This document shows, piece after piece, positions 1 through 47,393 of a DNA stretch of 47,393 nucleotides. Source of the DNA: Candidatus Kuenenbacteria bacterium (GTDB lineage Bacteria; Patescibacteriota; Patescibacteriia; UBA2196; GWA2-42-15); NCBI GenBank assembly GCA_012798565.1, contig JAAZMX010000040.1:1-47393 (forward strand). Reading direction: 5' to 3'. The position numbers and the translations under genes were made by a program. The notes beneath the pieces were generated by a model, which was not told the DNA's origin, made no database searches, and saw only the letters and a program-made list of their open reading frames with translations. Each line of letters begins with the position of its first letter. The first letter of the stretch is position 1.

Positions 1-125
1 GCCAAAGATCAAGACATATTAAACCGCGTTCCTGGTAATTTCTCATAAGATAAAATACATTAGAATTAACCTTTGATTTTACCCAAAACTTTTACTTTGG
101 GCAATTTATGGGTGTTACCTATGTA
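1..125 (+). pseudogene. Decayed 3'-terminal remnant of an rve/DDE-type IS transposase gene
   Basis: Resembles, in inverted orientation, the transposase 3' end at 47246-47393. Shared blocks are TGGT(T)AATT and CTTT(A)GATT, plus an exact 14-mer GTGTTACCTATGTA at 112-125, matching the reverse complement of 47268-47281. The frame here is broken by stops, e.g. TAA at 67-69. Confidence 0.35.
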
Positions 126-185
126 TCTCATCTTCTGCAGAGTCAGCCCAAAACAACTTAATAATTTAACAATAAATTCATGAGA

Positions 186-214
186 TTGACCACGCCAGCC
201 AATTATGCTACACT
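186..214 (+). promoter_or_regulatory. Sigma70-like promoter (TTGACC-17 nt-TACACT) upstream of the KH-domain gene
   Basis: -35 TTGACC at 186-191, a 17-nt spacer, and -10 TACACT at 209-214. It lies about 65 nt upstream of the ATG at 281. Confidence 0.4.
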
Positions 215-280
215 AAAAATGTCCGGAAAGGTCGTTTTTCGCAAGCAATTGCACCTTATAAACTTAATCAGCAATGAACT

Positions 281-601
281 ATGGTTAACGACAAAGAGTT
301 CTTGGAATACGTTGTCAAAGCACTCGTTGATCACCCGGAAAAAGTATCCGTGGACAGAAAAGTCGATGAAATGGGAGTTCTTCTAACTCTCAATCTCGCC
401 CCAGAAGATATGGGTTATGTCATTGGCCGCAAGGGCCAAAACGCCAAAGCCGTGCGCACTCTCTTGCGCTTGGTTGGCGCCAGAAACAACGCCCACGTCA
501 ATCTGAAAATCAATGAGCCAGAAGGCGGTCGCCGCTCCATGAGCGCTCCTCGCGACGAGGAAATGACCGACACCTCCGCGGTTGATGACCTGAAGATCTA
601 A
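281..601 (+). CDS. KH-domain RNA-binding protein (UPF0109/YlqC-like) with a charged C-terminal tail
   Basis: The translation contains the VIGRKGQNAKAVRTLL GxxG KH motif. The gene sits immediately upstream of trmD, as in the conserved rpsP-KH-rimM-trmD neighbourhood. Confidence 0.8.
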   Translation: MVNDKEFLEYVVKALVDHPEKVSVDRKVDEMGVLLTLNLAPEDMGYVIGRKGQNAKAVRTLLRLVGARNNAHVNLKINEPEGGRRSMSAPRDEEMTDTSAVDDLKI

Positions 602-679
602 TTTTTCCTTATAAAAGAACCGTGCTACAATTGTGGTGCGGTTCTTTAATTTATTATAAACGCTTATAATAAATAAGCT

Positions 680-806
680 CCAAGTTCCAAGAAACAATTT
701 CCAAATAAATCCAAAATCCAAAACTCAAATAGCAAGCATTCTTTGTAATTTATAATTTGGACTTTGAGATTTATTTGGAAATTGGAAATTGTATCTTGGA
801 AATTTA
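680..806. repeat. Imperfect AT-rich inverted repeat (long hairpin) built from TTGGAAA/GGAAATT-type heptamers
   Basis: The left arm CAATTTCCAAATAAATCCAAAATCCAAAACTCAAA pairs with the right arm TTTGGACTTTGAGATTTATTTGGAAATTGGAAATTG around a loop of about 25 nt. Intergenic between the KH gene and trmD. Confidence 0.7.
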
Positions 807-826
807 TCAGTTGGTTTTGTTTGTCT

Positions 827-1489
827 ATGCGCTTTGAAATTATCACCATTTTCCCCCATATCCTTGATTCATATTTAAATGAATCTATTTTGAAGCGTGC
901 GCAAAAGAAAAAATTAATCAAGATAAATTTTCACGACCCGCGGCAATTTGCCACTGACGCGCACAGAAGCGTGGATGATCGGCCGTTTGGCGGGGGACCG
1001 GGCATGCTCATAAAGATTGAGCCGCTTTATAAAACACTCAAAAAAATCAAGCGCGCCAAAAAATCACATGTTATTCTCTTCGACCCGGCCGGCCAGAGGT
1101 TTGATCAAAAAATGGCGCAAAAATTCTCTAAGTTAGATCAGCTGATTATGATCGCCGGACGCTATGAAGGCGTGGATGCCCGGATTGAAAAATTTATTGA
1201 TGAAAAAATTTCCATCGGTCCCTATGTTTTGTCCGGTGGTGAATTGCCAGCCGCGGTCGTGGTTGAAGCTGTGTCGCGATTATTGCCTGGTGTTTTGGGC
1301 GACGATCAATCAGCGGTCGAGGAGACATTTTCTGGTGATGACAGCTATATAGAACACCCGCACTACACCCGTCCGGAGGTTTTTGCATATCTGGAAAAAG
1401 GCCAGAAGAAAAAATTGGCAGTGCCAAAAGTTTTATTATCGGGGAATCATAAGGAGATAAAAAAATGGAGAGCTAATCATATTAAATAA
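827..1489 (+). CDS. trmD: tRNA (guanine37-N1)-methyltransferase TrmD
   Basis: MRFEIITIFPHILDSYLNESILKRA..., RPFGGGPGM and GRYEGVDAR motifs. The ATG at 827 is preferred over the upstream TTG at 764, which lies inside the hairpin repeat. Confidence 0.95.
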   Translation: MRFEIITIFPHILDSYLNESILKRAQKKKLIKINFHDPRQFATDAHRSVDDRPFGGGPGMLIKIEPLYKTLKKIKRAKKSHVILFDPAGQRFDQKMAQKFSKLDQLIMIAGRYEGVDARIEKFIDEKISIGPYVLSGGELPAAVVVEAVSRLLPGVLGDDQSAVEETFSGDDSYIEHPHYTRPEVFAYLEKGQKKKLAVPKVLLSGNHKEIKKWRANHIK

Positions 1490-1504
1490 TTTTTATTTTA
1501 AAAA

Positions 1505-1615
1505 CAGAAAAATCAAAATTTCCAATATCCAACAAAGTTCCAAATCCAAAGCCCCAATATTTAGTCATTTGGATTTAGGATTTTATTGGAAATTAGGATT
1601 TAGAATTTGAAAATC
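1505..1615. repeat. AT-rich heptamer-based inverted repeat (same family as 680-806)
   Basis: AATTTCCAATA...TCCAAATCCAAA on the left pairs with TTTGGATTTAGGA...TATTGGAAATT on the right. Intergenic between trmD and ndk. Confidence 0.7.
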
Positions 1616-1690
1616 ACAGCCCGCTTTATTGACTTGCTGGCTGGTAGATGTTATTCTATTATTTAATCGCTATAAACTAATCAAAAAAAT

Positions 1691-2296
1691 ATGTCTCCTG
1701 TTGTCAATCGCGAACGTACGCTCGTCATTCTCAAGCCAGACGCGGTCCAGCGCGCCATGATCGGCGAAGTCATCAAACGCTTTGAACAGACCGGCCTCAA
1801 GATGACGGCTATTAAAATTATGATGGCCAAAGAAGAAGTTCTCTGGGAACATTATCATAAAGACGATAAGTGGTTTTTGGAAAAAGGCACCATGCTGGTT
1901 GGCAAGATGAAAGATAAAGGCCTGACCCCGGAAAAAGAACCAATTGAATATGGCAAAGACATTGTGCGCCAACTAGTGGAGTTTATGACCGCCGGTCCGG
2001 TCGTGCCGATGATCTTTGAAGGCAATCAGGCCACGGCCGTGGTGAAAAAAATTACCGGCGGCACCGAACCAGCCACCTCTGACGTGGGCACGATCCGCGG
2101 CGATTACACCATTGATTCCTATGACTTGGCCAACCTGTCCGGCCGGGCCGTCAGAAATTTGGTGCACTGTTCCGAGTCGCCAGCCGAAGCAGAGCGTGAA
2201 ATAAAACTCTGGTTTAATGAAACGGAAATGGTTGGTTACAATTTGGCACATGACAAGATTCTCTACGATGTGAATCTGGATGGGATTAAAGAATAG
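1691..2296 (+). CDS. ndk: Nucleoside diphosphate kinase (long form with an internal insertion)
   Basis: ERTLVILKPDAVQR..., GTIRGD and NLVHCSES (the NxxHGSD region). At 201 aa it is longer than the usual ~140-150 aa. Confidence 0.9.
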   Translation: MSPVVNRERTLVILKPDAVQRAMIGEVIKRFEQTGLKMTAIKIMMAKEEVLWEHYHKDDKWFLEKGTMLVGKMKDKGLTPEKEPIEYGKDIVRQLVEFMTAGPVVPMIFEGNQATAVVKKITGGTEPATSDVGTIRGDYTIDSYDLANLSGRAVRNLVHCSESPAEAEREIKLWFNETEMVGYNLAHDKILYDVNLDGIKE

Positions 2297-2323
2297 AGAT
2301 TAGAATTTATATCGGTATTTTTT

Positions 2324-3017
2324 GTAGGGGTTCAATATTTTGAACCCCTACCTTTTTTATAATAAAATAAAATATGAATCCGCGAAACATCAAATCCAAT
2401 AGAAAATCAATTCGTTTGCCCCAATACGATTATGCCGGCGCAGGTTATTATTTTGTCACCACCTGCGCCCATGAACGGCAAAATTTGTTTGGAAATATCA
2501 GACAAGAAATAATGTATTTAAATCCATTGGGACAGGCGGCAAAAATATGTTGGCAAAATATACCCCGACATTATCCGGAAATAAAATTAGATAATTTTAT
2601 TATCATGCCAAATCATTTGCATGGAATTTTAATATTTGGTAATAATGTAGGGGCTCAAAACCTTGAGCCCGACAATTCAGAAAACATGGTTCAATTTATT
2701 GAATCAAATAATTTAAAAAACAGGGCTCAAAATATTGAGCCCCTACCAAAAACAAATGCCTATCAACATATTATTTCGGGTTCCATCGGGTCGGTTGTCC
2801 GCGGTTTTAAAATTGGGGTGACCAAATGGGCGAAAACACATAATTACAATATCCCTGTTTGGCAACGCAATTATTATGAACACATTATTCGCGATGAGAA
2901 AGATTATGAAAATATTTGGCAATATATAGAATACAATCCAGCCAAGTGGGATTGGGACAGAAACAACCCCAAAAATTTTTAAGAATCTCGTTGGGGCTCA
3001 ATATTTTGAGCCCCAAC
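2324..3017 (+). mobile_element. REP/RAYT unit: Y1 (HUH) transposase gene flanked by REP-like palindromes
   Basis: GTAGGGGTTCAATATTTTGAACCCCTAC at 2324-2351 and GTTGGGGCTCAATATTTTGAGCCCCAAC at 2990-3017 bracket the ORF. Two related palindromes lie inside it at 2647-2670 and 2723-2746. Confidence 0.7.
2374..2982 (+). CDS. REP-associated tyrosine transposase (RAYT, IS200/IS605 Y1 HUH family)
   Basis: YFVTTC..., the HUH motif PNHLHGILIF, and the C-terminal WQRNYYEHIIRDEKDYENIWQYIEYNPAKW tyrosine motif. Confidence 0.85.
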   Translation: MNPRNIKSNRKSIRLPQYDYAGAGYYFVTTCAHERQNLFGNIRQEIMYLNPLGQAAKICWQNIPRHYPEIKLDNFIIMPNHLHGILIFGNNVGAQNLEPDNSENMVQFIESNNLKNRAQNIEPLPKTNAYQHIISGSIGSVVRGFKIGVTKWAKTHNYNIPVWQRNYYEHIIRDEKDYENIWQYIEYNPAKWDWDRNNPKNF

Positions 3018-3040
3018 AAATATTTTTTCCAAAACAAAAA

Positions 3041-3107
3041 CCCGTAGAAAAAGAGATTGGATTTTCGTTTGGTTTCCTTTGATCTCCTTTCTACGGGCTC
3101 ATTTTTT
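3041..3107 (+). terminator. Hairpin plus T-run downstream of the RAYT gene
   Basis: CCCGTAGAAAAAGAGAT (3041-3057) pairs with ATCTCCTTTCTACGGG (3082-3097) and is followed by CTCATTTTTTCC. The ~24-nt loop is large for an intrinsic terminator. Confidence 0.4.
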
Positions 3108-3303
3108 CCTCCCGTTTTTTTGTTTTTTTATTTTTCTTTTTTTATACAACCTACCCGTGGTGAGCCGACGTGTGACAAAAATTGTCGGCCCACCAGTACA
3201 AGGTAGAGCTAGAGAGAGGGCTGTGTCGGAGGGGTGGGTAAGTCGCTCGCGAGCTTGGCCCAAAAGATTCCCTCTAGTAAAAAGCTCGCAAGCGACGAAA
3301 CTT

Positions 3304-4104
3304 TTATTTTTCCGCCCCGGCCTCCAGGTGAACCGGGTGAAATTCCTCCATGATAACGCGTGCCGCCGATGGGATCTGCCCCTTGGCGACAATTTTCTTC
3401 CCGGTGACACATCCGGCCTCGACCCCTAGACGAAGGCCGAGGAAGTTCGCCGGCAACGGCCCGCAGATCTGGTATTCGCCAGGGCCGGTAAACGAAACTT
3501 TCTCCGGTGTATCGCCGACTGAACGATAAATTAGGAGGTACCACTGTTGGCCGGCGCTACATTCAACCGTGACGTATGGGATCATTCCAGTTAATGACCC
3601 ACCGCCCAAAGCAAAGGACGTGCCAGGGAATTGACCCTCCTTGTTCGGCGAACATCCTTGGTCGCCGTAGCTAATATTGCCGGACCAGAGAATGACAACC
3701 TTGGCCGGTGCCGGTTCAGGCACTGTCATGGAAATCGCCACTGAGCCATTGCCACCGTTGGACGTTACCGGAATGTTCCCGGTATATGTGTTGGGTGACA
3801 AGATACCGCGATCGACAGTGACCGTGACCGTGCTGGTATTGGTGCCCGACGTTTTGTTAATGGTCAGCCAGGCAATCGATTCACTCGCGTTCCAATTGAG
3901 GTCACCATTGCCCGAGTTGGAGATCGTAAAGGTTTTCACCGTTTCCGTCATGCCGAAATCGAGAGAATCAGGGGCCAAAAATAACACCGGACTTTCCACC
4001 GACTCGGCCTTAATCCCACTGTGGCTCATCGGGTCGCGCCCACAAGAGGCCAGCCCGAGAACCACCAGGGTGGTCAACAAAAGATAAAAAAACCGATTTT
4101 TCAC
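3304..4104 (-). CDS. Predicted lipoprotein with an Ig-like (BACON/ASH-type) domain and a Cys-rich C-terminal domain
   Basis: GTG start preceded by AGGAGG (4110-4115). Lipobox LGLASC. DLNWNASESIAWLTINKTSGTNTSTVTVTVD pattern. The segment is locally GC-elevated. Confidence 0.7.
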   Translation of the reverse strand: MKNRFFYLLLTTLVVLGLASCGRDPMSHSGIKAESVESPVLFLAPDSLDFGMTETVKTFTISNSGNGDLNWNASESIAWLTINKTSGTNTSTVTVTVDRGILSPNTYTGNIPVTSNGGNGSVAISMTVPEPAPAKVVILWSGNISYGDQGCSPNKEGQFPGTSFALGGGSLTGMIPYVTVECSAGQQWYLLIYRSVGDTPEKVSFTGPGEYQICGPLPANFLGLRLGVEAGCVTGKKIVAKGQIPSAARVIMEEFHPVHLEAGAEK

Positions 4105-4131
4105 GATATCCTCCTGGCCCGATTGGGCCGG

Positions 4132-5373
4132 TTAAAAAATATTTTTCACAAGTTTTCCGGTTTTAATTAGGTCGAGGTTGATCTGCCACGCTTGATTTGA
4201 CTCGCTATTTTTTATATCCGGAATAACCAGTCGTCGATCATCGCGCCGACCGGAGGCTACCAAATATTGGACATCGAGAGGCCCAACAAAAAGATGTCCG
4301 CCAACACATGGCCCCTTGAACTCCTGCTTATAATCTTTGTAGTTTGAGTCAAGTGGGGCGTTAACTACATCGGCCCAATAAAACCATCCGGCCGAAATAC
4401 CGAAACCAAGAAAATTTTTAAAATTGTAGCGCACGATTCCCACAAGGCTGCCGGTTTCGGTAAAATCATGCTTAATGGAATTCTGGCCGACAGTACCAGC
4501 CAGCGAAAACAAAAAACCAACACTGTCGCTGTGCCCCCAGGTAACACCCAAAAACGCAGTCGGGCCAGTATAGTGTCCGAACTGTTGGCCGATGCCCAAC
4601 GAGATTTCATTAGGGGCCAATACCTTAAGAGTTGTTCCTATAGAGTCTGTCTCTGCCCCCGATAGAATACCCCTATTGCTGCTATCCGGCGCATAAGTAA
4701 CTATTCCGATGCCGGCCTCCGTTGCCATGACTCGAGAGAAAAAACTCTCATCGGTTTCTTCATAATCGAAGTAAACCGTTCTTTCTTCGGCACCAGTTAC
4801 TTTTCCGAGTTTACAGTTCAGCCCATATAAATCAGCTGCCTTTTTGGCGCGGGTGTTCGCAAGATAGATATTTTTCTCTTCGCTGGCACCACCTTTTAAG
4901 TCGGCGGTACCAGTAACCGTGCCATTAAAACTCGACTCACTGTTCACGGACAAAAAGCTGTCTATCGTCACCTTGGTTGTTTGCCAACCCTTTATTTCTT
5001 TTGGGTTGGTACGCCCCAGGCGAAAGGTATCAGGCAAAGAAACGTGGAGTCTTTTTCTTTTTCCAACTCCAATCGTTATTTTACCTGCTGCCACAACTGT
5101 TGTGTCGCCATATTCACGAGCTTGCAACACATAAGTCGTGGTTTTTACCGGTGCTACCTCATGAGTTATTCCCCGGATGGTATCGCCATTGCAGGTTACA
5201 ATGTACTTATCGCCCGGCAGGATCATTTTAATTCTGACTACCTGCCCAGGCTCGGCCACTAAACGATCAGCCAGAATTACGGCCTGCGTTTTTTTCTGTC
5301 CAAATACCGGCGCGGACAGGAGCGCCATGGCCAGAATGGCCACCACCAACGAAACAAACATGTTCTTTTTCAT
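4132..5373 (-). CDS. Secreted protein: Ig-like N domain, OmpA_C-like motif, beta-strand-rich C-terminal region ending in Phe
   Basis: Signal peptide MKKNMFVSLVVAILAMALLSAPVFG with an SD GGAGG at 5380-5384. VTGTADLKGGASEEKNIYLANTRAKKAADLY resembles the GhTD..G...N..LS..RA motif. The C-terminus has alternating strands ending ...KLVKNIF. Confidence 0.7.
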   Translation of the reverse strand: MKKNMFVSLVVAILAMALLSAPVFGQKKTQAVILADRLVAEPGQVVRIKMILPGDKYIVTCNGDTIRGITHEVAPVKTTTYVLQAREYGDTTVVAAGKITIGVGKRKRLHVSLPDTFRLGRTNPKEIKGWQTTKVTIDSFLSVNSESSFNGTVTGTADLKGGASEEKNIYLANTRAKKAADLYGLNCKLGKVTGAEERTVYFDYEETDESFFSRVMATEAGIGIVTYAPDSSNRGILSGAETDSIGTTLKVLAPNEISLGIGQQFGHYTGPTAFLGVTWGHSDSVGFLFSLAGTVGQNSIKHDFTETGSLVGIVRYNFKNFLGFGISAGWFYWADVVNAPLDSNYKDYKQEFKGPCVGGHLFVGPLDVQYLVASGRRDDRRLVIPDIKNSESNQAWQINLDLIKTGKLVKNIF

Positions 5374-5532
5374 TGAGCACCTCCCAAATAAATGAGTGAA
5401 ACAGTGAATTAGAATTTTCTTACTTAAAATTTTTTCCTTTTTCCTTTCCTTTATATTTAATTTTCAATTTGCTTTCAATTATTCTTCCACCTCCAGCCCC
5501 AACAGGGGACAGAGGCGGGGGAACAAGGGGGA

Positions 5533-5571
5533 AAGTTGATAAAGTTAATTAAGTTAAAAAAGTTAATAAAG
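5533..5571. repeat. Tandem 9-mer repeat (AAGTTNANN x4)
   Basis: AAGTTGATA AAGTTAATT AAGTTAAAA AAGTTAATA AAG, read directly from the sequence. Confidence 0.6.
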
Positions 5572-5592
5572 AGGGAAGGGATACAGAATACC

Positions 5593-5620
5593 GAATTATG
5601 AATTATGAATAATGAATTAT
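5593..5620. repeat. Tandem heptamer repeat (GAATTAT x4)
   Basis: GAATTAT GAATTAT GAATAAT GAATTAT, read directly from the sequence. Confidence 0.6.
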
Positions 5621-5876
5621 GGTGGAAATTATGATTAGCGTAAGAATATTGGCCCAAAAGGCTCACGCCCAAAGACATTCTGGACAGGTTACTTTAGCAC
5701 AAATTAAGTGATTTTTATTAATTAAAATTCTTTTTAACCTAACATATTATTGTAATTTTGTCAATAGAAGGCTAAAATAAGCCAATTTGGGGTAATAAAA
5801 AACTCCCCCAAAGGGAGCCATTAAAAAGATAAAAATGTAAATATCAAAGTGTAAAATGACAGTTAAAAATGCAAAA

Positions 5877-6248
5877 TTATTTTTTGCCCCTCATGGTCAA
5901 GATACTGGAAGCTAAAATATTGGCTATTTCCTTTAGTTCGCTTATCAACCACTCATTCTCGGTCTTATCACTTTTATTTGTATCTTTTATCAGTGCCAAC
6001 CAAACCTTTGATTCGTTGGCCGATTTCAGAGCATGAGTAAAAAAATTGATAAAATCTTTCTTGGAGCTGGCTGAATTAGCCTCAATATAATTGGCAATAA
6101 CACTGGTCCCGCTACGCAGGAGTTGCTTACCCATCACTTCGTTTACAGAGGATTTTGGCAGTCGATCTATAAATCTGACCAGCCTTAAAACAAAACCATA
6201 CAATCTTTTTTTAAATTCATTTTTGAATTTTGCATTGTCATTTTCCAT
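5877..6248 (-). CDS. Four-helix-bundle protein (23S rRNA intervening-sequence protein / Avd-like family)
   Basis: GKQLLRSGTSVIANYIEANSASSKKDFINFFTHALKSANESKVWL matches the family signature. The ATG at 6248 (MENDNAKF...) is preferred over the longer track ORF. Confidence 0.85.
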   Translation of the reverse strand: MENDNAKFKNEFKKRLYGFVLRLVRFIDRLPKSSVNEVMGKQLLRSGTSVIANYIEANSASSKKDFINFFTHALKSANESKVWLALIKDTNKSDKTENEWLISELKEIANILASSILTMRGKK

Positions 6249-6345
6249 TTTGATTTTTGATATTTTATTTTGTTCCCGTAAATCACCTGCCCGCCAATCG
6301 CTAGCGCTCAAGGCGCTTGCAGGCGGGTAAATCGTAAATCCTGAA

Positions 6346-7569
6346 TTATTCCATTTTCCCCAACACCACCTCGACGGCTTTTTCTTCCCCGCCGCTGATC
6401 AGGCTGATTTTTATTTTCTGTCCCGGCGCGTATGACTGGATGAGCTCGCCCAAAGTCTTGTCCGCCGCGAGCGAATCTTCTCCCACCGCGATAATGATAT
6501 CACCGGCTTTCAACCCGGCTTTTTCCGCCGGACTGCCTTTTTTCACCGCGGCTATATTTTTGTCTCCGGAAATCATCGCCCCCCTGGCGATCAACTCGCC
6601 ATCCTGAAGATTAAATTTCGGATGAGCAGCTAGGCTGATATAATTCACCCCGAGCACCGAGCGCTCAATTTTATTTTTTTTGAGCAGTCCATCCAGAATT
6701 GATTTTAGATAATTCATTGGCACCGCTTCGTTTTTACTGTTTACTACCGCTAGTGCTTCGCCAGCCATATTGATAATCGGCGCGCCCAAAAGACTCTCGT
6801 CATAACCTTCCCGGCACCACAGCACCGCGGTCATTTTTTCCGTTGATTCCACAGTCGGAGCACCGACCTCTGCCACATGCAGGCTGGCTAGCTTTACTTT
6901 GGGATAATTGCAGATAAAGCCATAAACAAGCTGACCCGAAGTCATGGTCTTAGCCTCGCCGATTTTGGCCACCGGCAGATCCTTGGCTTCTATTTTGACA
7001 AACACCAGGTTGCTGCCCGGGTCTTCCACTACTGATTTCGGTTCATATACTTTATTTTTATTGGTCACCACCACGTATTTACTCTCCCCGATTTTATTCA
7101 ATAATCCCGTTGTCGTGACGAGCCAGCCGTCGCTCGTGAGAACAAGCCCGCTTCCGAGCACCTGTTCGGCCTCAAAAAAATGATTCCCCGTCGCGCTTGG
7201 TTTTTGGTAAAAAGCCACCACAGCCGCTCCGGCCGCTTCGCTCAAATCAGCCAAGCGCTCTTCGCTCGTCACTGTGATGTTTTCCTGTTTGTCCACGATT
7301 ATTTTTTGTCCGCTCTTGTCAGCCACTACCGCCTCGCGGAAAAAGCCCTCATAGACAAAAACCGCTGTCAGGCTGGAAAGTATTGCCAGGACAACCGCGA
7401 CTACCACTAGACTCAGCCCGCTTTTCGGTTTCTCCAGTCTACCAAAATATTCTTCACGGTAGATTTCAGGCAGTTTGTCTGCCGCGGTGGATTTTTTTTC
7501 GCCAGTCTCTTTGTTTTCTTTTTTATTTTCTAGTTGTCCGACCTTGGTTTGAGTGAATTTTTTGAACAT
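6346..7569 (-). CDS. Membrane-anchored HtrA/S1C-like protein with a C-terminal PDZ domain; catalytic triad apparently substituted
   Basis: N-terminal TM segment, a trypsin-like core (GSGLVLTSDGWLVTT...) and a PDZ domain (GSPAEKAGLKAGDIIIAVG). The triad positions read VTTTGLL, NLVFVKI and ESLLGAPIIN instead of TNxHV, DxAxxK and GNSGGP. Confidence 0.75.
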   Translation of the reverse strand: MFKKFTQTKVGQLENKKENKETGEKKSTAADKLPEIYREEYFGRLEKPKSGLSLVVVAVVLAILSSLTAVFVYEGFFREAVVADKSGQKIIVDKQENITVTSEERLADLSEAAGAAVVAFYQKPSATGNHFFEAEQVLGSGLVLTSDGWLVTTTGLLNKIGESKYVVVTNKNKVYEPKSVVEDPGSNLVFVKIEAKDLPVAKIGEAKTMTSGQLVYGFICNYPKVKLASLHVAEVGAPTVESTEKMTAVLWCREGYDESLLGAPIINMAGEALAVVNSKNEAVPMNYLKSILDGLLKKNKIERSVLGVNYISLAAHPKFNLQDGELIARGAMISGDKNIAAVKKGSPAEKAGLKAGDIIIAVGEDSLAADKTLGELIQSYAPGQKIKISLISGGEEKAVEVVLGKME

Positions 7570-7611
7570 AAGCGCATTAAATTTATTATGATAATAAAAA
7601 CATATTAATTT

Positions 7612-8047
7612 AAATTCAAAATCCTAATTTCCAATCAATTTCAAAGCTTAAAATCCCAATCATTTATTATTAATAGCGGAAAAGATCAAGGTTAATTCAT
7701 GTGCTTCTTGCCATAATTTTCGGCAAATTTCAACCTGTTTGGGATTGGCGGCCGCTGTCATGTGTAGCCAATGAGTTGACTCTTTGGCTTCTTTCTTGCA
7801 AATACCAATTTTATGTTTAAAATCTTTCTTTGACTCAGCGCAGTCTGCTTCCATATAATTAGCACCCACGCTGGTCGCTGACCTGACGAGTTGACCGATT
7901 AAGGGTTTGTTGATTGTATTTTCTGGTACTTCTTTTAAAAACAAAATTATATCTTTACCAAACTGAGCGGTTCGTTCAGCCAAATCATACTTTTTACTAT
8001 TAGAGTTTTGGACTTTGTTTGACATTGGAAATTTGGATTTGAAATTT
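7612..8047 (-). repeat. 24-nt inverted-repeat arms bracketing the four-helix-bundle ORF (IVS-like cassette)
   Basis: AAATTCAAAATCCTAATTTCCAAT (7612-7635) matches the reverse complement of 8024-8047 (AAATTTCAAATCCAAATTTCCAAT) at 21 of 24 positions. The arms start at the ORF's start codon and 25 nt past its stop. Confidence 0.6.
7660..8025 (-). CDS. Four-helix-bundle protein (23S rRNA intervening-sequence protein family)
   Basis: GQLVRSATSVGANYMEADCAESKKDFKHKIGICKKEAKESTHWL family signature. Confidence 0.9.
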   Translation of the reverse strand: MSNKVQNSNSKKYDLAERTAQFGKDIILFLKEVPENTINKPLIGQLVRSATSVGANYMEADCAESKKDFKHKIGICKKEAKESTHWLHMTAAANPKQVEICRKLWQEAHELTLIFSAINNK

Positions 8048-8052
8048 TACCT

Positions 8053-8805
8053 TTAACTCCACCTCGCCGTCGCCAAGACAATCAGCCAGATCAAAATCAG
8101 GGCCGCGCCGTAGCGCCAATAGGTTTTTTTGTTGATTGTGCCCAAAAGAAAATGTTGCGCCAGCCCCGTGAAAAAATAGTAAGCCGCTGTCATAATGAGC
8201 GCTTTGACCGCCGAGAGATTGGGCAGCCAGGACACTACTAAAAATAATTCCGTGATTGCCAGGGTAATGACCGGCAAAAACCATTGCCCGGCGACATTTT
8301 TTATTTTATTGATAATAAAAAACTGATAGGTTACCAAATAAACCTCCAGGACAGTCAAAGGCGCCAGCAACCAAAAAGAAATATTCAAAAAGATTAACAG
8401 ATCAAAAACTCCGTTGAACCAGAAAAAAATAGTCGTGGTGTTGAGAATCTTGGAAATAGTTGAAAGGGAATGGTTTTGGTAGCGGTACTTGTGATAGCTT
8501 AGGATAATCAACTGCCTGACAAAAAGAGTTGCCCCGACCGAAAGGAAAACTATTGCCAGCTCGCGGATGAATAGCTGATTGGCAAAACCCAGAAACATTA
8601 GCCCTGATAGTAAAAAAAAGAAAGGTGAAATTAAAAAGTTAAAGAAATTTTTGTCCCACTTGGCTCTGGTTGCCAGCCAGACAAAGAAGATATTAAAAAT
8701 CAATAGCCCTCCGGCCGCCCACCAGAAAAAAATGGGATTGATCACCCCGAGTTGCAACCCGAAAAAAGTTATCAGACCATAAAAATAAGCGAGTGTGATT
8801 GGCAC
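8053..8805 (-). CDS. Polytopic integral membrane protein, function unknown
   Basis: About 7-8 hydrophobic segments and an apparent GTG start. I recognised no family motif. Confidence 0.55.
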   Translation of the reverse strand: MPITLAYFYGLITFFGLQLGVINPIFFWWAAGGLLIFNIFFVWLATRAKWDKNFFNFLISPFFFLLSGLMFLGFANQLFIRELAIVFLSVGATLFVRQLIILSYHKYRYQNHSLSTISKILNTTTIFFWFNGVFDLLIFLNISFWLLAPLTVLEVYLVTYQFFIINKIKNVAGQWFLPVITLAITELFLVVSWLPNLSAVKALIMTAAYYFFTGLAQHFLLGTINKKTYWRYGAALILIWLIVLATARWS

Positions 8806-8814
8806 AAAAAATTG

Positions 8815-9297
8815 CTAGTTGTTAAGCCAGAAATATTGTTTCAAAATTTCCGCCCAGGCACTTTCCGCCGCCTGTTTTTTGTTTTGATTATCCTGGCTCA
8901 AGGCCCCTCTTTCCTGATCCAGCGTGGTGACCACCAAGAGATGCAGTTCCTTGTATTCATCCGGCACGTTTAATTCCAAAACCTTGGCCTTGGTTTGTTC
9001 CAGAGTAGAGAGCCAGCTGTCTTGGTCATTGGCGAACCCGACTCTTTTTTGTAAATATTCTGTTAAAATATTTTTTAAACTCGCCTGATAAGCAATGATG
9101 AGCTGTTGATTTTTATCCTCGCTCTTTATTTGCTGGGCACTATTACTATCACTCGCTCCGGCCACCTGGCCTTCCCTGGCTTTTTTGAGTGTCAGCTCTT
9201 CATTGATTGTTTGCCAGGCGACTAAGGCCACTACGACCACCAAGGCCGCCGTGATTTGTTTCCAATGATAATCGACAAAAAGTTGTGCTTTAGACAT
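8815..9297 (-). CDS. Single-pass membrane-anchored hypothetical protein
   Basis: N-terminal TM segment (ITAALVVVVALVAW) followed by a helical, polar ectodomain. Confidence 0.5.
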   Translation of the reverse strand: MSKAQLFVDYHWKQITAALVVVVALVAWQTINEELTLKKAREGQVAGASDSNSAQQIKSEDKNQQLIIAYQASLKNILTEYLQKRVGFANDQDSWLSTLEQTKAKVLELNVPDEYKELHLLVVTTLDQERGALSQDNQNKKQAAESAWAEILKQYFWLNN

Positions 9298-9315
9298 AAA
9301 TGTGATTTTAATTTT

Positions 9316-9648
9316 TTAAAGATTCATAAATTCATTAGCCAGCTTCTCCCAAGCTTGTTCCCGCTCATTCCATTTAAAAACGTTTAGGTAATTTACCATT
9401 TCATTTTCATCATAAACATTAGTTACCTTCGTCGTCGAGCCGATACGGTTGGCGTACGTCGTCTTTACTTCTTTCAATCTTGGTTTTTCTACCCACTCCA
9501 TTTTTATTTTTCCCATACCCGGTGCTTCAAATTCCACCAGCCATTTTTCTCCGGGCGTCTCCTCGCCCCAAGGCCCGTGTTCCTCATGGTCAATCTGGAA
9601 CTGTTTTCTGATTTTTTCCAATGTTTCTAGCCATTTTTCACGAGTCAT
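9316..9648 (-). CDS. Hypothetical cytoplasmic protein
   Basis: Clean 110-aa ORF co-directional with its neighbours. No motif recognised. Confidence 0.5.
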   Translation of the reverse strand: MTREKWLETLEKIRKQFQIDHEEHGPWGEETPGEKWLVEFEAPGMGKIKMEWVEKPRLKEVKTTYANRIGSTTKVTNVYDENEMVNYLNVFKWNEREQAWEKLANEFMNL

Positions 9649-9725
9649 AGTCTTTGGTGATTAGTGAGTAATCTTATTCCTATTATAGCAGTCAGAATGG
9701 AAACCGCAAGGAAAGTGATTAAGCA

Positions 9726-9825
9726 ACTAGTAATTAGTAACTTGTAACTAGTATTATTATTTGTGTTTGTTATTTATAAACATTTTACTAATTACTAATT
9801 ACGAATTACGGGTTACTGGGTAACT
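9726..9825. repeat. Inverted repeat of GTAATTA/CTAATTA-type heptamers
   Basis: Left arm CTAGTAATTAGTAACTTGTAACTAGTA. The right arm is the tandem CTAATTA CTAATTA CGAATTA CGGGTTA CTGGGTAA, which runs into the last codons of queH. Confidence 0.5.
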
Positions 9826-10357
9826 TCTTTGAAAACACGCACCCGCAATAATGTTGGCGATAAAAATCATGTTCTTTGGCAATTTGGCAGGCCGCCTGGA
9901 AACCGCCCGATTTTTTCCAGTCGCGATCCAAAAATTTTAAGCCATACTCCTCGGCGATTTTTTGTCCGAGCTCGCTGATCTTTTCCGCTTTTTTGTGCGG
10001 ACTGATCGATAAGCTGGAACCAAAGTATTCATAACCGAGTTTTTTTGCTTGCTTTGCTGTTGCCCTGAGCCGCATTTCATAGCAGATATCACAGCGCACC
10101 CCGCGCTCCGGCTCATTTTCTAGCCCCTTGATTTGTTCTAGCCATTTTTCTATCTCGTATTCACCCTCGATGATTTTTACTTCCGGTCTTTCTGATAAAT
10201 ATTTTTTCAATTCTGTCAGGCGCGCGATATATTCATCTTTTGGCTGGATGTTGGGATTGTAATAAAAAACAGTCACCACAAAACCCTGCCTGCCCAGTTC
10301 GTCAATCGGCCAGCAGGCACAGGGTGAACAGCAAGTGTGGAATAGTATTTTAGACAT
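9806..10357 (-). CDS. queH: Epoxyqueuosine reductase QueH (DUF208)
   Basis: N-terminal HTCCSPC, the internal CDICYEMRL, and the C-terminal YRQHYCGCVFS cysteine motifs. Confidence 0.85.
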   Translation of the reverse strand: MSKILFHTCCSPCACWPIDELGRQGFVVTVFYYNPNIQPKDEYIARLTELKKYLSERPEVKIIEGEYEIEKWLEQIKGLENEPERGVRCDICYEMRLRATAKQAKKLGYEYFGSSLSISPHKKAEKISELGQKIAEEYGLKFLDRDWKKSGGFQAACQIAKEHDFYRQHYCGCVFSKKLPSNP

Positions 10358-10376
10358 AAATAATTTTAATGGCTAG

Positions 10377-10487
10377 AATTAAAATCCAAAATCCAAATTT
10401 CCAATCAAATCCAAAGCTCTAAACTATAAATCAATATTTTTGGCTTTGAAATTTGAGCTTGATTGGAAATTAGAGCTTTGACATTTA
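10377..10487. repeat. ORF-less long hairpin of the heptamer family, homologous to the left flank of the 7612-8047 cassette
   Basis: AAAATCCAAAATCCAAATTTCCAATCAAATCCAAAGCTCTAAA pairs with CTTTGAAATTTGAGCTTGATTGGAAATTAGAGCTTTGA. The left arm closely resembles 7614-7652. Confidence 0.7.
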
Positions 10488-11597
10488 CTTCAAAATGTAA
10501 ACCCCATTTTTATTTTCCGTTTCCAGTCCCAATATCTTAATTATCTTTTCTCCTTCTGCCCCCTCGATTATCCTCGGCTGGCAATAATCCTCAACCAAAA
10601 TAGGCGTTGCCACAATTTGTTTGACGCCCGATTGAGTTAAGGTAATTTTCAATACTACCCCCTCTCTGGTTTCCCGGCTCCACATCTGGTCAAAAACAAA
10701 ATTTCCCAGACTGTAAAAAATATATTTACCCTGATATTTTTCCGCGGTTTGCACCACATGCGGATGGTGGCCGATTACCAGCTCCGCTCCAGCCTCAATC
10801 GCTGCTCTGGCAAAATTCCTCTGCTCTTTGGTCGGCTCATTAGTATATTCCACCCCGGCATGCATTGAGACGATTACCAAATCAGCCTTTGTTTTAGCCG
10901 CCTTGATTGCTTCCGCCATTTCTTCTTTATTCCAGAAAGCCGTACCTGGATTTTTCTCTCCGGCCGCATAATTAGCCGGCACCATGAGTTGTTCCGTTCT
11001 CCCCAGCCAGGCAATAGTTATCCCGCCCACTGTCAGATATTTGGCCTCTCTGGCTTCGCTCAAATTATTTCCCGCACCGATGTATTCTATTTCCGCTTCG
11101 TTTAAATATCCAAAAGTATCCTCCAGCCCTTTTCGCCCAAAATTGGGCGTATGATTATTAGCCAGAGACACTATTCCAAAATTATTATTCTTCAAAATCT
11201 CCGCTACTTTTGGATCAGCCCTAAAGCTCATCTCTCCGCTTTTGATTGTCCGTCCGGCCATGATCGCCGTTTCTAGATTGCCAAAAGCCAGATCAGCTGT
11301 TTTCAGATAAGAACCCATTTTTTCAAAGGGATAATTAAAATTTTTCTGGGTCAACATTTTTTGTTCAACGGTGCGCGAAAGCATCATATCACCAACCGCG
11401 ATTATTTTTATTTCTTCCGATTCGGGCCTTAACCGGTCAGCAGTGCTGGTGGAAAAAATCATCATTTCTTCCTTCTTTATTGGCCCCAGATTAGTTGGTC
11501 TTATCTCCGGCCACCATTTGATTATTAGATAAAACCAGCCCAGAATAAGTATCAGGGCTGCGGCGCTAATCATAAAAAGGATTGTTTTTTTAGACAT
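10485..11597 (-). CDS. CapA/PGA_cap-family metallophosphoesterase-like protein (membrane anchored)
   Basis: IIAVGDMMLSR..., SLANNH and VIGHHPHVVQ motifs, with an N-terminal TM segment. Confidence 0.85.
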   Translation of the reverse strand: MSKKTILFMISAAALILILGWFYLIIKWWPEIRPTNLGPIKKEEMMIFSTSTADRLRPESEEIKIIAVGDMMLSRTVEQKMLTQKNFNYPFEKMGSYLKTADLAFGNLETAIMAGRTIKSGEMSFRADPKVAEILKNNNFGIVSLANNHTPNFGRKGLEDTFGYLNEAEIEYIGAGNNLSEAREAKYLTVGGITIAWLGRTEQLMVPANYAAGEKNPGTAFWNKEEMAEAIKAAKTKADLVIVSMHAGVEYTNEPTKEQRNFARAAIEAGAELVIGHHPHVVQTAEKYQGKYIFYSLGNFVFDQMWSRETREGVVLKITLTQSGVKQIVATPILVEDYCQPRIIEGAEGEKIIKILGLETENKNGVYILK

Positions 11598-14292
11598 TTT
11601 TGCGTGAATAAAATAGCTTGATCGCCTCCACCATCGCGATGATTAAAATACAGCCGAGCATTATTGCCAGCCAGGCTTCCCAGCCCAGAGCCACTGTTTG
11701 AAAAACTTTTTGAGCCAAGCCGTTATAAACAGCAAAGGCCTGCATGGCCAAGCCCACCATTACTGCCAAAAGCAGAGACTTATTATTAAAAATATTTGTC
11801 TGCCAGATTGGCCGATAAAAGTTTCTGGCGCTGAAAATATAAATTAATGTGTTAATGGCCAAAAAGGTAAAGCCGACGGTTCGGCCCAAATTGATGTCCC
11901 CGGTCTGTTGCCAAAAAAAGCGGAAGAAAAATAATGTGCCGGCCGCCGACAGTATACTAATCGCGCCAATTAAAACAAAACTTTCCCTGTTGAGAATCGG
12001 TTCGCTCAATTTTCTCGGCCGCTGTTTCATAATATTGCTCTCTGCCGGCTCTTTAGCTATAGCAATACCCGGGAAAGTATCATCAATGAGATTGATCCAG
12101 ATGATTTGCGAGGCCAGAAGCGGCAGCGGCCAGCCCAAGAGCATGCCTACCCCAACTGTGATTACCTCCGCCAAGCCATCGGACAAAAAGTAGAAAACTA
12201 CTTTTTTAATATTATCATAAATCACTCGGCCCTCTCTGACCGCTTTGGCAATCGTGGCAAAATTATTATCCAAAAGTACAATGTCGGCCGTCTCTTTGGC
12301 CACGTCCGTACCCGAATTCACGGCGATGCCAATATTCGCTTTCTTCAGAGCCGGCGCGTCATTGATACCATCGCCGGTCATCGCCACTACTTCGCCGCGG
12401 TCCTGCCAAGCTTTGACTATTTTTAACTTGTCTTCCGGCGCTACTCGAGCATAAATGGAAATTTTCGGTACTACGGCCAGCAATTCACTCTCGGTTATTT
12501 TGGCCAGCCGTTCCCCGTTCATAATATTTTTGGCCTCGGCTGGCATCCCCAATTCTTTGGCGATTGTTCTGGCTGTTAGTTCATGATCTCCGGTGATAAT
12601 CACGGTTTGAATTCCCGCTTCTCTTACCTCGCGAATGGTTTTTGGTGCCTCGCTACGGAGCGGATCTTTTATTCCCGCCAGTCCGACAAATACGAAATCT
12701 TTTTGTTCCCAACCCTCAAGCGTTTTTATCTTACTGCTTATTTTTTTATAAGCCAAGGCCAGAACGCGCAACCCTTTTTTACTCATTTCCTCATGAATCG
12801 TCAAAAGACGCTCCTGCTCTTTTTGGCTTATTTCTATTTCCCCCCTTTTTTCATCAGAATAAATATATTTTGATAAAGACAAAACCACTTCCGGCGCTCC
12901 TTTGAGATAGGCCCAATTTTCCTCTTTGCCCTTATGCAAGGTCAGCATGAATTTCCAGGCGCTGTCGAAGGGGTTTTCTGCCAGCCGCGGTTCTTCTTTT
13001 TCCAGTTTATTTTTTTCCAGTCCGACATTGGCCCCCACCATCAAAAGCGCTTTTTCTGTCGGCGAGCCGCGCACAATCCGGTGCTCCAATCCGACCTCCG
13101 GATTTTCAATATAGGCGTTATTACAAAGTACTCCAATTTTCAAAAGTTTGATCAATTCATTGCCGCCCTGCTCGTCTTTTTTTGTCTGGCCATCAAATAA
13201 ATTAAAATTATAATCCAAGGTGGCCACCTCGACCACGCGCATTTCTCCGTCTGTGATTGTTCCGGTTTTGTCTGTGCAGATGACGGTTGTCGAGCCGAGC
13301 GTTTCGGCCGCCAAAAGCTGTTTGGTCAGCGCCTTCTCCTTGAGTATTCTCTGCATGCCAAAAGCCAAAATTACCGTCATGACAATTAATAGTCCCTCAG
13401 GGATAATAGCTACCGAAATCGCCACCGCGGTCACAAATATTTGCTTGGCATCATAACCTAGGATTAATCCAGCAATAAAAATTAAAAAACAACCCCCCAC
13501 TGCCGCTGAGCTGAGCTTCCTGGCGAAAGAAGCCAATTTTTTTTGCAAAGGAGTCAGGGGGTCTTCCGTATTTGCGACCAAGCCGGCAATTTTACCCAGT
13601 TCCGTCTCCTGCCCGGTCGCCACCACTATTGCCAAGCCATTACCCTGAGTTATTTGTGTCCCCAAGAAAGCCATGTTCGCCTGGTCAGCCAAAATGAGTT
13701 CGCCGGCCAGCGGCCGGCTAGTTTTTTCTATTTCATTGGATTCGCCGGTGAGCGGCGCCTCGTTGATTTTTAGATTACTGGTCTTCAATATTCTCAAGTC
13801 AGCTGGCACGCGGTCGCCGGCGCTGAGAAAAACCAGATCTCCCCTCACCAATTCATCGGCCATGATTTGTTTTTCTTTGCCTTCGCGGTACACCTTACAG
13901 TAATTAATGGCCACCTTTCTTAACGCGCCAAGAGAGCTGATAGCTTTATTTTCCTGGTAATAACCGAGGGCTACATTGATCAAAACCGCTAGTAGGATCA
14001 CCCCGGCGTCAATATAGTCCCCGAGCATTATACTGATGGCTGTGGCGCCGAGCAAAACATAGACCAGAGAACTATTAAACTGTCGCAGCAAAAGCGCCCC
14101 CTTGGATATTTTTTTACCCTCGGGCATTTTATTGGCGCCGTGTTTAGCCAGCCGCTTTTTTACTTCCTCATCGCTCAAGCCATTCTTGCCAGTTTCCAGT
14201 TTTTGAAAAAGATCTTCCTGCGTCAAAACATACCACTTTTTATGGTCTCGTCTTTGTTGTGCCTGATAGATTGATTGTGAGAGTTGTGACAT
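11590..14292 (-). CDS. P-type (P2, Ca2+/cation-transporting) ATPase
   Basis: CTDKTGTIT phosphorylation motif, TGES, MTGDGINDAPALKKA, and ten predicted TM segments. The ATG at 14292 is preferred over the TTG at 14310. Confidence 0.9.
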   Translation of the reverse strand: MSQLSQSIYQAQQRRDHKKWYVLTQEDLFQKLETGKNGLSDEEVKKRLAKHGANKMPEGKKISKGALLLRQFNSSLVYVLLGATAISIMLGDYIDAGVILLAVLINVALGYYQENKAISSLGALRKVAINYCKVYREGKEKQIMADELVRGDLVFLSAGDRVPADLRILKTSNLKINEAPLTGESNEIEKTSRPLAGELILADQANMAFLGTQITQGNGLAIVVATGQETELGKIAGLVANTEDPLTPLQKKLASFARKLSSAAVGGCFLIFIAGLILGYDAKQIFVTAVAISVAIIPEGLLIVMTVILAFGMQRILKEKALTKQLLAAETLGSTTVICTDKTGTITDGEMRVVEVATLDYNFNLFDGQTKKDEQGGNELIKLLKIGVLCNNAYIENPEVGLEHRIVRGSPTEKALLMVGANVGLEKNKLEKEEPRLAENPFDSAWKFMLTLHKGKEENWAYLKGAPEVVLSLSKYIYSDEKRGEIEISQKEQERLLTIHEEMSKKGLRVLALAYKKISSKIKTLEGWEQKDFVFVGLAGIKDPLRSEAPKTIREVREAGIQTVIITGDHELTARTIAKELGMPAEAKNIMNGERLAKITESELLAVVPKISIYARVAPEDKLKIVKAWQDRGEVVAMTGDGINDAPALKKANIGIAVNSGTDVAKETADIVLLDNNFATIAKAVREGRVIYDNIKKVVFYFLSDGLAEVITVGVGMLLGWPLPLLASQIIWINLIDDTFPGIAIAKEPAESNIMKQRPRKLSEPILNRESFVLIGAISILSAAGTLFFFRFFWQQTGDINLGRTVGFTFLAINTLIYIFSARNFYRPIWQTNIFNNKSLLLAVMVGLAMQAFAVYNGLAQKVFQTVALGWEAWLAIMLGCILIIAMVEAIKLFYSRKNV

Positions 14293-14356
14293 CTTAAAAT
14301 CAAAATTCAAAAAGCAAAAGTAAAAAATATTAAATAAGTAAAAAAATATTCTTCAC

Positions 14357-14917
14357 CTAACTTTTTATTATCTTCTCAGTCTCCTTAGCCACCTCCGGTA
14401 GTATTTCTTTCTCCAAAATATTTTTTTCCTCCTTGGTCAATTTGCTCAAAACAAAATCCGCCGCCTCCATTTTTTCCGCCCGCTCGTTTCTAATCCCTAT
14501 TCTTATCCGCCAGAATTTATCACCCCCCAGTTTTTCAATGATTGAGTTGAGTCCGTTGTGCCCGGCCGAAGAGCCCTTGGCGCGTATTCTTATTTTGCCG
14601 AAAGGCAGATCCAATTCATCATAAACAATAATGATCTTTTCATCCGCCACCTGATAGAATTTTTTTATAGACGCTACCGTCTCGCCTGAATTATTCATAA
14701 AAGTTAATGGCTTGGCCGCGATTATTTTTTTATCTCTCCATTTGTTTTCTGAAATCATCGCCCGGAATTTTTTCTGTTCTTTGAAGTGTTCCCAATTTAG
14801 CTTTTCCGCCAACCAATCGAGTGTCACAAAACCCACGTTGTGGCGCGTGTGCTCGTATTCTTTACCTGGGTTGCCAAGGCCAACCACTAAAATTATCTGG
14901 CTATTTTTTTTGTTCAT
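14357..14917 (-). CDS. pth: Peptidyl-tRNA hydrolase
   Basis: LVVGLGNPGKEYEHTRHNVGF and GSSAGHNGLNSI motifs. Confidence 0.95.
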   Translation of the reverse strand: MNKKNSQIILVVGLGNPGKEYEHTRHNVGFVTLDWLAEKLNWEHFKEQKKFRAMISENKWRDKKIIAAKPLTFMNNSGETVASIKKFYQVADEKIIIVYDELDLPFGKIRIRAKGSSAGHNGLNSIIEKLGGDKFWRIRIGIRNERAEKMEAADFVLSKLTKEEKNILEKEILPEVAKETEKIIKS

Positions 14918-14922
14918 GATAT

Positions 14923-16344
14923 TTAATTGTTTTTCTTTTGGAGCCGGCGCACCACCAGGCGGATCGGCGCTCCGACAAATTGAAACTTTTCTCTGATGTT
15001 ATTGATAATATATTTTCTGTAACTTTCTTCCAATTCCTCATCTGAGCCCACCTCGCACTCAAAGACTGGCGGCTTGACACTGAGTTGTTGGAGTCTGGTA
15101 ACAAAAGCTCGCTTGACTGCTACCCGGCCACGGACATTGATTCTTTTTCTGGCTGGTGGTTGTTTTTTGATCAAAGATTTCAAAAATTTATTCAGGGCAT
15201 TGACCGGGATCTTTATTTTCTGGGCCGCCTCTACCTCCAAAATTAATTTTAATATTTTTTCCGTGTTAAAGCCAGTTTTGGCGCTCACCAAAACAATCGG
15301 CGCGTAAGACAAATGCGGGAAGGCCCAGCGGACATAGTCGCGGTATTCATCAACACTTTTTTCCTCGTCCCGCATTTTTACTAAATCATATTTATTGGCC
15401 ACGATAATCGCACCCACCCCAGATTCAGCGATAGTTTTGCCGAGTTGCAGATCCTGATGGCTCAGTCTCTCGTTTATGTCTACCATCACTATCGCCACAT
15501 CTATCCGGCGCAAAACTCCCCAAGTCATCTTTACTCCGCTTTCTTCCAGGCTTTCACGATCAATTTTGGCCTTGCGTCTGACTCCGGCCGTGTCAATGAT
15601 TATTATTTCCTTATCCTGATAATTAATTAACGTATCATTCGGCTCTCTGGTGGTGTGTGGCGTAGCTGAAACAATCGCTTTTTCTTCTCCGCTCAACCTG
15701 TTCAAGAGCGATGACTTACCCACGTTTGGCTTGCCGATAATCGCTACCCTAATCGCTCCCTTTTTTGATTTTTTGTGAGCTTTCTTTTTGAGACCTTTTA
15801 ACTGACTAATTATCTCTTCTAACAAGTCGCCGATTCCCGCGCCATTCACCGCCGAGATGAGCCATGGTTCACCCAGCCCCAGCTGATAAAAATCCGCTGT
15901 TTGTTCGCGCAGTTTGGCCGTATCGCATTTATTCACCGCCAAGAGAGACAATTTTTTACTTTGCCTTAAATAGCCAGCAATTTTTTTATCCTGGGGATTC
16001 AATCCTTCAATCGCATCTACTACCAAAATTACCAAATCACTCTTTTCTAGCGCCTGTCTGGCTTTTAATTCCACCTGCCGATCAATATCTTCCCCGGCTC
16101 CAAAACGCAATTTTTTTTCTTGTTTTTTTGTCAATTTTTGCAATTCTGCTTTTTGTTCTGACAAAAAACCGCCAGTATCCACCAGCTCAAATTCCTTGCC
16201 TTGCCAGTTAATCTCGGCATATTTCAAATCGCGCGTTGTTCCGGGAATAGCTGAAACCAAAGCCCGCCTGGTTTCCGAAAGGCGGTTGAATAAAGTTGAT
16301 TTGCCGACATTCGCCCGGCCGATAATTGTTACTGTTCCCAACAT
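14923..16344 (-). CDS. der: Ribosome-associated GTPase Der/EngA (tandem GTPase domains plus KH-like domain)
   Basis: Two P-loops (GRANVGKST and GKPNVGKSS), two DTGG/DTAG motifs and two NKCD/NKYD motifs. Confidence 0.95.
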   Translation of the reverse strand: MLGTVTIIGRANVGKSTLFNRLSETRRALVSAIPGTTRDLKYAEINWQGKEFELVDTGGFLSEQKAELQKLTKKQEKKLRFGAGEDIDRQVELKARQALEKSDLVILVVDAIEGLNPQDKKIAGYLRQSKKLSLLAVNKCDTAKLREQTADFYQLGLGEPWLISAVNGAGIGDLLEEIISQLKGLKKKAHKKSKKGAIRVAIIGKPNVGKSSLLNRLSGEEKAIVSATPHTTREPNDTLINYQDKEIIIIDTAGVRRKAKIDRESLEESGVKMTWGVLRRIDVAIVMVDINERLSHQDLQLGKTIAESGVGAIIVANKYDLVKMRDEEKSVDEYRDYVRWAFPHLSYAPIVLVSAKTGFNTEKILKLILEVEAAQKIKIPVNALNKFLKSLIKKQPPARKRINVRGRVAVKRAFVTRLQQLSVKPPVFECEVGSDEELEESYRKYIINNIREKFQFVGAPIRLVVRRLQKKNN

Positions 16345-16349
16345 AATAT

Positions 16350-17876
16350 TTAGTTAGCTGCTTGTGTTTTATCTATTTCTTCTGCCTCATTGATTTGTTT
16401 ATCTGTCGTCGTGGCCGTGTTAGCCGTTTGCTTTTCTCGCCACTCATTGATCGCTTTGATGTCATCAACCCGGTCATAGCCTGTCACCACTATAAAAGAA
16501 GCCTCAATTTTTACTTCTACCCCCTGATCATTGTTGCGGTATAGCGCTGATTGCAAAAACTCCGGCAACTCTTTGCTGGTGTGGGCGTCAAAACGTTCTT
16601 TCAGAAAAGTCAGGGCCTCCTTTTCAGCGCCATTTGTCAAATCGTAAATAACGGTTTTTTCAAAATTTTGGTTGGGCGAATTGGTAATTCTGCTCACCCT
16701 AAAACCAAGTGACTCCAAACTGGAAGACATATAAGTACCGAGCCCGTCAACTGTGGTGCCATTAGCGACAATCACGGGAATATTCTTTGCTGCGATTTCC
16801 TTAATGGTAAAAATATTTCGTACAAAACTTTTTAATTCACTATAGTCGCCGGTTTTAGGCACCAAGACAAATGCTCCCCCCTCAGTTATTGTCGGTTTTA
16901 ATAATCCGCCGGCCGAATCATCAATTACGTAGTTTTTCACCGTCTCAAAATCAATATCTTTAGCCACATTGATTATTTCCGGTATTTCCCAAGTGGCCAC
17001 ATTGGTTTGGATATTGTCCTTGACTGCGTCGAATATCTTGTAAAGCTTGTTGGGATTAAGAAATATCTTCCAACTTTTCAACTTATTCTTGACAGCCATG
17101 ATTATTTTTTGTTGCCGACGACTCCGAGCAAAATCTGAACCCTCGCCGTTATTGCCATGGCGCGAACGGGCGTATTGCAATGCTCGCGCGCCGTCCATGT
17201 GCTCGATTCCCTTTTCAAAGCTAATCGTTTGTATTTCATAATCGTCTGTGGGATATTGGTTGTCGACAAAACTTTTTTCTATTTCCACGTTAATCCCGCC
17301 GATTTCATCAATCACCCTCTTAAAGCCATTAAAGTCTATTCTTAAATAATAGTGAATTGGCACGCCAAATACCTCTTCTACTGTCTTGGCCGCCAGAGCT
17401 GAACCCCCGCCCGGATAATTGGTCGTTTCGCCATAAGCGCTGGCATTATTTATTTTCTGATAGCCGTTCCCCGATATTTTTACCAATAAATCACGCGGAA
17501 TGGAGATCAAGGAAGCTTCTTTTGTGGAGATCTTTAGACTCCCCAAAATCATAGTGTCGGTTAAAAGCGAACCATCATGACCCGCCCCCCCGATACCCAT
17601 GAGCAAAAAATTAATACGATCATCTTCTCCCCCGGATAGCTGGCTTTCATCACCCAGAAGCATTCTAAATTGGCTTATTACCGGCAGTCGTCCGATCAAG
17701 CGGCCAACTGAACCTTTGGAAAAAACCGCCTGAGACGACAAAATCCAAGTTAGAATAAACAAACCCACTAGGCCAAAAGCTGTTAAGCGCAAGAATTTAT
17801 AGATTAAACTATGTTTTTTTTCGAGCTCACCATCATCGTTAAATTGTGGCGGCACCAGATTTATATTATTTTCCAT
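16350..17876 (-). CDS. LytR-CpsA-Psr (LCP) family cell-envelope phosphotransferase with a LytR_C-like C-terminal domain
   Basis: N-terminal TM segment, then INFLLMGIGGAGHDGSLLTDTMIL...SIPRDL...ARSRH core. Confidence 0.85.
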   Translation of the reverse strand: MENNINLVPPQFNDDGELEKKHSLIYKFLRLTAFGLVGLFILTWILSSQAVFSKGSVGRLIGRLPVISQFRMLLGDESQLSGGEDDRINFLLMGIGGAGHDGSLLTDTMILGSLKISTKEASLISIPRDLLVKISGNGYQKINNASAYGETTNYPGGGSALAAKTVEEVFGVPIHYYLRIDFNGFKRVIDEIGGINVEIEKSFVDNQYPTDDYEIQTISFEKGIEHMDGARALQYARSRHGNNGEGSDFARSRRQQKIIMAVKNKLKSWKIFLNPNKLYKIFDAVKDNIQTNVATWEIPEIINVAKDIDFETVKNYVIDDSAGGLLKPTITEGGAFVLVPKTGDYSELKSFVRNIFTIKEIAAKNIPVIVANGTTVDGLGTYMSSSLESLGFRVSRITNSPNQNFEKTVIYDLTNGAEKEALTFLKERFDAHTSKELPEFLQSALYRNNDQGVEVKIEASFIVVTGYDRVDDIKAINEWREKQTANTATTTDKQINEAEEIDKTQAAN

Positions 17877-18099
17877 TTTTTCTTATATAAAACTTAAAGC
17901 CCCGCTAAGAGCTCTCTTTCTTTTATATAATATACTATAGGCATTCTTGCGTCAATTAAAAAAATATGTTATCATTATTGCAAATTAGCTAATATTAGCA
18001 GAAAATATTATCAACCTTGGGCAGTTAACTCGTTTATCTGTCTCCTTCTATACTTATTTTAAAAAGCTTACTTTCAAAATAGATTAAAAAATATTTTCC

Positions 18100-18156
18100 G
18101 GTCGTGCAGCTCAGTTGGTTCGAGTAGTCTGATGGCTATCGGATAGGCCGCTGGTT
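18100..18156 (+). pseudogene. tRNA-like 5' fragment (acceptor, D-arm, aberrant anticodon arm, first half of the T-stem)
   Basis: GGTCGTG CA GCTC AGTTGGTTC GAGT ... GCTGGTT. The anticodon region folds as a 6-bp stem with a 4-nt loop, and the sequence breaks off in the T-arm just before the GIY-YIG gene. Confidence 0.4.
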
Positions 18157-18171
18157 TTTAAAAATAAATTT

Positions 18172-18441
18172 ATGACACAACCAGGTGTCTATATTTTACA
18201 GAGTATAAAAAATGGGTATTATTATATTGGCAGCACCAATAATATTGAACGGAGAATGAAGGAACACCAAGGTGGACAGTCTAGGGCTACGAGACATTTA
18301 AGACCACTGGAATTACGTTTATTTTACCCAGTGAAAACACTTTCTGAAGCCAGAAGTTTGGAGCATAGATTAAAGCGAGCAAAAAATAGAAAATTAATAA
18401 ACCAAATAATTATTGATCAAGATATTAAAATGGACGCATAG
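18172..18441 (+). CDS. Small stand-alone GIY-YIG nuclease-domain protein
   Basis: GVYILQS...GYYYIGSTNNIERRMKEH...R...E motifs. The stop codon TAG at 18439-18441 lies inside the first bases of tRNA-Val. Confidence 0.85.
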   Translation: MTQPGVYILQSIKNGYYYIGSTNNIERRMKEHQGGQSRATRHLRPLELRLFYPVKTLSEARSLEHRLKRAKNRKLINQIIIDQDIKMDA

Positions 18442-18508
18442 CTCAGCTGGTTAGAGCGCGCCGTTCACATCGGCGAGGTCCCTGGTTCGAGTCCAGGTGC
18501 GTCCACCA
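18432..18508 (+). tRNA. tRNA-Val (anticodon CAC), CCA encoded
   Basis: Manual cloverleaf: GGACGCA/TGCGTCC acceptor, GCTC/GAGC D-stem, CGCCG-TTCACAT-CGGCG anticodon arm, CCTGG-TTCGAGT-CCAGG T-arm, then ACCA. Confidence 0.9.
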
Positions 18509-18511
18509 TAA

Positions 18512-18577
18512 TAGCTGGTTAGAGCGGTCCGATGTACTTCGGACAGGTCGCTGGTCCGAGTCCAGCATTGCCCACCA
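18512..18577 (+). pseudogene. tRNA-like 3' fragment (partial D-arm through CCA) with an irregular anticodon loop
   Basis: TAGCT-GGTTAGAGC G GTCCG ATGTACTT CGGAC AGGTC GCTGG TCCGAGT CCAGC ATTGCCC ACCA. There is no matching 5' acceptor strand. It is homologous to fragment 18100-18156. Confidence 0.4.
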
Positions 18578-18607
18578 GAAAATTTAAATTATTTTTACCA
18601 ATTAACA

Positions 18608-18683
18608 GTGCGCCGTTCACATCGGCGGGGGTTGTGAAGATTGGGTATCTTCACAATGACTCAAGCCCAGTCGCGGGCACCCA
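18608..18683 (+). pseudogene. tRNA-Val-derived 3' half with a 25-nt hairpin in the variable region
   Basis: The 18-nt GCGCCGTTCACATCGGCG (18610-18627) is identical to tRNA-Val 18458-18475. It is followed by a perfect 10-bp hairpin, TTGTGAAGAT-TGGGT-ATCTTCACAA, and a diverged T-arm/acceptor ending CCA. Confidence 0.4.
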
Positions 18684-18708
18684 AGTTTATTATCAAGTAA
18701 AAAATCTT

Positions 18709-19326
18709 ATGTCGTTTATTGAAAAACCCGAAGAAAAACCTAGTTTTGAGCCGGCCTCCAACCAAGAGAGCCTCACAGATCAAATCAAGGAGTTTATCTG
18801 GGAAACAATCAAAGTTGTTGTTTTCTCTCTAATCATTATTATTCCCGTCCGTTATTTTTTGATCCAGCCTTTTTATGTTAAAGGTGCTTCTATGGAGCCG
18901 AATTTTTTTGATCATGAATATCTTGTAATTGATGAAATTTCCTATCGGCTCGGCGAGATAAACCGGGGTGATGTTGTTGTTTTCCGTTATCCCAATGACC
19001 CCAGTCAATATTTTATCAAACGAATTATTGGCCTACCAGGCGAGACCGTCGCTATCAAAGATGGCAAAGTTTTTATTACCAACAGCACGCGTCTGGACGG
19101 TTTCTATTTGGACGAAAGCTCTTATCTTCCCAATACCTACACCCAAGGGGACAAAGAACTCAATCTTTCCGCCACCGAATACTTTGTTTTGGGTGATAAC
19201 CGCGATTCCTCTCTTGACTCGCGCATTTTCGGACCAATTGATCGCTCTTCCATTGTTGGTCGAGCCTGGGTCCGTGGCTGGCCTTTTAATCGACTTCAGG
19301 TTTTTTCTACCCCCGCTTATAATTAA
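18709..19326 (+). CDS. lepB: Signal peptidase I
   Basis: KGASMEPN (catalytic Ser box), RGDVVVF, YIKRIIGLPGE and GDNRDSSLDSR boxes. The ATG at 18709 is preferred, because the track ORF extension reads through tRNA fragments. Confidence 0.9.
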   Translation: MSFIEKPEEKPSFEPASNQESLTDQIKEFIWETIKVVVFSLIIIIPVRYFLIQPFYVKGASMEPNFFDHEYLVIDEISYRLGEINRGDVVVFRYPNDPSQYFIKRIIGLPGETVAIKDGKVFITNSTRLDGFYLDESSYLPNTYTQGDKELNLSATEYFVLGDNRDSSLDSRIFGPIDRSSIVGRAWVRGWPFNRLQVFSTPAYN

Positions 19327-19349
19327 TAATTTCCACAAATATTTTATTT

Positions 19350-20921
19350 ATGGCCAAAACAGTCAACAAACCAATTCAATTACTCAAAGGTTTTAAAGAC
19401 ATCCTGCCGGAACACCAGGCCTACTGGGATTATTTTTTGTATGAAGCAGAGCGTATCATTATCAACTATGGTTTCAAAAAAATTGATGTGCCGGTTTTAG
19501 AACAATCAGCCCTTTATTATAAGGGTACCGGCAAGCATACGGACATTGTCACCAAAGAGTTATATAGTTTTGAAGACAAGGGCGGAGAAAATGTCACTCT
19601 GCGGCCAGAGTTTACGCCCGGTGTTTGCCGCGCTTATATTGAGCATGGTATGTTCAACAAACCTCAGCCGGTCAAGCTTTATACTCATGGGCCTATTTTT
19701 CGTCATGATAACCCGCAATCTGGCCGCTACCGCCAATTCCACCAGTTGGATTTGGAGGTTATCGGCACTGACAGCCCGGTTATTGATGCTCAATTAGTGA
19801 TCATCGCTTATCGCATTTTAGAGGCTGTTGGCTTACCGCCCCTCGTGCACATCAACAGCATTGGTTGTCCCGAATGCCGTGCTGCCTATGTTGCCAAATT
19901 AAAACAATATTTATCTTCCGGCGGGCACAAGAAGCTCCTCTGTGAGACTTGTAAAGAGCGCTATGTCAAAAACCCCTTGCGCATTTTGGATTGCAAAGAA
20001 GAAGGTTGCCGCCAAGTACTCTCTGAGGCACCCCAGATTGTTGATTCTCTTTGTGATGACTGCCGCAAGCATTTCATGCAGGTTTTGGAATACCTGGACG
20101 ATATGGGCATTGAATACACCCTAGACGTTCAGTTAGTTCGCGGTTTGGATTATTATACTCGCACTACCTTTGAAATTTTTCTGAAAGAAGAAGGAAATGA
20201 AACGCCGATCGCCCTCTTGGGCGGGGGACGTTTCGACGGACTTTTGGAAATTTTGGGTGGCCGGCCCACTCCCGCCGCTGGCTTGGCCATCGGTATTGAG
20301 CGCGTGATCAATAAGTTGCGCGAGCACCGGCCCGATCTTCAGGGCCAAGAAAATATTGATATTTTTGTGGCCCAGCTTGGAACTGAAGCACGCAAAGAAG
20401 GTTTTAAACTATATGAAAAGTTGATCAGTGAAGGCTTTCGAGTTAGTGAAAGCTTTTCCAAAGACGGTCTCAAGGCTCAGCTGGAAAAAGCCGATGCCCT
20501 GCATGCCAAATTCACCCTGATCATCGGCCAGAAAGAATTGATGGACCGCACGATTATCGTTCGCGATATGAGCTCTGGTATTCAGGAAATAGTCAATTAT
20601 GACAAGATTATTCCTGAGATCAAAAAGCGCCTGGATCCCAATATCAATACGATCAAAAGTTATCGTCTGGAGAGTATTAAAATCGGGGATAAAAAACATG
20701 ACGAAGCCCAGCCTGCCAGCTTGCTAGAACCGGTCGAACATCAGCCGCGCCATACCGACGACAACATCAATAATCACGAGGGTTTTTCTGATGCCGACTA
20801 TGATTTGGAAGATGATGAAGTTGAAGACGAGTTAGATGATGAAGAAGAAGAATCGGGTTTGGCTGAGGAAACGGAAGACTCGGATTATGATTATCAGTAT
20901 AGTTCCAAAGATGATCTCTAA
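19350..20921 (+). CDS. hisS: Histidine--tRNA ligase with a C-terminal acidic low-complexity extension
   Basis: Class II aaRS motifs (LRPEFT, FRHDNPQSGRYRQFHQ, GGGRFDGL), a Cys-rich insertion and an anticodon-binding domain, followed by a D/E-rich tail of about 80 aa. Confidence 0.95.
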   Translation: MAKTVNKPIQLLKGFKDILPEHQAYWDYFLYEAERIIINYGFKKIDVPVLEQSALYYKGTGKHTDIVTKELYSFEDKGGENVTLRPEFTPGVCRAYIEHGMFNKPQPVKLYTHGPIFRHDNPQSGRYRQFHQLDLEVIGTDSPVIDAQLVIIAYRILEAVGLPPLVHINSIGCPECRAAYVAKLKQYLSSGGHKKLLCETCKERYVKNPLRILDCKEEGCRQVLSEAPQIVDSLCDDCRKHFMQVLEYLDDMGIEYTLDVQLVRGLDYYTRTTFEIFLKEEGNETPIALLGGGRFDGLLEILGGRPTPAAGLAIGIERVINKLREHRPDLQGQENIDIFVAQLGTEARKEGFKLYEKLISEGFRVSESFSKDGLKAQLEKADALHAKFTLIIGQKELMDRTIIVRDMSSGIQEIVNYDKIIPEIKKRLDPNINTIKSYRLESIKIGDKKHDEAQPASLLEPVEHQPRHTDDNINNHEGFSDADYDLEDDEVEDELDDEEEESGLAEETEDSDYDYQYSSKDDL

Positions 20922-22162
20922 TGAAAACTTTTTATCTTATTACTTTCGGGTGTAAATTAAATCAGGCGGAATCAGATATGATCTCCGCCGATTTAATTTC
21001 TCTTGGTTTGAAGCCAGCGTCTCAGCCGTTGGCCGATTTGATTATTGTCAACGCCTGCGCCGTCACAGCCAAGGCTGAGTTGGAAGTTACCAGAAAAATT
21101 CATCAGCTCCAAAAATTTCGCTCGCGCGCTAAAATAATTTTCACCGGCTGTTTTTCAATTCAAGAAATCCCCGGGGTTGATCTGGTTGTGCCCGGCAGTC
21201 AAAAAGAAAAAATAAAAAAGATTGTTGCCGCCTGGTTGCCGCCAGCTGTCAAATTGCCAACCGCCACCATTGCCCCCCAGTCCGGTACCCATCCCCACCG
21301 CGCTTTTATCAAAATCCAGACCGGTTGCCATAATTTTTGCTCCTACTGTCTGGTGCCATTTTTGCGCGGTTTGCCGGTTAGTCGTCCCGCCTCGCAGATT
21401 GTTACTGCTATAAAAAAATCCGTCGGGCAGGGCTTGCAAGAAGTGGTTTTGACCGGAGTCAATATTGGCTTGTACGAAACCCAAAACTCAATTAACAGCC
21501 CCAAAAATAATTCCCTATCCCTGGTTGAATTATTAAGATTAATTCTTTCCAAGACCGACATGCCACGTATCCGTCTGGGCTCACTCTGGCCCACGCACAT
21601 TACTCCGGGGTTGATTCGCCTCTATGCCAAGGAACCCCGTCTGTTGCCGCATTTTCACTTGAGCATTCAGTCTGGCTCCAATCGCATTTTAAAATTAATG
21701 AACCGCCGCTATACCCGAGAAGAAGTTATCAAAATCACCCGCGCTTGCCGGCGTCAGATTCCGGATGTCAATTTTACCTGTGATATCATCGTCGGTTTCC
21801 CGGGCGAAACCGAGAAAGATTTCCAAAATACTTGTGACTTAGTTAAAACCATCGGCTTTTCTAAAGTGCATATTTTCCAATTCTCCCCGCGTCCCAACAC
21901 CGGAGCAGCAGCAATGTCAGGCCAGATTCCGGGGTCAATCAAAAAGGCTAGATATCAAAGACTGTTTGCCCTGGCTGAAATAGTTGCCCGCCGCGAAAAA
22001 AATAAATTTAAAAATAAAAAACTCCCCGTGCTCTGGGAAGGGATTGCCGCTGGCTGGCAATATGGTTTTACCAGTAATTACTTGCGCGTCAAAAAGAAAG
22101 TTAAACCCGGGGAAAATTGGGAGAACCAGATAGAGGAATTCAGAATTAAAAATTTTATTTAA
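20921..22162 (+). CDS. mtaB: Radical-SAM methylthiotransferase, MtaB/MiaB-like
   Basis: N-terminal UPF0004 domain (TFGCKLNQAESD), the radical SAM CHNFCSYC motif and a C-terminal TRAM-like region. Its start overlaps the hisS stop (TAATG). Confidence 0.75.
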   Translation: MKTFYLITFGCKLNQAESDMISADLISLGLKPASQPLADLIIVNACAVTAKAELEVTRKIHQLQKFRSRAKIIFTGCFSIQEIPGVDLVVPGSQKEKIKKIVAAWLPPAVKLPTATIAPQSGTHPHRAFIKIQTGCHNFCSYCLVPFLRGLPVSRPASQIVTAIKKSVGQGLQEVVLTGVNIGLYETQNSINSPKNNSLSLVELLRLILSKTDMPRIRLGSLWPTHITPGLIRLYAKEPRLLPHFHLSIQSGSNRILKLMNRRYTREEVIKITRACRRQIPDVNFTCDIIVGFPGETEKDFQNTCDLVKTIGFSKVHIFQFSPRPNTGAAAMSGQIPGSIKKARYQRLFALAEIVARREKNKFKNKKLPVLWEGIAAGWQYGFTSNYLRVKKKVKPGENWENQIEEFRIKNFI

Positions 22163-22258
22163 AAAGCGACACCCGAGAGTGCCGTTTTTTATAGACGTTG
22201 GTTCGTCAAACCGAGGCGACAAAATCACCCCATTTAGCTTCCACCCTGTCCATATCCT

Positions 22259-23608
22259 TTAAATTATTTTTTTATTTTCTTTTATCAGCTTCTTGTATTC
22301 CTTCCCTTTCTCTCGGTAATCCGAATAAAAATCATAACTAGACGCGGCTGGCGAGAGGGCTACTGCTTCTCCCGGTTTGGTATATTTAAACGCCGCCGCG
22401 ACCGTCTGCCGCATATTTTTCACCGGGATAATTTTTGCCGCCGTTTTTATTCTCCTCAGTTCCCGCGCCATGGTTTCGCCAGTATGTGGCCAGCAGATCA
22501 CTGTTCGGATTTTTGCTTTTTTGATTTCTCTTGCCAAGTTAGCATAATTCAATCCTCGATCAAAACCGCCAACGATTAGTGTTTGCAAGTTTTTGTCCCG
22601 TAAAGTCTTAACCGCCGCAAGCGTTGACTCTGGCGTGGTAGAAAGCACATCATTATAAAAGTTTATTCCGTGGAATTTTCCCACCAACTCCAGCCGATGT
22701 TCCAATGACTGAAATTTCGCAAGCGCTTTTTTAATGTCGGCATCCCCGATTTTCCAATACTTAGCCACGGCCATTGCGCCAGCGATATTTTGTTGATTGT
22801 GTTCCCCGAGCAGATGCGAGATTGCCACGTCGCCTCGCAGTAGCGAGCCTCCTCGCAATGACAGGGAAGGATAACCAATCGCTTTGGTGGCTGATTGTTT
22901 TTTGATAAAGTCAGCCACTCGTTTAAAATTTTGATTATAAACTACTGCCCCGCCTTTTTTCAAATGTCGAACAATATTCATCTTGGCTTGAAAGTAATTG
23001 GTGAGACTGCCATGATAATTCAAATGTTCCGGATAAAAGCTGGTCATCACCGCCATGTCCAATTTTTCTGTCAAAGTATCCAATTGGTAAGAAGATAATT
23101 CAGCTACGAAAATTGTCTGTTTGGAATCTTTATTAATATAGTCCAAAAACGGTTTGCCAATATTGCCAACCAAGACAGTCTTTTTGCCGGCCTGCTTCAA
23201 TATCTCATAAATCAAACTAGCCGTGGTGCTCTTGCCCTTGGTACCGGTCACGCCGACCACCCGGCCTTGGAGATTGGCGAGGAAAATATTCAAATTAGTA
23301 GTCACCCATGTTCCTTGCTGAGCCAGTTTTTTAGTTAGCTTGTCCGGCAGTTTGATACCTGATGTTTTGATGATGACCTCAAATTGCTCCAGATTTTTCA
23401 GATAATTCTGGCCCAAATTCAAGACCAGATTCTTGTCTTTTTTGAGCCAGTTTCTTTCCGTCGGGCCGAACTGCGCCAAGGTATTCTGATCAGCCACGCC
23501 AATCAATTGTTTCGGATAATATTTTCGCAAATATCGTAAAGACGATTGGCCTTCCCGGCCAAAGCCCAAGATTAAGATTTTTTTATTTTTGAGTTCTCCA
23601 GTTTTCAT
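22259..23608 (-). CDS. murD: UDP-N-acetylmuramoyl-L-alanine--glutamate ligase (MurD family)
   Basis: ILGFGREGQS N-terminal Rossmann fold, the GVTGTKGKSTT P-loop, and LLGEHNQQNIAGAMAVA ... EHRLE. Confidence 0.9.
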   Translation of the reverse strand: MKTGELKNKKILILGFGREGQSSLRYLRKYYPKQLIGVADQNTLAQFGPTERNWLKKDKNLVLNLGQNYLKNLEQFEVIIKTSGIKLPDKLTKKLAQQGTWVTTNLNIFLANLQGRVVGVTGTKGKSTTASLIYEILKQAGKKTVLVGNIGKPFLDYINKDSKQTIFVAELSSYQLDTLTEKLDMAVMTSFYPEHLNYHGSLTNYFQAKMNIVRHLKKGGAVVYNQNFKRVADFIKKQSATKAIGYPSLSLRGGSLLRGDVAISHLLGEHNQQNIAGAMAVAKYWKIGDADIKKALAKFQSLEHRLELVGKFHGINFYNDVLSTTPESTLAAVKTLRDKNLQTLIVGGFDRGLNYANLAREIKKAKIRTVICWPHTGETMARELRRIKTAAKIIPVKNMRQTVAAAFKYTKPGEAVALSPAASSYDFYSDYREKGKEYKKLIKENKKII

Positions 23609-23650
23609 ATTCCCAGCTTAACAAAAATACCGGCCAAAGTAAAATTATGG

Positions 23651-23689
23651 CAGAAAAAAAGAAAAGCCGTCAGTTGTTACTAACGGCTT
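23651..23689 (-). terminator. Rho-independent terminator after the small membrane ORF
   Basis: On the minus strand: GAAGCCGTTAGTAACAACTGACGGCTT followed by TTCTTTTTTTC. Confidence 0.55.
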
Positions 23690-23955
23690 CATTTCGGCCA
23701 TAAAGAAATAAGGCTGACCATCAGGGCTACGGCGATGAAGATTATGAGACGGATATTGAAGTCCCTATCTCTCAATCTTCTATCCATAAACCAAGGTGAC
23801 CGCTCTCTGATCGCGGCTGTAGCAATCAACGCGCAGGCATTCAGCCCGACTATCACCCACTTCCAGTCGGATTGCAAATTCATTGCCAAACTCAATCCGA
23901 TCAATGCCCCGGCCATCGCCCCTAACCGCAACATTCCCAACAGGAATTTTCTCAC
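23689..23955 (-). CDS. Small (88 aa) three-TM membrane protein, unknown function
   Basis: GTG start preceded by AGGAG at 6-nt spacing. Two sampled 60-nt lines are about 50% G+C, against about 33% in a sampled murD line. Confidence 0.5.
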   Translation of the reverse strand: MRKFLLGMLRLGAMAGALIGLSLAMNLQSDWKWVIVGLNACALIATAAIRERSPWFMDRRLRDRDFNIRLIIFIAVALMVSLISLWPK

Positions 23956-23971
23956 TTTTTACTCCTATCTC

Positions 23972-25192
23972 CTATATAATATTCAATTTATTTATTTCCT
24001 CTCCAAAATTTTCCTTGGCCAGCTTCAGCGCTCTTTTCATCTCCGCCGGCGTACCCACGCATTCAAACGGCTTGATATTTTTTTGGCCCAGCAATTCTTG
24101 AAAGAGTGGTTTTAGTTTCCGGTCAGCATACAGGTTTTTGTTAAAAATATCAAGTAGCTGTTTTTTTTGTAAATGAGCCGAGAGCATCGTCCAGACAAAA
24201 ACGCACTTGGCGCATTCGCCGCACCACTTGCTTTGGGCTTTGGCTGTAAATCTGAAATTTTTATTGCAGGAAGAAAATTTATAAAAATACTGGGGATAAT
24301 GAACAAACATGCCGGCGATTTGCAGTTCGTTAAATTTTCTGAGCTCGCTATAATACCTGATACTCGGGGTGATAAATTTTCGCGCGTAAGCTTGAAACAT
24401 TTTTTCAAATTCTAAAGATTTACTCCACTGGTGATTGATTATTGTACCGCGATATTTGACATTGCCATAATTGGCGCTCTTTTCATTGCCGAGCGCTATT
24501 TCCTTATCCTCATTAATAATCGCCACGGCCAAAGTCAAAAATGCCAGATAGGCGGAAAAGGGGATATGGCCGTTGTAGACACCTTTTTTCTGGTTGAGTG
24601 CTATTAACTCCGGCGCGATTTGCCGCCGGACAGCGATCAGTTTTTCACCGCTAACCTGGGCTGTGTCAATGATAATCTGGTTAGTTTTTTGTTGATTAGT
24701 TAAGTTAAACAAACTAATTTTTTTGCCGCGTGCTTTCAATCTCTCTGCCACGACAATAGAATCTTTACCCCCGCCGATTGGCACCAAAGATTCATTCCGC
24801 GCTTTAATCTTAATAGCCTTTACTTTGTGATTTTTGTCATAGGGAAAATTCACCAAGCCGCGAAAATCGAGTTTATTTTGATAAAAGAATTCTCCCAGAC
24901 CTTTGGTATAAACCTTATCCCAAAAAGTCGCTTGTTCTTTGTTTAGTTTATATTTACCCAAATCAATTACTCGTGGGCAATAAGCTTTATAATAACTGAT
25001 ACCCGCCATTAAAAATAAATTAAATAGCGCCGAATCCAAAGCAGCCCACTGGTTTTTGCTTAATTTATTTTTGACCGCCGGCAAGACCAGTTTCTCCCGA
25101 AGGCGATGTTCGCCACTGGCATAATCAAACAACGCAACCCCAGTCTTGGGGTTGAATTGATATTTTTTAAATTGAAAAGTCTTTTCTGTCAT
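23972..25192 (-). CDS. PP-loop (adenine-nucleotide alpha-hydrolase superfamily) protein with a C-terminal Cys cluster; candidate MurL-like epimerase
   Basis: PIGGGKDSIVVAERL resembles the SGGxDS PP-loop. The C-terminal SSCNKN...WCGECAKC is a QueC-like cysteine cluster. The gene lies one small ORF away from murD. Confidence 0.5.
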   Translation of the reverse strand: MTEKTFQFKKYQFNPKTGVALFDYASGEHRLREKLVLPAVKNKLSKNQWAALDSALFNLFLMAGISYYKAYCPRVIDLGKYKLNKEQATFWDKVYTKGLGEFFYQNKLDFRGLVNFPYDKNHKVKAIKIKARNESLVPIGGGKDSIVVAERLKARGKKISLFNLTNQQKTNQIIIDTAQVSGEKLIAVRRQIAPELIALNQKKGVYNGHIPFSAYLAFLTLAVAIINEDKEIALGNEKSANYGNVKYRGTIINHQWSKSLEFEKMFQAYARKFITPSIRYYSELRKFNELQIAGMFVHYPQYFYKFSSCNKNFRFTAKAQSKWCGECAKCVFVWTMLSAHLQKKQLLDIFNKNLYADRKLKPLFQELLGQKNIKPFECVGTPAEMKRALKLAKENFGEEINKLNII

Positions 25193-25203
25193 GAGGTTAT
25201 TTT

Positions 25204-25989
25204 TTATTTCAAAAGTTTCAAAAGTTGGGAATGTATTTTGCCATTGGTCACCACGATATGGCTGGCATCATGCCCATGAAACTTGCCATCCAAGCCGGTT
25301 ATTTTTGCCCCCGCTTCCTTGGCGATCGCCAGTCCAGCGCCGATATCTTTTATTGGCTGCCGGCCTGTCAGATCTAGATAAGCGTCCAGATGACCCTGAG
25401 CCAAAAAACACAGAGACAACGAGCCAGAACCCAAAACTCGGAAACGATAAAAATTATTAGCAATAGCGTTCAATCGTCTCAGAGCATTGGCTCTCTCTCT
25501 TTCATTCAGTTGGTTGAATTTAGTGGCATCAATACTCGCCATTGCCTCTGCCAAGCTCTTGATATTGGCCACCCGAATCCTTTTTTTATTCATAAATGAT
25601 CCCCCGCCTATTTCCGCCCGCCATAGATCGTCTGTGCCGGGATTATATACCACGCCGAGCATTGGCTGGCCCTTGCGCCACAAGCCGATGGAAACAGTGA
25701 AAAGTTTTATACCTGCCACAAAATATTTGGTGCCATCAATCGGGTCGATCATCCAGGTATACTCCGAGCCCTTATCTATATTTTCTCCTTCTTCTCTGAT
25801 GATATTATGGCCGGGAAACTTTTTTTGGATCGCCGCTACGATCAACTCTTCCACTTCAATATCCACATTGGTAGTGATATCGCGCAAATTTTGGGAGCTC
25901 GTCATTTTTTGTATGTGATTCATCCCCGCGATCGCTTTTTTGCCCGCTTTCCTGGCCAGATCAATTGTAAAACGCAATTCTTTTGTCAT
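25204..25989 (-). CDS. Inositol monophosphatase / FBPase-family phosphatase
   Basis: WMIDPIDGTKYF and IIREEGE... metal-binding motifs. Confidence 0.85.
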   Translation of the reverse strand: MTKELRFTIDLARKAGKKAIAGMNHIQKMTSSQNLRDITTNVDIEVEELIVAAIQKKFPGHNIIREEGENIDKGSEYTWMIDPIDGTKYFVAGIKLFTVSIGLWRKGQPMLGVVYNPGTDDLWRAEIGGGSFMNKKRIRVANIKSLAEAMASIDATKFNQLNERERANALRRLNAIANNFYRFRVLGSGSLSLCFLAQGHLDAYLDLTGRQPIKDIGAGLAIAKEAGAKITGLDGKFHGHDASHIVVTNGKIHSQLLKLLK

Positions 25990-26000
25990 ATGATCAAAAT

Positions 26001-27428
26001 TTATTCTGGCTGTTTGACGCCGCTGTCATTGACATACTGGCAGCCAGTTTCTTTCAATAAATTGATGAGCTCATTTTGTTTCTCGATCAATAGTTTCACC
26101 TCATTGGCCTCGGCCGTAAAACGGATCACGGGGTCGTTGGCCGAGGGACGAATGTTGAAATTCCAATCAGGATATTTGACGGTCAGGGTGTCAAAATCAG
26201 AAACCTCGCCATCAGCGTATTTTTCCCGCACTTTGTCCAACACCTCATTCATCGCCTGGATCGCTTCCGGGGTCAGATCATCAGTCGCCGCAAAACCCGG
26301 CAAAGAAAAATTCCACTCTCCGCTCACTGGATATTTTTTTCTAGGCTCCTTGGTTAATTCTTCCAGGGTCTTGCCGGTTTCCGACATTATTTGCAATATC
26401 TGGATGAACGCAATCAGGCTGTTCTCCACATAGTAATCGCCAAAACTATAATAAACATGTCCTGATGATTCTCCGGCAAAGATTGCGTTGTCTCGACGCA
26501 TGCCCTTTTTGATAAAAGCGTGCCCGACCAATTCCAATTTTGGTACGCCGCCGGCGGCCTTGACTTTCATCTCTTGATAACGATAGGCTCGGATATCATA
26601 GAGCACCACCCGTCCGGGATTATTTTTGAGCATTCTCTCAGCAATGAGGGCGTTGAGATAGACGCCAAAAATGTAATCGCCATTACCATCGACAAAATAC
26701 ACCCTATCCGCGTCGCCATCAAAGGCCATACCCAGATCGGCCTTGGTTTCTTTGACTTTCGCCACCAACTGGCGGCGGTTTTCTTCCAAAAAAGGATTTG
26801 GTTGGTGTCCGGGGAAATATCCGTCTAATTCCCAATTCAATTTGATGATTTCTACCTGCGGCAAATGTTTCGCGATTTTATCTATTTCGATCGCTCCGAC
26901 TGAATTGGAAGCATCAATGACTATTTTCATCGGTCGGATATCTTTGAGCTCGGTGAATTTTAAAACTGTCTCGATAAAGTCCGGCCAAATATCTCGCTGT
27001 TCCAAAGTTCCGATCTGCTCCGCCACCGGCTGATCCTGGTAATTTAGAAAATCATTCTTTAATTCTTCCATCCCACACCCCGCGCCAAATGGTCGCGCGC
27101 CCGGCCCTAGGATTTTGATCCCGCTTAGGTGTCCGGCCGAATGAGACGCCGTCACCTCGAGACCCAGATCATAGCCCAGATGTCCGACGCAAAAATATAC
27201 CACATCGGTGCCAGCATGACCAATATCCGTCACGTTGACGCCGGAATCCCTGGCGCCCCTGATCAGAGCCTGTTGAATTTTTGGGCTGGCGAGACTCACA
27301 TCTCGGCCGATCACCATCGTTTTGACATTAAATGTCTTGACCAATATTCGGACGATCTTGTAGGCTTTTTCATCGTCAATATCTTTGCCGTATTCGCCCC
27401 GAATATCATAAGCGCGGAAAATTTCCAT
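26001..27428 (-). CDS. Phosphomannomutase/phosphoglucomutase (alpha-D-phosphohexomutase)
   Basis: TASHSAGHLSGIK active-site loop variant, the GMAFDGDADR metal-binding loop and GESSGH. Confidence 0.85.
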   Translation of the reverse strand: MEIFRAYDIRGEYGKDIDDEKAYKIVRILVKTFNVKTMVIGRDVSLASPKIQQALIRGARDSGVNVTDIGHAGTDVVYFCVGHLGYDLGLEVTASHSAGHLSGIKILGPGARPFGAGCGMEELKNDFLNYQDQPVAEQIGTLEQRDIWPDFIETVLKFTELKDIRPMKIVIDASNSVGAIEIDKIAKHLPQVEIIKLNWELDGYFPGHQPNPFLEENRRQLVAKVKETKADLGMAFDGDADRVYFVDGNGDYIFGVYLNALIAERMLKNNPGRVVLYDIRAYRYQEMKVKAAGGVPKLELVGHAFIKKGMRRDNAIFAGESSGHVYYSFGDYYVENSLIAFIQILQIMSETGKTLEELTKEPRKKYPVSGEWNFSLPGFAATDDLTPEAIQAMNEVLDKVREKYADGEVSDFDTLTVKYPDWNFNIRPSANDPVIRFTAEANEVKLLIEKQNELINLLKETGCQYVNDSGVKQPE

Positions 27429-27433
27429 ATCTA

Positions 27434-28852
27434 TTATCTGTTTAGTTTGTCAAAAATGATTTCCCCTTCCAAAATCATTCTCTTTACCAGCCTCCGGTCG
27501 TCGCCATTGGCGATGATCCGAAACACCCCGGGTTCGGTTTTGGAACCGCGAAAGAATAGCCAATTGTTTTGATTAAATAATATTTTGATACCGCTGTCCA
27601 CTCCTGGGGCGCTCTGAATTTTACGCCCTCTTTTTTTATAATACTCCCGAATCCTAGTTTTTAAAAGTCCGCTTTTGTCCCGCCTCGCCGTGACGATTTT
27701 TCGCTCCTCAAAAAACAGGGGATAGCCGGCGATTATTTCTTCCAATGTCTGTTTTCTTTCCGCCATCAGTTTCAAAACCAAAACCGCATTTAGAAGACCA
27801 TCACGACACTTGCCCGGTGCCACGATCACTCCGCCGTTGCTGCCTTCCCCGCCAACCAGGCTTTTTTGTTTTTCCATCTCCGCCACCACATTTGTTTCGC
27901 CGACATCTACTTCCTTGATCCTCGCCCCATACTTTTTGGTCACTTGATAAATCAAATGTGCTGTCGGCAGATTAATCACTATTGTCTCCTTCGGCCCAAG
28001 AGCGTCAATCGCCAGAGCCAGTGCTTCGTGTCCGTTGATCATATTGCCGCGTTCCTTGGCTATCTGACTCTCGCTTTTAATTAGCATCTCGGCTCGATCC
28101 GCATCACAGTCGAGACCCACGCCGAAATCCGCTTGTTCCTTGTTAATTACTGGAGTCAAATAAGCCAGTGTTTCTTTGTTCGGCACCACCAATCTCTTGA
28201 ACTGTCCGGGCCTCATATTCACGCCGACCATTTTCACCCCCAGTCTTTTGCAAAGCTTATCCGCTATTACCCCCCCGGCCCCGCCATTGGGATCAACCAG
28301 AATTTTATATTTTCCTTGTTTAATTTGTTGGGTTGCTTTTAGCCCGATGGTTTTCAAAATAAATTGAACATATTTATTTTTCAAATCTTCCGTTCGATTT
28401 ATTATCTTGCCGGGCTTTTTATTACCCCCAACATTTAGATTGCCGGCGCGCGCCAGTCTGATTACTATATCCGCTTGCTTTACCCCCAGAATCGCCCCGC
28501 TCGCTTGTAAAAGTTTCCAGCCGTTGTATTCCGGTTCGTTATGTGAGGCCGTGACTATTACCCCGCCTGTCGCCCGATACTCTCTGACCGCCAATTCAAT
28601 CATCGGCGTAGTCGCCACTCCGACATCAATCACCACAAATCCCAAACCGCGCCATTCCGCAATAAATATTCTTTTTAATATCCCGGTTGATTTTCTCGTG
28701 TCCCCGCCGACCACCACCCGGACTTTTCCTCTAAATTTATTTATCAAAAAAATGCCATAGGCTCTGGCATAATTTTGGGCTACTTCTTTGGTCAAGCTCG
28801 CTCCGTAAATACCGCGAATACCGGAAAGGGTTTCTACTAAAGTATCGTTCAT
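27434..28852 (-). CDS. Second alpha-D-phosphohexomutase (GlmM/PGM-like)
   Basis: VTASHNEPEYNGWK active-site loop, GVGLDCDADR and GGEGSNG. Confidence 0.8.
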   Translation of the reverse strand: MNDTLVETLSGIRGIYGASLTKEVAQNYARAYGIFLINKFRGKVRVVVGGDTRKSTGILKRIFIAEWRGLGFVVIDVGVATTPMIELAVREYRATGGVIVTASHNEPEYNGWKLLQASGAILGVKQADIVIRLARAGNLNVGGNKKPGKIINRTEDLKNKYVQFILKTIGLKATQQIKQGKYKILVDPNGGAGGVIADKLCKRLGVKMVGVNMRPGQFKRLVVPNKETLAYLTPVINKEQADFGVGLDCDADRAEMLIKSESQIAKERGNMINGHEALALAIDALGPKETIVINLPTAHLIYQVTKKYGARIKEVDVGETNVVAEMEKQKSLVGGEGSNGGVIVAPGKCRDGLLNAVLVLKLMAERKQTLEEIIAGYPLFFEERKIVTARRDKSGLLKTRIREYYKKRGRKIQSAPGVDSGIKILFNQNNWLFFRGSKTEPGVFRIIANGDDRRLVKRMILEGEIIFDKLNR

Positions 28853-28868
28853 AGATTAGAGAAATAAA

Positions 28869-28940
28869 AGGTGTAGGCGGGAATCGAACCCGCGAATAAC
28901 GGTTTTGCAGACCGTTGCCTTACCGCTTGGCTACTACACC
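28869..28940 (-). tRNA. tRNA-Cys (anticodon GCA), CCA not encoded
   Basis: The reverse complement folds as GGTGTAG TA GCCA AGCGGTAA GGCA A CGGT(C) CTGCAAA ACCG ... GCGGG TTCGATT CCCGC CTACACC T. Confidence 0.9.
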
Positions 28941-28977
28941 ACTTCCATTTAATTTAATTTGGCGCTTGGCTTTAGCT

Positions 28978-29002
28978 GGTTCAATCGTCCTTCGATTGAA
29001 CC
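28978..29002. repeat. GGTTCA...TGAACC REP-like hairpin
   Basis: GGTTCAATCG-TCCTT-CGATTGAACC, a perfect 10-bp stem. It shares the GGTTCAA/TTGAACC core with 2327-2348, 35002-35024 and 35104-35126. Confidence 0.5.
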
Positions 29003-29176
29003 TAGATTTTATTTAATGGTCGCAAATTTTTATCCGTACCCAGTTCGGCCTCTGGAGCATTCCTTCTCGTCTAGCCGTTTACTTGGAGTATTTACTTTTC
29101 TTTTGTAAAAGAAAAGCTAACAAAAGAAAACTAGCTCGCATGGAGCTCAAAGGAAAATCTCTGCCTCCGTTCGCTT

Positions 29177-29228
29177 GAAAATTGTAGGGTACCCAGCTCA
29201 CACAAGATTTCCGCCCCCTACAATTTTC
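29177..29228. repeat. 13-bp perfect hairpin with GTAGGG/CCCTAC ends
   Basis: GAAAATTGTAGGG (29177-29189) pairs with CCCTACAATTTTC (29216-29228) across a 26-nt loop. Confidence 0.5.
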
Positions 29229-29325
29229 TAAGCCTCACTTTGGCTAGATTTTCTCTTTGTCACTCCAGATGCTCGCAGGGGCGCTGACTCGGTAATTCTT
29301 ATTTTTCTGTGAAAGATGGCCCTAA

Positions 29326-29778
29326 TTATTTGTACAAATTCGGCAGTCCGTTTGGATATTTTTCTTTGATAGCTTCTAGATCTTGTTTGGTTGTCTCGGT
29401 CAATCTCAAATTTTCTATCTCTTCCAATCCTAGCCAATCAATCGCTTCGCATTTTTCCAGCTCGCAGATTTTTGCCTCGCCTGATTTTACCCTGCACAGA
29501 AATGTCGGTGAGACCCAATGCTGGCCTTCATCTGGAATTATATGATTACAGACATTCAAGAGTTCCACCGCTTCAATGATCAAGTCAAATTCTTCTTTTA
29601 TTTCTCGCGCCAAGGCATCTTCCACCCGCTCGCCAAATCTGACCCCGCCACCAGGGAAATCCCATTTGCCGGCCCCATTTCTGGCTTTGAGTCCGCGTTT
29701 GTTGAGAAAAATTTTTCCCTCCGGATTTACAATTACCGCCCCGACACCCACGCCAATATAGTCAACACCTTTTTGCAT
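29326..29778 (-). CDS. NUDIX hydrolase
   Basis: Nudix box GGGVRFGERVEDALAREIKEEFDL. Confidence 0.85.
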   Translation of the reverse strand: MQKGVDYIGVGVGAVIVNPEGKIFLNKRGLKARNGAGKWDFPGGGVRFGERVEDALAREIKEEFDLIIEAVELLNVCNHIIPDEGQHWVSPTFLCRVKSGEAKICELEKCEAIDWLGLEEIENLRLTETTKQDLEAIKEKYPNGLPNLYK

Positions 29779-29844
29779 AAAATTATACTTTTTTAGCTAA
29801 TTTTATCCTACCTTAATTTCCGCCGAAATTCAAGGCTTGATTAT

Positions 29845-29985
29845 CCGCCCCTCCTCAGTTGCGTTTAAGTCTCCCGGTGGGAGACGGAACGGGATAAAGG
29901 GGTGGTGTTGGTAAATATTTCAACACCCCTCCCATTCACAAGACGCACTGCGTCTTATGAACCCCCGTCGTCTGAGGGAAGGCGG
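29845..29985. ncRNA. Candidate structured RNA: closing helix plus three hairpins (cloverleaf-like, ~141 nt); strand unresolved
   Basis: P1 pairs 29845-29858 with 29972-29985. Hairpins: GTCTCCC-GGT-GGGAGAC (29869-29885), GGGGTGGTGTTG...CAACACCCCTCC (29898-29932) and TTCACAAGACGC-ACT-GCGTCTTATGAA (29935-29961). It is GC-rich within an AT-rich spacer. Confidence 0.35.
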
Positions 29986-29994
29986 AATACATTA

Positions 29995-30025
29995 CAAAAC
30001 CCGCCCCGGAATCTTCGGAACGGGC
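29995..30025 (-). terminator. Rho-independent terminator after the PfkB kinase gene
   Basis: On the minus strand: GCCCGTTCCG-AAGATT-CCGGGGCGGG followed by TTTTG. Confidence 0.55.
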
Positions 30026-30032
30026 TTCAAAA

Positions 30033-31016
30033 TTAAATTGCCTTTACCTTAATCTTTTCCAATTCTTTCTCTCTTGGTGGTTTTTTTAAGATTCCATGTT
30101 TGGCCCCCATTTGTGTCACCACACTATTAGAATTAAGCATGCCGAGCTGGAGTGATTTTCTGATGTTGCCCTTGTATAAAATTAATCCGCTGATAAACCC
30201 CGAACCAAAAGCATCGCCCGCACCCGTGGCATTGACCACTTTTTTGTCTAAAATATCTGCCCAGAGTATTTCCGGTCCGTTTTTCACCCAAGCGCCATTT
30301 TTGCCGCCAGTCACCACCACTGCCGCCTTATTGGCCAAACCGCTCAAAGACTCTAAAATTATTTTGATGTCCTTGGTTTTTATCCCGGTCAGTTTTTGCG
30401 CTTCTTTTATATTCAAAAATAAAACATCAGTTGCTCTGAGCATTTTTTTTAGCTTCAAGCTCCCCAACTCCAATTCCGCTCCGCCCGGATTCCAAGCGAT
30501 TTTGATTTTGTTCTTTTTAGCTACGGCAAATAATTGATTTAAAAGTTTTAGATTAGCATTGAGCGAAGTAATAAAGAACCAGTCAGCTTTGAGTTGATTG
30601 ACTTTGGTTGGGTTAAAATCAGCAAAGTCAGAGGCCCCGCGAAAAACCAAGGCTGTGCGCTCGCCATCTTTGTCCAAAAATATCACCGAGTAGCCCGTCT
30701 CTTCTTTTTTGTCAATTGTGATGAGCCTGGTGTCCACCTGGAATTTTTTCATGGTGGCGATTATTTCTTGGCCAGCCAAGTCCGCGCCCACCCTGGCGAG
30801 CAAGCTGGTTTTCACGCCCATATTGGCGAGCGTCGCCGCCACGTTGGTCCCGCCCCCGCCAATATCAAAATACATTTTTTTGATTTTGATTTTGTCGCCC
30901 ACTACCGCCGGATTAAATGGATGGCAGATCTTCGCGCCCTGGCAGGACATATCTTTATTTAAAATAAAAATATCCTTCAAAGCCGAGCCGATTGAAATAA
31001 CCTGGAATTTTTTCAT
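30033..31016 (-). CDS. PfkB-family carbohydrate kinase (ribokinase-like)
   Basis: GGGGTNVA near the N-terminus and the C-terminal NATGAGDAFGSGFISG signature. Confidence 0.85.
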   Translation of the reverse strand: MKKFQVISIGSALKDIFILNKDMSCQGAKICHPFNPAVVGDKIKIKKMYFDIGGGGTNVAATLANMGVKTSLLARVGADLAGQEIIATMKKFQVDTRLITIDKKEETGYSVIFLDKDGERTALVFRGASDFADFNPTKVNQLKADWFFITSLNANLKLLNQLFAVAKKNKIKIAWNPGGAELELGSLKLKKMLRATDVLFLNIKEAQKLTGIKTKDIKIILESLSGLANKAAVVVTGGKNGAWVKNGPEILWADILDKKVVNATGAGDAFGSGFISGLILYKGNIRKSLQLGMLNSNSVVTQMGAKHGILKKPPREKELEKIKVKAI

Positions 31017-31020
31017 AAAG

Positions 31021-31056
31021 TAAGTAAATTAAGCGAGTTAAGTGAATTAAGTAAAT
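31021..31056. repeat. Tandem 9-mer repeat (AAGTNAATT-like x4) in the PfkB leader region
   Basis: AAGTAAATT AAGCGAGTT AAGTGAATT AAGTAAATC, read directly. It resembles the 9-mer array at 5533-5571. Confidence 0.5.
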
Positions 31057-31062
31057 CAAGAT

Positions 31063-31090
31063 AATTATATCTTATTTTGTGGTAAAATCA
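31063..31090 (-). promoter_or_regulatory. Sigma70-like promoter TTGATT-16 nt-TATAAT upstream of the PfkB kinase gene
   Basis: On the minus strand, -35 TTGATT (31085-31090) and -10 TATAAT (31063-31068) with a 16-nt spacer. Confidence 0.45.
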
Positions 31091-31117
31091 AAAAAGCCCG
31101 AGACATCGTTCTTGGGC
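31086..31117 (-). terminator. Rho-independent terminator after the nucleotidyltransferase gene
   Basis: On the minus strand: AGCCCAAGA-ACGATG-TCTCGGGCT followed by TTTTTGATTTT. Confidence 0.55.
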
Positions 31118-31149
31118 TTTTATCATCCAACAATTTAACAATATAGAGT

Positions 31150-31893
31150 TTAGCAATTCAAATACTCTTCCATCTTTTTCACGTCATCCGGATTAGTGAA
31201 ACTTTTCCACTTGCCAGTCACGGGAATAACCCTTACTTTCTTTTCTTTAGCCAAAAGACTCACTGCGTCAGTCAATTCATATTCACCTCGGGGGGACAGC
31301 CCGATATTTTTTATGGCTGTAAAAATTTCCGGTGTGAATTTGTACATCCCAATGTTCACCGTATAATCCTTTGGTCGGCTGGCATCAAAATCAATATCCG
31401 GTTTTGGTTTTTCAATAATTCTGTCCAGAAAATTATCACCGTCAGTTTTCAATAAGCCATAAGGCGATGGATCATCAACCACCATGCCGCCGGCATAGTT
31501 AAAATTATCGTCCAGCTCTCGCATTCTTTTTAAATCTTCTTTCGCGTACAAATCATCGCCATTGATCACCACAAAGTTTTCTTGTCCCACCGCACTTTCT
31601 GCCGCCGCGACAGGCATGGCCGTGCCATATTTTTCCGTGCCCATTTTTTCAAACTGATCGACCAGCTGCAAATTAAATTGCTCGGCATAATCTCTAGCAA
31701 ATTCTGCCATTTTTTCTCTCTTGTGTCCGACTACCAAGATGATTTCCGCAAATCCGGCCGCCTGGATATTTTTGAGTGAATAATATAAAAAAGGACGGTC
31801 TTTCACGTCGATTAAATGTTTCGGTTTGTCCGCCGAGAGCTCGAGCATTCGTGTGCCCTTGCCCGCGGCCATGACGACAATTTTGTTGATCAT
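31150..31893 (-). CDS. Sugar-1-phosphate nucleotidyltransferase (NTP_transferase family)
   Basis: VVMAAGKGTRM...KPKHLI N-terminal signature. 247 aa. Confidence 0.85.
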   Translation of the reverse strand: MINKIVVMAAGKGTRMLELSADKPKHLIDVKDRPFLYYSLKNIQAAGFAEIILVVGHKREKMAEFARDYAEQFNLQLVDQFEKMGTEKYGTAMPVAAAESAVGQENFVVINGDDLYAKEDLKRMRELDDNFNYAGGMVVDDPSPYGLLKTDGDNFLDRIIEKPKPDIDFDASRPKDYTVNIGMYKFTPEIFTAIKNIGLSPRGEYELTDAVSLLAKEKKVRVIPVTGKWKSFTNPDDVKKMEEYLNC

Positions 31894-31950
31894 AAATTTT
31901 TTCGAACCCGTTAGCCCGTTAACGCGTTAACGCGCTAACGGGTTAATCTA

Positions 31951-33000
31951 CTAAAATAATTTTTTGATTTGATTTAGCCCTCTCATCACTCTCATCATAT
32001 TATACCATCCCGGCCTTAATACATAATCCCACGTCCCCAAAAAGCGATATTCTGTCCCGCCAAAACCTTTTTTAAATCGGGTAATGCCGGCCCAGCTAGC
32101 ATTGTTTTCATTAGCGCCCCACAAGTCATAGAGCTGATAACCGTCACGCTTGGCGTCTTTGATTACCGTCCACTGTAAAAGATAATTGGCCATCAATTCT
32201 CGCCCTTCATTGGCCGAAGCGCCATGCAGATAAGTGGCTGTATTACCAAAATAAATTGCCAGAATTGTCGCCAACGGTTTGCCCTGATGCTCGGCAAAAT
32301 AAAGTTTTAATTTAATATTCTTATCGCCCGCTCCAAAATAGCCGATCAGCTTTTCATAATAATTCTTCTCATAAATTTTAATCCCATTTCTCTTGGCCGT
32401 CTCTTCTGACAACTTATAAAATGTATTGATTGGAAATTGGAAATTGGAAATTGGAAATTTTATTTTTATCTCCTTCTTTTCCGCCAGTCTGATATTATAT
32501 CTAGTTTTTGGATGCATCGCTTCTAGTAATTCTTCCTCGCTTTTGGTCAAATCAAGCAAAATAGTGCTTTCCGGTTCTTGACTATGGGTTAATATTTTAG
32601 GCGCCTGGAAACCGAGACGTTTAATAAATCCCGTCACGTATTCTTTGTATTCGTAAGGCGGGCAAGTGCGCAAAAATATTTTATCACCGACTTCACTTTG
32701 TAATTTTTTTAAAATTTCTCCATAAGCCAAGGCTCTTTTGTCCGAATAATCTTTGCGCCACACCAATCCGCGCGGGCAATATAAATAGTGTTGATTAAAG
32801 GGGAGAGATTTTTTTATGCCTTGAGCTACTATCCGGATTTCCTCGTCCTCTCTGACCACCCAGCGAGCCAATTCATAACCCAGAGCCTGCTTATTAAATT
32901 CGCCCCAATCCCAAGCTTGCAAAAAACTAGCCGGGCTGGTATTTTCGGCCACAAACTTGTCCCATTCGTCTTTATTTTGATAATTAGTGAGGATTTCCAT
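31951..33000 (-). CDS. FemAB-family peptidoglycan interpeptide-bridge aminoacyltransferase
   Basis: SFLQAWDWGEF, KTRYNIRLAEKK and GASANEGRELMANYLLQW motifs. Confidence 0.85.
   Translation of the reverse strand: MEILTNYQNKDEWDKFVAENTSPASFLQAWDWGEFNKQALGYELARWVVREDEEIRIVAQGIKKSLPFNQHYLYCPRGLVWRKDYSDKRALAYGEILKKLQSEVGDKIFLRTCPPYEYKEYVTGFIKRLGFQAPKILTHSQEPESTILLDLTKSEEELLEAMHPKTRYNIRLAEKKEIKIKFPISNFQFPINTFYKLSEETAKRNGIKIYEKNYYEKLIGYFGAGDKNIKLKLYFAEHQGKPLATILAIYFGNTATYLHGASANEGRELMANYLLQWTVIKDAKRDGYQLYDLWGANENNASWAGITRFKKGFGGTEYRFLGTWDYVLRPGWYNMMRVMRGLNQIKKLF
32431..32458. repeat. Four tandem TGGAAAT heptamers inside the FemAB coding sequence
   Basis: TGGAAAT x4, read directly. On the minus strand it encodes ...FPISNFQFPIN.... 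This is the same motif as the intergenic hairpin arms. Confidence 0.8.
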
Positions 33001-33128
33001 AATTTAAAGTATATTACTTTTAGGTTTTTTAAGCAAAATATTGACAAAAATTAATTTTTATGTAATAATTATGGGAATAAAAATAAACAGTAACTTTGAC
33101 AAAAGGACATCTAAAGGAGGTGATTTCT

Positions 33129-34307
33129 TTGTCTCGTCCAATGAACTGGCTCCGAAAGGGCCTCATTGCGCTGGTGGTCGGGTTGTTTTTATTTAACCAC
33201 CGGGCAGCCGTCGTCAAACAATACCGTGATAATACGCCAGTTTTAACGAGCGAGGAAATCACGGAATTGGTAGAAAAAGTAGACATGTCGTATAAGACGG
33301 CCAAGGAAAAAATAGCGGCTGGTACTTATACCCCGCTTGATTGGCAGCGGGACGTCTACTTTTGGCAGGTAAAAATCCTGCGACAAATGGGCGGCCAATA
33401 TAACGAAGAGAGATTCTTCGTTCTCGCCGGTCAAGCCCATGAGTATGCAGAAAAGCATTACTACCGGCCAAATGAGCAGGACAAACTTTCGGGTCTGCTT
33501 TTTCGCCAGGAAGTTAACCAGGCTCAAGCCCAGGTCTTGGCGGAAAATGGTGAACGGGTTGATTGGAGTAAAATACTCCAAAAATTACATCGTCTCATGC
33601 TAGTCTTCCTGCCGTATTCTTTGTTGATTATTCTTGTTCGCCGATCAACTAGATATAAATTGTGGCAGATTGTTTCGGCCGGGGACATCATCTGGATCAT
33701 AGTTGCTACCGGCCTGAGCATCTTTGGGGCCGTTGCTTACCGACCCGATAATTTCCTCCAGAAGCGCATTGATTCTCAATTGCAAATCTGGAAGGAGAAA
33801 ATCGGCGCGCATGGTTGGAGATTAGGCCTGGCGTATTTGGTAGCGATTGTTGTTTCCTTGGCCACCTTGATCCGCCCAGCTAAGTCACAAACCCAAATGG
33901 TGGTTGAGACAAAAATTGTTAGCATTGTTCCAGCCGATGCCGCTACCAATCAGGAAGAAGAATCCGATGAACAGATTGTTTTCTTCCCAGAAAAAATCGT
34001 CGGATTTTTGCGGAGAACCTTTGAGGAAGTCATGAGAGGGATTGAGATTATTGTTTTCAGTTTTTTCTTTCTCATGATCACCCAAACTTTTCCCCTGCCA
34101 CTGGAGTATGTCTGTGGTCTCTGGGCCAGGCCACCAGATGAAATTCGCTTTTGGATTGCTCGAGCCATTGGTTCTCGCGCTCCGGCTGATTTTGTCCTTG
34201 TTGCTAATTCACAAAGAACTTGGACAAAATTTTTTACAGGAGCATATTATGAGAACCAAAATGTTTTTTGTACTCGTCCTGGCAGTGGTTTCTTTTGTCA
34301 CTGCTAA
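33129..34307 (+). CDS. Hypothetical membrane protein (several TM segments, acidic linker)
   Basis: Strong SD AAGGAGG (33114-33120) lies 8 nt before the TTG at 33129, with an alternative ATG at 33141. No family recognised. The 3' end overlaps the next gene by 59 nt. Confidence 0.5.
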   Translation: MSRPMNWLRKGLIALVVGLFLFNHRAAVVKQYRDNTPVLTSEEITELVEKVDMSYKTAKEKIAAGTYTPLDWQRDVYFWQVKILRQMGGQYNEERFFVLAGQAHEYAEKHYYRPNEQDKLSGLLFRQEVNQAQAQVLAENGERVDWSKILQKLHRLMLVFLPYSLLIILVRRSTRYKLWQIVSAGDIIWIIVATGLSIFGAVAYRPDNFLQKRIDSQLQIWKEKIGAHGWRLGLAYLVAIVVSLATLIRPAKSQTQMVVETKIVSIVPADAATNQEEESDEQIVFFPEKIVGFLRRTFEEVMRGIEIIVFSFFFLMITQTFPLPLEYVCGLWARPPDEIRFWIARAIGSRAPADFVLVANSQRTWTKFFTGAYYENQNVFCTRPGSGFFCHC

Positions 34308-34845
34308 AGATCAACTACAGCTGGGTTTTCATAACCAGCAAACTGGTTGGTCTCCCAAAATAACCCTGACCGCTGAGGTGGCCCCAAAAGTCACCCTATG
34401 GTTACGTCAGGGAATCGGTTGTTCTGACCCCGCTAGCTTGGCGGGATATGCCTTTCTCTCACGAGAAAAGGTCTGCGGCATTTTTTATGTTGGTCCGAGC
34501 GCCCAGAAGAATTTGCGCGTTAGTGCCATTCGTCTGGAGCTGGATCTGCGTTTTAAAATCGCCGACTTGTCGCCAAGTATCTGGTTGGGCTATGGCCTGA
34601 ACAAATTGGGTGGGCGAGACGATCTCGGCTTTTTATCAGCTTGTTTCTACAAGCCAGGGAATAAAAATTCCTTTGGCTACCGCCTTGATGGGGTTTTTCT
34701 CGCAAGCGGTCAGGAGCAGTTTGTGCGAGCCGGAGTCCTATGGAAATATCAATTTAACCAAGAACTTTCTCTTGTCTCCTGGTTGGGAGGCGAGCACAAG
34801 AGTAAATCTTGTGTTTTGAGAATTATGCTTGGTTGTAGTTTCTAA
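34249..34845 (+). CDS. Small secreted beta-strand-rich protein resembling an outer-membrane beta-barrel (C-terminal Phe)
   Basis: SD AGGAG (34238-34242) lies 6 nt before the ATG. Signal peptide MRTKMFFVLVLAVVSFVTA. About 12 amphipathic strands (RVSAIRLELDLRF, SIWLGYGLN, FGYRLDGVFLAS, VRAGVLWKYQF, LSLVSWLGG), ending ...RIMLGCSF. Confidence 0.55.
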   Translation: MRTKMFFVLVLAVVSFVTAKDQLQLGFHNQQTGWSPKITLTAEVAPKVTLWLRQGIGCSDPASLAGYAFLSREKVCGIFYVGPSAQKNLRVSAIRLELDLRFKIADLSPSIWLGYGLNKLGGRDDLGFLSACFYKPGNKNSFGYRLDGVFLASGQEQFVRAGVLWKYQFNQELSLVSWLGGEHKSKSCVLRIMLGCSF

Positions 34846-34857
34846 ATAAATCAACCC

Positions 34858-34890
34858 CCTCACGACCGGATATCGTGAGGGATTTTTTTG
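34858..34890 (+). terminator. Rho-independent terminator
   Basis: CCCTCACGA-CCGGATA-TCGTGAGGG followed by ATTTTTTT. Confidence 0.7.
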
Positions 34891-34924
34891 TCTAAAAAAC
34901 CTTTTTGGGTTAGTATTAATATCA

Positions 34925-34951
34925 GTAGGGGCAGAAAATTTTCTGCCCTTA
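34925..34951. repeat. REP-like palindrome GTAGGGGCAGAAAATTTTCTGCCCTTA
   Basis: It has the same GTAGGGG-stem-loop architecture as the hairpins flanking and inside the RAYT gene. Confidence 0.5.
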
Positions 34952-35001
34952 AAACCCCAGTGCTACTGTTGAACTGGGCACAAGATTTTGTGTGTAAGGT
35001 T

Positions 35002-35024
35002 GGTTCAGTTTTGCAAACTGAACC
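35002..35024. repeat. GGTTCA...TGAACC REP-like hairpin
   Basis: GGTTCAGTTT-TGC-AAACTGAACC. Confidence 0.5.
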
Positions 35025-35103
35025 AGGGTATTATTCATAGCAGAAAACCAGTAAACCTATTTTGTTGGCCAAACCAATAGCTTAAGTTTTTAATAAATTT
35101 AAA

Positions 35104-35126
35104 GGTTCAAATTGCAAATTTGAACC
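35104..35126. repeat. GGTTCA...TGAACC REP-like hairpin
   Basis: GGTTCAAATT-GC-AAATTTGAACC (near-perfect). Confidence 0.5.
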
Positions 35127-35147
35127 AACAAACGTTTATTTTTTAAC

Positions 35148-35735
35148 ATGCCCAAAAACTTCATCCCTCAAGACCAATATTTTAAAAAAGCCAAAGAACT
35201 GGGCTACCGCGCCAGGAGTGCTTTTAAATTAGCAGAACTGCAAGATAAATTCCATTTTTTAAAAACCGGCTTAGACGTTTTGGATTTAGGTGCCGCGCCA
35301 GGCAGCTGGCTCCAATATGCTGGCAAACTTGTGGGTCAAAACGCCACCCTGATCGGTTTGGATCTGCAATCAATTCAACCCATTGCCAAAAACACCAAAA
35401 CATTTGTGGTTGATATTTTTTCCGAGGAGGCTGTTAAATTGATTCAAAAGCACCACCCCAAACCTTTTTCAGTTATTCTTTCCGATCTCGCCCCAGCCAC
35501 TTCCGGCCAGAAAGAATTAGACCATTCTCGTTCGCTAGAATTAAGTCGTCAGGTTGTTGCCCTGGCGGAAAGATTTCTCGCTCCCCGTGGAACATTAGTC
35601 ATTAAAGTTTTCCAAGGCGGCGACTTCGATGCCTTTATCAAAGAGCTCAAAGGTCAATTTGGCCGGGTAGAGATCTATAAACCCAAAGCCAGCCGCGCTC
35701 GGAGCTTCGAAGTCTATGTTATTGCGAGAAGGTAG
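35148..35735 (+). CDS. rlmE: 23S rRNA (uridine2552-2'-O)-methyltransferase RlmE/FtsJ
   Basis: YRARSAFKLAELQDKF, VLDLGAAPGSW, SDLAP and VIKVFQG motifs. Confidence 0.9.
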   Translation: MPKNFIPQDQYFKKAKELGYRARSAFKLAELQDKFHFLKTGLDVLDLGAAPGSWLQYAGKLVGQNATLIGLDLQSIQPIAKNTKTFVVDIFSEEAVKLIQKHHPKPFSVILSDLAPATSGQKELDHSRSLELSRQVVALAERFLAPRGTLVIKVFQGGDFDAFIKELKGQFGRVEIYKPKASRARSFEVYVIARR

Positions 35736-35774
35736 ATAAGAGCATATAATGTTAGTGTGGTTACAGGGAGGGTA

Positions 35775-35880
35775 TAATCAATTTTATAATTTTTAATTTT
35801 TAAATAAATCTTAAATCTAAATTTTTAAACATTAAAAATTAGAGTTTATTTAAAAATTAAAAATTGGAAATTAAAAATTA
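35775..35880. repeat. AT-only long hairpin (AATTTTT heptamers), same architecture as the TTGGAAA hairpins
   Basis: AATTTTTAATTTTTAAATAAATCTTAA on the left matches the reverse complement of the right arm, AATTTTTAATTTTTAAATAAACTCTAA. Confidence 0.65.
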
Positions 35881-35887
35881 TTAAAGT

Positions 35888-36961
35888 ATGCATACCTTAG
35901 ATAATCTTTCCCGCTTAGGCCAATTGGACACAAGCAACATGCTGGAATCTATCGCTTTTTTGCCGCGTCAAATTGAGCAAGCCTGGAGTGAAACCGAAAA
36001 ATTAAAAATCCCCGCCAATTACAAAAAGATCAACAAGGTCGTCATCAATGGCATGGGCGGTTCCGGACTCGGCACCCACCTGATCCGCTCCATTTACTTT
36101 AAAGAATTAAAACTTCCCGTCGGCAATATTCATAGTTATGATTTGCCCGGCTTGGTAGACAAAAATACTCTTTATCTTCTTTCCAGTTATTCCGGCACCA
36201 CCGAAGAACCGCTCTCTACTTTTGTCACTGCCAAAAAGCGCGGGGCCAAAATTTTGGGCATTACTTCCGGCGGAGAACTGGCGGCGTTAATTCAAAACGG
36301 CAAACTGCCCGGCTATGTTTTTTCCCCAGAAAAATATAATCCCTGCGGTCAACCGCGTATCGGTCTGGGCTTTTCTGTCGCCGGCATCTTGGGCCTTTTG
36401 AACCGCTGCGGTATTATCAAAACTGACCCCAGAGAAATTACCCGCGCTATTCAAACGGCCAGCAGTCTTAATGATACTTTTTCCGCTCGCACGCCATTTG
36501 CCCAAAACCCAGCCAAGCAAATTGCCGCGGATTTGGCTGACAAAATACCCGTGGTCATCGCCTCGGAATTTCTAGCCGGCAATGCGCACGTCCTCGCCAA
36601 TCAGCTCAACGAGAATGCCAAAACCTTTTCCACCTATTTTCTGATCCCGGAGTTGAATCACCATCTTCTGGAAGGTATGCAGCACCCCAAGACCAATAAA
36701 AATAATTTACATTTTATCTTTTTAGAATCCAATCTCTATCACCCCCGCAACCAAAAACGCTTTACTATTACCAAAGACATTCTCGCCCAAAACAAAATCA
36801 AATACTCTACCTTACCCGCTCTCGGAAACAGCTATCTGGAACAATCTTTCACCACCTTGCTCTTTGGTTCTTATCTCAGTTTTTATCTCGCCATCCTCAA
36901 CAATTTGGATCCCTCCGCTATTCCTTATGTTGATTACTTTAAGGAGAAATTAAGTCACTAA
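35888..36961 (+). CDS. Bifunctional phosphoglucose/phosphomannose isomerase (SIS domain)
   Basis: VVINGMGGSGLG and SSYSGTTEE SIS motifs. The length and C-terminal region fit the PGI/PMI family. Confidence 0.8.
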   Translation: MHTLDNLSRLGQLDTSNMLESIAFLPRQIEQAWSETEKLKIPANYKKINKVVINGMGGSGLGTHLIRSIYFKELKLPVGNIHSYDLPGLVDKNTLYLLSSYSGTTEEPLSTFVTAKKRGAKILGITSGGELAALIQNGKLPGYVFSPEKYNPCGQPRIGLGFSVAGILGLLNRCGIIKTDPREITRAIQTASSLNDTFSARTPFAQNPAKQIAADLADKIPVVIASEFLAGNAHVLANQLNENAKTFSTYFLIPELNHHLLEGMQHPKTNKNNLHFIFLESNLYHPRNQKRFTITKDILAQNKIKYSTLPALGNSYLEQSFTTLLFGSYLSFYLAILNNLDPSAIPYVDYFKEKLSH

Positions 36962-36965
36962 CTAT

Positions 36966-37229
36966 ATGAAACGATATCTCGCTACTCTCTCCATCGTTGT
37001 CACTGACCGTCAAGCCAATGTGGCCAGGGTTAACTCCCTTTTGACGAATAATGGCCACCTAATCATGTCGCGCCTGGGAGTCAATCCAAGCACTGCCTGT
37101 CTGGCTCATTGTCTTGGTATTATTATCTTGGTTTTATCCGGTGAAAAATCCGAAATTCAAAAGCTCGCCATCGACCTGGGCCGGCTCAAGGGCATAAAAG
37201 TCAAGTTGAGTATTATGTTCAGCGAATAA
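36966..37229 (+). CDS. Small ACT/NikR-C-like protein (TM1266-type putative regulator family)
   Basis: The pattern LSIVVTDRQANVARVNSLLTNNGHLIMSRLGV...IIILVLSGEKSEIQKLAIDLGRLKGIKVK recalls the TM1266 family, from my memory of that family only. Confidence 0.4.
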   Translation: MKRYLATLSIVVTDRQANVARVNSLLTNNGHLIMSRLGVNPSTACLAHCLGIIILVLSGEKSEIQKLAIDLGRLKGIKVKLSIMFSE

Positions 37230-37243
37230 GCCCCTACTTATTT

Positions 37244-37273
37244 AGCCGTGTTTTCTAGAAACACGGCTTTTTG
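37244..37273 (+). terminator. Rho-independent terminator
   Basis: AGCCGTGTTT-TCTAG-AAACACGGCT, a perfect 10-bp stem, followed by TTTTTG. Confidence 0.75.
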
Positions 37274-37286
37274 TTATAATAAAAAC

Positions 37287-38885
37287 ATGCCACTATTTAT
37301 TTCTTCCCCCCACCCCAATAAAGCCACGAATTTTCGTCTGGTTTTTTATTTATTATTCTTTTTGGTCGTCAGTGTTTATTTTCTCTGGCTGAATAACTCC
37401 CCGTTTTTTCCTGACCCGGATTCTTTTTACCATGCCAAAATCATTGAGCTGATCCGTGATTCCGGCCCAGTCATTAGTTTTCCCTGGCTGCCCTTTACTA
37501 CCCTTGGGGAGATTTTTATTGACCACCATTTTCTTTATCATTTGGCTGTTTTGCCCCTGACTTATTTCTTGCCCTCTCTTCTGGCCGTCAAACTCGCCGC
37601 TGTTATTTTTGCCGCCCTGGCTATTATCTTGTTTCAGTGGCTTCTGGATAAACTGCAAGTCAGATACTCCTGGCTTTTTACTTTCGTTTTGCTGTTTTCT
37701 GACCAATTTATTTTCCGTCTCAACTTGGCCAAAGCCCCCTCGCTGTCTCTGATTTTTATCTTGCTGGCTATTTATTTTCTTTCTCTATCATCCAGACGTT
37801 GGAGTTGGCCGCTTTTTATCCTCTCCTTTTTCTATGTCTGGCTTTATGGCGGTTGGCCCATACTCTTGGGAATGGGGGTAATTTATTTTATTATCACCGG
37901 GGTTGGCGAGCACTTAGAAGATGTAAAAAAGCAAGCAATCAGCAATATCGGTCAACGTTTAAAATTATTTTTTTCCAAACTGTTTAGTTGGCCAAACTTG
38001 AGGTTGCCCCTTTCTATTTTTTCCGGTCTCTTGGCCGGGCTGATCATCAATCCCTATTTCCCCACCAACCTGCGCTTCTATTGGCAGCAGACCCTTGAGA
38101 TTGGACTCAAAAATTACCGCGGGCTGGTCGATGTTGGCGGTGAATGGTATCCACCCGATTTCTTTGCTTTGGTCAGTCACAACATCTATAGCCTGATTTT
38201 ATTTCTCCTCGCCCTAGTGATCTTTTTTGTTTTCCTGCGCCGGCAGCGCCCGCTCACCTGGCTGGCTCTTTTTTTGAGTCTATTTTTCTTTTTTCTGACT
38301 CTCAAATCCCAGCGCAATATTGAATATGCTATTCCCTTTATTTTGCTTTTTTCCGCCCTGTCATTTTCTTCTTGGCTAGGCTCCGCTCCCCATCCCCGGC
38401 AACTATTTTTGAGCTACCGCCCGCCAGCCATTGTTATTATTCTTTGCTTGATTGTTTGTTTGCCCATTATCTTTTCTTACAATTTTTGGGGGCTTCGGCA
38501 GTCGCTGCGCGGTGGTTTCTCCTGGCATAAACTCGAGGTGAGCTGCGAGTGGCTCAAAAAGAATACCCCGCCTCAAACCCTTATTTTCCATGATAACTGG
38601 GCTGACTTCCCCCTTCTATTTTATCGAAATACCGAGGCTCGTTATCTCCTTGGCCTCGATCCCACTTTTATGTATTTTGAGAATCAAGAAAAATATTTTT
38701 TTTGGCGCGATGCCTCCGCCGGCCGTCTGCCCGGGCCCCTGTGCTCAACTATCAAAAACAACTTCCAGGCCGACTACATTTTTATTACCCAGCTCAACCG
38801 GGCGCTTGACCCCCATCTTGCTTCTGATCCTGGTTGTGTTAAGGTTTATGAGGACACCGAAGCCAGGATTTATCGTATCAATTAG
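37287..38885 (+). CDS. Large polytopic membrane protein, GT-C-fold glycosyltransferase-like
   Basis: About 12-13 TM segments and an early loop motif FPDPDSFYHAK (acidic, EL1-like). A soluble C-terminal domain of about 130 aa contains HDNWADF. TATAAT lies 6 nt upstream of the ATG. Confidence 0.55.
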   Translation: MPLFISSPHPNKATNFRLVFYLLFFLVVSVYFLWLNNSPFFPDPDSFYHAKIIELIRDSGPVISFPWLPFTTLGEIFIDHHFLYHLAVLPLTYFLPSLLAVKLAAVIFAALAIILFQWLLDKLQVRYSWLFTFVLLFSDQFIFRLNLAKAPSLSLIFILLAIYFLSLSSRRWSWPLFILSFFYVWLYGGWPILLGMGVIYFIITGVGEHLEDVKKQAISNIGQRLKLFFSKLFSWPNLRLPLSIFSGLLAGLIINPYFPTNLRFYWQQTLEIGLKNYRGLVDVGGEWYPPDFFALVSHNIYSLILFLLALVIFFVFLRRQRPLTWLALFLSLFFFFLTLKSQRNIEYAIPFILLFSALSFSSWLGSAPHPRQLFLSYRPPAIVIILCLIVCLPIIFSYNFWGLRQSLRGGFSWHKLEVSCEWLKKNTPPQTLIFHDNWADFPLLFYRNTEARYLLGLDPTFMYFENQEKYFFWRDASAGRLPGPLCSTIKNNFQADYIFITQLNRALDPHLASDPGCVKVYEDTEARIYRIN

Positions 38886-38948
38886 CAGTTCGTATAAATC
38901 ATTTTAGATTGTGATAATTGGCCACCTTCTGTTAGCCAATGCCAAATA

Positions 38949-38981
38949 TTGTTAATTGTTTATTGTTAATTGTTTATTGTT
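38949..38981. repeat. Tandem 14-mer (TTGTTAATTGTTTA x2.3; heptamer sub-period) immediately upstream of the GT2 gene
   Basis: Read directly from the sequence. Confidence 0.6.
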
Positions 38982-38984
38982 CTT

Positions 38985-39695
38985 ATGATCTCTATTGTTG
39001 TCCCTGTTTTTAATGAAGCCCTGATTTTGAAGAAAAATATTCTTCAGCTTTTTGAATTTTGTCAAAATAGTTTCAAGGAAGACTGGCAAATTATTATCAG
39101 TGACAATTCCTCCAGTGACCGTACCCCGGCCTTGTCTCAAGAGTTGTCCGCTCAGTATCCAGCCATCAAATATTTCCATCTGAGTCAACGCGGCAAAGGG
39201 CTGGCCGTGATCGCTGCTTGGCAAAAATTTCCCGCTGATATTTATGTTTTTATGGATGCGGACTTGGCGGTTGATTTGACCGCCCTGCCCGCGCTGGTCA
39301 CTGCCCTAAAATCCGGCTCAGATATTGCCGTCGGTTCGCGTTTTCTTGACGCTTCCCAGGTAGAACGTAGTTTTGGCCGTCGGCTTGTTTCTTTTAGTCT
39401 ACACTTGATACTAAAAATATTTTTTCATCTCCAAGTTGCTGATGCGCCCTGCGGCTTCAAGGCCGTCAATCAGAAAGTTATTACCCAAATTATCCCCCTT
39501 ATCAAAAATCAGACCTGGTTTTTTGACACCGAACTCTTGGTCCTGGCCGAGGAAAAACATTTTCTTGTCCAAGAGATACCGGTTATCTGGCGCGAACCCA
39601 AATCATCCGCCCGCCAGAGCAAAGTTTCTCTATTGCGAGTCATCGTCGAATATCTGAAAAATATTTATCAATTACGCCGCCGATTAAATCAATGA
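38985..39695 (+). CDS. GT2-family polyprenyl-phosphate glycosyltransferase (DPM1/DPG-synthase-like)
   Basis: ISIVVPVFNE, SDNSSSDRT, FMDADLA and GFK motifs. Its stop overlaps the next gene's start. Confidence 0.85.
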   Translation: MISIVVPVFNEALILKKNILQLFEFCQNSFKEDWQIIISDNSSSDRTPALSQELSAQYPAIKYFHLSQRGKGLAVIAAWQKFPADIYVFMDADLAVDLTALPALVTALKSGSDIAVGSRFLDASQVERSFGRRLVSFSLHLILKIFFHLQVADAPCGFKAVNQKVITQIIPLIKNQTWFFDTELLVLAEEKHFLVQEIPVIWREPKSSARQSKVSLLRVIVEYLKNIYQLRRRLNQ

Positions 39696-41368
39696 TTATG
39701 CCGCGTCTCAAACTTGATAACACAACCATCTGTCTTCTGATTTTTATTTTGTTTTTTATTTTGTCTTTTTGGTTTACCAAGGCTCCCGTTGCTCAGCTTG
39801 ATTCTATGGCTCCCCAAGGCGGTGATCCTTTTTTGGTCACCTGGATTTGGTCTTGGGAAATGCATCAGCTTCCCATCAATCCACTGACGGTTTTTGATGC
39901 TAATATCTTCGCGCCCTTTAAAAATACCCTGGCCTTTACCGAACACATGTTTGGTTCATTGCTTTTGGCCTGGCCCCTGCTCTTGATTTTTAAAAACATA
40001 ATTCTTGTTTATAATCTTATCTGTCACCTAACCTTTGCGATCGGTGGTCTTGGTATGTATCTATTGGCATATTATCTAACCAAGAATCGAACCGCCTCAT
40101 TTATCGCCGCCTTTATTTATGCTTTTGCGCCTTACAAAATTAATCACTTAGAACATATCAATCTGAGTGGTCTCTGGTTGCCATATTTTTTACTTTACAC
40201 TCAAAAAATATTTGTGCGTTTCTCTTGGCCCAATGCCCTTCTTTTCTTGGGCTTTAGTCTCCTAGTTTTTCTAAACGCCATGCAGTATTTTCTTTTTTTG
40301 CCCTTTGTTTTTATCTTTTTGGCTATTGCCTACTGGCAGCCTGATAGCTGGGCACTTCTCAAAAGAAATTGGTTTAAGATCGCCGTTATTTTTTTAATAT
40401 TTAGCGCCGTTGTCGTGATCTTTACCAAGCCTTATTTTGAAATAAGACAAGAATTTGGTCTTGAACGCGCTATTAATAATATTGAAGGCCTTTCCCCTGA
40501 TTTAATAGATTATTTTATTAGCCCCTTCTTTTACCACATCTTTTATCCAGCCTTTTTCCCTGAATGGGCAATTGGCCCAGGTATTTTCGTTTGGCTATTA
40601 TTAATAACAAGCCTTGTCTTTCTTTTTCGCCGACACGCCATTGATCGTCGGTTGGTCGCTTATAGTACTTTTGGATTATTAGCCTTACTCTGTTCTCTCG
40701 GTTATTATCTCCAGTTCACTCGCGCAGAAACCAGCGGATTATTTGGTCCCTGGGCTATTTTTTATCATCTTCTGCCCGGCTTTGGTAGCATCAGGGCTGT
40801 TGGTCGCTACAGTATTTTTTTTCTCTTAGCCGCCAGTATTATTATTGCTCTCGGTTTGAAAGAATTTTTTCTTATTAAACAAAAAAATAACCTCCCAAAA
40901 ATATTTATAACCAGCGTCGCTCTTTTTATTTTGTTATTTGTAGAGTTTAGCTTTACCACCCCCAAACCTTATAAGCCGCTTTTGTCTGCTCCCGTTGTTT
41001 GTTTCTGGTTAAAGGATCAACCACTGAGTCAAATTTATTTAGAATTGCCCTCTGGTGTGAGTCTGCTGGAGAACAACTGGGATGCTATTTATGAATATTG
41101 GTCTATTTCTCATTTCCAAAAAATAATCAACGGCTATAGTGGTTATTCTCCGCGCGTTCACCAAGAGCTCAATAAACGTTTACTTGATTTTGATTTAGAT
41201 ATTTCTGATTTACAAGCAGCCAAAGATTACGGGGCCACCCGGCTCATTTTCCATTTTGGCTTTTACCCCCCAGGCTTCAAAGAGAAAATAATCAACCTTT
41301 TAGCATCAGGCGATTTTGCTAATCTAATTTATCAGAGCGAGAACGATTATGTTTATCAGATCAAATAA
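39692..41368 (+). CDS. Large polytopic membrane protein (GT-C-like), translationally coupled to the upstream GT2 gene
   Basis: About 13 TM segments. The N-terminal loop reads GGDPFLVTWIWSWEMHQ...FDANIFAPFKNTLAFTEH, and there is a C-terminal soluble domain. Confidence 0.5.
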   Translation: MIMPRLKLDNTTICLLIFILFFILSFWFTKAPVAQLDSMAPQGGDPFLVTWIWSWEMHQLPINPLTVFDANIFAPFKNTLAFTEHMFGSLLLAWPLLLIFKNIILVYNLICHLTFAIGGLGMYLLAYYLTKNRTASFIAAFIYAFAPYKINHLEHINLSGLWLPYFLLYTQKIFVRFSWPNALLFLGFSLLVFLNAMQYFLFLPFVFIFLAIAYWQPDSWALLKRNWFKIAVIFLIFSAVVVIFTKPYFEIRQEFGLERAINNIEGLSPDLIDYFISPFFYHIFYPAFFPEWAIGPGIFVWLLLITSLVFLFRRHAIDRRLVAYSTFGLLALLCSLGYYLQFTRAETSGLFGPWAIFYHLLPGFGSIRAVGRYSIFFLLAASIIIALGLKEFFLIKQKNNLPKIFITSVALFILLFVEFSFTTPKPYKPLLSAPVVCFWLKDQPLSQIYLELPSGVSLLENNWDAIYEYWSISHFQKIINGYSGYSPRVHQELNKRLLDFDLDISDLQAAKDYGATRLIFHFGFYPPGFKEKIINLLASGDFANLIYQSENDYVYQIK

Positions 41369-41371
41369 TCT

Positions 41372-43033
41372 ATGCTCCGCACTCTTCTAAAATCTATCAC
41401 CCGCCGCGAATGGCTTTTTATTCTGGCTGTTTCTGTTTTTGTTATTTTGCTCACCACGGCGCCCTATGTTTATGGCTGGCTGGTTGCCCCGGCCGATTAT
41501 CACTACACCGGTCTGCACTCGCTCACGCCGGGAGATATTCATGTTTATTATTCTTATCTTGAGCAGGTGCGCCAGGGACACTGGCTTTTTTCTGATCTTT
41601 ACACGACCGAGCCCCAGTCATATCCAATGTTAAATATTTTCTGGTTGTTGCTTGGCTTAATAGCCAAAATTTTTTGTCTCTCCAATATTCTTGCCTTTCA
41701 ACTAGCCAGAATTCTTCTGATTCCAGTTTTAGTTTTTGTTTTATATTTTATTTCTGCTTATTTTTTTCGCACCAAAACCTGGCGGACGATTAGCTTCATT
41801 TTTTTAGTTTTTGCTTCTGGCTGGGGCGCAGTGGCCTCCCCTTTTTTGGAGGGGAATGTTTATCAGAAAGGCTGGTATAATTGGCCCCTAGATCTTTGGG
41901 CGCCAGAAAGTAATACCCTTTTGACCCTGCTCCAATCGCCCCACCTCATTCTCTCCACTATTTTTATAATTATCGCCCTCTTTTTATTCTTCCTGTCTTT
42001 GGAGCATCGACAGCTGAAATATAGCCTGGCTGCCGGTTTGTTTTGTTTAGTCCTCTTTACTTTTCACCCCTTTCATATACCCACATTGCTGGCTATCATG
42101 GCCGGTTATTTGTTTTATCAATTTATCAAAAATAAAAAAATTAGTTTTGCCTATCTAAAACATTTTCTGCTCGTCTGCTTGCTTTCTTCACCCGCCGTCA
42201 TTTATTACTTATGGCTATCCTACTATGATGACTTGACCCGTTTCCGCACCCTGCAAAATATCTGTCTGACCCCCTCTCTTTGGGTCACCCTGATCAGTTT
42301 TGGCCCGCTTTTTTTAGGGGCTATTTACGCTCTTTATAATCTCATCCGCCGCCGCGCCTGGACCAATCAAACAGTCTTTCTCACAATTTGGCTGGTGATC
42401 CAGCTTGCTTTCATCTATTCGCCCCTACCTTGGCAGAGGCGCATGCTCCAGGGTTGGCAGATACCCATGACCCTCTTGGCCGTTAGCGGGCTAAATTATC
42501 TCTATGTCTATTTGCGTCGGGTTTTATCGCCCGCTAATTTTGATTTCTATATCCGCAATAAGTATTTAGCGGTCATTGTCTTTATTACCCTGCTTTGTCC
42601 CTCACAGATTTTCAATTTTGTCCGCGAATTTTCTATCTTTACTGATCCTCAATATATCGAACAACTCTATATTTCTCCTGATCGCTTCGCTGGTTATCAG
42701 TGGCTTAAAGATCATCTCGTTGTCACCGATAAGGTGCTTTGCGACATTCTTAACGGTAACCTTATCCCTGGCCAAACCGGTCAGCGTGTTTTTGTCGGTC
42801 ATGGTGTGGAAACCTTATTTTTTGAAAGCAAATCCGCCTTTACTTTTTGGTTTTTTAAAACCAATGATCATGATGATTTAAAACAGCGATTTCTTCGGGA
42901 GAACCATTTGGACTATTTGTTTTTTAGCGGTACAGAGGACGCCATTGGTGATTTTATCCCAGCTGATAAAAATTATCTCCGTTCAGTCTTTCGCTCTGGC
43001 CAAACTGTGATTTATCAGGTAGATTTACCTTAG
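41372..43033 (+). CDS. Large polytopic membrane protein (GT-C-like)
   Basis: About 13 TM segments, an early loop TPGDIHVYYSYLEQVRQG...YTTEP, and a C-terminal soluble domain. Confidence 0.5.
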   Translation: MLRTLLKSITRREWLFILAVSVFVILLTTAPYVYGWLVAPADYHYTGLHSLTPGDIHVYYSYLEQVRQGHWLFSDLYTTEPQSYPMLNIFWLLLGLIAKIFCLSNILAFQLARILLIPVLVFVLYFISAYFFRTKTWRTISFIFLVFASGWGAVASPFLEGNVYQKGWYNWPLDLWAPESNTLLTLLQSPHLILSTIFIIIALFLFFLSLEHRQLKYSLAAGLFCLVLFTFHPFHIPTLLAIMAGYLFYQFIKNKKISFAYLKHFLLVCLLSSPAVIYYLWLSYYDDLTRFRTLQNICLTPSLWVTLISFGPLFLGAIYALYNLIRRRAWTNQTVFLTIWLVIQLAFIYSPLPWQRRMLQGWQIPMTLLAVSGLNYLYVYLRRVLSPANFDFYIRNKYLAVIVFITLLCPSQIFNFVREFSIFTDPQYIEQLYISPDRFAGYQWLKDHLVVTDKVLCDILNGNLIPGQTGQRVFVGHGVETLFFESKSAFTFWFFKTNDHDDLKQRFLRENHLDYLFFSGTEDAIGDFIPADKNYLRSVFRSGQTVIYQVDLP

Positions 43034-43038
43034 AACTT

Positions 43039-43737
43039 ATGCAAGCCGTCGTAATCATTCCCACCTACAATGAAAAGGATAACTTGGCCCAACTGGTCAA
43101 AGCTATTTTTAATTTATCTATTCCCGGTTTATCTGTCTTGATTGTTGATGATAATTCTCCTGACGGTACCGGACAACTAGCCGAAGAACTCGCCGATCAT
43201 TACCCACTTCGGGTTATTCATCGCTCGGGCAAACTCGGACTAGGTTCTGCCTATCGCGAAGGCTTTCGTCATTGTCTCGACCAGGGCGCCGAGTATCTGA
43301 TCGAAATGGACGCTGATTTTTCCCATGACCCCAAAGATCTCCCGCGCTTGCTTGCCGCCGCGACCGGCGCTGATTTGGTTATCGGCTCGCGCAAGGTGCC
43401 CGGCGGGCAGATTATCGGCTGGAATTGGCGCCGCAAATTATATTCCCATGGTGCGATGTTTTTTGCCTGCTTGCTTCTTGGGCTAAAAACCAGAGATATT
43501 ACCGCCGGTTTTCGCTGTTTTCGCGCCTCTGCCCTGCGCGCGATTGATTATACTGGCATAAAGAGTAATGGCTACGCTTTTCAGATTGAAATGGTTTATC
43601 GCCTGGAAAAAGCAGGTCTGAAAATTAATGAATTACCAGTCACTTTTCTGGACCGCCAGCGAGGGTCGTCAAAGCTGGGCACTAAAGATATTCTGGAATT
43701 TTTTAAATTAGTTTTAAAATTAAAATTTTTCCGATGA
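43039..43737 (+). CDS. Polyprenol-monophosphomannose synthase (Ppm1/DPM1-like GT2)
   Basis: VIIPTYNEKDNL, VDDNSPDGT, GKLGLGSAYREGF and EMDADFSHDP motifs. Confidence 0.9.
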   Translation: MQAVVIIPTYNEKDNLAQLVKAIFNLSIPGLSVLIVDDNSPDGTGQLAEELADHYPLRVIHRSGKLGLGSAYREGFRHCLDQGAEYLIEMDADFSHDPKDLPRLLAAATGADLVIGSRKVPGGQIIGWNWRRKLYSHGAMFFACLLLGLKTRDITAGFRCFRASALRAIDYTGIKSNGYAFQIEMVYRLEKAGLKINELPVTFLDRQRGSSKLGTKDILEFFKLVLKLKFFR

Positions 43738-45263
43738 AAAAATCCTCAGTCATTCTTTATTTAGTCCTGATTATTCTAGCCGGCCTCGCTCTGCGGCTGG
43801 TGGCCGTTTTCCATTCGCAAAGTTTTTGGTTTGACGAGATCGTCAGTCTGAAAATTGCCGAAAAGGGCTTGGTCGCCAGCTGGCAATATCTTCAGTGGGA
43901 AAACAATCCGCCGCTCCACTACTGGCTTTTGCATTTCTGGATAAAATTATTTGGTTCCAGTGAATTGGTACTGCGCCTCTCCTCGGTCCTATTCTCCACG
44001 TTAAATATTTTTTTACTTTATCTTTTAGGCAAGAAAATTTCCGGCCGGCCCGCCGTCGGACTCTTCGCCGCCTTGCTCTCGGCTTTTTCCTGCTACCACC
44101 TGTTTACCTCCATGGACGCGCGCATGTATCCGCTTTTGTTATCTTTCGGTTTATTGTCTTTTTATTTTTTCTGGGACTATCTTGAGACCGGTTCGCGCCG
44201 CCAGCTTTTTTTCTACGCCCTATTTGCCGTCGCGGCTCTCTACACCCACCTGACCGCTGTTTTTATTTTTGCCGCCGTCAATCTTTATTGGCTATTTCGG
44301 CGTTTTCTCTGGCGCCAGAAAACCCCGCCGCTTGCCAGCTGGCTTCTGGCCAATCTGTTAGTTATTTTAGCCTGGTTGCCCTGGTTTATCAGTTTCGCTG
44401 TTCACAATCTCTCTCGCCTGTCCACCAGTGCCTGGTATTTCCATACCAACGGCAGCGGTTTTTTTCTGTTTGAATTGCCGCGTTCTTTTTTCTTTTTGGG
44501 TGATGAAATCCCCCTTATAGAACTTTTTGCTCTAATCTTTTTGGGTTTATTATTTTTGTTAGCCTTCTTGCGCCTGAGGGAATTTTCTCTTTTCCGTCAG
44601 GAAATTAAAATAAAATTAGACCCGGCTCCGGGTGCTGTTTTCGCCCTCTTTATATTTATTGTGCCGCTCATGATCGGTTTTTGCTTTCAAGTTTGGGTTT
44701 CCAAATATTATATTCTCGGTAGCGCCGGTCTTTTTCTTATTTTGGCCCTTGGCTTTGACCGCCTGCATCTTCAGAATTTTTATCTGAAGATATCCTTGGC
44801 TGTCCTAATGGTTTTGTTTGCCCCCTATAATTTTTGGATTATCAAAAACCAAGGCCAGCATCAGTGGACCCAGGCCACTGCCTATGTCGAGCAAAATCTG
44901 ACCGCGGGCGATACAATCTTTTTCCCTGCTTTTATTTATGAACTGGTCTTGAATCATTATGCTACCAAGCCCTTGCCACTCAACCACAACCTGACCGCCG
45001 ATCTGGGCACCGACCGCCTGCTTTTGGCTATTAAATATAACTGGTATCCGCTCTTGGACGTCAAGACCTTACCTGACTTTCAGCAATTTTTTCATAATGC
45101 CAAACGTGTTTTTCTGATTTATCCAGACACTTCAGCTCCGGTTCATCGTTCTGAATTGGTGCTTGATTGGTTTTATAATCACGCCTGGACCAAAGTGAGC
45201 GAAAAACATTTTGGCGGCTTTGAGAGAACCACTATTTATATTTTCAAAAATCCGGCCCTCTAA
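43734..45263 (+). CDS. GT39/ArnT/PMT-like glycosyltransferase (PMT_2 type)
   Basis: FWFDEIVSL (DE motif), NNPPLHYWLLHFW..., and about 11 TM segments. Its start overlaps the Ppm1-like stop (ATGA). Confidence 0.85.
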   Translation: MKKSSVILYLVLIILAGLALRLVAVFHSQSFWFDEIVSLKIAEKGLVASWQYLQWENNPPLHYWLLHFWIKLFGSSELVLRLSSVLFSTLNIFLLYLLGKKISGRPAVGLFAALLSAFSCYHLFTSMDARMYPLLLSFGLLSFYFFWDYLETGSRRQLFFYALFAVAALYTHLTAVFIFAAVNLYWLFRRFLWRQKTPPLASWLLANLLVILAWLPWFISFAVHNLSRLSTSAWYFHTNGSGFFLFELPRSFFFLGDEIPLIELFALIFLGLLFLLAFLRLREFSLFRQEIKIKLDPAPGAVFALFIFIVPLMIGFCFQVWVSKYYILGSAGLFLILALGFDRLHLQNFYLKISLAVLMVLFAPYNFWIIKNQGQHQWTQATAYVEQNLTAGDTIFFPAFIYELVLNHYATKPLPLNHNLTADLGTDRLLLAIKYNWYPLLDVKTLPDFQQFFHNAKRVFLIYPDTSAPVHRSELVLDWFYNHAWTKVSEKHFGGFERTTIYIFKNPAL

Positions 45264-45295
45264 GCCGGATTTAAATTGCCAAATTAGTTCTCTCT

Positions 45296-46774
45296 TTAGA
45301 TTTTCCCCCACAAACTGATTGTGCCCGTCTCCTCTATTTTTTTGTAAGAGGACAAAAGTGTTTCCAATCTCTCGTATCCTCGATCATAATATTTTCCCGC
45401 CCAAGCAGAAGTTTTTAAAATATCGTCATAGTATTGATAATCTTTCTCGTCGATGATCACATACTTCGTTTCGTTTTTCGCTCCGTATTCAGCTTGAGCG
45501 AATTGTTGCACCCCCAAGAAATAGTAATGTAGAGCATAAATTTCCCCTCGGCTGGATAGATTTGGCAATAATCTAAAGCTAGCCACTACCCCAGCCCCCG
45601 GCTCTATTTTTTGAATCATTGTTCGCTTCGCCGCCTCCTGGCCGGTGATTTTATTTTTCATTCCCCAAGGTCCAAAGCTCGGCCACAAAGCCAGATTAAA
45701 AATTATGATAATTAAAAATAAAAGTTTGCCGTCCCGGAAATATCGTGTCGCCCACTGATTGGCCCCCTGAAAACCATAAACAAAAGCGAGCACTAGCCCC
45801 GGCAAAAAAAGCGCCGCGTAATGCAATTGCCAAACCAAAGCTCCGCCCCCAGCCGCGGAAAAAATGATTTGTGCCAACGGTATAACAGTTAAAATCAACC
45901 ATTTGGGTTTAAGCGCCGGCAAAAAGAAAAACGGCGCCAGAAAACCGAGTACCATCTCCAGATTTGTCAGAGTGACAAGATGTGCCAATATTTGTCCGAC
46001 ACTAGCCTTAGTTAACCAGCCATAGTAATAAGCAAAAGGCGAAAAATTACTGGGCGAAAAGTGGCTGATAATTTGAAAGGAAACCACCAAATACACAATC
46101 GTCACCAGCAATCCCCAGCTCGCAACTTGTAAAAGCTTTTTATTTTTATTTTTTAAAGCATCAGCGAGGATGATTGTTAGAAAAGTTAATATAATAAAAG
46201 CCACGTCTTCGCGAACGATTAAACATAAAAATACAAGAATATAAAAAGATAAAAATAATTTTTTTGCAGGCTGATCTTTGAGTTTTAAATAATTATAAAA
46301 TAACGAGAAAAATAACAGCGGCAAAAAAGCAATGGCGTGAAATTCATAAAGGTTGATATTGTGTACCAGGGGATTAACGAGCCACAAAAGAGCTAAACCA
46401 AGAGTCAACAAATTTTTACCAAGAATTTTTTGGTTTATTTTGTAAATCGGCCAGGCCGCCAGCCCCAAAGCCAGCGTTTGTAAAATTAAAAGCAGTATCG
46501 GTGATTGCCAAAGATAATAAATCGGCAGGAGTAAAATTAATATTGGTTCAAAATGATCCCCCCAATAATTATGTCCTTGGATTGAGGACCAAAACCAGTT
46601 GCCGTGCGCCGTATTCCAGAGTGCATTATTATAAATCGCCAAATCCAGTCCGTCATACAGAAAATTATGGTATTTCCAAACACACGCTCCAGTCATAACC
46701 AAAACATACAGGCCGATCATCCCAGCCAGCACTTTACCGCTATTTTTTGTGAGCCAAATTTGTAATTTATTCAT
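45296..46774 (-). CDS. DUF2079-family polytopic membrane protein (putative GT-C glycosyltransferase)
   Basis: GLDLAIYNNALWNTAHGNWFWSSIQGHNYWGDHFEPILILLLP is the N-terminal signature as I recall it for DUF2079. TATAAT lies 6 nt upstream of the ATG. Confidence 0.7.
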   Translation of the reverse strand: MNKLQIWLTKNSGKVLAGMIGLYVLVMTGACVWKYHNFLYDGLDLAIYNNALWNTAHGNWFWSSIQGHNYWGDHFEPILILLLPIYYLWQSPILLLILQTLALGLAAWPIYKINQKILGKNLLTLGLALLWLVNPLVHNINLYEFHAIAFLPLLFFSLFYNYLKLKDQPAKKLFLSFYILVFLCLIVREDVAFIILTFLTIILADALKNKNKKLLQVASWGLLVTIVYLVVSFQIISHFSPSNFSPFAYYYGWLTKASVGQILAHLVTLTNLEMVLGFLAPFFFLPALKPKWLILTVIPLAQIIFSAAGGGALVWQLHYAALFLPGLVLAFVYGFQGANQWATRYFRDGKLLFLIIIIFNLALWPSFGPWGMKNKITGQEAAKRTMIQKIEPGAGVVASFRLLPNLSSRGEIYALHYYFLGVQQFAQAEYGAKNETKYVIIDEKDYQYYDDILKTSAWAGKYYDRGYERLETLLSSYKKIEETGTISLWGKI

Positions 46775-46804
46775 AACATCATTATAGCCGTCAGCTAGTT
46801 TCTT

Positions 46805-46848
46805 GGCAAAAGAAAAGGGCAGACCGACAATCAGTCGAGCCGCCCTTT
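46805..46848 (-). terminator. Hairpin plus T-run after the zinc-ribbon ORF
   Basis: On the minus strand: AAAGGGCGGCTCGAC-TGATT-GTCGGTCTGCCCTTT followed by TCTTTTGCC. The stem contains an internal loop. Confidence 0.45.
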
Positions 46849-46863
46849 AATCGCAGTGCGGGG

Positions 46864-47181
46864 TTAGCGCTTGGTCATGGCCATCTGGCTACACGAACTG
46901 CAGGTTTTTAAACCCACACCCCAGGCATGGTTCCAAGCATAACACTTGGTACAACGCCAGTAGTCATTAGCGTCAATTTTGACTTGGGGTATCATTGGTT
47001 TCTCCGGTTTCCGTGCCGGCAAGGCCCCCAAATTCTTTCGCGTCTGCCGATTCTCCATATCCAGCCGATATCGGCGTGCCGCTGCGGCTGCAATGACGAT
47101 TCCAGGTTTGCCGTTGACAAGAACCCGAAACCGATGGCCGGATATCGGCCGAAACGTGACTGCTCTTTTTGTCTTTTTCAT
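46864..47181 (-). CDS. Small basic protein with a C-terminal CxxC...CxxC zinc-ribbon-like motif
   Basis: WRCTKCYAWNH...KTCSSCSQ. SD AAGGAG lies 6 nt before the ATG. The segment is locally GC-rich and sits directly downstream of the IS transposase. Confidence 0.55.
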   Translation of the reverse strand: MKKTKRAVTFRPISGHRFRVLVNGKPGIVIAAAAARRYRLDMENRQTRKNLGALPARKPEKPMIPQVKIDANDYWRCTKCYAWNHAWGVGLKTCSSCSQMAMTKR

Positions 47182-47245
47182 GGAGTGCTCCTTTTTGAGT
47201 CTGGGTTTCTGTTTGTTTCTAAATTACATCACCTATTTCCAAAAA

Positions 47246-47393
47246 TCAAGCCCATGTACTAGACGGGTACATAGGTAACACATGGTGATATCTAAAGCTA
47301 AAGTTAATCGGTGGCAGATAATCTAAAGTTTGGTGTGGTCGTTCAAAATTGTAATGAATTAACCATTCTGTTAATTTTTGGTTAAATAGATTA
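47246..47393 (-). mobile_element. 3' end (48 codons plus stop) of an rve/integrase-core DDE transposase gene, truncated by the window edge
   Basis: My own translation of the minus strand gives NLFNQKLTEWLIHYNFERPHQTLDYLPPINFSFRYHHVLPMYPSSTWA*. YNxxRPHxxL..xxP is the conserved C-terminal signature of rve-domain transposases. This ORF is not in the supplied track because it has no start within the window. Confidence 0.7.

Follow-up and report, generated by a model that had tools for sequence, protein, structure and literature searches.

Two genes, here called geneA and geneB, form a small island on the minus strand of the window (the whole stretch of DNA analysed, 47,393 nucleotides); their positions and those of associated features are collected in Table 1. 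geneA encodes 413 aa from an ATG start and geneB 266 aa from a GTG start. Both open reading frames of the co-directional pair proposed in an earlier, sequence-only reading of this DNA were found, separated by 27 nt, and the two genes constitute one operon. The source database entry for geneB holds a truncated 165-aa call only.

Table 1. Features of the geneA-geneB operon, in window positions; residue numbers refer to the encoded proteins.
Feature	Position	Strand	Basis
Operon intrinsic terminator (GCCCGTAGAAAGGAG...CTTTTTCTACGGG + TTTTTGTTTT)	3031..3098	-	sequence and folding
GC-rich structured 3' UTR, two long hairpins	3099..3303	-	folding versus shuffles
geneB, lipoprotein with BACON_2 and 4-Cys C-terminal domain	3304..4104	-	Pfam; lipobox by eye
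geneB C-terminal domain, 4 Cys	3307-3723	-	sequence
geneB BACON_2 domain	3724-3984	-	PF19190
geneB lipobox, Cys21 (VVLGLAS-C21)	4042-4059	-	read off sequence
Shine-Dalgarno core AGGAGG of geneB	4110..4115	-	4-6-nt core retained in all alleles
geneA, secreted protein built of a putative signal peptide, Ig-like and OmpA_C-like domains, a linker and a predicted 8-stranded barrel	4132..5373	-	ORF and models
geneA C-terminal tail ...GKLVKNIF	4135..4158	-	terminal Phe conserved; short helix in domain model
Predicted 8-stranded antiparallel transmembrane-type beta-barrel, geneA residues 256-405	4159..4608	-	domain model and fold matches
Divergent OmpA_C-like (peptidoglycan-binding type) alpha/beta domain, geneA residues 113-218 (GTADLKG...N..LA..RA)	4720..5037	-	profile, Foldseek, invariant residues
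Ig-like beta-sandwich, geneA residues 32-112	5038..5280	-	AF2 model, pLDDT 63-75
Long conserved non-coding leader (5' UTR)	5374..5735	-	conserved across loci
Shine-Dalgarno core GGAGG of geneA	5380..5384	-	AGGAGG or GGAGG retained in every allele
Conserved 19-bp leader hairpin (TTGTTCC..CCGCCTCTG.CCCC / GGGG.CTGGAGGTGG..GGAAGAA)	5479..5526	-	RNAalifold
Putative promoter (TTGACA, 17-nt spacer, TGt-TAGGTT)	5736..5764	-	read off sequence, inferred

Canonical Shine-Dalgarno (SD) cores precede both starts, as had been stated, with a spacing of 6 nt for geneA and 5 nt for geneB. The accompanying observation on the rest of the window was also confirmed: the other 39 ORF-defined genes carry no SD core, not even one of 4 nt, in the region 3-12 nt upstream. 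In two syntenic relatives (L001 and L013, described below) a core was found for 4/4 island genes and for none of the others (0/17 and 0/7, respectively). With the island included, SD-bearing genes number 2/41 in the window, 2/19 in L001 and 2/9 in L013; pooled over the three genomes, this gives 6/6 island genes against 0/63 neighbouring genes, with a chance expectation of about 0.005 per gene for a GGAGG core at the SD position. The geneB core reads AGGAGG, GGAGG or AGGAG according to allele, and GGAG in L010/L011. As the cores are kept across alleles just 23-58% identical, selection in this lineage is implied. The 16S anti-SD is reported to be absent in part (about half) of Parcubacteria (PMC9297842); should this lineage be one of those, the SD argument requires a different explanation, and the confinement of SDs to geneA and geneB lets the locus serve as a natural experiment on whether a small set of special genes keeps SD-led initiation in lineages of this kind.

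The putative promoter has a matching arrangement in L001 (TTGACA, 17 nt, TAAGGT), and was absent from the list produced by a generic promoter scan. A conserved leader is common to all family members for which upstream sequence was read. From the hairpin to the start codon (about 150 nt) it hardly varies across 9 loci whose coding sequences show the divergence given above; further upstream the loci split into two or three sequence groups. Leader indels are not multiples of three, and the leader is thus non-coding; no Rfam family matched it. The leader hairpin occurs once in the window (RNAalifold consensus of -24.7 kcal/mol), and its pairs are retained in 7 alleles, with zero compensatory double changes among them. 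At the other end of the operon, 3030-3303 folds at -97.5 kcal/mol versus -65.4 +/- 4.3 for shuffles (z -7.5), and L001 retains both the terminator stem and its T-run. The near-consensus -35 promoter, long leader with hairpin, strong SDs and structured 3' UTR with terminator would favour high expression, and by analogy appear similar to those of genes encoding major surface or S-layer proteins.

The lipobox (LGLASC), BACON segment and Cys-bearing C-terminal domain that had been recognized in geneB were all recovered. The BACON_2 match (E 1.4e-12, 47.8 bits versus a cut-off of 25) covers residues 41-127 and profile positions 2-92 of 94. A lipobox-like Cys is present in all geneB alleles (LASC, VAGC, GLAC, MAAC, IVGC), and in allelic partners PKD or PEGA-like repeats take the place of BACON. 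The C-terminal domain with its four Cys matched no known family and shares 35% identity with its counterpart in the L010 partner.

geneA itself had no match in Pfam, NCBIfam or PHROG. The protein opens with a hydrophobic stretch, a helix at residues 2-19 in the model, which was read by eye as a putative signal peptide; this stretch and the modelled sandwich behind it agree with the signal peptide and Ig-like domain suggested before. The family profile also matches the Ig-repeat proteins P0009 and P0010. For residues 113-218 the model (pLDDT 63-82) predicts helices at 130-143, 165-183 and 208-218 and strands at 149-158, 193-195 and 199-206, to be compared with the beta-alpha-beta-alpha-beta-beta order of the OmpA_C-like fold. 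The motif GTADLKG...NIYLANTRA lies here and is aligned by the profile with OprF-C and Pal; D158, N168 and R175 are invariant in 8/8 divergent members, within just 13 invariant columns. In the AbOmpA structures 3TD3/3TD4, the Asp and Arg of the TD...N..LS..RA motif contact diaminopimelate. Five of the best 7 PDB matches of the family profile are OmpA-like (OprF-C, Pal twice, PA0833-PD and TssL1; E 0.075-1.3), each individually non-significant (E >= 0.075). Foldseek returned 3td4 and 3td3 (TMt 0.53, rmsd 4.1-4.5) and MotB, with E 0.02-0.1. The OmpA_C motif of the sequence-only reading thus stood at the level of its residues and not of a family match: for PF00691, no Pfam or NCBIfam match was obtained at E <= 1 for geneA, and none in other family members. 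These convergent lines tentatively suggest an OmpA_C-like identity.

The amphipathic, barrel-like C-terminal region surmised earlier found support in the models. Eight strands of 10-17 residues were predicted twice, in the full-length model and in a barrel-only model (pLDDT 79.6, pTM 0.72), and the top 50 PDB fold matches of the barrel model were transmembrane beta-barrels in 50/50 cases, including PagL, NspA, OmpX, OmpA, Ail, PagP, OmpW and OprF-N, at Foldseek TM-scores of just 0.35-0.55 and an rmsd of about 7 A. One strand face is rich in F/L/V/I/Y/W, with 15 aromatic residues, and the other in G/T/N/D/S. PF13505 (OMP_b-brl) did not match geneA of the window and reached E 0.0041 and 17.7 bits with P0006, under its 28.7-bit cut-off; the barrel profile matched no outer-membrane protein among PDB sequences. 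All structural evidence is prediction from shallow alignments of 5-8 sequences, and on it the C-terminal domain is a predicted OMP-type transmembrane barrel. The terminal Phe is found in 8/8 geneA members, across two unrelated C-terminal domain types, so that the aromatic residue of the proposed BAM-type terminus holds; the rest of that claim does so only in part. Compared with the canonical beta-signal (terminal aromatic, hydrophobic residues at -3/-5), which ELFF, NFIF, IFMF and YYAF of other alleles fit, KLVKNIF of the window, whose -3 residue is Asn, is a partial match, and in the model the final 11 residues form a helix and not a strand.

In three related genomes (window, L001 and L013) the pair is found at one and the same chromosomal site. 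It comes after a PDZ protease, to which the window and L001 add a 23S_rRNA_IVP gene, and before ndk in both loci that extend far enough (window and L001). Flanking genes are 50-91% identical to those of L001 (60-91% without the island-adjacent ndk) and 47-75% identical to those of L013; geneA is just 36% and 32% identical, respectively. The N-domain of the window geneA is 52% identical to that of P0002 and its C-domain 57% identical to that of P0004; in each case the other domains of the two proteins are unrelated, and by hhalign the two barrel types are not homologous. The geneB bodies diverge directly after the conserved lipobox, even beside a 95%-identical geneA in L004. The alleles are thus mosaics of deeply divergent coding modules, set between a leader and a terminator whose DNA sequence is conserved. 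The variation was seen between genomes, not within one. A diversity-generating retroelement target was considered and rejected, as no repeat involves the island and the window has no RT. Avd-like 23S_rRNA_IVP genes are frequent in this region (3 in the window and 2 in L001). A gene resembling those of REP-associated tyrosine transposases (RAYT-like) and REP palindromes adjoin the island in the window; the RAYT is absent at the syntenic L001, which makes it an unrelated insertion.

Among 1.84 billion representative proteins, 9 were matched at E <= 1e-3, of which 7 are family members and 2 are generic Ig-repeat proteins. Family members with readable wider context (window, L001 and L013) are all in this lineage, and no homologue outside it was found in the representative proteins, GTDB genomes, JGI metagenomes, IMG/VR, phages or plasmids. 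PHROG, IMG/VR and INPHARED gave no match to the island, and no phage context was seen at the locus. The family is tiny and known from metagenomes only, and functional claims about it are predictions. The Der GTPase of the window is 84% identical to that of a MAG titled only 'bacterium' and 76% to that of a 'Patescibacteria group' MAG; judged by such matches, the host is a Patescibacterium. As the closest genomes are Patescibacteria, the monoderm context described earlier stands: the window encodes LCP, FemAB, PGA_cap and Mur genes, and no outer-membrane biogenesis genes. BAM, Lol and LPS genes were not seen in the roughly 47 kb of this genome that is visible, nor BamA, Lol or Lpt genes in that stretch and in what can be read of L001 and L013. 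In the literature Patescibacteria are treated as monoderm, descriptions of the few CPR cells that have been imaged agree with this, and the CPR is placed within Terrabacteria.

The G+C content of geneB is 0.547, versus 0.436 +/- 0.032 in other genes (z 3.4; GC3 z 3.2, fourfold-site z 1.6, GC2 z 5.2), and the 3' UTR of the operon is likewise GC-rich; geneA, at 0.468 (z 1.0; GC3 z 0.0, GC2 z 2.5), is inside the normal range. Of the two genes, only geneB is clearly raised, and the 50-62% G+C first estimated by hand was too high for geneA. The excess sits mostly at codon position 2 and so reflects amino-acid content. In the tetranucleotide profile the island is the top outlier but a modest one (0.029 versus a median of 0.017; 0.0235 for the next profile window clear of the island and the adjacent RAYT), and codon usage is ordinary in both genes.

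These data bear on the origin of the island, which had been proposed as a possible recent acquisition. A recent horizontal transfer from a Gram-negative donor, with SDs and GC retained, perhaps mediated by RAYT/REP and with little function in the host, would account for the GC of geneB, the tetranucleotide signal, the confinement of SDs to the island, the adjoining RAYT-like gene and palindromes, and a geneA fold typical of diderms. It is opposed by the presence of the pair at one locus in three genomes with flanks diverged to 47-91% identity, a geneA GC3 at the host mean, a GC excess mainly at codon position 2, the failure to find homologues outside the lineage in the databases named above, the retention of SDs across divergent alleles and the absence of the RAYT from L001. 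Recent arrival from a diderm donor is largely refuted by synteny, GC3 and absent outside homologues, and we consider it very unlikely. That the locus deviates in GC and translation signals, and that Pfam describes BACON_2 as a viral domain, could also point to an assembly or binning artefact, in which an island from a co-occurring diderm or phage was joined to a Patescibacteria contig. This is strongly disfavoured, and extremely improbable, since the same junctions (both sides or the protease side) recur in independent assemblies (the window, NCBI GCA_964566315.1, two Logan contigs of ERR1876141 (L005 and L013), and JGI and ENA contigs for P0007) and the phage databases gave no match. We consider it somewhat more likely than not that geneA and geneB are instead a cell-surface operon long established in a single Patescibacteria lineage, to which it is restricted, and no fresh island; in our best reading it is a recombining, probably highly expressed surface or host-contact module.

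The nature of the C-terminal domain of geneA was weighed separately. A soluble or wall-embedded barrel or sandwich (lipocalin- or avidin-like) would make geneA an ordinary wall-bound secreted protein, and would suit a group in which an outer membrane is not expected, TM-scores to outer-membrane proteins under 0.5-0.55, a C-terminus modelled as a helix and the lack of a Pfam OMP match at threshold. We regard it as unlikely, because soluble barrels were absent among the 50 best PDB and top viral matches (rank 1-9), all of which are transmembrane barrels or OmpA-like domains, because the two strand faces follow the pattern of a lipid-facing exterior and a tight polar core, and because members with two unrelated types of barrel all keep the terminal Phe. 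Somewhat less likely still is that the lineage has its own outer lipid layer, with geneA as an OmpM/OmpA-type peptidoglycan tether and geneB as an outer-leaflet or periplasmic lipoprotein. The order of wall-binding domain and barrel (that of OmpM/SlpA in diderm Terrabacteria), the invariant putative peptidoglycan-binding motif and expression signals suited to a major envelope protein speak for it; against it are the BamA, Lol and Lpt negatives in the 47-kb window and visible L001 and L013 parts, the restriction of the family to a very small clade and the monoderm appearance of imaged CPR cells. A bolder proposal, which we put forward as possible while doubting it, is that the barrel is lipid-embedded and OMP-type in an organism with neither outer membrane nor BAM: the OmpA-like domain would hold the cell's own wall and the barrel would insert from outside into the host outer membrane, stapling the epibiont to it, or, in a variant, a cryptic own outer lipid layer would receive it. 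A host-inserted barrel with both termini and the wall-binding domain facing the epibiont would fit the unusual domain order. Were either variant true, geneA and geneB would be the sole SD-dependent genes in an otherwise SD-free genome.

In the long-resident surface operon that we favour, geneA would be exported through Sec by means of its signal peptide, its OmpA_C-like domain may bind peptidoglycan through Asp158, Asn168 and Arg175, and its amphipathic 8-stranded barrel would be placed in a lipid layer outside the wall. geneB, as a lipid-anchored protein, carries adhesin domains of Ig type that can be exchanged for one another: BACON in the window, and PEGA-like or PKD domains elsewhere in the family. 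Comparison of the loci shows the conserved leader, terminator and signal-peptide codons acting as recombination anchors, between which N-terminal domains, barrels and lipoprotein domains are swapped; such swapping is the pattern expected of a surface structure under diversifying selection by hosts or phages. The earlier suggestion of an unusual envelope component survives and, on the models, is strengthened, an envelope-tethering or host-contact role being a plausible one. A large part of bacterial diversity belongs to the Patescibacteria (CPR), which are treated as monoderm epibionts and whose means of attaching to hosts are little understood. An outer-membrane-type barrel is unexpected in a lineage thought to be single-membraned, and geneA, conserved in position and hypervariable in sequence, is a concrete, clonable candidate for an attachment structure or an unseen envelope layer, with a bearing on the loss or re-invention of outer-membrane tethers in Terrabacteria.

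Several known systems share parts of this organisation. The small barrels Lom, Ail, OmpX and Opa of phages and pathogens have the 8-stranded meander predicted for geneA, whose highest-ranking BFVD hits are barrels named 'outer membrane protein' from phages; unlike geneA they are single-domain, occur in diderm hosts and have no sequence similarity to it, and its locus has no phage context. BACON, PKD and PEGA surface lipoproteins, for example those of Bacteroidota polysaccharide-utilisation loci, share with geneB a lipobox, BACON_2 and an operon with a barrel protein; however, the geneA barrel is not of SusC/TonB type, the 4-Cys domain is familyless and the host is not one of the Bacteroidota. 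As in hypervariable S-layer, pilin and capsule cassette loci, highly divergent mosaic modules lie between conserved elements, here the promoter, leader and signal-peptide codons on one side and the terminator on the other, although silent cassettes, invertible segments, DGR template/variable repeats and a site-specific recombinase were not seen in the window. The OmpA/OprF family (PF13505/PF01389 + PF00691) has the two modules predicted for geneA, an 8-stranded barrel and a peptidoglycan-binding domain: the predicted barrel matches OmpA, OprF-N, OmpX, NspA, PagL and Ail, the alpha/beta domain has G-x-a-D...N-x-x-L-x-x-R-A and matches OprF-C, Pal, AbOmpA 3td4 and MotB, and geneA also ends in an aromatic residue. 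It differs in its reversed domain order (barrel C-terminal), the extra N-terminal Ig-like domain, the lack of a Pfam or NCBIfam match at threshold, a host regarded as monoderm and a terminal segment modelled as a helix. In the OmpM/SlpA tethers of diderm Terrabacteria the wall-binding module (an N-terminal SLH domain) comes first and the porin barrel last, which is the order predicted for geneA. geneA has an OmpA_C-like domain in place of SLH (no Pfam match), and its predicted barrel is 8-stranded whereas that of OmpM is larger; homology is not detectable and the analogy is functional only. It extends to gene organisation, as slpA-type genes have a long leader and a reported high-expression organisation, which the geneA operon resembles.

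Within the window 41 non-overlapping genes were defined from ORFs, and Shine-Dalgarno (SD) cores were sought 3-12 nt upstream of their starts. Both genes of the island, a minus-strand operon in which geneA and geneB lie in tandem with a gap of 27 nt, carry cores at the coordinates named by the sequence-only reading, and none of the other 39 genes (0/39) has a core of even 4 nt; these genes have A/T-rich sequence ahead of their start codons. Because GGAGG occurs 45 times in the window (both strands together), the probability of a properly placed GGAGG core is about 0.005 per gene. It is striking that the cores are confined to the island pair in the window and also among the genes of two syntenic relative loci, L001 (GCA_964566315.1; 2 of 19 genes) and L013 (a 13-kb Logan contig; 2 of 9). 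Cores of at least 5 nt outside the island numbered 0/39 in the window, 0/17 in L001 and 0/7 in L013, where one non-island gene carries the 4-nt GAGG. All island alleles retained a core (AGGAGG, GGAGG or AGGAG, and GGAG in one case). A published survey found the anti-SD motif absent from 16S rRNA in about half of Parcubacteria (PMC9297842), and the SD-free genes outside the island would fit such a loss.

The leader of geneA was conserved as DNA in nine loci whose proteins share only 23-58% identity. The stretch running from the hairpin down to the start codon (the last ~150 nt) was nearly invariant in these loci, which split into two or three sequence groups upstream of the hairpin. The hairpin arms contain CCGCCTC and GGAGGTGG, resembling anti-SD and SD, and no compensatory changes were found in them across alleles. 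The whole-leader fold was ordinary (z -0.25). Rfam scans of the leader (gathering and E-value) returned no RNA family, and a riboswitch or known RNA was rejected, the NiCo match (E 0.069) falling inside coding sequence. A small leader ORF (5475-5678) was dismissed because indels between alleles disrupt its frame. The geneB 3' UTR was exceptionally structured, with a folding energy of -97.5 kcal/mol compared with -65.4 +/- 4.3 in shuffled sequences (z -7.5), and its intrinsic terminator was conserved in L001; the UTR might stabilise the mRNA or represent an unrecognised small RNA. Surface-layer genes with very high expression typically combine a promoter-like site of this kind with a long leader, SD cores and a structured 3' UTR, and we infer from these signals that the operon would be highly expressed.

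Features of the island, its two proteins and the surrounding DNA (nucleotide positions in the window unless stated)
Feature	Position	Strand	Details
geneA	4132-5373	-	413 aa, ATG start; GC 0.468 (z 1.0), GC2 z 2.5, GC3 z 0.0, fourfold-site z -0.9
geneB	3304-4104	-	266 aa, GTG start; GC 0.547 (z 3.4), GC2 z 5.2, GC3 z 3.2, fourfold-site z 1.6
SD core of geneA, GGAGG	5380-5384	-	6 nt before ATG
SD core of geneB, AGGAGG	4110-4115	-	5 nt before GTG
Promoter-like site, TTGACA-17-TGtTAGGTT	upstream of geneA leader	-	read from sequence
Non-coding leader	5374-5765	-	upstream of geneA; ~355 nt (~390 nt with promoter-like site)
Leader hairpin	5479-5526	-	19 bp, conserved; no covariation, no Rfam match
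geneB 3' UTR	3030-3303	-	two long GC-rich hairpins, then intrinsic terminator (folding)
RAYT-like gene	2374-2982	+	NF047646, E 9e-16, below cut-off
REP-like palindromes, GTAGGGGTTCAATATTTTGAACCCCTAC type	2324-2351, 2719-2746, 2990-3017		one inside RAYT-like gene
TTGGAAATT/AATTTCCAA repeats	756-805, 1555-1611, 7607-7653, 8000-8049, 10377-10485, 32420-32474, 35783-35879	both	
23S_rRNA_IVP genes (Avd-like four-helix bundle)	5877-6311, 7660-8025	-	in L001: 9189-9578, 14217-14597
MurL-like UDP-MurNAc-L-Ala-L-Glu epimerase	22259-25192	-	adjoins Mur ligase; NF041275, E 1e-105, below equivalog cut-off
geneA hydrophobic helix	residues 2-19		AF2 model; N-terminal, read as signal peptide
geneA Ig-like sandwich	residues 32-112		AF2 model
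geneA alpha/beta domain	residues 113-218		AF2 model
geneA disordered linker	residues 219-252		AF2 model
geneA eight long strands	residues 256-405		AF2 model
geneB lipobox, VVLGLAS-C21	N-terminal	-	sequence
geneB BACON_2, PF19190	residues 41-127		E 1.4e-12
geneB C-terminal domain			~139 aa, four Cys

The GC elevation claimed for the island held for geneB and its 3' UTR. Against a window G+C of 43.3%, geneB had the highest GC of the 41 genes (mean of the remaining genes 0.436 +/- 0.032); geneA lay inside the normal range, and its composition mostly mirrors a Gly/Ala/Ser/Thr/Pro-rich protein. By codon usage, neither gene ranked with the eight strongest outliers. In tetranucleotide composition the 2.3-kb island ranked first, modestly so (0.029, median 0.017; 0.0235 for the next window clear of both the island and the adjacent RAYT).

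Recent horizontal transfer, one of the two explanations offered on the strength of the sequence, is very improbable. The island occupies the same site in every relative readable there (L001 and L013). L001 has a gene order identical to that of the window (Der, Pth, ATPase, PGA_cap, QueH, three small genes, PDZ protease, IVP, [geneA, geneB], NDK, TrmD, IVP, KH), and L013 keeps the arrangement through geneB. Flanking proteins were 50-91% identical to those of L001 (60-91% without the ndk adjoining the island) and 47-75% to those of L013; identity of geneA was only 36% and 32%, respectively. The NDK gene beside the island (1691-2296, +) was 50% identical to its L001 counterpart and a KhpA-like KH-domain gene farther off (383-721, -) 60%, compared with 67-91% for most flanking genes. 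Nor was any homologue found outside the lineage. Word-index searches returned two to three geneA homologues, and an HMM scan of 1.84 billion representatives nine proteins at E <= 1e-3, of which two were generic Ig-repeat proteins and the rest members of the geneA family, internal to the lineage wherever wider context could be read. No relatives were present in GTDB species genomes, IMG/VR, INPHARED phages, PLSDB plasmids or JGI metagenome contigs (the last searched by protein and by leader DNA), so that no foreign donor or mobile-element origin emerged from any of these collections; phage cargo was rejected, with no PHROG matches. An assembly artefact has next to no probability.

The REP-associated tyrosine transposase (RAYT) unit adjoining the island (2324-3017, +) is missing from L001; the insertion of the RAYT-like gene, which had no Pfam match, is therefore independent of the island, and the RAYT was ruled out as its vehicle. 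A/T-rich intergenic repeats built on TTGGAAATT and AATTTCCAA units, in both orientations, lie between many window genes and are possible promoter or terminator-like elements.

The alleles are mosaic. The N-terminal half of window geneA was nearest to the relative P0002 (52%), whose C-terminal half is unrelated, and its C-terminal half was nearest to P0004 (57%), whose N-terminal half has no detectable similarity; P0002 and P0005 share the C-terminal half (71%) and not the N-terminal half (28%). The two barrel types showed no homology in hhalign profile-profile comparison (probability 0.4%), and both end in Phe. In most alleles the opening signal-peptide codons were conserved as well. Among geneB alleles the lipobox was kept and BACON, PEGA-like and PKD modules were exchanged; in a further locus, L004, geneA was 95% identical and the partner geneB diverged directly after residue 36. 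Taken together, the sequences indicate a recombining cassette locus in which modules are shuffled between a conserved leader and terminator. A diversity-generating retroelement, prompted by the Avd-like 23S_rRNA_IVP neighbours, was rejected because neither template/variable repeats nor a reverse transcriptase was seen in the window. Two related strains or species (loci L005 and L013) occur together in run ERR1876141, and their alleles of geneA and geneB differ strongly, one being of the window type and the other, P0008, having a different N-terminal region; their co-occurrence would be consistent with diversifying selection at the island.

GeneA had no match in Pfam, NCBIfam or PHROG. Structural statements were based on AF2 models from shallow alignments (5-8 sequences) and on moderate TM-scores. 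The full-length model (8 sequences) had a mean pLDDT of 62, and the barrel-only model (5 sequences; pLDDT 79.6, pTM 0.72) had eight strands, each 10-17 residues long, and ended in a short helix. The best 50 Foldseek matches of the latter in the PDB were all transmembrane beta-barrels (PagL, NspA, OmpA, OmpX, Ail, PagP, OmpW, OprF-N and designed barrels), with moderate scores (E from 7e-4, TM 0.35-0.55). The full-length model matched the same barrels and OmpA-like domains (AbOmpA 3td4 and 3td3; MotB), and phage-encoded OMP barrels were matched in a viral structure library. When the family profile was compared with PDB sequences, five of the seven best matches were OmpA-like peptidoglycan-binding domains (OprF-C at 0.075, Pal twice, PA0833-PD and TssL1), individually non-significant and with the alignment centred on G-x-a-D...N-x-x-L-x-x-R-A; D158, N168 and R175 of this motif belong to a set of just 13 columns that are invariant among eight very divergent geneA members. 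All eight members (8/8) end in Phe, and the window's KNIF terminus fits the canonical beta-signal in part.

The lipobox, BACON-type segment and Cys-rich C-terminus read in geneB were confirmed. Its word-index search returned solely its own shortened gene call, and relatives were located solely as neighbours of geneA homologues. In the public protein collection geneB is stored as a truncated 165-aa call from the same contig (P0003, internal TTG start); the L005 contig calls it from the GTG start and stops after 59 codons. Since one call starts internally and the other ends early, the stored annotation is without the lipobox and BACON domain.

Proteins encoded in the window include TrmD, NDK, QueH, PGA_cap, a P-type ATPase, Pth, Der, LCP, signal peptidase, HisRS, a Mur ligase, a MurL-like epimerase, FemAB and several 23S_rRNA_IVP proteins. 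The genes for the latter are dispersed among housekeeping genes, and two bracket the PDZ protease. The epimerase and Mur ligase suggest that peptidoglycan D-Glu may be made by an alternative MurD2/MurL route. Der was 84% identical to that of a MAG titled 'bacterium' and 76% to that of a 'Patescibacteria group bacterium' MAG. No outer-membrane biogenesis genes were found within the 47-kb window, and CPR/Patescibacteria are treated as monoderm in the literature.

The sequence-only reading was largely right once its suggested recent acquisition is set aside, and an unusual envelope component stands as a well-motivated prediction. On balance, we lean towards a surface module that has long been resident in the lineage, is probably highly expressed and has been diversified by recombination. 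The OmpA-like domain would tether geneA to peptidoglycan, its 8-stranded barrel would be embedded in a lipid layer, and geneB would act as an Ig-domain adhesin with a lipid anchor. That the barrel is held either by an outer layer of the lineage's own or by a host outer membrane reached from outside is doubtful even when the two are taken jointly, and the former by itself is quite improbable. A soluble barrel, with no membrane, is unlikely: one face of the predicted strands is rich in F/L/V/I/Y/W, with 15 aromatics, and the opposite face is mainly Gly and small polar residues, a pattern that in the model is of the small membrane barrel and not of the lipocalin type.

The predicted module combines known kinds, an OmpA-like tether, a small OMP-type barrel and a BACON lipoprotein, and what is unexpected is the lineage and the domain order. 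In geneA the putative wall-binder precedes the predicted barrel, as in OmpM/SlpA tethers from diderm Terrabacteria, whereas OmpA has the opposite order.

Follow-up and report, generated by a model that had tools for sequence, protein, structure and literature searches.

A gene cluster conserved across Patescibacteria that most likely charges a membrane lipid with sugars for a cell-surface target

Adjoining GT-A and GT-C genes are a hallmark of multi-component systems for transmembrane glycosylation, of which CsbB/GtcA/YfhO, GtlA/GtlB, CsdAB/CD/EF, GacI/GacL, and GtsABC are the monoderm examples (PMC8035078). In these systems, the gene of a GT2/GT-A polyprenyl-P-sugar synthase adjoins that of a polytopic GT-C, which belongs to the PMT_2 or YfhO-like families or lies outside Pfam. 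One outer loop of the GT-C bears an acidic motif, AftD, STT3, AglB, and PglB are its structural homologues, and a genome may hold several such pairs (PMC8035078). The actinobacterial polyprenyl-phosphate-mannose (PPM) pathway comprises Ppm1 and Pmt (GT39) together with PimE (GT87) and MptA/MptB, GT-C mannosyltransferases that depend on PPM and build lipomannan. Its soluble DPM1-type synthase provides one lipid-monophosphate sugar donor for many different GT-Cs; we know of no flippase for it. ArnC and ArnT pair an undecaprenyl-P-Ara4N synthase with a GT83 transferase. Since the mechanism of a lipid-linked monosaccharide donor and a GT-C transferase is already well established, the locus described here extends a known scheme and does not introduce a new one. 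It bears on the envelope biology of the CPR/Patescibacteria, which account for a large share of bacterial diversity and live attached to other cells. To our knowledge, almost nothing is known of their surface chemistry.

We analyzed a 47-kb window (the whole stretch of DNA, 47,393 nucleotides) from a Candidatus Kuenenbacteria bacterium. In this lineage, known for small genomes, approximately 11 kb of the window appears to be devoted to outer-face glycosylation. The 11-kb stretch is a genuine gene cluster, conserved across Patescibacteria. It most likely charges a membrane lipid with sugars, which up to five membrane enzymes, three of them from unnamed families, would deliver to a cell-surface target. 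A first-pass annotation had placed nine ORFs here, and all nine were recovered with the same coordinates and strands. The five polytopic proteins are denoted A, B, C, D, and E, the two GT2 synthases GT2a and GT2b, and the isomerase gene PGI.

PGI (35888–36961, plus strand) is conserved as the opening gene of the locus. Its product is a PGI/PMI-family sugar-phosphate isomerase with SIS domains (bact-PGI_C, E = 2.3e-39). The best NCBIfam models were bifunctional phosphoglucose/phosphomannose isomerases (278 bits, all under the cut-off). The small ACT-like protein annotated after PGI proved to be an 87-aa soluble protein of the TM1266-like (ACT/NikR-C-like) type (36966–37229, plus strand; PF21699, 8.8e-13). 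Among the relatives, a gene of this type in the PGI–A gap is confined to the closest ones (L001, L004, and L005).

Both synthases are putative polyprenyl-phosphate-hexose synthases, a cytoplasmic GT2 for GT2a (38985–39695, plus strand; PF00535, 1.4e-24) and a DPM1/Ppm1-type enzyme for GT2b (43039–43737, plus strand; PF00535, 6.4e-32). The best PDB match of GT2a was 5mlz, the Pyrococcus dolichol-phosphate-mannose synthase (DPMS; 1.1e-24), followed by ArnC (~5e-9). GT2b matched 5mlz with E = 3.6e-39 over residues 2–228, and its MDADFSHDP segment aligned with MDADLQHPP of 5mlz, containing the DAD metal-binding motif; the GT2a counterpart is MDADLAVDL. ArnC was the second-best solved relative of both proteins, and GtrB was also a weaker match. 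With a mutual identity of 27% and a length of ~235 aa, each comprises the catalytic domain alone, without a C-terminal TM region. Both GT2 proteins are DPMS/Ppm1-like by homology, in agreement with the annotation of GT2a as a GT2 synthase and of GT2b as a Ppm1/DPM1-like synthase. The sugar handled by GT2b is probably mannose, as judged from its closest relative. As regards GDP-mannose specificity, the NCBIfam equivalog scores of GT2a and GT2b were all far under the cut-offs.

A (37287–38885, plus strand, 532 aa) and C (41372–43033, plus strand, 553 aa) are GT-C-fold membrane proteins and predicted glycosyltransferases. A crosses the membrane with ~13 TM helices and ends in a C-terminal outer domain of 115 aa. 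Profile searches yielded no credible Pfam or NCBIfam match for A, B, or C, in line with the earlier remark that these three fit no nameable family; a few relatives of C touch DUF6541. We found no paper on any of the three families. The AlphaFold2 models were confident for both A (pLDDT 93, pTM 0.91) and C (pLDDT 95, pTM 0.94), and the fold they predict is GT-C. In Foldseek searches, A had 27 and C had 29 matches at E ≤ 1e-3, every one of them a GT-C enzyme. The leaders were STT3 (1e-10), AglB, DPY19, PglB, AftD, and ALG9/12 for A, and STT3 (4e-9), DPY19, AglB, AftA, PglB, AftD, and ArnT for C. The best matches had E values of 1e-10 to 1e-6 and query-normalized TM-scores of 0.5–0.64 at ~10–14% identity. 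A conserved acidic residue was located directly after TM1 in all five membrane proteins. The conserved motifs of A are [D/E]43-P-D45-S-F-Y-H, E286-W287, W438, and G456-L-D-P-T-F. For C, Asp55 and Asp174 were invariant, and Glu179 was present in 61 of 62 sequences.

B (39692–41368, plus strand), a 558-aa polytopic protein, is a probable GT-C transferase remotely related to YfhO, PTPS_related, and PMT_2. The window protein itself had no Pfam match. Among 34 relatives, PTPS_related was matched in five, DUF2079 in two, and YfhO in one; some carry precomputed DUF6311 matches, and NCBI lists one as a 'YfhO family protein'. The hhalign comparison linked B to C (96–97%) and D (96%), and A to C (96%) and D (84%). 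The Asp45 residue of B, following TM1, was invariant.

D (43734–45263, plus strand) is a 509-aa predicted GT-C transferase of the PMT_2 family (8e-15, 55.8 bits). It had been described as GT39/PMT-like, and the PMT_2 membership stands, but a demonstrable GT39 Pmt it is not. The PMT model (PF02366) was matched weakly (1.4e-5, 25.3 bits vs. a cut-off of 22.7), and the NCBIfam ArnT model scored 19.7 bits. There was no PMT_4TMC match at E ≤ 0.1 and no PDB sequence match at E ≤ 1, the solved Pmt1 and Pmt2 included. The D-family profile touched ArnT alone in the PDB, at a non-significant E value of 0.41. The first outer loop contains an Asp–Glu motif after TM1 (Asp34 in seven and Glu35 in all of the eight sequences), which is unspecific for GT39 because it is common to other PMT_2/ArnT-like enzymes. 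The weak PMT score and the missing PMT_4TMC and Pmt1/2 matches therefore do not favor the suggested parallel with actinobacterial GT39 O-mannosylation, which is no better supported than one with the Gram-positive GT-A/GT-C pairs acting on wall polymers.

E (45296–46774, minus strand), convergent with the cluster, is a 492-aa polytopic DUF2079 protein, as had been annotated (PF09852, 9.5e-50; 170.4 bits vs. a gathering cut-off of 28.2; model positions 2–424 of 459). Its invariant residues are Asp44, Asp73–His74, Glu144–Phe–His146, and Glu189; Arg188 and Asp190 are near-invariant. The hhalign links of E to the other four families were weak (20–64%). E is presumed to be a GT-C-like transferase on the basis of its DUF2079 membership and motifs; we take DUF2079 to be placed in the Pfam GT-C clan. 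The description of five large GT-C-like proteins holds by predicted fold for A and C; B and D are tied in by hhalign, and D also by PMT_2; for E, it goes as far as DUF2079 and the motifs.

Family A has so far been found in Patescibacteria only, with ~1,500 clusters at 50% identity matching at E ≤ 1e-30 and relatives encoded in at least 546 species genomes. Synteny was counted in the best 80 A-related loci, where every phylum-labelled locus was from Patescibacteria. PGI lay directly upstream of the A homologue in 51 of these, and the GT2 genes, C, and the convergent DUF2079 gene followed downstream in 37–48. GT2a came directly after A at 21 loci, and C directly after GT2b at 11. C was present at 43–44 loci in total, the convergent E closed the cluster at 36, and D was found at six only; both B and D are uncommon additions that are specific to certain lineages. 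Within the equivalent block, the relatives encode GT87/ALG3-like GT-Cs (24 loci) and LtaS-like proteins (five loci). In 26 of 38 cases, the convergent DUF2079 gene of the relatives ends an operon with 1–11 T4SS_pilin-like genes. The gene order was seen again in dozens of distantly related genomes, and it is more than chance juxtaposition. The first-pass annotation had staked its reading on a conserved order and on GT-C folds or acidic residues in its unassigned proteins, and the reading survived this check: the order recurred across Patescibacteria, and the predicted folds of A and C and the acidic residues were present as well.

The stop codons of GT2a and GT2b overlap the start codons of B and D, respectively, in ATGA sequences at 39692–39695 and 43734–43737. 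These overlaps are compatible with the proposed translational coupling of the GT2/GT-C pairs. They are, however, not distinctive, because overlaps and gaps of 3–8 nt are common among same-strand neighbors elsewhere in the window, according to the ORF coordinates. The conserved pairs are instead PGI–A, A–GT2a, and GT2b–C, and B and D are rare; therefore, the two overlap-defined 'modules' are not evolutionarily conserved units.

The sugar genes announced upstream on the minus strand (an IMPase, two PGM/PMM, a PfkB, and an NTP_transferase gene) are present, and scattered among them are genes for tRNA-Cys, a NUDIX protein, FemAB, MurL, and a Mur ligase. The block contains a GlmM-type mutase and a GlmU-N/AglF/RmlA-type nucleotidyltransferase in addition to MurL and FemAB. 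As a sugar supply, it looks to be mostly of the peptidoglycan and UDP-sugar type, and not a dedicated GDP-mannose pathway. A supply of GDP-mannose would be conjectural, because GlmU-N, AglF, and RmlA types are far better matches to the nucleotidyltransferase than mannose-1-P guanylyltransferase.

Compared with the multi-component systems, whose three components are a GT-A synthase, a flippase, and a GT-C, the locus contains the GT-A synthase and the adjacent GT-C with an outer-loop acidic motif. A GtrA- or Wzx-type flippase was absent from all plausible ORFs of the 47-kb window, small multi-TM ORFs included; its gene may lie in another part of the genome. The cluster also contains neither a gene for an initiating phosphoglycosyl transferase nor an evident acceptor gene. 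CsbB and GtrB have C-terminal TM helices, which the synthases here lack, and five GT-Cs, three from unnamed families, are gathered in one PGI-headed locus. The acceptor polymers of the multi-component systems are LTA, WTA, or SCWP. The actinobacterial pathway is resembled through GT2b and through the GT87/ALG3-like or MptA_B-family GT-Cs held by some related Patescibacteria clusters. It differs in that GT39 membership is not demonstrable for D, that A, B, and C fall outside GT87, MptA/B, and Emb, and that the use of mannose is inferred here. No phosphatidylinositol-anchor genes were identified, the upstream IMPase-family gene being non-specific. The likeness to ArnC/ArnT, a GT2 synthase with a PMT_2-family GT-C, is at the superfamily level only, and neither lipid A genes nor other Arn genes were seen in the window or the related loci.

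From these results, we consider it likely that this is an enlarged local form of a locus that is conserved in Patescibacteria and serves glycosylation on the outer side of the cytoplasmic membrane. GT2a and GT2b, both soluble, would act at the inner face and charge polyprenyl phosphate with a hexose taken from a nucleotide sugar. The resulting polyprenyl-P-sugar would be flipped by a component encoded outside the window. On the outer side, up to five GT-C-type transferases (A–D, and probably E) would pass the sugar to acceptors, each having an acidic residue of catalytic type where its first outer loop begins. The PGI/PMI-family isomerase most plausibly ties the pathway to fructose-6-P, mannose-6-P, and glucose-6-P. 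The folds, the DPMS-like GT2s, the acidic residues, and the gene order support the multi-step surface-glycan or protein-glycosylation pathway put forward earlier.

Regarding the acceptor, we tentatively favor a surface glycopolymer or lipoglycan that is built or decorated step by step over protein glycosylation. This preference is based on the many GT-Cs served by monosaccharide donors and on the GT87/ALG3-like and LtaS-like proteins at equivalent positions in relatives. A sizeable but smaller probability goes to the GT-Cs putting single hexoses from polyprenyl-P-sugar on secreted or surface proteins, with pilin-like, S-layer, or adhesin proteins as candidate targets. Single-hexose modification of proteins is carried out by Ppm1/Pmt in Actinobacteria and by DPY19 and PMT in eukaryotes. 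The solved structures nearest to A and C (STT3, AglB, DPY19, and PglB) modify proteins, but with a TM-score of ~0.6 and ~11% identity their lead perhaps reflects just a common 13-TM GT-C architecture. GT2b is DPMS/Ppm1-like, and D matches PMT and PMT_2 and bears the Asp–Glu motif, but the PMT match is marginal and PMT_4TMC is missing. Most monoderm PMT_2 proteins add decorations to teichoic acids and wall polysaccharides (PMC8035078). The T4SS_pilin-like arrays in the DUF2079 operons of relatives point to protein targets, but they lie outside the window and are tied to E and not to A–D. The GT87/ALG3-like and LtaS-like neighbors in the relatives, in turn, suggest glycolipid or polymer work.

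A reading of A and/or C as true oligosaccharyltransferases (STT3/PglB/AglB homologues), which would move a pre-assembled oligosaccharide from polyprenyl diphosphate to Asn residues of proteins, is improbable. STT3, AglB, and PglB are the top structural matches of A and C, and ~13 TM helices, an outer C-terminal domain, and an acidic motif where the first outer loop begins are shared with them and DPY19. After TM1, A shows a motif of the D-x-D type ([D/E]43-P-D45); it also has an invariant Glu286 in a later loop and W438-[D/A]-[D/E]-F-P at the start of the outer domain, where oligosaccharyltransferases have WWDYG. Against this, neither A nor C possesses the WWDYG, DK, or MI motifs, and the A protein of the window has Ala after Trp438. 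A weak archaeo_STT3 match (E = 0.005) reached 15 bits vs. the NCBIfam cut-off of 450, and there was no Pfam STT3 match. The outer domain is much smaller, at just ~115–130 aa. The local gene context speaks for monophosphate monosaccharides, not diphosphate oligosaccharides: the synthases are of the monophosphate (DPMS-like) type, and the cluster encodes no initiating phosphoglycosyl transferase, cytoplasmic GT series, or Wzx/PglK flippase. Least probable of all is an order merely inherited in compact genomes, with non-glycosyltransferase membrane proteins (transport, scaffolding) and GT2s for other pathways: close packing and overlapping genes are a general feature of the window, certain GT-C-fold proteins are non-catalytic, and PIG-U is among the weak Foldseek matches of A and C, but the GT2 genes lie directly beside A, B, C, or D in lineages with just 35–40% A identity, the acidic residues at catalytic positions are invariant or near-invariant, and the significant structural matches are all active GT-C enzymes.

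Within the outer-face glycosylation reading, a broader proposal, which we regard as rather doubtful, is a lineage-wide Patescibacteria glycoconjugate built wholly at the outer face from polyprenyl-P-hexose by the GT-C families A–C, so far known from this phylum alone; A and PGI would form its ancient core. Such a glycoconjugate may be a polymer resembling mannan or lipoglycan, or it may consist of pilin-like or adhesin proteins that carry sugars. If real, it could rank as a main factor in shaping the envelope and in host-cell attachment in these episymbionts. The core, PGI–A with GT2 and C, was seen again in dozens of the related loci that were inspected, and the locus defines at least two sizeable GT-C families for which Pfam has no model. 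The two small soluble synthases and the invariant Asp residues in each transferase are concrete targets for biochemistry and open the coat of a CPR cell to direct tests.

The adjacency of PGI and A could reflect inherited synteny instead of a functional link. Between the TM1266-like gene and A, the top hit of a terminator scan was a terminator-like hairpin with an 11-bp stem and a T-run (37244–37268, plus strand). The hairpin covers the alternative A start, GTG at 37248; thus, ATG at 37287 was preferred. Directly upstream of E, a sigma-70-like promoter match (46781–46809, minus strand; TTGCCA-17-TATAAT) was the best of its scan, agreeing at 11 of 12 positions as a consensus match alone.

The ORF list reproduced every gene that the first-pass annotation had placed in a glycosylation cluster, with identical coordinates. 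The forward strand carries a PGI/PMI-family isomerase gene (PGI, 35888-36961), an 87-aa TM1266-like ORF (36966-37229), polytopic protein A (37287-38885), a first GT2 synthase (GT2a, 38985-39695), polytopic proteins B (558 aa, 39692-41368) and C (553 aa, 41372-43033), a second GT2 synthase (GT2b, 43039-43737), and the PMT_2 protein D (43734-45263). The DUF2079 protein E is convergent, on the reverse strand (45296-46774). The two reported stop/start overlaps, GT2a/B and GT2b/D, proved to be literal ATGA sequences, and the other intergenic gaps in the cluster measure 3-100 nt. Since the ORF coordinates show tight spacing and small overlaps to be common elsewhere in the window too, the ATGA overlaps are consistent with coupling and are not special by themselves. 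A terminator-like hairpin on the forward strand (37244-37268), consisting of an 11-bp stem followed by a T-run, separates the TM1266-like gene from A. The longer GTG start of A (37248) falls inside this hairpin; therefore, ATG 37287 is the better start. PGI and the small protein may form a transcript apart from that of A–D, or the hairpin could act as an attenuator. Rfam and tRNA scans of the window found tRNA-Val and tRNA-Cys and nothing else. In the family scan, PGI matched bact-PGI_C (2.3e-39), and its top NCBIfam models were bifunctional phosphoglucose/phosphomannose isomerases, all below cut-off. The same scan assigned the 87-aa protein as TM1266-like, with an ACT-like fold. This ACT/NikR-C-like protein was observed between PGI and A only in the closest relatives (loci L001, L004, and L005).

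Pfam and NCBIfam scans gave no credible match for A, B, or C, the three proteins said earlier to match no nameable family. Numerous relatives exist for each of the three; the nearest named ones are Candidatus Kuenenbacteria, and all relatives with a taxon-specific name are Patescibacteria. Profile searches of PDB sequences with the family alignments of A–E yielded nothing significant: the C profile retrieved spurious nanobody matches only, and the D profile ArnT only, at an E-value of 0.41. From the family alignments, AlphaFold produced confident models for A (pLDDT 93, pTM 0.91) and C (pLDDT 95, pTM 0.94). Foldseek searches of the PDB with these models at E<=1e-3 returned GT-C enzymes exclusively, in line with the GT-C character first proposed for the polytopic proteins. 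The A model matched STT3 (1e-10, TM-score 0.61), AglB, DPY19, PglB, AftD, ALG9/12, and AftA; the C model matched STT3 (4e-9), DPY19, AglB, AftA, PglB, AftD, and ArnT. GT66 membership was rejected for both, on account of the missing WWDYG motif and the lack of an STT3 model match. We assign A, B, and C to unnamed families within the GT-C fold, which is predicted by the structural models for A and C and is putative, from profile similarity, for B.

The catalytic base of GT-C enzymes is located directly after TM1. The family alignments revealed that an acidic residue is kept at this position in all five families. In A, it belongs to a [D/E]43-P-D45 motif, where position 43 is acidic in 57/59 sequences and D45 is kept in 58/59. 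The corresponding residues are D45 in B (34/34), D55 in C (62/62), D34 and E35 in D (7/8 and 8/8, respectively), and D44 in E (35/37). Further invariant polar residues are E286-W287, W438, and G456-L-D-P-T-F in A, and D174, H477, E480, and K487 in C, together with E179 in 61 of the 62 sequences. In E, D73-H74, E144-F-H146, and E189 are invariant, and R188 and D190 almost so.

Pairwise BLASTP detected no similarity between B and C, and their kinship became visible by profile–profile comparison only (96-97% over ~360 columns). The B profile also aligned with D (96% over 271 columns). The A profile aligned with C at 96%, spanning the last two TM helices and the C-terminal outer domain, and with D at 84%. 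Based on these alignments, A–D appear to form a single, diverged radiation of GT-C proteins of the PMT_2/YfhO-like kind, sharing a small C-terminal outer domain. Relatives of B matched PTPS_related (5/34), DUF2079 (2/34), and YfhO (1/34) in the HMM scan; others carry precomputed DUF6311 matches, and NCBI names one a ‘YfhO family protein’. For D, the family scan gave PMT_2 (8e-15) and PMT (1.4e-5). The GT2b–D pair had been likened to the actinobacterial Ppm1 plus GT39 pairing, but D shows neither a PMT_4TMC domain nor any similarity to Pmt1/2, both defining features, so its assignment to GT39 was rejected. E, with a DUF2079 match of 9.5e-50, is by its family assignment a bona fide DUF2079 member. 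For a link from E to the other four, hhalign gave a weak signal (20-64%), and E stands apart.

Both GT2 synthases matched Glycos_transf_2 in the family scan (1.4e-24 for GT2a and 6.4e-32 for GT2b). By far the best solved relative of both was the dolichol-phosphate-mannose synthase of Pyrococcus furiosus (5mlz), which aligned with residues 2-228 of GT2b at 3.6e-39 and with GT2a at 1.1e-24. ArnC (~1e-9) and, for GT2b only, GtrB (~2e-4) followed. The DAD motif of GT2b, MDADFSHDP, aligned with MDADLQHPP of 5mlz. With ~235 residues and no C-terminal membrane domain, both proteins are closer in type to soluble DPM1/Ppm1 than to CsbB or GtrB. Because GT2a and GT2b are just 27% identical, each probably makes its own lipid-linked donor or works with a different partner. 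Mannose is our best guess for the sugar of GT2b, owing to the similarity to the mannose synthase, the PGI/PMI-family gene that heads the locus, and the GT87/ALG3-like or MptA_B-family neighbors in relatives.

The conservation of gene order in relatives was strong. L001, a relative with 37-52% identity, has the same order on either side of a divergent promoter region: PfkB, Mur ligase, NTP_transferase, and FemAB on one side, and PGI, TM1266-like, A, GT2, GT2, B, C, GT2, and PMT_2 on the other. Peregrinibacteria-like and Buchananbacteria loci contain PGI–A, followed by GT87 or MptA_B-family GT-C proteins, GT2 genes, 550-aa membrane proteins, and a convergent DUF2079 gene. A relative of A is encoded in at least 546 genomes, according to a pattern scan with one genome per species, and an exhaustive profile search at E<=1e-30 gave ~1,500 clusters at 50% identity for family A. 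Among the 80 best loci, all phylum-labeled ones bear Patescibacteria titles (Kuenen-, Falkow-, Buchanan-, Kerfeld-, and Komeilibacteria, Parcubacteria, and Microgenomatus), and others are titled just ‘bacterium’. Complete genomes carrying the locus include CP181398.1 and OZ246416.1. Several locus-bearing MAGs, including L013, L018, L021 (OZ246416.1, an 886-kb chromosome), and L037, are titled ‘uncultured Gammaproteobacteria bacterium’; these titles look like mislabels, since the gene content is of the Patescibacteria type and the context is CPR-like.

Neighborhoods were counted through an ORF and HMM survey of these 80 loci. PGI lies immediately upstream of A in 51 and a GT2 downstream of A in 48, while C is present in 43-44 and a convergent E in 36. 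B and D were found in 8/80 and 6/80 loci, respectively. The commonest direct neighbors were A–GT2a (21), GT2b–C (11), GT2a–GT2b (9), GT2a–C (6), and GT2b–D (4). From these counts, the ancient core is therefore PGI–A(–GT2a) plus GT2b–C, with convergent E, and the window shows a Kuenenbacteria-type expansion, to which B and D were added. The previously suggested modules GT2a+B and GT2b+D are thus real as overlaps, but they are not evolutionarily conserved pairs. In 24 related loci, a GT87/ALG3-like GT-C gene is inserted in the cluster block, and methyltransferases and PAP2 proteins are also inserted in related blocks.

The GT-C folds of A and C, the GT2 proteins resembling dolichol-phosphate-mannose synthase, and the conserved gene order support the core interpretation as a glycosylation cluster. 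In the proposed mechanism, the cytoplasmic GT2 synthases would form polyprenyl-P-hexose, the lipid-linked sugar would be flipped by a component not found in the window, and the GT-C enzymes would transfer the sugar outside the membrane. The cluster would work like the CsbB/YfhO-type pairs and the actinobacterial PPM-dependent GT-C network. Scanning all plausible ORFs and screening hydropathy for small multi-TM ORFs revealed no GtrA or Wzx flippase in the window. An 88-aa ORF with three TM helices and a weak TauE match only was observed at 23689-23955, between the Mur ligase and the MurL-type gene.

The reverse-strand sugar genes upstream had been regarded as a possible source of the activated sugar. 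The genes are real, but judging from the NCBIfam scores, a general role in cell-wall and UDP-sugar supply suits them better than a dedicated donor pathway does. Of the two mutases, one comes nearest to archaeal-type GlmM, and the other is a PMM/PGM of generic type. For the nucleotidyltransferase, the nearest models are the GlmU N-domain, AglF, and long RmlA, and it reaches just 60 bits against the model for mannose-1-P guanylyltransferase. The kinase resembles ribokinase, and the IMPase-family protein is non-specific. The neighbors of the block are peptidoglycan genes (MurL epimerase, Mur ligase, and FemAB), and an LCP ligase lies at 16350-17876. A dedicated GDP-mannose pathway was rejected, given the GlmM-like mutase, the GlmU-N/AglF/RmlA-type nucleotidyltransferase, and the peptidoglycan genes.

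As for the acceptor, we lean toward a surface glycopolymer or lipoglycan that would be built or decorated step by step, because of the many distinct GT-C proteins in series, the mannan-type GT-C and LtaS-like proteins in relatives, and the nearby LCP and peptidoglycan genes. In five Buchananbacteria-like loci, A is adjoined by an LtaS-like membrane protein with five TM helices and a sulfatase domain (6.8e-41), directly after A in L036, L039 (11509-13653), L044, and L076, and directly before it in L068. This neighbor is a hint that a polymer resembling teichoic acid could serve as the acceptor in those lineages. Protein glycosylation is a serious rival, favored by STT3 and DPY19 as the nearest folds, the PMT_2 and PMT matches of D, and the pilin arrays beside E in relatives. 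There, E typically closes an opposite-strand operon, which begins with a solute-binding protein gene (SBP_bac_1) and includes 1-11 T4SS_pilin-like genes (PF18895) of ~140 aa each. We counted 165 copies in 37 loci, located directly upstream of E in 26/38; examples are L003 (18426-21401), L013, L022, L027, L046, and L055. The window ends 619 nt past the start of E, so the pilin association is one observed in relatives. These proteins may be glycosylation targets or an unrelated conserved neighborhood. At the position upstream of E that pilin-like genes occupy in relatives, the window contains a strong promoter-like site and a basic, Cys-rich 105-aa ORF with a zinc-ribbon-like CxxC...CxxC pattern and no family match (46864-47181, reverse strand).

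A search of a literature library for a prior description of the cluster or of families A, B, and C found nothing specific. The only related remark was that Peribacteria genomes carry ~8 genes annotated ‘dolichol-phosphate mannosyltransferase’ (PMC4736985). The cluster, in which a glycopolymer acceptor remains our preferred reading, is a new, lineage-wide variation on a known mechanism, with new GT-C families, rather than a categorically new system, and deserves the attention of specialists in CPR bacteria and glycobiology.

Further observations concern the remainder of the window. The Mur ligase adjoins a MurL-type UDP-MurNAc-L-Ala-L-Glu epimerase (22259-25192, reverse strand; NF041275, 354 bits, below cut-off), a pair resembling the MurL-type route to D-Glu in peptidoglycan. 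Between FemAB and FtsJ, two overlapping forward ORFs (33096-34845) encode proteins of 403 aa (~5 TM helices) and 245 aa without family matches; L004 has ORFs without family at the same position. Two ‘23S rRNA-intervening-sequence protein’ genes (PF05635; 5877-6311 and 7660-8025, both reverse) flank an HtrA-like PDZ protease (6346-7569). A 266-aa protein (3304-4104, reverse) with a ‘viral BACON’ domain (PF19190, 1.4e-12) adjoins a 413-aa protein without family. Finally, the last 8 nt of a P-type cation ATPase gene are shared with a PGA_cap/CapA-family gene (2.8e-77) on the reverse strand (10485-14310).
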